Below are positions 1 to 28,305 of a stretch of DNA of 28,305 nt, piece after piece. The stretch lies in assembly GCA_043827405.1 (NCBI GenBank), contig JBDRPD010000107.1:1-28305 (forward strand). The letters are read 5' to 3'. This DNA comes from Elusimicrobiota bacterium. GTDB taxonomy: Bacteria > Elusimicrobiota > Elusimicrobia > UBA1565. Position 1 is the first letter of the stretch, and the number at the start of each line of letters is the position of its first letter. The notes beneath the pieces were generated by a model. It made no database searches and was not told where the DNA came from. It worked only from the letters and a program-made list of their open reading frames with translations. The position numbers and the translations under genes were made by a program.

Positions 1-158
1 GGCAATTCAGCTGAGTCAACAAGTCAACGCCCGGCACCGCCGGTTAGTTAGTCCCGCCGGGAACTTTATTCCCTTCCGCGCGTAGTTTCTAGATCAAGCT
101 GCTGTGTCTTTATGGAAATGCGTGCTTGAATAGGCGTTCGCTTAATGGGGAGAGTGCT

Positions 159-767
159 ATGAGATAGTTGGTGGTTGCCGGAATGCTGTGTTTTTCTTTG
201 GCCGCGGGCTCGGAGCTGCGCGCGCAGGATGAGGAGTTTGATATGCCGGCGCCGGCGAAGAAAGCCGTCGCCGCCAAAAATCAGAAAAGACCTGCGAATC
301 ACGGACAGGTGACGGCGGTCGACAAGAGCGGCCGCCTTACCGTCCGCCGCAAGGACGGGAAGATCGAGACGCTGCAGGTCACTCGTGAAACCCGGCTGAC
401 GCGCGGCGGCAAGTACCGCCCGATCAAGCTGGCCGCTATCACGAAAGGACAGTGGATCCATTACAGCCACAAGAACGGCACGGCGAGCCACGTGCACCTC
501 AACGTCTATCCCGAGGACAAGCGCGTCGAGCCGAGCAAGAGCAAGCCCGCCCCCCGCCGCAAGCCCGCTCCGGCCATGATGGAAGCCGAGGATGACCCGG
601 CGCTGGACGAAGGCGCCGAGGCCGAGACTTCCGCGCCGCCGCCGGTTGAGCCGGCGGACAACTCGTGGGAAGATGAGGGAGAGACTCCTTCCGCCCCGCC
701 CGCGAGCGAGATGGAAGAGACCACGGAGGAAGAGCCCGTCGTCGATTCGGGCTATTCCGACGAATAG
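159..767 (+). CDS. Secreted hypothetical protein with a small OB-fold-like (DUF5666-like) domain and an acidic Pro-rich tail; in-frame TAG at codon 3 (may start at TTG168/GTG171 or be a pseudogene)
   Basis: SD GGGAGAG precedes ATG159-AGA-TAG-TTG168. The frame gives MR*LVVAGMLCFSLAAGSELRAQ (signal-peptide-like), then GQVTAVDKSGRLTVRRKDGKIETLQVTRETRL, then a D/E/P-rich tail. Stop is TAG 765-767. Confidence 0.6.
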
Positions 768-830
768 CCGCCGCCCCGGCATTCCGCACCGCCGCGTAAA
801 CCGCTAGAATCTTGGCCGGAGGGTGCATCT

Positions 831-2204
831 ATGGCCAAGAAAAAAGTTCGCGTTGAGCGTGACAGTCTGGGCGAGGTTCGGGTGCCGGCGGAGGCATTGT
901 ACGGTGCGCAGACCCAGCGCGCGCTGGAGAACTTCCAGGTCAGCGGGCTGCGGTTTCCGCGCGTCTTCATCGAAGCCCTGGGCCTGATTAAGAGCGCTTG
1001 CGCCTTGGTCAACCGCCGTCTGAAGCTGCTGGATGCCCGCCGGGCGCGGGCGATCGAGCGCGGCGCGGCGCGGGTGGCTTCTGGAAGCTGCGACGCGCAC
1101 TTCCCGCTCGATATCTTCCAGACCGGTTCGGGCACCAGCACCAATATGAACGCCAATGAGGTGATCGCGCGTCTTGCCGGCACCGCCGTGCACCCCAACG
1201 ACCATGTCAATATGTGCCAGTCCTCCAACGACGTCATTCCCAGCGCCATCCACATCAGTGCCGCGCTGGCCTGCCGGCGCGAGCTGCTGCCGGCGCTGGA
1301 GGGGCTCAAGAAGAGCATCGACCGCAAAGCGCGGGGCCTGGATAAGGTCGTCAAGACCGGACGCACGCATCTAATGGACGCCCTGCCGCTGACCATGCGC
1401 CAGGAGCTGTCGGGCTGGTCGGCCCAGGTCGGCGGCGGCATGCGCCGCGTGCGCAGCGCGCTTCCCGCCGTCTGTGAGCTCGCCCTCGGCGCCACCGCCG
1501 TGGGGACGGGGCTTAATGCGCCGCGGAGCTTCGGCCGACTGGCCGCCCGCGAGCTGGCCCGGCGCACCCGCCTGCCGCTGCGGCAGGCGCCGAACCTGTT
1601 CGAGAAGCTGGCGGCCCAGGACGCCGCCGTCGAGCTCTCCGGCCAGCTGCGCACCGCCGCCGTGAGCCTGCTGAAGATCGCCAATGACCTGCGCTGGATG
1701 AACTCGGGGCCGCAGGCCGGCCTGGGAGAGATCGTCCTGCCGGCGCTGCAGCCGGGCTCGAGCATCATGCCCGGCAAGGTTAATCCGGTCGCGCCGGAGG
1801 CCGCGGCGATGGCCTGCGTGCAGGTGCTCGGCAATGACGCCGCGATCGTCATCGCCGGCCAGTCGGGCAATTTCCAGCTCAACGTCATGCTGCCGGTGAT
1901 CGCCCACAACCTGCTGCAGTCGATAGCGGTTCTGGCCGGCGCGGCGCGCCTGCTGACCGATGCGGTTCGGGGATTCCAGGTGAACCGCAAGCGGCTCGCG
2001 GATTTGGCGGAGCGTAACCCCATTTTGGTTACCGCGCTCAACCCGGTGACGGGTTATGCGCTGGGCGCCGAGATCGCCAAGCGCGCCTACGCGGAGGGTC
2101 GCCGGGTCGAGGATGCGGCGGCCGGGTTAACGAATATCGGGCGCCGGCGGCTCGGCCGGCTGCTCGACCCGCGGCGCCTGACCCGCGGCGGGATTAAGAA
2201 GTAG
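831..2204 (+). CDS. fumC: Class II fumarate hydratase
   Basis: Motifs ERDSLGEV, YGAQTQRA, FQTGSGTSTNMNANEVIA, HPNDHVN, GRTHLMDA (His form, not aspartase GRTQ) and GSSIMPGKVNP. SD GGAGGG and -10-like TAGAAT 805-810 lie upstream. Confidence 0.95.
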   Translation: MAKKKVRVERDSLGEVRVPAEALYGAQTQRALENFQVSGLRFPRVFIEALGLIKSACALVNRRLKLLDARRARAIERGAARVASGSCDAHFPLDIFQTGSGTSTNMNANEVIARLAGTAVHPNDHVNMCQSSNDVIPSAIHISAALACRRELLPALEGLKKSIDRKARGLDKVVKTGRTHLMDALPLTMRQELSGWSAQVGGGMRRVRSALPAVCELALGATAVGTGLNAPRSFGRLAARELARRTRLPLRQAPNLFEKLAAQDAAVELSGQLRTAAVSLLKIANDLRWMNSGPQAGLGEIVLPALQPGSSIMPGKVNPVAPEAAAMACVQVLGNDAAIVIAGQSGNFQLNVMLPVIAHNLLQSIAVLAGAARLLTDAVRGFQVNRKRLADLAERNPILVTALNPVTGYALGAEIAKRAYAEGRRVEDAAAGLTNIGRRRLGRLLDPRRLTRGGIKK

Positions 2205-2700
2205 CCGGCGGTTCTACCGCGACGATCTCGATATCGAAGTTCAGCGTCTTGCCGGCCAGCGGATGGTTGAAGTCGAGGGTGACATCGTTGGCGCCGATCT
2301 CGACGATCCGGGCCTGGAAGCCCTTGCCCTGGACCTGGCTGCCGACGATCGCTCCCACCTGCAGCTTGCCGGCGTCCGCGAAGTTCTTCTTCGGCACCTT
2401 CTGGATGCCGTCCGGCCGGTGCTCGCCGTAGCCGTCCTTCGGCGCGACCGTGACTTTCTTCTTGTCGCCGGGCTGCAGGCCCATAAGCTCCTTGTCGAGT
2501 CCCGGGATGATCATACCGCTGCCCTGGGCGAACTCCAGGGGGGCCTTCCCCTGTGAGCTGTCGACGACCGCGCCGTCGACCGTCAGTGAATAGTGCATCT
2601 TGATTTTCGAGCCGGCCTCGATCATCTTCCCTCCATCTTTTTTCGCGCAGCCCGCCAGGAGCGTCAAGATGACTGCGGCCGTCATTAGTGTTCTATTCAT
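2194..2700 (-). CDS. slyD: FKBP-type peptidyl-prolyl isomerase, SlyD/SlpA-like, with an N-terminal lipoprotein signal and no His-rich tail
   Basis: MHYSLTVDGAVVDSS, PLEFAQGSGMIIPGLD, DGYGE and LDFNHPLAGKTLNFDIEIV. N-terminus MNRTLMTAAVILTLLAGC has the lipobox LAGC. An alternative internal ATG lies at 2625. Confidence 0.85.
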   Translation of the reverse strand: MNRTLMTAAVILTLLAGCAKKDGGKMIEAGSKIKMHYSLTVDGAVVDSSQGKAPLEFAQGSGMIIPGLDKELMGLQPGDKKKVTVAPKDGYGEHRPDGIQKVPKKNFADAGKLQVGAIVGSQVQGKGFQARIVEIGANDVTLDFNHPLAGKTLNFDIEIVAVEPPATS

Positions 2701-2786
2701 GGTTTTTTCCCGCCGTAGGGCAAAAGGATTCTGAGAATTTCCCATTAATCGACCTTTTTGTCAAATGCGGGCGGAAAATACGCACC

Positions 2787-2815
2787 TTGCGGGAGCGGCG
2801 ATCCCGCGCCATACT
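2787..2815 (+). promoter_or_regulatory. Putative sigma70 promoter, probably giving a leaderless transcript
   Basis: TTGCGG (2787-2792), 17 bp, CATACT (2810-2815), 7 nt, ATG2823. Confidence 0.4.
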
Positions 2816-2822
2816 TTGAGGT

Positions 2823-4658
2823 ATGCGCGCCCTCCCCATACTGCTCCTGTTCTGCGCGTCGGTGCAGGCATCCGAGCGCTGGGCCACTCCCGATCTCGGC
2901 GCCCAGCTGGTCAGCGGCACCTGGAACGAGCGGCTCAGCGCCGTCAACCAGCTGGGCGCGCGCGGACAGGCCGCCTTCCCCGAGCTGAAGAAAGCCCTGG
3001 ACGATCCGGACTGGCAGGTGCGGATGACCGCCGTACACTGGGTGGCGCGTCTCGGCACGCCGGCCGCGCCGGTGCTGGAGGAGGTGTTGGGGCGCGAGAA
3101 ATGCCCGCTGGTCCGGCTGACGACTTCGCACAAGCTCGGCCGCTTCGGCTCGCGCCCGCCGCCCGCAGCTCCCGGCGGCAAAAAAGACCAGGGGCTTGCC
3201 GCTTGTCGTTCCTGGACCTGGCCGCTGACGGAAGAGTACCTCCACACCCGCAAGAAGAAGCCCAAGCCCGTGGAGTCGACCAAGATCGACGACCAGGGCT
3301 GCCAGTATATCCAGTTCAAGCGTTCCGGCCGTTCCATCTGCCCGAACGGCTTTATCCTGAAAGGCGTCGGCGCAACGCCGGGGCATATCGAAATTCTGCA
3401 GGAGGGGCGCCAGCCTAAAGCGGGCGTCGCGCTCTGCTGCCGCGCCGACCGCGAGGAGGCGACGATCGTCGCCGACCTGCCCAAGCCGCAGGAAGTGGAA
3501 TGCCGCCTGCATCCGATGGAATGCCCGCCTCCCTGGCTTGAGATGGCCCCTCCCGACGGCCGGTTCTGGTCGCGCAAGCAGCGGGAGTTTCGGCGTACCC
3601 GGCGCATGAAGCGCGGGGGCATCGCCTGGATTCACTGCTGCCGTCCGCATCAGACCGGCGGGACGGAATACTTTCCGCCCGCCAAGGAATCGATGATACG
3701 TGCGATTCCGGAGCGGCCGCCGACGGCTGAAGTCGGCGAAACGCTGGAGAGCTATCGCGAGGTGGAGGACCAGCCGGTCTATGAGGATTTTTCCAGCATG
3801 CCGGAGCGGGAGATCGCCGAGCGCATGCTGGCGAAAAAGACCCGGACCAGCCGGCCGTCGGCGCTTCCGGTACCGGCTCCGGCGCCGTCCGAGGAGCTGC
3901 CGAGCATGGCTGAGCAGCAGCCGGCGACCGCGCCGGAGCAGGCTGACGTCGATATCCGCGAACGGGCGTTTGAGTATCTGCTCGCAGCGGAGGAGGATAG
4001 CGCGCGCGACGATGAGCCGGAACCCGTCCTGGAAGCACGTGCCGTGGGGGCCGCGGAGCGCCGGCTGCCGGCGCCGGCCGGTCTGCCGCGCCGGACCGCG
4101 GAGCCGGTTGACGCCGAAGCGGCGCCCGACCGGCCGGACCGCGACGCCGAGCGGCTCGAGCTGGACGCCGCGCCCGAGGCTTTCGGCGCGCCGGAGGACC
4201 GCCTCGGCGCTCCGGCGGGGCTTGGCCCGCGCGCCGAAGCTCCGCTCGGCGCGTCCGCCGATATCATGGAAGACGGCGGCAAGATCGTGCGGCACGACCC
4301 CCTGCCGGAGCTGCTGCGGCTGCTGCGCGGGGGTAATGCGCTCCAGCGTTTGCGCGCGGCCGATGAGCTGGGCCGCATCGGACCGCGCGCGGCGGCGGCG
4401 GTTACTCTCCTCGAGCGTGCCGCGCGGGACAAGAATCCGCGCCTGCGCTCAAGCGCGGTGCTGGCGCTGGGCAATATAACGGCGGGAACGGATGCGGCGC
4501 TTAAGACGCTGCGCCGCGCGCTCAATGATGAGCACCTCGACGTCCGCTACAGCGCCGCGACCGCCCTTGGGCGGCTGGGCTCTCCGTCCGCGCGGCAAAC
4601 GTTTAACCGTCACCTGCGCCTGGAGACCCGCCATTTCCTGCGCGGCGGCGCGCAGTAA
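2823..4658 (+). CDS. Secreted HEAT-repeat protein with a central Cys-rich domain and a low-complexity linker
   Basis: Signal peptide MRALPILLLFCASVQA. N-terminal HEAT repeats (LDDPDWQVRMTAVHWVARLG) and C-terminal HEAT repeats (DKNPRLRSSAVLALG, DEHLDVRYSAATALGRLG). Cys cluster in the middle. Confidence 0.8.
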   Translation: MRALPILLLFCASVQASERWATPDLGAQLVSGTWNERLSAVNQLGARGQAAFPELKKALDDPDWQVRMTAVHWVARLGTPAAPVLEEVLGREKCPLVRLTTSHKLGRFGSRPPPAAPGGKKDQGLAACRSWTWPLTEEYLHTRKKKPKPVESTKIDDQGCQYIQFKRSGRSICPNGFILKGVGATPGHIEILQEGRQPKAGVALCCRADREEATIVADLPKPQEVECRLHPMECPPPWLEMAPPDGRFWSRKQREFRRTRRMKRGGIAWIHCCRPHQTGGTEYFPPAKESMIRAIPERPPTAEVGETLESYREVEDQPVYEDFSSMPEREIAERMLAKKTRTSRPSALPVPAPAPSEELPSMAEQQPATAPEQADVDIRERAFEYLLAAEEDSARDDEPEPVLEARAVGAAERRLPAPAGLPRRTAEPVDAEAAPDRPDRDAERLELDAAPEAFGAPEDRLGAPAGLGPRAEAPLGASADIMEDGGKIVRHDPLPELLRLLRGGNALQRLRAADELGRIGPRAAAAVTLLERAARDKNPRLRSSAVLALGNITAGTDAALKTLRRALNDEHLDVRYSAATALGRLGSPSARQTFNRHLRLETRHFLRGGAQ

Positions 4659-6041
4659 TCAGGCTTTCTTCCGGCGCCAGTTCGCCGCGAGGTAGTAAGC
4701 GGCGAAGCCGGCGCTCACGGCGATAAGGTCCATGGGCAGCGTCGTGTCGAGCGCGAAGGACAGCAGCCAGATGGCGGTGCCGACGGCCATGGAGATCAGC
4801 GCGGCGGTCTCGTCGTGCCGCTTCGAGAAGACGCAGATGAAGAAGGGAACGAACAGTCCCACCAGTCCGATGGCGTAGGATTCCTCGAGCAGCTTGTAGG
4901 TCTTCTCGCCGGAAAGCGCCAGCGCGGCGCTGGCGGCGGTCACCAGGACCACGCAGTACTGGCAGAGGATGATGGTGGATATCCGCGCCGGGACGTAGGG
5001 ACGCAGGGCGTTGCGCGCCAAAGTGGCCGCCGGCGCCAAAATCGCGCTGTCTATCGTCGACAGAACGACCGAAAGCAAAGCCAGCATGAACATGACCGTC
5101 GCCGCCGGCGAAAGGTAGGCGCGGGCCAGCGCCGGCAGCACCGAGTGCGTGACATCGGGCGGCAGGATCGACTTGGCGGCGATGCCCAGCAGGACCGGAA
5201 TGGTGCCGAGCACGATGTACAGGAAGCCGGCGAGGTAGCAGGCGTGCTGCGCGGTCCGCGACGATTTGGCGGAGAATATCCGCTGGCCGAGGTCCTGGCC
5301 GGGAAGGTTGCCGATCGCCGCGACCGCCAGGACGCTCAGCCAGCCCATGAATTCTGCGGCGGACTCATGCGGGATGAGGACCAGGTCCTTGGGATTGGCG
5401 GCCGCGAGCGCCTTTTCGATGCCGGCGGCCACGCCGCCGCCAAGCCCGGTAAAGACGTTGAAGCTGAGCATGAGCATCCCCGCGACGACAAGGATGATCT
5501 GCGCCGCGTCGGTAATGGAGACCGACCACATGCCGCCGAGCAAAGTATAGGCCATGGCGATCAGGGCCACCGCGGGGATGCTGATAGTGGTGGGCACCCC
5601 GAAAAAGATTTGAATGATCCCCGACAGCGCGGCGAGCTGAACGGCGATCCAGCCGATATAGCCCGGGACGGTCAGCATTACCGACCAGGCTTCCGCCCGG
5701 GGGCCGAACTTGTTTTTGTAGATGTCGGAGATCGTGCACACCTTCATTTCCCACAGCGGCTTGGCGAAAAACAGCCCGGCGATCAGCAGGCACAGCCCGG
5801 CGCCGTAGGGCTCGAGCGCGGTGACGTGCAGGCCGTCGCGATAAATTTCGTCGGTCGCGGTCAGCAAAGTCCCGGCGCCGAACCAGGTGGCCAGCAGCGT
5901 CGCCGAGGTCAGGAGCATGGGCATTTTGCGCCCCGCGACGATATAGTCCTCCTCGTCTTTAATTTTGCTTTGCGACCACAACGCGATCCCGAACATGATC
6001 GTTAGATAGACGGTGATCGAGACGCCCAGCAGCATGGTCAT
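4659..6041 (-). CDS. Sodium:solute symporter family (SLC5/SSS) transporter
   Basis: Highly hydrophobic with many TM stretches. SSS motifs DYIVAGR, ATWFGAG, YTLLGGMWSVSITDAAQ, QRIFSAK and STIDS. The start overlaps the upstream gene's stop (ATGA). Confidence 0.92.
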   Translation of the reverse strand: MTMLLGVSITVYLTIMFGIALWSQSKIKDEEDYIVAGRKMPMLLTSATLLATWFGAGTLLTATDEIYRDGLHVTALEPYGAGLCLLIAGLFFAKPLWEMKVCTISDIYKNKFGPRAEAWSVMLTVPGYIGWIAVQLAALSGIIQIFFGVPTTISIPAVALIAMAYTLLGGMWSVSITDAAQIILVVAGMLMLSFNVFTGLGGGVAAGIEKALAAANPKDLVLIPHESAAEFMGWLSVLAVAAIGNLPGQDLGQRIFSAKSSRTAQHACYLAGFLYIVLGTIPVLLGIAAKSILPPDVTHSVLPALARAYLSPAATVMFMLALLSVVLSTIDSAILAPAATLARNALRPYVPARISTIILCQYCVVLVTAASAALALSGEKTYKLLEESYAIGLVGLFVPFFICVFSKRHDETAALISMAVGTAIWLLSFALDTTLPMDLIAVSAGFAAYYLAANWRRKKA

Positions 6042-7135
6042 GCGGTTCCTTCCTCCTTATGCTGCGCCAGCCAGCGGCGCTGCTCGGCGCGGGAGAAGCT
6101 CAGTATGGCGTCGAACACGCCGAGAACCTCTTGCGGCAGCAGATCGTATTCGCGCGCCCATTCGGCGCGCCGGGCGAGCAGCGATTTCTCCCGTTCCGGG
6201 TCGCGCACGGCCCGGCCTTCCCCGGCCTTGACCCGCGCGGTGTGGTGGGCCAGCTGGGCGCGCCGCGCCAGCAGCGAGATGAGCTGCTCGTCGAGTTCGT
6301 CAATGAGTTCGCGCATCTCCTTGAGCTCCGGGGGCGGTCCGGCGGGGGACGGTATGCTCAGCTCTTTGCGGCTTTGCTCGCCGGCGTCGGGCGTCTCGGC
6401 GATCTTGCGATGGATGCGGGTCAGCGCGTCGAGCAGCCGGGCGCGGGACGCCTCCGCGTGCGGATTGCCGCGGGCGATGGCGTAGAACAGGTGGCCGGCG
6501 TCGCTGCGCACGGCGTCGATGGTCTGCGTCATGGCCTTGAAGGACGGCGGGGCGAAGGCCACGTCCTCGTGCGCCCCGATCTCCAGCATGCCCTTGGCGA
6601 CGAAGAAGGCGAGGGCATGCGTGTCCGCCATGACGCGGTCATGCTGGTCGGCGGTTTCTTCGATGACGGAGCAGCCGGCGCGCTCGTAGAGGGCGCGGGC
6701 TCGTTTATGCGCTTGCGGGTGCAGCGGGTTGGGGCAGACCACGGCCTGGAGCGGCCGCTCGCCCCGCGCCACGCTCATCGGTCCAAATAAGGGGTGGGTG
6801 GCGGCCCAGGGGATGTCCCGGCCGAGCACCTCGGTCATGGCGGCGACCGGTCCATGTTTAATGCTGGCGACGTCGAGGACCAGGTGACGGGCGCGCAGGT
6901 GCGGGCGCAGCGCGGCCAGCGCTTCTTCGGTCGCGGCCACGGGTACGGCCGCGAATACGACATCCGCCGCGGCGGCCAGCGCGCCCAGGTCGCCGGCGCG
7001 CAGCGCGGCCGGGATTTCCGCCCGCGGGTCATAGGCCGTGACTTTGATCCCGGCGTCGAGCAGCAGGCTGGCGAAGGCGCGGCCGAAGCGGCCGTAGCCG
7101 AGCAGCGCGGCGGCGGGGGGGGCGTCTTTATGCAT
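6038..7135 (-). CDS. tyrA: Prephenate/arogenate dehydrogenase fused to a C-terminal AroQ-type chorismate mutase (TyrA-like)
   Basis: Rossmann GYGRFG, DVASIK, THPLFGP and HDRVMADTHAL (PDH). C-terminal LKEMRELIDELDEQLISLLARR...VRDPERE (CM_2). Confidence 0.85.
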   Translation of the reverse strand: MHKDAPPAAALLGYGRFGRAFASLLLDAGIKVTAYDPRAEIPAALRAGDLGALAAAADVVFAAVPVAATEEALAALRPHLRARHLVLDVASIKHGPVAAMTEVLGRDIPWAATHPLFGPMSVARGERPLQAVVCPNPLHPQAHKRARALYERAGCSVIEETADQHDRVMADTHALAFFVAKGMLEIGAHEDVAFAPPSFKAMTQTIDAVRSDAGHLFYAIARGNPHAEASRARLLDALTRIHRKIAETPDAGEQSRKELSIPSPAGPPPELKEMRELIDELDEQLISLLARRAQLAHHTARVKAGEGRAVRDPEREKSLLARRAEWAREYDLLPQEVLGVFDAILSFSRAEQRRWLAQHKEEGTA

Positions 7136-7140
7136 GGGAG

Positions 7141-7169
7141 AAGTTACTCGAAAACGCGGCGCATGTCAA
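7141..7169 (-). promoter_or_regulatory. sigma70 promoter of the tyrA-SSS pair, probably leaderless
   Basis: Minus strand: perfect TTGACA (7169-7164), 17 bp, TAACTT (7146-7141), 5 nt, ATG7135. No SD. Confidence 0.65.
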
Positions 7170-7189
7170 AGCAGGCGGGCCCCGCGTCG

Positions 7190-8665
7190 TCAGTCGGACG
7201 CCGGGTAAGCCGGCTTTCTTCGGCCCTGCAGGAAGTGCAGGTAGTAGATGATCCAGCGAGGGAAATTTCTCGCGAAGTGCTCCCAGCCGAAATAGAGGCT
7301 GATCGCGCTCGATCCCCAACGCAGGAGGAATAAATGCGAGTAGAGCCGCGAGAAAGGAAGCCGGATCAGAAGCGGCACCAGCGGGCGCAGGATCGGGAAA
7401 GCGACGACGAGGGAGAATAGTTTGGCGAGGTTCTCGATGCGGCGTTTGGTCGCGGCCTCCTTGAACCGTATCGCCGTGCGCAGGTAGGTGTTGTGGGGAG
7501 CTTCCGCCGCGTTCCGTTCGAGCAGGCCCGCCCGGGCGGCGATCGCGGCGAGTTCGGTCTTCGGATAGGGGTACACGAGACGCGCGTTGGCGACGCTGGG
7601 ACGCAGGCGGAGGTTGAGGTCCAAGGTCTTCATATCTACGGAGAGCGGATCATCTACCGGCAGACCGACCAGATTTTGGGTGATTAACCGGATCCCCTGC
7701 CGATGGAGTTCTTGCGCGGCTTGCACGATCGTCTCGTTGGATACTCGCCGCTTTAGTACCTTTTCGGCCGCCTCGTTGTCTCCGGTCTCGACGCCCATGA
7801 AGACGCCGCGGCAGCCGGCTCGTTTTAGCTGGCGGATGTTGCGCCTTGACGCGAGGTTCGGGCGGATGTTGCACAAGAAACCGATCCCGACCTCCCGGGG
7901 GAAACGCTCGGCGAATTCCTCGAGCCAGCCCGGAGGTTTGATAAGAAAGGTGTCGTCTACGACCAGGGCCCGTGTTAGGCCGCGATCTTTCTGCACCGCA
8001 CGGAATTCCCGGATCATGCCGGAAACGCTGCGATAGCGGAGCATGGAGCCCTTGCCCTTCATCATGGCGTTGTAGACGTGATTAAAGCAGTAGGTGCATG
8101 GATAGGGGCAGCCTCTCATCGCGGCGAAGCACCGCAGCAGATCGGCGCCGATTCGGGAATCCGCGGCGGAGGCCAAGGCGCGGTCCGGCAGCGGGAGCTC
8201 GTCGAGGTTCTCGATGAGCGGCGCCAAATCGTTGACGACGATCTTCCCGCCCGTTTTGAACCGGAAGTTCTTTGTTCGGGTAAAATCCCGCCCCTCTTCC
8301 ATGGCCGCCAGCATATCCCGGAATGCGTAGTCTCCCTCGCCGACGCAAACGGCATCGACCCCCGCCTCTCCGATGAGGTCGGGGTTGAAGGTTGGATGGG
8401 GACCGCCGAATACGGCGAAAAAATCGAGATGACGCTTCAGGTCGCGGTTGATGCGCAGGTGGCTGTGCTCCTCTCCCGTCATAATGGAATAGGCGATCAC
8501 GCCGGGTGAAAACGCCCGGACCCGGGAGAGGATCTCCTCGCCCGACAGGCCCCAGGTGAACAAGAGGCGGACGTCGTGTCCTTGGGGCTTGAGAACACCC
8601 GACAGGCACATCGGTCCGAGACGCTCGAACATCTTGGAGACGTTTAGGATGAAGAGTACTTTCAA
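7190..8665 (-). CDS. Cobalamin (B12)-binding radical SAM protein (class B methyltransferase-like)
   Basis: Probable TTG start at 8665 (MKVLFIL) after GGGGAAG. B12-domain motifs VFGGPHPT and VCVGEGD, LDELPLPDR, RGCPYPCTYC (CxxxCxxC), VDDTF and MGVETG. The 769-aa ORF-track version overlaps the opposite-strand gene and is over-extended. Confidence 0.9.
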   Translation of the reverse strand: MKVLFILNVSKMFERLGPMCLSGVLKPQGHDVRLLFTWGLSGEEILSRVRAFSPGVIAYSIMTGEEHSHLRINRDLKRHLDFFAVFGGPHPTFNPDLIGEAGVDAVCVGEGDYAFRDMLAAMEEGRDFTRTKNFRFKTGGKIVVNDLAPLIENLDELPLPDRALASAADSRIGADLLRCFAAMRGCPYPCTYCFNHVYNAMMKGKGSMLRYRSVSGMIREFRAVQKDRGLTRALVVDDTFLIKPPGWLEEFAERFPREVGIGFLCNIRPNLASRRNIRQLKRAGCRGVFMGVETGDNEAAEKVLKRRVSNETIVQAAQELHRQGIRLITQNLVGLPVDDPLSVDMKTLDLNLRLRPSVANARLVYPYPKTELAAIAARAGLLERNAAEAPHNTYLRTAIRFKEAATKRRIENLAKLFSLVVAFPILRPLVPLLIRLPFSRLYSHLFLLRWGSSAISLYFGWEHFARNFPRWIIYYLHFLQGRRKPAYPASD

Positions 8666-8718
8666 TCTTCCCCGCTTTGCGGACTGCGATAGGCTAGCGG
8701 GAATCCCCGGAAAAATCA

Positions 8719-8748
8719 ATGACACCCGGCCGCCGCAATCGCTATACT
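8719..8748 (+). promoter_or_regulatory. Putative sigma70 promoter for the radical SAM pair
   Basis: ATGACA (8719-8724), 18 bp, TATACT (8743-8748), within the divergent intergenic gap. Confidence 0.5.
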
Positions 8749-8773
8749 GGATTAGGACCTGCGGAAGCCCGCC

Positions 8774-9709
8774 ATGGACTGGAAATGCGTCGAATTCACC
8801 ATCTGCTACCGCTGCGATGCGGACTGCGTTTTCTGCAGCCATACCCGCCGCATAGAGCGCTTCGCCAAGCATCCGGTGGCGGCCAAGGATATCGCCGCCA
8901 AGCTTGCGGAAAAAAAGGCAGCCGGCTACAACCATGTCACGTTTACGGGCGGCGAACCCACGCTCTATCCCAAGTTCGATAAGCTGCTGGAGATCGCCAA
9001 GCTCCTCGGCTACCGTACCCGCGCGGTCACCAACGGCCGGGCTTTGGCGGGCGCGGATTATCGTGCGCGGACGCTGCCGCACCTCGATGAGCTGTGCTTC
9101 TCCATCCACGGCGCGGACGCCAAGGCGCATGACCGCATGACGGGCTCGCTGGGGGGGTGGCGGCTGATGCGCGACGCCCTGGATGCGGTATGCCGCGAGA
9201 AGCCGGAGCTCGCGGTGTTCGTCAATGCCGTCGCCACGCGCCTGAACCTCGACGAGCTGGCGCCGATCGCCGCCTGGATCAAGGATTATGCGCCGGTGCG
9301 CGAGTACTGGATATCGGCCTTGGTCCCGCAGGGCGCGGGACGCGATCGCTTCGCCGAGCTCGCCCCGCGCAACGCGGAGGTAATGGAACGGGCGGCCGGT
9401 ATCGTGCGGGCCGCGGGGCGCGTCGCAGTGCGCTTCTACGGCTTCCCGCTCTGTGTGCTCGGGGAATTCCGCGAGCGGGCGACCGATTACGCGCGCCACC
9501 CCGCCGTCGCCGTTTATCGCGGGCTCCGCAAGGACGGGATGCCCGACCTGCGCGAAGCGGAGAGCAAGAAGACCGATCCGCCCAAGGTGCGGACCGATAA
9601 GTGCGCGGGCTGCGCGCTGGCCAACCGCTGCGGCGGGCTATGGCGCGACTACTACAATAAGTTCGGCGACACCGAAGTGGCGCCGGTCAGGGCGGGGGCC
9701 GAGGTCTGA
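8774..9709 (+). CDS. Radical SAM protein with a C-terminal Cys motif (HxsC/SPASM-twitch-like)
   Basis: CDADCVFC, FTGGEPT, VTNG, SIHG...HD, FPLC and C-terminal CAGCALANRCGG. Confidence 0.88.
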   Translation: MDWKCVEFTICYRCDADCVFCSHTRRIERFAKHPVAAKDIAAKLAEKKAAGYNHVTFTGGEPTLYPKFDKLLEIAKLLGYRTRAVTNGRALAGADYRARTLPHLDELCFSIHGADAKAHDRMTGSLGGWRLMRDALDAVCREKPELAVFVNAVATRLNLDELAPIAAWIKDYAPVREYWISALVPQGAGRDRFAELAPRNAEVMERAAGIVRAAGRVAVRFYGFPLCVLGEFRERATDYARHPAVAVYRGLRKDGMPDLREAESKKTDPPKVRTDKCAGCALANRCGGLWRDYYNKFGDTEVAPVRAGAEV

Positions 9710-10701
9710 TGGGCAACTCCGCGGCCGGCCGGCAGATGGCGGGGCTGCTCTCGCCCAAATTCGGCGCGGTCAAGCGGCTCGAGTTTCATATGTCGTATGC
9801 CTGCAGCCAGAAATGCGTCTTCTGCTCCGAGAGTGTGCGCATGAAGACCCATCAGCGCAGCCCCCTTTCTCTCGAGGAGATGGCGCGGGTCGCGCTGCGC
9901 AAGCGCAAGGAGGGCTGTGAGCATATCACCTTTGTGGGCGGAGAGCCCACGGTGGTGCCGCAGTTCCTGGATTTCCTCAAGGTCACCAGGAAATTGGGCT
10001 ACAAGACCCTGCTGATTACCAATGGCGGGCGCCTCGCCGATCCCGCCTTCGCCGCGCAGGTTCTGCCGCGCCTCGATGAGATCGTGCTGTCTATTCACGG
10101 CCATACGCCCGAGCTGCATGATGAGCTGACCGGCAGGAAGGGCAGCTTCGCCAAGCTGATGACCGTATTTGAGCGCATAGCCCAGGCCGGGTCCCGCCCG
10201 TTCACCATGACCAATACCGTGGTCCTCAAGCGGAATATCGGACCTGTCCGGGAGATCGTTGATTTTCTCACCCGGCTGCCGGCGGTCGAGCACTGCCTGC
10301 TGTCCAATATCGCCCCGGATGGGAGGGCGCTTGAGGACTACCTCAAGCAGGCGATCCGCATCAAGGAGTTGGGCGATTTGGCGCCGGAGTTTTCGCGCCT
10401 GGCGGCGGAGCGCAAGACGGCATTGCGCTATTTTGGGATGCCGTTATGCGTACTGGGGCCCGCCTGGCGGGATTCCAATGATCTGTACTGGAATCCGCGC
10501 ACCAATGTGGAAAGGGCGGTTGTGGGGGGTGAGGTCGGGCTCGAGGATACCTGGAGCTATACGCCCGAGCGAATGCGGTATTTCCCTGAAAAATGCGGCG
10601 AATGCGGCCTTCGTGACCAGTGCTGGGGTCTCTTTCGGGAGTATTATGACCGCTTCGGCGACGAAGAACTGACTCCCGTCGGACCGGGAGAGGCCGTTTA
10701 A
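9709..10701 (+). CDS. Radical SAM protein, paralog of the upstream gene
   Basis: CSQKCVFC, FVGGEPT, ITNG, SIHG...HD, MPLC and C-terminal CGECGLRDQCWG. TGATG overlap with the previous gene. Confidence 0.88.
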   Translation: MGNSAAGRQMAGLLSPKFGAVKRLEFHMSYACSQKCVFCSESVRMKTHQRSPLSLEEMARVALRKRKEGCEHITFVGGEPTVVPQFLDFLKVTRKLGYKTLLITNGGRLADPAFAAQVLPRLDEIVLSIHGHTPELHDELTGRKGSFAKLMTVFERIAQAGSRPFTMTNTVVLKRNIGPVREIVDFLTRLPAVEHCLLSNIAPDGRALEDYLKQAIRIKELGDLAPEFSRLAAERKTALRYFGMPLCVLGPAWRDSNDLYWNPRTNVERAVVGGEVGLEDTWSYTPERMRYFPEKCGECGLRDQCWGLFREYYDRFGDEELTPVGPGEAV

Positions 10702-10706
10702 GGCCC

Positions 10707-10734
10707 TTGACTCGATTTTGGTCGTGACTATAAT
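10707..10734 (+). promoter_or_regulatory. Near-consensus sigma70 promoter
   Basis: TTGACT (10707-10712), 16 bp, TATAAT (10729-10734). Strong SD GGAGGTGG before ATG10769. Confidence 0.7.
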
Positions 10735-10768
10735 AGTAGGGCGGTATTGTACTGGGGAGGTGGCGCCC

Positions 10769-11938
10769 ATGAGGGCTGTTCTAGCGATTTTTTTTGTCGT
10801 TTCACTCTGCGGCTTAGCCGTTCCCTCCAGCGCCCAGACTTCCGGAGATTCGATTCAGTTTGACCGGTTTTACTACAACTGGACCGCCAAAGCGCGCATT
10901 ATAATCAAGTCGCCGGGCTCCAACCTCAACCGCAGTCTGCGCGACGTCATCGGCAGCGGCAAGAACGGACGCATCAGCATTCGGACCCGCAAGAGCCAGC
11001 TGGCGAATTACCGTTTTGTGGAGACCGGCGAGAATACCGGGGTATTTCTCGGCGTGATTCAGCTGACGGGTTTCCCGCATGATATCGACGGCGACGGGGT
11101 CAGCGACATAGATCCCCGGACCGGCGGCAAGGGGCCCACGGATGGACGCATTCCGATCGCCGAACGCGGCGACGGTTTAACGGTCTACTGGCAGCCCGGC
11201 AGCGGTCTGGCCAAGCCGATCTGCGACGACAAAAACTACGGCAATTCGCGGGCGGATATCGGCTGGGATCCGGCCGCCCGCGCCCAGAACCGGGGCGACT
11301 GCATCGCGAAAGAAAAGGCGCCCAAAGAAGCGGCCCCGATCACCCAAACCGTGCCGGTGGGGTGGACGCATGCCAAGCTGGAGTTTGACCGAACGGTATA
11401 TCCGATAGGATCCATCGCCCGGATTCGGGTCGAGGATATCGACATGAACCTCAATCCCGACAAGCAGGATACCGTTAAGCTGTTCGTGTTTACCGAGTCG
11501 GACATAACCGGCGTCCAGCTGACGGCGTTCGAAGACAGCAAAAATCCCGGGGTGTTCGAGGCGCGCGTTCTGCTGACCGATCAGAAGGACCTGAGCGGCG
11601 CCGGCGAGGGAAGCCTGTTCAAAGATGAGGAGCGGCCGGGAAGCGCGAGTCTGCGCGCCACATCGCAGGTCAAGGTTATCGCGATGTATGAGGATCGGAC
11701 CTTGCCTAAGCCGTATGCCAAAAGCGGCGTAAACAAGATTCAGCGGCAGGCTAAAATGTCGGCCTACAGCATACAGCAGAATCAGCAGACCGCGAATTTA
11801 GCGCAGAATGTCCCGGCGGGCGCTGTATTGGTGCCGACCAACGACCCCTATACTCCGTACAAGGTGAGCGATAAGTGTCCGCCCGGCATGACTCCCATCC
11901 CCCATGAGGGCACCCAAATGTGCGTACCCAACGGTTGA
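10769..11938 (+). CDS. Secreted protein with two tandem Ig-like domains resembling thaumarchaeal S-layer protein domains
   Basis: Signal peptide MRAVLAIFFVVSLCGLAVPSSA. Internal duplication FDRFYY...NLN...ETGENTGVF versus FDRTVY...DMNLN...EDSKNPGVF. Motifs LTGFPHDIDGDG, GPTDG and YEDRTLPKPY match recalled Nitrosopumilus S-layer sequence. Confidence 0.7.
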   Translation: MRAVLAIFFVVSLCGLAVPSSAQTSGDSIQFDRFYYNWTAKARIIIKSPGSNLNRSLRDVIGSGKNGRISIRTRKSQLANYRFVETGENTGVFLGVIQLTGFPHDIDGDGVSDIDPRTGGKGPTDGRIPIAERGDGLTVYWQPGSGLAKPICDDKNYGNSRADIGWDPAARAQNRGDCIAKEKAPKEAAPITQTVPVGWTHAKLEFDRTVYPIGSIARIRVEDIDMNLNPDKQDTVKLFVFTESDITGVQLTAFEDSKNPGVFEARVLLTDQKDLSGAGEGSLFKDEERPGSASLRATSQVKVIAMYEDRTLPKPYAKSGVNKIQRQAKMSAYSIQQNQQTANLAQNVPAGAVLVPTNDPYTPYKVSDKCPPGMTPIPHEGTQMCVPNG

Positions 11939-11954
11939 GGTAGGAGCACCCGCG

Positions 11955-11996
11955 AGCGATCTGACCGGCCGCCTTCAGGGCGGCCGGTTCGCTTTT
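11955..11996 (+). terminator. Rho-independent terminator
   Basis: 10-bp stem ACCGGCCGCC/GGCGGCCGGT with loop TTCAG, outer AGCGA/TCGCT pairing, followed by TTTT. Confidence 0.7.
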
Positions 11997-12056
11997 GGGC
12001 TTATTAAAAAGGGCTTCGGGAAAAGGTAAAATCCCGCACTAGAGGTGCGGCTGTTT

Positions 12057-12815
12057 ATGCCCCAATTATCCAAAAACGACCAGGAGCGCTACTCGCGGCA
12101 GATCACCCTGCCGGAAATCGGCGTATCCGGCCAGCAAAAACTCAAGGCGGCGCATGTGGTGCTGGCCGGCGCCGGGGGGCTGGGATCTTCCGCCGGCTAT
12201 TACCTCGCGGCCGCCGGCATCGGCCGCCTGCGCGTCCTGGACTGCGACCAGCTTGAGCTCTCCAATCTCAATCGACAGGTTCTGCACGGTGAAGGGGCTC
12301 TCGGCAAGAGCAAGGTCGGCTCGGCGGTGAGACGATTGGGCGAGTTCAACTCGGCCATCGACATCGAAGGCATCGACGAGCGCATCACCGATGACAGCGC
12401 CGTCCGGCTCCTGGAGGGGGCGGACGCCGTGGTCGACTGCATGGACAACTTCGAGGCCCGTTTCGCGCTCAATGCGGCGGCGCTCAAGCTCGGCATCCCT
12501 TTTTTCCACGGCGCCTGCTACGGCATGGAGGGCCGGGTCGCCTTGATCGTGCCCGGAAAGACCCCCTGCCTGCGCTGTCTGGTCCCGTCTCTGGAGTCGA
12601 TCTACAGCGGCCCGCCGGGCGGCAAGCCGCCGGTCTTGGGCTCGACCCCCGGCATCATCGGGGCAATCCAGGCGGCCGAAGTCGTCAAGTATTTTACCGG
12701 CGCCGGGAAAAGCCTGGCCGGCCGGCTTCTGGTCTATGACGGACTGAACCTGAGCTTCAACCTGTTCAAGGTTGAGCGGGACGCGGATTGTCCGGCCTGC
12801 GGCAAGAAGAAGTAA
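12057..12815 (+). CDS. moeB: MoeB/ThiF family adenylyltransferase
   Basis: ERYSRQI, GAGGLGS, LELSNLNRQ, DCMDNF, PCLRC and CPAC Zn motifs. SD GAGGTG favours ATG12057. Confidence 0.9.
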   Translation: MPQLSKNDQERYSRQITLPEIGVSGQQKLKAAHVVLAGAGGLGSSAGYYLAAAGIGRLRVLDCDQLELSNLNRQVLHGEGALGKSKVGSAVRRLGEFNSAIDIEGIDERITDDSAVRLLEGADAVVDCMDNFEARFALNAAALKLGIPFFHGACYGMEGRVALIVPGKTPCLRCLVPSLESIYSGPPGGKPPVLGSTPGIIGAIQAAEVVKYFTGAGKSLAGRLLVYDGLNLSFNLFKVERDADCPACGKKK

Positions 12816-13054
12816 TGGCGATTACGGTGGACGTAGAGATCGGCGGGCTGCTCGCCAAGCCCCAAGGCAAGAGCGCGGTGCGGCCGACGCTTGAAAACGG
12901 CGCCGTGGTGCGCGATATGCTGGCCGCGATAGGCTTCAAAAAGGAGCATATCCCCCGCATCGTGGTGTCGGTTAACGGCACGGTTCGCAAACTGGATTTT
13001 GACCTGCGGGACGGCGACATTATTAAGCTGTCGATCCTGGTGGGGGGAGGCTGA
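12815..13054 (+). CDS. MoaD/ThiS family ubiquitin-like sulfur carrier
   Basis: 79 aa, with VSVNG, LRDGDII and C-terminal VGGG. TAATG overlap with moeB. Confidence 0.88.
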   Translation: MAITVDVEIGGLLAKPQGKSAVRPTLENGAVVRDMLAAIGFKKEHIPRIVVSVNGTVRKLDFDLRDGDIIKLSILVGGG

Positions 13055-13061
13055 GCGCGGC

Positions 13062-14441
13062 ATGGCCCGGACTTTGATCAAGGATATTCATACTCTCGTC
13101 ACCATGGACGGGCAGGCGCCGCAGAGCGGGGTCGATCTGCTTATCGAAGACGGCAAGGTCGCCGCGATAGCCGATAATATCGCGGCGCAGCCGGAAGATG
13201 AGATCCTCGACGGCCGCTGGCGGGCGGTCTATCCCGGCTTCATCAATACCCATCACCATCTCTACCAGACCCTTACCCGCAATATTCCCAAGGTGCAGGA
13301 CGCCAAGCTTTTCGACTGGCTGATCGCCCTTTATGAGATCTGGCGCGAGCTGGGTCCCGAAGCGGTGGAGGTGAGCACGAAAGTGGGTCTGGCCGAGCTG
13401 CTGCTCTCCGGCTGCACCACGACGACGGACCATTTCTACGTATTTCCCAAGAGCGCGCCGGAAGAATTTATCGACATCGAGATCGATACCGCCCGCGCCA
13501 TGGGCATGCGCTTTCATCCGACGCGCGGGAGCATGAGCCGGGGCCGCTCCGCGGGCGGACTGCCGCCCGACGACGTGGTGCAGACGCCGGAGGCGATTTT
13601 GCGCGACTGCGAGCGGGTTATCGCCAAGTACCATGATCCGCGGCCCTTCTCGATGTGCCGCATCGCTTTGGCGCCCTGCTCGCCCTTCTCGGTGACTACC
13701 GAGCTGCTCAAGGAGACGGCGGTGTTCGCGCGGGAGAAGGGAGTGCTGCTGCATACCCATTTATGCGAGACCAAGGATGAGGAGCAGTTCTGCCTCGAGA
13801 CGGTGGGCAAGCGGCCGCTGGACTACATGGAAGATGTGGGGTGGGTCGGACCCGATGTCTGGTACGCCCACGGCATCTACTTCAGCGATGATGAGATCAA
13901 GCGCCTGGCCGCGACCCGGACCGGGGTGGCGCATTGCCCGGTCTCCAATCTGCGGTTGGGATCCGGGATCGCCAAGGTCCCGTTGATGATGGAGGCGGGC
14001 ATGCGCGTGGGCTTGGCCGTCGACGGCAGCGCCAGCAACGATTGCTCCGGCATTCTGCGTGAGATGCAGACCGCGCTCCTGGTGCACCGGGTCGGCACCG
14101 GCGTCACGGCCATGCCGCCGAAAAAAGTTCTCGAGCTGGCGACTTTGGGCGGCGCGCGGATTTTATGCCATCCTGAGCTGGGAACGCTCAAGCCCGGAAG
14201 CGCCGCGGACCTCGCCGCCTTCCGGCTGGACCGGGTGGATTTTGCGGGCGGCATGCATGATCCCGCGTCGGCGGTGCTGTTCTGCGGTTCGGGGATACGG
14301 GCGGATTTTACCGTGGTCGCGGGCAAGGTGCTGGTCAAAGACGGCAAGGTCGCGGGGCTCGATGAGGAAGAGCTCTTCCATAAGGCCAATAAGGTTTCGG
14401 AGAATATGCTCAGGAAGGCCGCCGACAAGGCGGCCGTCTAA
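13062..14441 (+). CDS. Metal-dependent amidohydrolase, 8-oxoguanine deaminase/SsnA-like purine deaminase
   Basis: PGFINTHHHLYQ, HPTRGSMS...GGLPPD, APCSPFSV, HTHLCE, AHCPVSN and AVDGSASND. Confidence 0.85.
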   Translation: MARTLIKDIHTLVTMDGQAPQSGVDLLIEDGKVAAIADNIAAQPEDEILDGRWRAVYPGFINTHHHLYQTLTRNIPKVQDAKLFDWLIALYEIWRELGPEAVEVSTKVGLAELLLSGCTTTTDHFYVFPKSAPEEFIDIEIDTARAMGMRFHPTRGSMSRGRSAGGLPPDDVVQTPEAILRDCERVIAKYHDPRPFSMCRIALAPCSPFSVTTELLKETAVFAREKGVLLHTHLCETKDEEQFCLETVGKRPLDYMEDVGWVGPDVWYAHGIYFSDDEIKRLAATRTGVAHCPVSNLRLGSGIAKVPLMMEAGMRVGLAVDGSASNDCSGILREMQTALLVHRVGTGVTAMPPKKVLELATLGGARILCHPELGTLKPGSAADLAAFRLDRVDFAGGMHDPASAVLFCGSGIRADFTVVAGKVLVKDGKVAGLDEEELFHKANKVSENMLRKAADKAAV

Positions 14442-14455
14442 ATGAGGAGGATCGG

Positions 14456-15325
14456 ATGAGAGTTACTGATTTCAAGATTCCCACGCGGATCGAGGAGGCG
14501 AGGCGTCAGCTCAAGGGACTGGGGAATTCCGGATTTTTCCTGGCCGGCGGGACCTCGCTCGTCTTCAATAAAGGCAAGGCGGGCCGCGTCGCGGTGGATA
14601 TCTCGCGGCTGGGCCTCGATAAGATCAAGAAAGAGGGCCGCGGTTTCATGATCGGCGCGAATGCGCGGATCGCGGATCTCCAGGAGTATCACGCCAATGG
14701 CTGGGTCCTCGACCGGGTGGCGCATGACTTCGTCACCCAGCAGATACGCAATATCTGCACCATCGGCGGCAACGTCGCGTCGATCTTCCGCTGGAACGAC
14801 TTTCCGGTGGCGCTGATGGTGCTCGACTGCGAGCTGACCATCCAGGGCAGGAAAAAGCAGAAGGTGAGCGGCGAAGAATACTTCAAGTCCCAGCCGCGGC
14901 GCTTCTACGCCGACCAGGGCATACTCACTTCGATCAAGGTCGGAGCGCTGCCCGCCGGTACCGGTTTCGGCTACCGCAAGGAGCTCAAGACCGCGGCGGA
15001 CTTCAGCATGGTCACGGCCGCGGCGGTCGCCGAGCTCGACGGCGGGAAGATCAAGAGCCTGCGCGTCGCCGCCGGTTCGGCCCTGCCCTTTCCCCGGCGG
15101 CTGACCGCGGTCGAAAAGCTGCTTACCGGCGTCGAGGTGCCCAAGGGCTGTCTATGCGAGGGCGCGTTTATGGAGCAGGTCAAAGCGGGCATCGCGGATA
15201 TTCCCTGGAAGGGATATGTCGGCCTGAGCGATGCGTACGCCGCCCAGCTCGCGGCGGTGACGGTGCGCGATGCGATTGCCGCCGCGGTGAAGGAAGTCCG
15301 GTGCGGAGGCAAGAACAATGGCTGA
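14456..15325 (+). CDS. Xanthine dehydrogenase family FAD-binding subunit (YgfM/XdhB/CoxM-like)
   Basis: FLAGGTSL and QIRNICTIGGNVA. SD GAGGAGG. Confidence 0.88.
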   Translation: MRVTDFKIPTRIEEARRQLKGLGNSGFFLAGGTSLVFNKGKAGRVAVDISRLGLDKIKKEGRGFMIGANARIADLQEYHANGWVLDRVAHDFVTQQIRNICTIGGNVASIFRWNDFPVALMVLDCELTIQGRKKQKVSGEEYFKSQPRRFYADQGILTSIKVGALPAGTGFGYRKELKTAADFSMVTAAAVAELDGGKIKSLRVAAGSALPFPRRLTAVEKLLTGVEVPKGCLCEGAFMEQVKAGIADIPWKGYVGLSDAYAAQLAAVTVRDAIAAAVKEVRCGGKNNG

Positions 15326-15794
15326 GAAGAAAACGGTCTCTTTTACTCTTAACGGCCGCAAGCGGCAGTTTAAATGCCGGCCCAACGAGAGCCTGCTCGA
15401 GCTGCTGCGCCGGGCGGGCTATAAGGGCGTCAAGAAAGGCTGCTCGGAAGGAGTCTGCGGCGTCTGCACCGTGATCATGGACGGCCGGGCGGTCTACTCC
15501 TGCATCCTGCGCGCCTTTCAGGCCGAGGGGCGGAGCCTGCAGACCATCGAACATATGGGCGACTTTGAGAAGCCGCATGCGTTTCAGCGCGCCCTGGTGG
15601 ATGAAGGCGCGGTCCAGTGCGGCTTCTGCACGCCCGGCATGGTGATGGCGGCCGAGGCGATGCTCCGGAAGGACCCGCAGCCGAGCCCCGAGAAGACCAA
15701 GGTGTACATGGATGGGGTCCTCTGCCGCTGTACGGGCTACGAGAAGATTTGGGGCGCGATCCGCAAGGTGGTTGCCGCCAAGGGGGGGAAGTAA
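15318..15794 (+). CDS. Xanthine dehydrogenase family 2x[2Fe-2S] subunit
   Basis: GCSEGVCGVC...SC and QCGFCTPG...CRCTGY. Confidence 0.93.
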   Translation: MAEKKTVSFTLNGRKRQFKCRPNESLLELLRRAGYKGVKKGCSEGVCGVCTVIMDGRAVYSCILRAFQAEGRSLQTIEHMGDFEKPHAFQRALVDEGAVQCGFCTPGMVMAAEAMLRKDPQPSPEKTKVYMDGVLCRCTGYEKIWGAIRKVVAAKGGK

Positions 15795-15795
15795 T

Positions 15796-18117
15796 ATGGC
15801 GCCGCGGAAATTCAAGATCGTCAACCATTCGGCCGAGAAGAAGGACGCCCTCTCTCTGGCGCTCGGCAAGCCGATGTATGTCGCGGACCTGGCGCCCGCC
15901 GACGTGCTTTACGCCAAGGTGCTGTGGAGCCCGCATGCGCATGCGCGCATCATCTCGCTCGATGCCAGCGCGGCCGAGAAGATGCCGGGCGTGGAAGCGG
16001 TCATCCACCACGGCAATGTGCCGCATATTCCGCATACCACGGCGGGACAGGGCTATCCCGAGCCGTCCCCGTACGACACCTACATGTTCGACAATAAGGT
16101 GCGCTACGTCGGAGATCGCGTGGCCGCGGTGGCGGCGACGTCCCCCGAGCTCGCCGAAGACGCGCTCGACGCGATCAAGGTGAAGTATAAGGTCCTCGAG
16201 CCGGTGCTGTCGATCGACGCCGCCTTGAAGAAAGGCGCCCCGATCATCCATGATCAAAAAGAAGCCAGCATACCGATCCCGGTGCCTTATGAGCCGAAGA
16301 AGAATATCGCGGCCCGCGTCGGCATGGATCACGGCGATGTGGACAAGGCGCTTAAGGACTCATTCGTCTCTCTGGACTATACGTATGAGACGCCCTACGC
16401 CCAGCACACTCCGATGGAGCCGCATGTCTCCATGGCCTATATCGATGCGTCGGGGCGGCTGGTGATCGTCACCAGCACCCAGGTGCCGTTTCATGCCCGG
16501 CGCATCGCGGCGCAGACGCTCGATATCCCGGTGCGCCAGATCCGCGTCATCAAGCCGCGCATCGGCGGCGGTTTCGGCACCAAGCAGGAGGTTCTGCTCG
16601 AGGACCTCGTCGGCATGCTGGCGCTCAAAACCAAGAAGGCGGTCATTCTGGAGTATACCCGCGAGGAGGAGTTCGTCAGCGCCCGCACGCGCCACCCGCA
16701 GCGGGTGCGCCTGCGCACCGGCATCACCAAGGACGGCCAGGTCACGGCGCTCGACATGGACGTGATCTCCAATACCGGCGCCTACGGCTCGCATGCGCTG
16801 ACCGTGGTCTGCAACTGCGGCAGCAAGGCCCTGCCGCTCTACCGCTCCAAAAACGTGCGCTTTAAGGGAACCACGGTCTATACCAATATGCCCGTGGCCG
16901 GAGCCTATCGCGGCTACGGCGCCACCCAGGCGCAGTTCGCTCTCGAAGTGCAGATGGACGAGATGGCCGAGGCCATCGGCATGGACTCGCTCAAGCTGCG
17001 CATCAAGAACCATATCCGCAAGGGCGAGAGCTCGCCGGTGTTCCAGGCTCTCGGCGAGGGCAAAGAGGGCGTCGAGCAGACGATCGGTTCCTGCGAGCTC
17101 GACAAGTGCATCCGCGAGGGCGCCAAGTGGATCGGCTGGAAGAAAAAGAAGCCTCATACCCAGAAGACCGGACGCTTCCGCCGCGGCATCGGCGTGGCGA
17201 CGCTCATGCAGGGCTCGAGCGTCCCGGAGATCGATATGGGCGCCGCCTCGATCAAGATGAACGATGACGGCTCCTTCAACCTGCTTATGGGCGCGACCGA
17301 CCTGGGCACCGGCAGCGATACCATCCTCGCCCAGATCGCGGCCGAAGTTCTGTGCACGTCGCTGGACAACATCATCGTCTATTCCTCGGATACCGACCTG
17401 ACGCCTTTCGATGTCGGCGCCTACGCTTCGAGCACGACCTACCTTACCGGCTCGGCGGTGCAGAAGACGGCGATGAAGGTCAAGAAACAGATCATCGACG
17501 TCGCCGCCGAGATGACGGGCAAGCGTCCGTCCGAGCTTGCGCTCAAAGACGCCAAGGTCGTCGCCAAGGACGGGAGCAAGGAGGTGACCTTCAAGCAGGT
17601 CGCCCTCTACTCCCTCTACGAGGCCAATCAGTTCCAGATCGGCGACATGGCTTCGCATATCACCCATAAGTCGCCGCCGCCCTTCTCAGCGCACTTCGCC
17701 GAAGTGGAGGTGGATACCTTCACCGGCAAGGTGCGGTTGCTGCGCTATGTCGCGGCCGTCGACTGCGGCACCGCCATTAACCCGGCGCTGGCGGAAGGCC
17801 AGACCGAGGGCGGGGTCATGAACGGCATCAGCTACGCGCTGACCGAGGGCTACCTGTTCAACAAGCTGGGCAAGGTGACTAATGCCAGCTTCCTGGACTA
17901 CCGCATCTTCTCGCTGCGCGACATGCCGGAGATGAAGACCATTCTGATCCCGAGCTATGAGAAGACCGGGCCCTTCGGCGCCAAGAGCGTCTCGGAGATC
18001 TGCATTAATGGGCCGCTGCCCGCGATCTCCAACGCCATCTATAACGCCGTGGGCGTGCGCATGCGCGAGGCGCCGTTCACGCGCGAGCGCGTATGGCGGG
18101 CCCTGCAGGAGAAATGA
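15796..18117 (+). CDS. Xanthine dehydrogenase family molybdopterin-binding subunit (XdhD/XdhA-like)
   Basis: SPHAHARI, PMEPH, STQVPF, IGGGFGTKQE, AYRGYG, DLGTGS, AEGQTEGG and catalytic-Glu motif GAKSVSE. ATG15796 follows the Fe-S subunit stop. Confidence 0.93.
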   Translation: MAPRKFKIVNHSAEKKDALSLALGKPMYVADLAPADVLYAKVLWSPHAHARIISLDASAAEKMPGVEAVIHHGNVPHIPHTTAGQGYPEPSPYDTYMFDNKVRYVGDRVAAVAATSPELAEDALDAIKVKYKVLEPVLSIDAALKKGAPIIHDQKEASIPIPVPYEPKKNIAARVGMDHGDVDKALKDSFVSLDYTYETPYAQHTPMEPHVSMAYIDASGRLVIVTSTQVPFHARRIAAQTLDIPVRQIRVIKPRIGGGFGTKQEVLLEDLVGMLALKTKKAVILEYTREEEFVSARTRHPQRVRLRTGITKDGQVTALDMDVISNTGAYGSHALTVVCNCGSKALPLYRSKNVRFKGTTVYTNMPVAGAYRGYGATQAQFALEVQMDEMAEAIGMDSLKLRIKNHIRKGESSPVFQALGEGKEGVEQTIGSCELDKCIREGAKWIGWKKKKPHTQKTGRFRRGIGVATLMQGSSVPEIDMGAASIKMNDDGSFNLLMGATDLGTGSDTILAQIAAEVLCTSLDNIIVYSSDTDLTPFDVGAYASSTTYLTGSAVQKTAMKVKKQIIDVAAEMTGKRPSELALKDAKVVAKDGSKEVTFKQVALYSLYEANQFQIGDMASHITHKSPPPFSAHFAEVEVDTFTGKVRLLRYVAAVDCGTAINPALAEGQTEGGVMNGISYALTEGYLFNKLGKVTNASFLDYRIFSLRDMPEMKTILIPSYEKTGPFGAKSVSEICINGPLPAISNAIYNAVGVRMREAPFTRERVWRALQEK

Positions 18118-19280
18118 AAGGGCTCGTCTACCTGGATAACGGCGCCACCTCCTTCCCCAAACCGGAAGAGGTGTATACCTTCATGAACCAGTGGTACCGG
18201 CAGCTGGGGGTTAACCCCGGCCGCTCGGGCTTCGACATGTGCCTGGAAGCGGGCGAGGTGGTCGACGGAACGCGCAAGCTGCTGACTAAGTTCTTCAACG
18301 GCGGGAATTCGGAGCGGCTCTGCTACTCCTACAACTCGACCGACGCCCTTAACCTGGTCATCTTCGGGATGCTTAAAGCGGGCGATCATGCGATCACCAC
18401 GACCGTCGAGCATAACTCGGTGCTGCGTCCGCTCTATCACCTGAGCCGGGACAGCGGCGTGGACGTGGATTATGTTCCGTTCGACGCCAAAGGCTTCGTC
18501 GACCCCGGCGACTTCAAGAAGCTGTTTAGGCCCAATACCAAGCTGGTCATCGTCAATCATGCGTCCAACGTTATCGGCACCATCCAGCCGGTCAAGGAGA
18601 TCGGAAGGCTGTGCCGTGAGCGGGGCATTCCCTTTGCCATCGACGCTTCGCAGTCCGCGGGCAAAATCCCGATCGACATCGAGGAGATGAATATCGACAT
18701 CGTCGTCTTCACCGGCCATAAGTCGCTGATGGGGCCGACCGGCATCGGCGGCCTCTATGTGCGGGAAGGGATCGATGTCCGCCTTACCCGCGCCGGCGGA
18801 ACCGGGGTGCGCTCGGCGGTGCGGACGCATCTCGAGGAGTATCCGTTTCGGCTTGAGTACGGGACGCCCAATACCATCGGCATCGCGGGGCTTAACGCGG
18901 GAGTCCGGTGGCTGCTCAAGGAGGGGATTGAGAAGATCCACGCCCATGAGATGCGGCTGACCGCGAAGCTGCGCGACGGGCTTGAGGATATTCCCGGCGT
19001 CACCCTCTACTGCCAGGATGACCTGAAGAACCATATCGGCGTCCTGCTGTTCAACGTCGACGGATTTGAGGCGCTGAATACGGGGACCATGCTCGATGTG
19101 GATTACAATATCGCCTGCCGTACGGGGCTGCATTGCGCGCCGCTGGTCCATGAGCGGCTGGGGACCGCCAAGATCCACGGCGCCGCGCGCTTCGGCGTCG
19201 GACCCTTTAACACCGATCAGGATATCGAGACGGCGATCGGCGCGGTCAAGGAGATCGCCGCCGCCCGGGCGGGCAAATAG
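18114..19280 (+). CDS. Class V aminotransferase, cysteine desulfurase/selenocysteine lyase family
   Basis: YLDNGATSFPKP, EHNSV, DASQSAG, PLP-Lys motif FTGHK and RTGLHCAP. ATGA overlap with the Mo subunit. Confidence 0.9.
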   Translation: MKGLVYLDNGATSFPKPEEVYTFMNQWYRQLGVNPGRSGFDMCLEAGEVVDGTRKLLTKFFNGGNSERLCYSYNSTDALNLVIFGMLKAGDHAITTTVEHNSVLRPLYHLSRDSGVDVDYVPFDAKGFVDPGDFKKLFRPNTKLVIVNHASNVIGTIQPVKEIGRLCRERGIPFAIDASQSAGKIPIDIEEMNIDIVVFTGHKSLMGPTGIGGLYVREGIDVRLTRAGGTGVRSAVRTHLEEYPFRLEYGTPNTIGIAGLNAGVRWLLKEGIEKIHAHEMRLTAKLRDGLEDIPGVTLYCQDDLKNHIGVLLFNVDGFEALNTGTMLDVDYNIACRTGLHCAPLVHERLGTAKIHGAARFGVGPFNTDQDIETAIGAVKEIAAARAGK

Positions 19281-19281
19281 C

Positions 19282-20556
19282 ATGCGCTTCGCGCTGCTTT
19301 CACTTCTTCTTCTGCTGCCCGTTTCCGTGCAGGCGCAAAGCAGTCTCGAGGAGCGCGTCCAGGCGCTTGAAGAGCGCTTGGCGCTCACCGAGAAGCTGAG
19401 CTCGATCGGCGCCCACTCCGACGTTCTTATCGCCCGCTGGGAGCATGGTCTGCGCCTGGAAAGCCCGGACGGCACGGTCATGCTCAATCTCGGCGGGCGG
19501 CTCAATGTCGACTGGGCGTTTATGAGCGAGGACGACGCGCTGGAGCGGCGCTTCGGCAATTTTGACGACGGGGTGCAGTTTCGCCGGGCGCGGCTGTACC
19601 TGAGCGGCACCTTGTACCGGCGCATTATCTTCAAGACCGCTTTCAACTTCAATGCCGGCGCAGCCGAGTATAAGGACCTTTTCATCGGCATCAAGGACCT
19701 GCCGTATGCCGGGACCTTCATGACCGGCCACTTCAAGGAGCCCTTCGGCTTCGAGCAGCTGACCAGCGGCAAGTTCCTCATGTTCATGGAGCGCGGCCTG
19801 ACCGACGCGCTGGTCCCCGGCCGCAATGCGGGCATCGCCTTCTCCAATACCTTGGCGGACAAGAGCGCCACCTGGCAGGCGGGATTTTTTCGCGACACCG
19901 ATAATTTCGGCCGCAGCACCCCCGGCGGCGCCTACGCCTTTACCGGCCGCATGACCGTCCTCACCCGCTATGAGGACGGCGGCCGCCGGCTCGGCCACTT
20001 CGGCACCTCGTTCAGCATCCGTAATCCGCAGCACGATACGGCTTCCTTCGCGGCCGCCCCGGAGGCCGGCCTGGCCCCGGATGTCATCGCGACGGGGGAT
20101 GTCCCCGCCGAAAACGTGCGTTTGGGCGGTATCGAGGTCGCCGCGGTAAGAGGGCCGCTCTCGGTGCAGAGCGAGGCGGTGCTGGGGCGCATCATCGGCG
20201 CCAATGGAGCGAAGGACCCGCTGCTGTGGGGGCATTATGTCGGCGCCGCCTATTTCCTGACCGGCGAGCATCGTACCTACAATAAGGAGCTCGGCGTCTT
20301 CAGCCGGGTGAATCCTTCGCGCAATTTCGGCGCGGACGGCGGCTGGGGGGCCTGGGAGGTCGCGGCGCGCTTATCGCGGCTCGATTTCGATGATATCGAC
20401 GAGGGCGTGCGCGGCGGCATGCTTTACGACGTCACCTTGGGCGTCAACTGGTATCTGCGTTCCAATACCCGCATGACCTTGAACTATGTCTACGCCAATC
20501 CGCGCGGGCCGGGCCAGGCGAATATGGTCCTGACGCGCTTCCAGTTGGATTTTTAA
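19282..20556 (+). CDS. OprO/OprP-family anion-selective outer-membrane porin
   Basis: Signal peptide plus coiled-coil leader, FRRARL, GHFKEPFGFEQLTS, FMER, YFLTGEHR, GAWEVAAR, GVNWY and C-terminal RFQLDF. Confidence 0.88.
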   Translation: MRFALLSLLLLLPVSVQAQSSLEERVQALEERLALTEKLSSIGAHSDVLIARWEHGLRLESPDGTVMLNLGGRLNVDWAFMSEDDALERRFGNFDDGVQFRRARLYLSGTLYRRIIFKTAFNFNAGAAEYKDLFIGIKDLPYAGTFMTGHFKEPFGFEQLTSGKFLMFMERGLTDALVPGRNAGIAFSNTLADKSATWQAGFFRDTDNFGRSTPGGAYAFTGRMTVLTRYEDGGRRLGHFGTSFSIRNPQHDTASFAAAPEAGLAPDVIATGDVPAENVRLGGIEVAAVRGPLSVQSEAVLGRIIGANGAKDPLLWGHYVGAAYFLTGEHRTYNKELGVFSRVNPSRNFGADGGWGAWEVAARLSRLDFDDIDEGVRGGMLYDVTLGVNWYLRSNTRMTLNYVYANPRGPGQANMVLTRFQLDF

Positions 20557-20619
20557 GCGCGCAGTAATTTATCCGCCGCCAGCGGCACTTATGATAACGT
20601 CGGATAAGGGAGAAGCAAT

Positions 20620-21117
20620 ATGAGAGCATTCGCGAACTACTGCGCCGCCTTGCTGTTGACCGCCGCGCTGTCCACCTATGTCTACGCGCACTGCCAGGTG
20701 CCCTGCGGCATCTACGGCGACCAGCTGCGTATCGAGACGCTGATGGAGCACTATGTCACCATCGCCAAATCGGCCAAGCAGATCCGCGAGCTGTCCAAGG
20801 CGAAGGACAAGGACTACAACCAAGTCGTGCGCTGGGTAAACAACAAGGAAAAGCATGCCGACGAGGTCGCCCATATCGTGACCTACTACTTCATGGCGCA
20901 GCGGGTGAAGCCGCCCAAGGAAGGCGGCGAGGCGGCGATCCACAGCTACCGCAGGAAGTTCGTGCTGCTGCATGAGATGCTGATCGAGGCGATGAAGAGC
21001 AAGCAGTCGGCGGAGGATGAGCCCGTGCAGCAGCTGCGCAAGCTGACCCTGCAGTTTCACGAGGCCTATTTTACCGACGCCGACAAGAAGCACCTGGAGC
21101 AGCACCAACTGAAGTGA
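20620..21117 (+). CDS. sodN: Nickel-containing superoxide dismutase precursor
   Basis: Ni-hook HCQVPCGIY directly after the hydrophobic leader ending VYA, plus RWVNNKEKHA and YFMAQRVK. Confidence 0.92.
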   Translation: MRAFANYCAALLLTAALSTYVYAHCQVPCGIYGDQLRIETLMEHYVTIAKSAKQIRELSKAKDKDYNQVVRWVNNKEKHADEVAHIVTYYFMAQRVKPPKEGGEAAIHSYRRKFVLLHEMLIEAMKSKQSAEDEPVQQLRKLTLQFHEAYFTDADKKHLEQHQLK

Positions 21118-21127
21118 GGAGGACGCA

Positions 21128-21640
21128 ATGGCAACAGTGAAATTTAAAGGCGGTCCGGTCAAGCTGGCCGGAGATGAGATAAAAGTCGGCGACGCGGCTC
21201 CCGCGGTGACTCTCGCGGCGGCTGATCTGTCCGATAAGAAGGTGGGCGGGGCGCAGAGCAAGGCCCAGCTCCTGGTTTCCGTGCCGTCGCTGGATACTCC
21301 GGTCTGCGCCACCGAGACCCGCAAGTTCAATCAGGAGGCGGGAGCGGTGGAGGGCGGCGAGGTCATGGTCGTGTCCATGGACCTGCCTTTCGCGGCCGGC
21401 CGCTTCTGCACTACCGAGGGCGTCAAGAACCTGACCGTCTGCTCGGACTTCCGCAAGAAGGCTTTCGCCAAGGCCTACGGCGTGCTGATCGATGAAGGGC
21501 CGCTGGCCTGCTTGACCGCGCGCGCGGTATTCGTGGTGGGCAAGGACGGCAAGGTCGCCTACAAAGAGCTGGTCGAGGAGATTACCGCGGAGCCGAACTA
21601 CGCCGCGGCTCTTGAGGCGTTCAAGAAAGCCGCGGCGTAG
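21128..21640 (+). CDS. tpx: Thiol peroxidase (atypical 2-Cys peroxiredoxin)
   Basis: VPSLDTPVCATETRKFN, SMDLPFA..RFC, ARAVFVV and EPNY. SD GAGGAGG. Confidence 0.95.
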   Translation: MATVKFKGGPVKLAGDEIKVGDAAPAVTLAAADLSDKKVGGAQSKAQLLVSVPSLDTPVCATETRKFNQEAGAVEGGEVMVVSMDLPFAAGRFCTTEGVKNLTVCSDFRKKAFAKAYGVLIDEGPLACLTARAVFVVGKDGKVAYKELVEEITAEPNYAAALEAFKKAAA

Positions 21641-21649
21641 GTCCGGGTC

Positions 21650-22321
21650 TTAGAACAGGGGACCGGCGGAGCCGCCGTCCCAGTAACCGCCGCCGGAGTC
21701 CCGGCCGCCCCCGTCCCAGGGGTCGCCGTGGACGTCGTCCGGTCCGGGCGTCGTGTCGCGGCGCGGGTTGCCCAGATCGTCGAGGTCGCCGGTGCCGATC
21801 GGATCGGCGTCATCGCGCGGCTGATCGGGCATCTCCGAGTCCCGCTCCTCGGTTTTTGCGCTGTGGATGCGCACGCCGATCGGGGTCGCTACGATCGGCC
21901 GGCCGGGTTGCTCGGGGTAGTCGAACCGGTAGCGCAGCTTTGAGCGCACCGCATGGGCGCGCAGCGAAGTCGCGGTCAGGCAAACCTTGAATGTTTCCTT
22001 GCGCGTCTGCTGTGTGGCCTTGATCCGAACCTTGCGCCGCTCGGTCCGCGTGCGGTCGGTCCAGCATTCGCTGCCGTGGCAGAACTCCTGGTATTGGGAG
22101 CTCTCCAGCCATACCGGCTGCGACAGCGTCTGCCGTCCGTCGAGGGTCACCTGCTTGCAGCCGGTCACCCAATAGGCCGCCGGCATGCGCCGCTGCGGGT
22201 TAGCGAAAGAAGAGGTTCGGAACTCCGTCAGGGTTTGCTTTACGTCGGCGGCCTGCTCGAGCGTCGGCGTCGCCGCCATCGCGGGCAGGCTGAGTAGAAC
22301 AACTATAGTAAGGGCCTTCAT
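21650..22321 (-). CDS. Secreted hypothetical protein with four Cys and an Asp/Gly-rich tail
   Basis: SD GGAGGTGG before ATG22321. Signal peptide MKALTIVVLLSLPAMA. Tail contains WDGG twice. Confidence 0.7.
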   Translation of the reverse strand: MKALTIVVLLSLPAMAATPTLEQAADVKQTLTEFRTSSFANPQRRMPAAYWVTGCKQVTLDGRQTLSQPVWLESSQYQEFCHGSECWTDRTRTERRKVRIKATQQTRKETFKVCLTATSLRAHAVRSKLRYRFDYPEQPGRPIVATPIGVRIHSAKTEERDSEMPDQPRDDADPIGTGDLDDLGNPRRDTTPGPDDVHGDPWDGGGRDSGGGYWDGGSAGPLF

Positions 22322-22352
22322 ACACCACCTCCGGGAGAGCACATTGTACCGC

Positions 22353-22412
22353 CGAAGGGCCCAGGGAAATAGAGACGAAGGGCCCAGGGTCACTATAGGA
22401 CCTTTGGTCCCA
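22353..22412. repeat. 14-bp direct repeat plus palindrome upstream of the secreted hypothetical gene
   Basis: CGAAGGGCCCAGGG at 22353 and 22376 (23-bp period). GGACC-TTT-GGTCC at 22398-22410. Confidence 0.6.
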
Positions 22413-22496
22413 CTATTTCGCCGCGAATTCGCCAGGAATTCACCGGGTAAGGCATGTGGATCAAGCTAAAAATGCTTATTAAAGCGTGTATTTTTA

Positions 22497-22537
22497 AATT
22501 GACCCGAATTGGCCCCAAATTGGCCCGAATTGGCCAC
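22497..22537. repeat. Four tandem 10-11-bp repeats
   Basis: AATTGACCCG AATTGGCCCCA AATTGGCCCG AATTGGCCAC. Confidence 0.8.
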
Positions 22538-22561
22538 TTTGAGGAAAGCAAGGAGAAGGTC

Positions 22562-23995
22562 TTATTTCTCGGAGGCCTTTCTTCTCCTCTTGAACGCCCA
22601 CCGGGCTCCGCGGCCATGACCCCACGTTTCGACAAGACCAAAGTTCTTAAGCAGGCTCAATTCTCTTCGCAGGGTTCGCTTGTCGGATGACTTTCCGATT
22701 AAGGTCCCCAGTTCTCTCAATGACAACGTTCCGCCCGAGCCCAGCGCGCCCAGGATTTTCCGCTGGCGGGCGGTCAGGTCTTGGCCGATCCTCTTAGGCG
22801 GGTGGTAGCGGCTCGGCTTGAAGCGGATGATCAGGGTGCCGGCCGACTGCTCGATCTCCGGTCGGGGAAGGCCGGCCCTCTGGGCGAGCTCGGCAATCTT
22901 CTGGGTGCCGCGGCCCCAGGTCTCGATGATCCCTCGTTTGTAGAACACGTTGGCGATGATCGGGTTCCAGGGGCGAGACTCATGCCGCTTGAAGAGATCG
23001 TCGACGATGAGGCCGAAATGCAGTTCTCCCGGCGAGGTTATCTCAAGGCGGTCGTCGTAGATGGCGACGCCGATTGAGCCGCCGCTGATGGAATAGTCAC
23101 GGTGGCAAATGGCGTTCGCCAGGGCTTCCCTCAGCGCCGACGGCGGATACAGCGGATCGTCCTCACGCTCGAAAAGATTGGGGACGATGCGGCCGGCGAC
23201 AGGCAAGTGATCCCGCATGAACCGCTCGGCTCTCAACAATAGGTCGAAGGCGTTGCCGTGGTACTGCCGGTTGTCGATGAATTCCGTCTTGTCCGTCCCC
23301 TCGAACCGGGCGAGGCGCAGGAGGCACTGCGGATAGTCGGGGAGCAGGCGCTCCGAGTCTGCAAACAACGCCACGGCGGCGCGAAGAATCTGCCCGTCCT
23401 TTATCAGCGTCAGCCCGCGCAGGATCTCCTTGGGATCGCGCGTGCCGGGGTCTTCCGAGCGGCCGCGCCGGATAGCCTCTTCGAGCGTCCGTACGATCTC
23501 GGCTTTGTTTAGATCCTCGACGGCCCATTCTGGCGCCGGCTGGTTTTCCCAGCGTTCGGTGTTGTGGAGCCGCTCTAGCAGCAGGCGGTTGTACTCGTCG
23601 CGCGAGAGCTCGAAGTTCGCGGCGCCGCTTCGCCGATAGGCTTTGCCGTGGAAGGAATAGGGGTATTGGAACCCGCGCTCGACAGCGGCGACGACGACCT
23701 CCTTGCCGCCTCCTACGGCGACGCGGTCGATGGTTGGGAACACCGCCGGCTCGATACAGTTGAACTCCGTAGCGACATCCTCGAGCGTCTTGTCCGAGAC
23801 GTCCTGGCCGCGCACTTCTTGGGCCGGGGTCACGCCGAATAGGACGCGACCGCCCCGGTGGTTGAGCATGGCGCAGATCGTCCTTGCGGCATCCGTGCGC
23901 CGGCCGGTCGTGCTCTTAAACTCCTTGATTTCGGACTCGCCGTGGGCGGCCCAGGCCTGAATCTGTTCTGAGGTAAGGGGCATTTCCTGGGGCAT
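22562..23995 (-). CDS. AlbA_2 (Schlafen-like) + HATPase_c_4 ('RecG C-terminal-like') + winged-HTH protein
   Basis: GESEIKEFK, ICAMLNHRGGRVLFGV, YPPSALREALANAICHRDY, IYDDRLEITSPG, NPIIANVF..GIIETWGRG and C-terminal HTH ending GHGRGARW. Start is ATG23995 or ATG23983. Confidence 0.88.
   Translation of the reverse strand: MPQEMPLTSEQIQAWAAHGESEIKEFKSTTGRRTDAARTICAMLNHRGGRVLFGVTPAQEVRGQDVSDKTLEDVATEFNCIEPAVFPTIDRVAVGGGKEVVVAAVERGFQYPYSFHGKAYRRSGAANFELSRDEYNRLLLERLHNTERWENQPAPEWAVEDLNKAEIVRTLEEAIRRGRSEDPGTRDPKEILRGLTLIKDGQILRAAVALFADSERLLPDYPQCLLRLARFEGTDKTEFIDNRQYHGNAFDLLLRAERFMRDHLPVAGRIVPNLFEREDDPLYPPSALREALANAICHRDYSISGGSIGVAIYDDRLEITSPGELHFGLIVDDLFKRHESRPWNPIIANVFYKRGIIETWGRGTQKIAELAQRAGLPRPEIEQSAGTLIIRFKPSRYHPPKRIGQDLTARQRKILGALGSGGTLSLRELGTLIGKSSDKRTLRRELSLLKNFGLVETWGHGRGARWAFKRRRKASEK
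23808..23925. repeat. Copy 1 of an exact direct repeat of at least 118 bp
   Basis: Identical to 28188-28305 (offset 4380). Confidence 0.95.
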
Positions 23996-24076
23996 ATTAC
24001 TGGTACGAGCGACGGGCCGCGTAGTTCCATGGCTCACCATGCTCGCCGTCTGACCCATTTAGTAGAATCCCTGAGC

Positions 24077-24114
24077 GGGCAAGTGGCGGAATGGCAGACG
24101 CTGCGGACTTAAAA
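24077..24114 (+). pseudogene. 5' half of tRNA-Leu(TAA), truncated after the anticodon loop (att-site remnant)
   Basis: GGGCAAG-TG-GCGGAATGGCAGACGC-T-GCGGA-CTTAAAA gives the acceptor 5' strand, a Leu-type D arm, the anticodon stem 5' strand and the loop. The next bases are ACGAT instead of TCCGY, with no T arm. -10 TAGAAT at 24063-24068. Confidence 0.85.
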
Positions 24115-24132
24115 ACGATGCCCCGCCTTTCT

Positions 24133-24277
24133 TGCGTGTAGAAAACCCCCGTCGAAAAGCCCGATCCCCGACGAGAAATGCGTGTAGAGGCTCTTCCCTA
24201 GACTTCCCGTCCCTTCCCCGCTTTTCCTGGTTTTGTGATATGGTTTGGCCACGTCTTGGCCACAGGGATGCGTGTAG
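24133..24277. repeat. Clustered short repeats next to the tRNA fragment (candidate recombinase arm/accessory sites)
   Basis: TGCGTGTAG at 24133, 24179 and 24269. TTGGCCAC at 24245 and 24256. Confidence 0.6.
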
Positions 24278-24506
24278 CGAAACCTCCTGACACCCCGCCG
24301 CCCGCACCGGAAGCTCTAGGCGCCTGCCGGCGTCGGACTCCGGTGTACGTGCCGCCATCATCGGGGCCACCTGGCCTTCGAGATGCAAATCTTCGCGGCC
24401 GCCATGCTGAAGCCGAACGGAGAAAGGGCGCTGATGAAGGTGCCTTCGGCCCGGCCTCCCGAAGCGACCGCTGGCGTAGTCCCTCCCGGCAAGCTACACT
24501 TGGGCC

Positions 24507-26609
24507 ATGAGGCTCCCATCCCCCTCGATCTTGCTGCGGCTCATCGTGGCGGCCGTGGTGGGGATGGGAGTAGTCGTCACGTCCGCGGCACCGTGCCACA
24601 GCGATGCGTCCGCCCCCCCGAGTGAGAGGCTGTTTTCCGCGGACTATACCATCCGCCGGGAAGCGCGGGAGGAGCTTGGCAAATTGGACGATAAGGCGAG
24701 GGAGAAACTCGTCCCGACTCTCGTCGAGGTGCTTCGCCATGGAGAGGGCGACATCCGTACGACCGCCGCGATGGCATTGAGGGAAATAGGCCCGCCGGCA
24801 AAAGACGCGGTCCCCGCGCTCATTGAAGCCTCGCAGGCTCAGGATTTGCTCTTGCGTAAACTGGCCCTCGAGGCGCTGGGCAGGATCGCGCCGACATCGG
24901 AGGCGACCGTTTCCATTCTCATCCGAGCCCTGAAAGACGACCATGTCAGCGACACCGCCGCCGAGGTTTTGGGGAGCATCGGTCCTCCGGCGAAAGACGC
25001 CGTTCCCGCGCTCATCGAGGTGCTGCAGGGTGGCGACGGCGTCCGCGGCTATGCCGCCGAGGCTCTTGGGAATATCGGCCCGGCGGCCGAAGCCGCCATC
25101 CCGGATCTCATTTGGGTCTTGCGGCGCACCGGCAATCGCGATCAGGCGGCGGATGCGCTGGTGAAGATCGGCCCGGCCGTGGTCCCGGCTGTTATCACGG
25201 CGATGGGGGAGATGGAGAGGGATCCCAAGGTCAAAAGGGGGCTTCTTAAAGTGCTGGGGAAGCTCGGTCCCGCGGCGCAAGAGGCCATCCCCGCGCTCGT
25301 GCGCTCACTGCAGGACGATTCCATTCACGGCAGCGTCGTATGGGCGCTAGGCCGGATCGGTCCGGCGGCCATCCCGGTCCTCGTTGAGGCCCTGGCAGAC
25401 GAGGATAACAATCACCGGTATAGCGTCGTGACGGCGCTCGGTGAGATGGGCGCGGCATCCGTCCCCGCACTCATCGGGGCTTTACAGAACGGCGACCGCA
25501 ATATCCGCGATGGGGCGGTCAGAGCCTTGGAAGACATCGGCCCGGCGGCTAAAGACGCTGTTCCTGCGCTCATTCGGTCGCTGAAGGATGAAGACTCCTT
25601 CGTCCGTCTGCTGACGGCCGACGCCTTGGCGAGTATAGGTCCTGCGGCGAGGGACGCCGTACCCGCCCTCAGGCAGGTCTTGGCGGGCAATGAACCGAAC
25701 GTCCGGGACTTCGCCCGCAAGGCGCTAAAAGCCATCGAGAACGAGGAATACGCGCTCCCGCTCGACCGCGCGGCCTCCTCCTTGGCGAAGATCGAACCGA
25801 CGGCCGGGAAAGAGGATATCCCCGCTCTGGTCAAAAATTTGCAAGACGCGAATTGGCATGTGCGCTCGTCGGCCGTAGATAGTCTGTCGAAGTTCGGACC
25901 GACGGCCGTCCCCGTTCTCATCATGGTCTTGAGAGACCGTCATTGGCGCGTCCGCTCGTCCGCCGCCCGGACACTGGCGTGGATGGGCCCGGCCGCAAGT
26001 GAGGCGGTCCCCGCTCTCGGACAGGCTCTGGGCGACGCTCACGACCAGGTCCGCGACGGAGCCGTAGCCGCGCTGTTGAAAATGGGCCCGGCCGCGAAAG
26101 AGGTCGTCCCGACGCTCATTAGGGCCTTGGACGATGAAAGCTGGACCGTGCGCAGCACGGCCGCCGAAGCCTTGGGGAGTATCGGACCGCCGGCCGAGGA
26201 GGCCGTTCCCTCTTTGATGCGCGCCCTGAGATACGAACCGCCCGCCGGCCGCCAGACCGGCATTGCGTGCGCGGGGACCTCCGCCGAGGGACAGGAGCAG
26301 ACCGAATGGTCCTGCTCCTCCGACCCGGATTCCAACTGGGAAAGCGACGTCGTGGTCATCCGCAGGACGGCGGCCCAGGCATTAGGAAACATCGGTCCTC
26401 AGGCGAGGCCTGCCGTTCCCCTGCTCATCAAGTCCTTACAGGACGCTCATCCCAAAGTTCGTCGTCAAGCGGCCGCGGCTCTCGGGAAGATCGGTCCGGC
26501 GGCGAGGAGCGCCGTCCCCGCCCTGACGGATGCGTTGAAGGATGAGGACGCCGGCGTCCGGGAGAACGCCGGGAGAGCCTTGCGGGAGATACGGACGATA
26601 CCTGAATAG
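24507..26609 (+). CDS. Secreted/membrane-anchored HEAT (PBS-lyase-like) repeat protein
   Basis: Hydrophobic N-terminus and roughly 18 repeats of VR.AA.AL..IGP.A..AVPAL...L.D. TACACT (24495-24500) lies 6 nt before the ATG. Confidence 0.88.
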   Translation: MRLPSPSILLRLIVAAVVGMGVVVTSAAPCHSDASAPPSERLFSADYTIRREAREELGKLDDKAREKLVPTLVEVLRHGEGDIRTTAAMALREIGPPAKDAVPALIEASQAQDLLLRKLALEALGRIAPTSEATVSILIRALKDDHVSDTAAEVLGSIGPPAKDAVPALIEVLQGGDGVRGYAAEALGNIGPAAEAAIPDLIWVLRRTGNRDQAADALVKIGPAVVPAVITAMGEMERDPKVKRGLLKVLGKLGPAAQEAIPALVRSLQDDSIHGSVVWALGRIGPAAIPVLVEALADEDNNHRYSVVTALGEMGAASVPALIGALQNGDRNIRDGAVRALEDIGPAAKDAVPALIRSLKDEDSFVRLLTADALASIGPAARDAVPALRQVLAGNEPNVRDFARKALKAIENEEYALPLDRAASSLAKIEPTAGKEDIPALVKNLQDANWHVRSSAVDSLSKFGPTAVPVLIMVLRDRHWRVRSSAARTLAWMGPAASEAVPALGQALGDAHDQVRDGAVAALLKMGPAAKEVVPTLIRALDDESWTVRSTAAEALGSIGPPAEEAVPSLMRALRYEPPAGRQTGIACAGTSAEGQEQTEWSCSSDPDSNWESDVVVIRRTAAQALGNIGPQARPAVPLLIKSLQDAHPKVRRQAAAALGKIGPAARSAVPALTDALKDEDAGVRENAGRALREIRTIPE

Positions 26610-26918
26610 GCGAGTGTTCATGCTCGGCCCCGACGTCGGCAGTTTGATTGGGATCGCTCGGAAGTCCGGTCACTCGTCCGCTATCGGCCGAGTGGGGCCG
26701 TGGGATCGAGACAGAGCCCCTGCGCTATGGTTTCTGGGCCTTGACCGAAGCTCGGGAGGGCCGGCGGGTTGCGCGCTGGCTGGGGGGGCTCTAATGTTTC
26801 CTACAAGTTGTACTGTCGGGTAGCCTTACTTGTAAGGATTGTCGCCACGGGACTAAAAGACAACGGCAGACTTATCCGCTATGTAGGTGAATTGGATCAT
26901 GGTTCCTCTGCCGTGGAG

Positions 26919-27653
26919 CTATTCGTTGTTGAGTGGACGGGCGAGCTCTTTTTGCATGTCCTTCAGGGCGGCATTCATCGCGCGTTCCATCAAGGACGAG
27001 TATCCTTTGACATCGTGTCCCCAGTTGTAATAGAAGCCTTGCCAGACACGAAAACTATCGGTATGTGCAAACTCCCAAATTAAATCTCCCGTCTTAACGT
27101 TCTTTAATTCAAGCTTAACTATAAAATCGCTCGTGCTTAGGCCTGCAGGCAAGCCGAGTAGCCAGAGGTACGGACCAGCTATCGAAAGCCCGTATGTTAT
27201 TACCTTGCCATTCCATTTTGTGGAAATGACCGTGCCAGTAAGTATCAAGTCAGCCCTATCCTTCTCTCCTCCGAAGGTGAAAAAGACATCCTTGAACAAT
27301 CCTGACCGTCGAATGCTTGTGGCGGCAGCTTTGGCCAGGTCTTCCGAAACATCGAATTGGAACTCGCGAACAGTGTTGAAAAAACGAGCGGCATCGGGTC
27401 GTTCATAAGTCATCCACCCATAGGGCATCAGGGGAACGAAGGAAAAGAAATATGTTCCCATTTGATTAATGTCACTTCGCCCTTCTTCAAATGGCATCAC
27501 GGCCACGACTAGGTTGTGGGTGGGCTTATCTGAAAGGCGAACGAGATTGGAGACTTTGTTCGGATAAACGAATTTTGCTGTCGTCCCGCACCCTGCGCTC
27601 GCAAGTATGCCGAGGACCAATAGGTTTATTGCCCGGAAACTGTTGTAGCGCAT
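26919..27653 (-). CDS. Hypothetical lipoprotein in a lower-GC segment
   Basis: MRYNSFRAINLLVLGILASAGC lipobox-like. AGGGGG SD before ATG27653. VVAVMPFEEGR and ADLILTGTV are typical of alpha/beta envelope lipoproteins. Confidence 0.75.
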   Translation of the reverse strand: MRYNSFRAINLLVLGILASAGCGTTAKFVYPNKVSNLVRLSDKPTHNLVVAVMPFEEGRSDINQMGTYFFSFVPLMPYGWMTYERPDAARFFNTVREFQFDVSEDLAKAAATSIRRSGLFKDVFFTFGGEKDRADLILTGTVISTKWNGKVITYGLSIAGPYLWLLGLPAGLSTSDFIVKLELKNVKTGDLIWEFAHTDSFRVWQGFYYNWGHDVKGYSSLMERAMNAALKDMQKELARPLNNE

Positions 27654-28017
27654 CGCGACCCCCTGGAGGCCTGATTCATTCTCGACATCCAATAGCACGT
27701 AATAAATGGTTTGGCTTAGTATTAGGTACTAAGAGATTCTGATTTAGTCAATGGGTCAATCTGATGTGGAGTAGAGAGGGAGCAGGGTGGTGAATAGTCA
27801 CCTTGGGAGACTCAGCGTGCTATCTTGCTGATGGTGGGAGACGTCGCGTTATGTATATTACTCCCCACTTTCCCCGATTCTAGTCCAAGCTAACCCTGAC
27901 TCGCCGATGTATCCAAAGGAATCCTCTCGGCTAAGGACCTCGCTGGTCATCGCTGGCGGTTACCCCGCCGCAATGAGAACTGCTGCATCGCTGAAGCCTC
28001 TTGCCCGAGTACTGCGC

Positions 28018-28188
28018 TCAATCGAGTTCTCCATCTGCGATCCTCTTCCGTATCTTTCGGACGATGTCCCGGAGGTGCACTATATCTTTTCCGGTGGGAT
28101 CCTCTGAGTGATGCAGGCTCCGCAACCCGAAGAAAAGGCATGTTCGCAGTTCGGTAAGCGTCCCATTTGAGCGCGACTTGGCGATCTC
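28018..28188 (-). pseudogene. 3' remnant of an unknown gene, cut by the duplicated block
   Basis: Open frame of 56 sense codons, EIAKSRSNGTLTELRTCLFFGLRSLHHSEDPTGKDIVHLRDIVRKIRKRIADGELD*. It looks protein-like, has no start of its own and begins at the repeat boundary. Confidence 0.45.
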
Positions 28189-28305
28189 CGCGCACTTCTT
28201 GGGCCGGGGTCACGCCGAATAGGACGCGACCGCCCCGGTGGTTGAGCATGGCGCAGATCGTCCTTGCGGCATCCGTGCGCCGGCCGGTCGTGCTCTTAAA
28301 CTCCT
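28188..28305 (-). pseudogene. Truncated second copy of the AlbA_2 gene 5' part (repeat copy 2)
   Basis: Identical to 23808-23925 (encodes EFKSTTGRR...VTPAQEVRG), then diverges. Continues to the window end. Confidence 0.85.

What the first reader, a model, noticed from the sequence alone, without database searches (positions are those of the whole stretch)
10769..11938. Bacterial secreted protein resembling the thaumarchaeal (ammonia-oxidising archaea) S-layer protein
Seen: a stand-alone gene with a near-consensus promoter, a strong SD and its own terminator. It encodes a signal peptide, two related beta-rich domains, a Cys-pair insertion between them and a C-terminal CPPG...CVP Cys pair, with no TM anchor. 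Recalled knowledge: the motif order Y.WT.K..I.I..P..N / STR...L.NY..VETG..TG.F.G...LTGF.HD.DGDG...G.GPTDG...DGLTV / W.......YP.......RV.D.DMNL.P / SD..G..LT..E.....G.FE..V / YED.TLP.PY follows two consecutive Ig-like domains of the Nitrosopumilus S-layer protein. Inference: an archaeal surface module transferred across domains, adapted to high-GC codons and reused as a highly expressed bacterial surface or periplasmic protein. It appears much less acidic than the archaeal, ammonium-concentrating version.
Basis: partly seen in the sequence, partly recalled or inferred. Interest (0 to 1): 0.8.

Follow-up and report, generated by a model that had tools for sequence, protein, structure and literature searches.

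The report
Archaeal S-layer module in groundwater bacterium
A groundwater bacterium encodes a secreted protein built from two surface-layer domains otherwise typical of ammonia-oxidising archaea, most likely picked up by gene transfer and reused as a binding or scaffolding piece rather than as a cell coat or an ammonium trap.

Summary
The gene (10769-11938, 389 aa) is real and sits in an Elusimicrobiota genome. A contig from a second study links it to the upstream radical-SAM genes. Residues 24-332 match domains 8-9 of the Nitrosopumilus maritimus S-layer protein (E 5.9e-31; Z 25.5, rmsd 2.5 A).

(1) Its nearest archaeal relatives are ~390-aa three-domain paralogues of ammonia-oxidising archaea (AOA), not the S-layer itself; trees keep it outside the S-layer group. 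(2) The Cys-pair insertion lies inside domain 8. (3) It is not an ammonium trap: net charge +2, and 1 of 11 simulated ammonium-binding residues kept.

The pair is rare in the host class (3 of 393 genomes). It has a small basic sister clade (P0102/P0237/P0238), and a sister genus has it fused to a family-wide secreted subtilisin. Best reading: an AOA-derived, probably calcium-stabilised Ig pair reused as an exported binding module. Transfer direction rests on distribution; the root is unresolved. Function and expression are untested.

The parts
10707..10734 (+). Near-consensus sigma-70-type promoter TTGACT-16-TATAAT
   Evidence: 11 of 12 matches; one of 14 such sites in the genome; activity not tested
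10754..10761 (+). Shine-Dalgarno GGGGAGGT, 7 nt before the ATG
   Evidence: read from the sequence
10769..11938 (+). Gene for the 389-aa secreted protein P0001; single copy in the genome
10769..10834 (+). Signal peptide, residues 1-22 (no canonical lipobox)
   Evidence: hydropathy 3.07; cleavage site read by eye, no SignalP available
10838..11368 (+). Ig-like domain homologous to S-layer domain 8 (residues 24-200, including the insertion)
   Evidence: the paper's first eight domains end at residue 1499
11081..11107 (+). D105-x-D-x-D-G-x-x-D113 loop, probable calcium site (inferred from the Dx[DN]xDG motif class, recalled)
   Evidence: motif D-x-[DN]-G-D in 165 of 280 modules; kept in P0238 and P0117, absent in P0102, P0237 and P0235
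11195..11338 (+). 48-aa insertion with Cys152 and Cys178 inside domain 8; the sister clade has a ~20-aa insertion without Cys at the same place
   Evidence: (low pLDDT, one helix)
11369..11764 (+). Ig-like domain homologous to S-layer domain 9 (residues 201-332), with conserved DxDMNLNPxxxD and a ~15-aa loop insertion
11765..11935 (+). Small C-terminal domain (helix plus four strands, Cys370 and Cys385) in place of the archaeal domain 10; no homologue identified
   Evidence: pLDDT 70.7 alone; best fold match only Z 4.1
11956..11996 (+). GC-rich hairpin plus TTTT, terminator-like
   Evidence: -28 kcal/mol; not listed by the consensus scan

Best explanation
P0001 is a Sec-exported, unanchored protein of an Elusimicrobiota bacterium. 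Its core is the domain 8-9 Ig pair of AOA surface proteins (shown). An ancestor within this bacterial family most likely took the pair from an AOA, nearest to the ~390-aa three-domain paralogues (inferred from distribution and trees). It lost domain 10 and the acidic surface, kept the Asp-rich loops that probably bind calcium and stiffen the fold (inferred), and gained a disulfide-closed loop and a small C-terminal domain. It most likely works as a binding, adhesion or scaffolding module in the periplasm or at the surface. The same pair is appended to a secreted subtilisin in a sister genus, where C-terminal Ig domains typically aim or hold the enzyme (general knowledge). It is neither a complete S-layer protein nor an ammonium sieve. 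The ligand is unknown.
For: Fold and sequence match to S-layer residues 1364-1616 stands alone: Z 25.5, next 8.9. All 9 taxon-named homologues are Nitrososphaerota; Atlas structural neighbours of matching size are 80-100% archaeal. The pair is in 3 of 101 genomes of the host order and 3 of 393 of the class (where a fourth hit is a weak single domain); 1 of 401 in a phylum sample. In the fetched archaeal-type proteins the pair occurs in many architectures, 1 to 6 times per protein, so it is a portable module. Trees place the bacterial rows outside the S-layer-like group (93/96; 100/99) and join them with the subtilisin fusion (92/91; 86/84). The G000 orthologue of that subtilisin ends after the protease domain, and no other match among the 17 family genomes extends into the module. 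Charge equals the host's secreted-protein median. 1 of 11 simulated ammonium-binding residues kept.
Against: No function, ligand, location or expression was measured. Nesting inside the ~390-aa family is not significant (p-AU 0.18). It disappears when five rows (three GC-rich, two long) are dropped. With distant outgroups the sister trio falls outside all AOA rows (SH-aLRT 92, quick tree), so direction is not shown by the tree. Most 'AOA' labels and the taxon of P0102, P0237, P0238 and P0117 are inferred; only L011 gives a bacterial-looking context. Only 150 of 642 representative hits were seen. Related single domains are native to bacteria.
Confidence: 0.58

Rival explanations
1. It is a minimal S-layer or lattice protein of the bacterium, assembling on its own from two Ig domains plus the tail.
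For: S-layer fold; stand-alone gene with one of the genome's 14 near-consensus promoters, a strong SD and a terminator; the related Ig type occurs in the anammox bacterial S-layer.
Against: Only 2 of the 10 domains, from the membrane-proximal and least ordered end of the archaeal protomer. No anchor. No match in 14 of the 16 other family genomes, and fused to a protease in the other two.
Confidence: 0.1
2. It is a recognition module aimed at AOA cells: it docks on or into the acidic archaeal S-layer by mimicry or charge complementarity, for attachment or predation, and the subtilisin fusion uses it to bring a protease to that coat.
For: The charge is neutral to basic where the archaeal module is strongly acidic, with Lys at three positions that are ammonium-binding acids in NmSLP. 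The module was appended to a secreted subtilisin. The genome holds at least 5 such subtilases. The host is from groundwater.
Against: The charge equals the host's ordinary secreted proteins, so it needs no special cause. The module in the protease fusion is still acidic (pI 5.0). No evidence of predation by this lineage: passages of 10.1101/2023.11.21.568195 list Elusimicrobiota only as having very large genes. Co-occurrence with AOA was not examined.
Confidence: 0.12
3. No transfer from AOA: the bacterial clade is an old side branch of an Ig-repeat family shared by both domains, or came from another donor, and survives patchily.
For: Outgroup-rooted quick tree puts the trio sister to all AOA-type rows. 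Domain-9-like repeats occur in an Actinomycetota protein, in the anammox S-layer profile and in another Elusimicrobiota genome.
Against: P0001 scores 98 and 61 bits against AOA domains but 5 or less and about 23 bits against the repeat proteins. The specific pair with its GFxHDxDGDG loop is shared with the AOA-type proteins among the sequences seen. Vertical descent needs loss from 390 of 393 class genomes. The outgroup branch is long, so attraction is likely.
Confidence: 0.17
4. Assembly or binning artefact: an archaeal gene stitched into a bacterial contig.
For: The genome is a metagenome assembly of 108 contigs; best hits are archaeal.
Against: One contig of run X1 spans 8000-11856 with no difference; a contig of another study (X2) spans 8740-11339 with 29 differences in 2600 bases and even depth. 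Bacterial promoter and SD; GC3 0.74; only 30-35% identity to archaeal proteins; contamination 0.48%.
Confidence: 0.02

Closest known systems
Nitrosopumilus maritimus S-layer protein NmSLP (Nmar_1547; PDB 8C8K/8C8M; PMC11153153), domains 8-9
   Same: Same two Ig-like domains in the same order: 251 residues aligned to 1364-1616, rmsd 2.5 A, 35% identity; Asp-rich loops kept.
   Different: 2 domains instead of 10; no domain 10; two insertions and a new tail; net charge +2 against -211.7 for the whole NmSLP; 1 of 11 simulated ammonium-binding residues of this region kept; bacterial host.
Uncharacterised ~390-aa Nitrosopumilaceae secreted protein (domain 8 + domain 9 + a third domain, Pfam PF28202 'SlaA-like' on part of them; e.g. 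P0028, P0076)
   Same: Signal peptide followed directly by the pair; best archaeal scores per domain; on the same side of the tree.
   Different: They end in a third Ig domain, are acidic (median pI 4.3 for 69 proteins), and lack the insertion and the tail. I found no study of their function.
Kustd1514-type anammox S-layer glycoprotein (NCBIfam NF052345) and actinobacterial Ig-repeat proteins such as P0105
   Same: Share the domain-9-type Ig repeat at low similarity: 33 bits for P0001, 48 for an AOA S-layer, 644 for P0105.
   Different: Far below the cut-off of 1400; long repeat arrays; no domain-8-type partner.

Membership tests
AOA S-layer protein (NmSLP/SlaA type) | Ig-like domains homologous to NmSLP | tested here: met
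AOA S-layer protein (NmSLP/SlaA type) | Long array of about ten Ig domains | tested here: not met
   389 aa, two domains; no other copy in the genome
AOA S-layer protein (NmSLP/SlaA type) | Strong net negative charge and acidic ammonium-binding residues | tested here: not met
   net +2, pI 8.2; 1 of 11 residues of Supplementary Table 2 kept, mapped by hand on the alignment
AOA S-layer protein (NmSLP/SlaA type) | Branches within the S-layer proteins | tested here: not met
   outside the S-layer-like group; grouping with P0131 rejected at p-AU 0.033; sister position to the whole group not rejected, p 0.18
AOA S-layer protein (NmSLP/SlaA type) | Self-assembly into a lattice covering the cell | not testable with these tools
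   needs microscopy or purified protein
~390-aa AOA three-domain paralogue family | Signal peptide then the domain 8-9 pair as best match | tested here: met
~390-aa AOA three-domain paralogue family | C-terminal third Ig domain (PF28202-like) | tested here: not met
   replaced by a 57-aa Cys-pair tail
~390-aa AOA three-domain paralogue family | Nested within the family in the tree | tested here: inconclusive
   nested; not; AU p 0.18
Kustd1514 anammox S-layer (NF052345) | Score above the curated cut-off of 1400 bits | tested here: not met
   33 bits

The most novel reading that the evidence does not exclude
Free-living Elusimicrobiota captured a piece of the AOA S-layer and turned it against its source. 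The de-acidified domain 8-9 pair docks on AOA S-layers, alone as an adhesin (P0001 clade) or fused to a subtilisin that digests the coat (P0235). That would point to bacterial attachment to, or predation on, ammonia-oxidising archaea in groundwater through a stolen surface module.
Probability: 0.12. Interest if true: 0.85.

Novelty: new variant of a known kind. Interest (0 to 1): 0.46.

Why it matters
The structure paper searched for relatives only among archaea (BLAST against nr_arc). Five paper searches on S-layer homologues listed nothing on bacterial carriers of these domains; I saw mostly listings. The finding shows that domains 8-9 form a portable unit: it recurs in many AOA-type proteins, occurs in bacteria, and was appended to a protease. 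P0001 and its basic sisters are natural, de-acidified versions of the most membrane-proximal part of the ammonium-concentrating S-layer. They are small, probably soluble controls for asking what charge as against fold contributes to cation binding. If the module binds AOA surfaces it would reveal an unknown bacterium-archaeon interaction in the nitrogen cycle. If not, it is one more cross-domain transfer of an Ig module of unknown use.

Tried and rejected
Pfam and PHROGs gave no family for P0001. A homodimer prediction gave no answer (score 0.00, controls not folded): no evidence either way. No RNA holder was listed, so expression is untested. The tail was tested against an AOA C-terminal Cys-pair motif that it aligned with: score -1.0 bits, below many shuffles (16 motif rows, 2000 shuffles); rejected. 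Tail fold searches gave only weak matches (Z up to 4.1; Atlas TM 0.49-0.61 and no feature hit). The genome-contig scan with P0001 returned one locus, L006, with no open frame at the match; dropped as chance, and that scan cannot show absence. The metagenome scan with alignment A2 confirmed 1 of 108 pattern matches (L011). The AMO search of the genome found nothing, but nothing rang in the controls either, so it is uninformative. The AU test (trio plus five long S-layer rows, p 1e-4) is confounded because those rows are not a clade themselves; not used. The careful tree did not finish; its quick tree is what I cite. Cluster look-ups gave no taxon for P0102, P0117, P0237, P0238. Earlier-finding searches by sequence and by words were blank. 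The neighbouring genes (two HxsC-like radical SAM genes, a MoeB/ThiF gene, a purine-degradation cluster) show no link to the gene, and the contexts of L011 and L017 differ. Runs X3-X7 hold small shares; X3 and X4 gave only short pieces and are not used.

Full report
Observation. The ORF 10769-11938 (+) gives a 389-aa protein, P0001. It has a near-consensus promoter at 10707-10734, one of 14 such sites in the genome; some of the others precede genes that I recognise from memory as groES, hrcA and greA. It has an SD at 10754-10761 and a -28 kcal/mol hairpin with a short T run after the stop, which the consensus scan did not list. The N-terminus is hydrophobic, there is no later TM segment, and the Cys residues are at 14, 152, 178, 370 and 385. 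Pfam has no family for it.

Host and assembly. The window is a whole contig of a 4.33-Mb, 98% complete, 0.5% contaminated genome of about 63% GC. All taxon-named relatives among the best 120 hits of its ribosomal protein S3 are Elusimicrobia. The DNA is held by groundwater runs. A contig of run X1, possibly the source, spans 8000-11856 unchanged. A contig of run X2, from another study, spans 8740-11339 with 29 differences in 2600 bases, joining the upstream radical-SAM genes to the first half of the gene; a second X2 piece covers 11344-11956. No listed piece spans the whole stretch. GC3 is 0.74 (genome median 0.81, 17th percentile) and CAI 0.63 (median 0.69), within the range of three ribosomal genes, on crude gene calls. 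The gene is a resident bacterial gene.

Homology. phmmer against the PDB finds the N. maritimus S-layer protein at E 5.9e-31, with 25-142 on 1365-1483 and 192-318 on 1491-1602; the next hit is E 0.73. The AlphaFold model (pLDDT 79, alignment of 22) matches 8c8k at E 3.8e-27. It aligns over 251 residues to 1364-1616 at Z 25.5 and rmsd 2.5 A, against 8.9 for the next entry. PMC11153153 (parts 1-3 of 8 read, further passages, and part 1 of 2 of supplement 1) describes ten Ig domains, the first eight ending at 1499 and the ninth at 1616, the ninth forming the membrane-proximal base. P0001 is therefore domains 8 and 9. The Cys-pair insertion (143-190) lies before the last strand of domain 8, not between the domains. 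A 57-aa tail replaces domain 10. It folds as a small helix-plus-strands unit with no convincing match.

Nearest relatives. The length-matched search gave 81 other proteins, mostly ~390 aa at 27-35% identity; 8 carry a taxon, all Nitrosopumilaceae. These are signal peptide + domain 8 + domain 9 + a third domain (PF28202 'SlaA-like'). The unrestricted search gave 642 clusters, of which I saw 150; in them the pair occurs in many architectures and up to six times per protein. Per domain, P0001 scores 98 and 61 bits against the best ~390-aa proteins and 83 and 36 against a full S-layer protein (P0131, identity of P0131). Closer still is a small clade, P0238, P0237 and P0102 (43-51% identity). These are a signal peptide plus the pair only, basic, with a shorter insertion at the same site. 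One member's contig, L011, has 58% GC in the gene, a sigma-70-like promoter, an AAA_14-DUF4143 ATPase with a 47-52% match in G000, and what I recall as the start of a tRNA gene. I take the clade as bacterial, but no taxon is on record.

Distribution in the host's kin. The pair is in 3 of 41 relatives, 3 of 101 genomes of the order and 3 of 393 of the class; a fourth class hit (E 3.8e-11) is a single domain-9-like unit in a DUF11 protein. A phylum sample gave 1 of 401 with the single-protein query. These are 'not found in those searched'; many genomes are incomplete. The two other carriers (G009, G014, one genus) have the pair at the C-terminus of a secreted subtilisin (P0235, P0236; the G009 copy is cut by the contig end). 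The syntenic subtilisin of G000 (C32:43876-42593) stops after the protease domain. Among 17 family genomes, 16 have such subtilases, and only G009 and G014 match beyond residue ~420. The module was thus appended to an existing enzyme in one genus.

Trees. From 280 extracted pairs, subsets of 71, 62, 30 and 25 were used (near-duplicates were left out, and five GC-rich or long rows). P0001 always groups with its sisters (99-100 in three trees, 92). The subtilisin module joins them at 87, 92/91 and 86/84, but not. The S-layer-like group excludes them (99; 93/96; 100/99). Grouping with P0131 is rejected (p-AU 0.033); a position sister to the whole S-layer-like group is not (p 0.18). Nesting inside the ~390-aa family appears, is not significant (p 0.18), and is lost. 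With distant outgroups the four-row clade falls outside all AOA-type rows (quick tree). So 'derived from the S-layer protein itself' is disfavoured, and the donor and direction rest on distribution, not on a rooted tree. A wider family exists in bacteria: the anammox S-layer profile NF052345 hits P0001 at 33 bits and an Actinomycetota repeat protein at 644. P0001 scores only about 23 bits against those repeats.

Charge. Mature P0001 has net +2 and pI 8.2. 270 other modules have a median pI of 4.2, and 1 of 270 is above 7. A crude set of 432 host secreted proteins has median pI 8.6, 11.5% D+E and 12.8% K+R, the same as P0001, so the change may be plain drift to the host's norm. Supplementary Table 2 lists 11 simulated ammonium-binding residues in domains 8-9. 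I mapped them by hand, 7 directly and 4 by ungapped extension: D1394-N54, E1486-S145, D1487-G146, D1538-F239, D1549-Q250, D1572-K273, E1590-M306, E1592-E308, D1598-K314, D1604-G320, D1607-K323. One is kept. The Asp loops HDIDGDG and DIDMNLNPxxxD are kept. I infer calcium sites from the motif class (recalled) and from the paper's EGTA sensitivity; this was not tested.

How it most likely works. Shown: an exported-type, unanchored two-Ig protein of AOA-type fold, without the acidic surface, whose module also serves as a protease appendage in close kin. Inferred: Sec export to the periplasm or surface of a diderm cell (a porin gene lies in the window), two disulfides, calcium-stiffened domains, and a role in binding or scaffolding (0.58). 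Rivals: an old shared family or other donor (0.17), a module aimed at AOA surfaces (0.12), a minimal S-layer (0.10), an artefact (0.02).

Literature. Beyond the Nature paper I read passages only: PMC12153357, PMC7709395, PMC12175726, 10.1101/2023.11.21.568195, PMC6563490 and 10.1101/2025.08.23.671958. Eight searches were run; in the listings and passages I saw, none describes bacterial carriers of these domains or the ~390-aa paralogue. The Nature paper's BLAST was limited to archaea. Subscription papers and preprint supplements were not searchable, and the remaining supplements of PMC11153153 were not read.

Verdict. A real, apparently undescribed cross-domain occurrence of an AOA S-layer-type module, with a small sister clade and a protease fusion. 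It is a new variant of known parts with no demonstrated function; interest 0.46.

Noticed in passing
L007:1461-6119, L008:1170-6113, L009:1308-6125, L010:1224-6113 (IMG/VR contigs): Four viral-collection contigs (34-37% GC) carry a full-length (about 1550-1650 aa) Nitrosopumilus-type S-layer gene. In L007-L009 it lies between the same conserved large ORFs, with differing S-layer sequences. This could be a virus-borne S-layer gene and a vehicle for the module. The flanking ORFs of L007 have no PHROG hit, so the viral nature was not confirmed here.
   Followed up: partly
NCBIfam NF052345 on P0001, P0003, P0131, P0105: The anammox S-layer profile hits AOA S-layer-type domains (32-48 bits) and an Actinomycetota protein with 20 such repeats (644 bits), suggesting that anammox and AOA S-layers share an Ig-repeat type. 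PMC7709395 reported only Planctomycetes homologues.
   Followed up: partly
L017:4368-6260 (G014) and L003:364-2022 (G009): Secreted subtilisin with the domain 8-9 pair fused at its C-terminus; the orthologue in G000 lacks it.
   Followed up: yes
P0117 (294 aa, 3 members): Another signal-plus-pair-only protein, near neutral (pI 6.5), closer to the ~390-aa family than to P0001; possibly a separate bacterial acquisition; taxon unknown.
   Followed up: partly
window 8774-10701: Two tandem, overlapping radical-SAM genes whose best profiles are HxsC4 and HxsC, below cut-off; I did not look for a substrate peptide.
   Followed up: no
window 11827-11956: Run X1 holds two variants of this stretch (6 differences in 130 bases), i.e. 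strain variation in the C-terminal tail.
   Followed up: no
window about 13020-19280: Amidohydrolase (8-oxoguanine deaminase profile above cut-off) followed by three genes that look like a xanthine-dehydrogenase-type enzyme and a PLP enzyme (the latter names recalled from the sequences).
   Followed up: no
window 26500-28305: GC falls to 49-53% at the contig end. A short ORF at 27947-28249 repeats part of the protein at 22562-24058, hinting at a duplicated or mobile piece.
   Followed up: no
window 20620-21117 and about 19264-20556: Nickel superoxide dismutase and an O/P-type porin.
   Followed up: no
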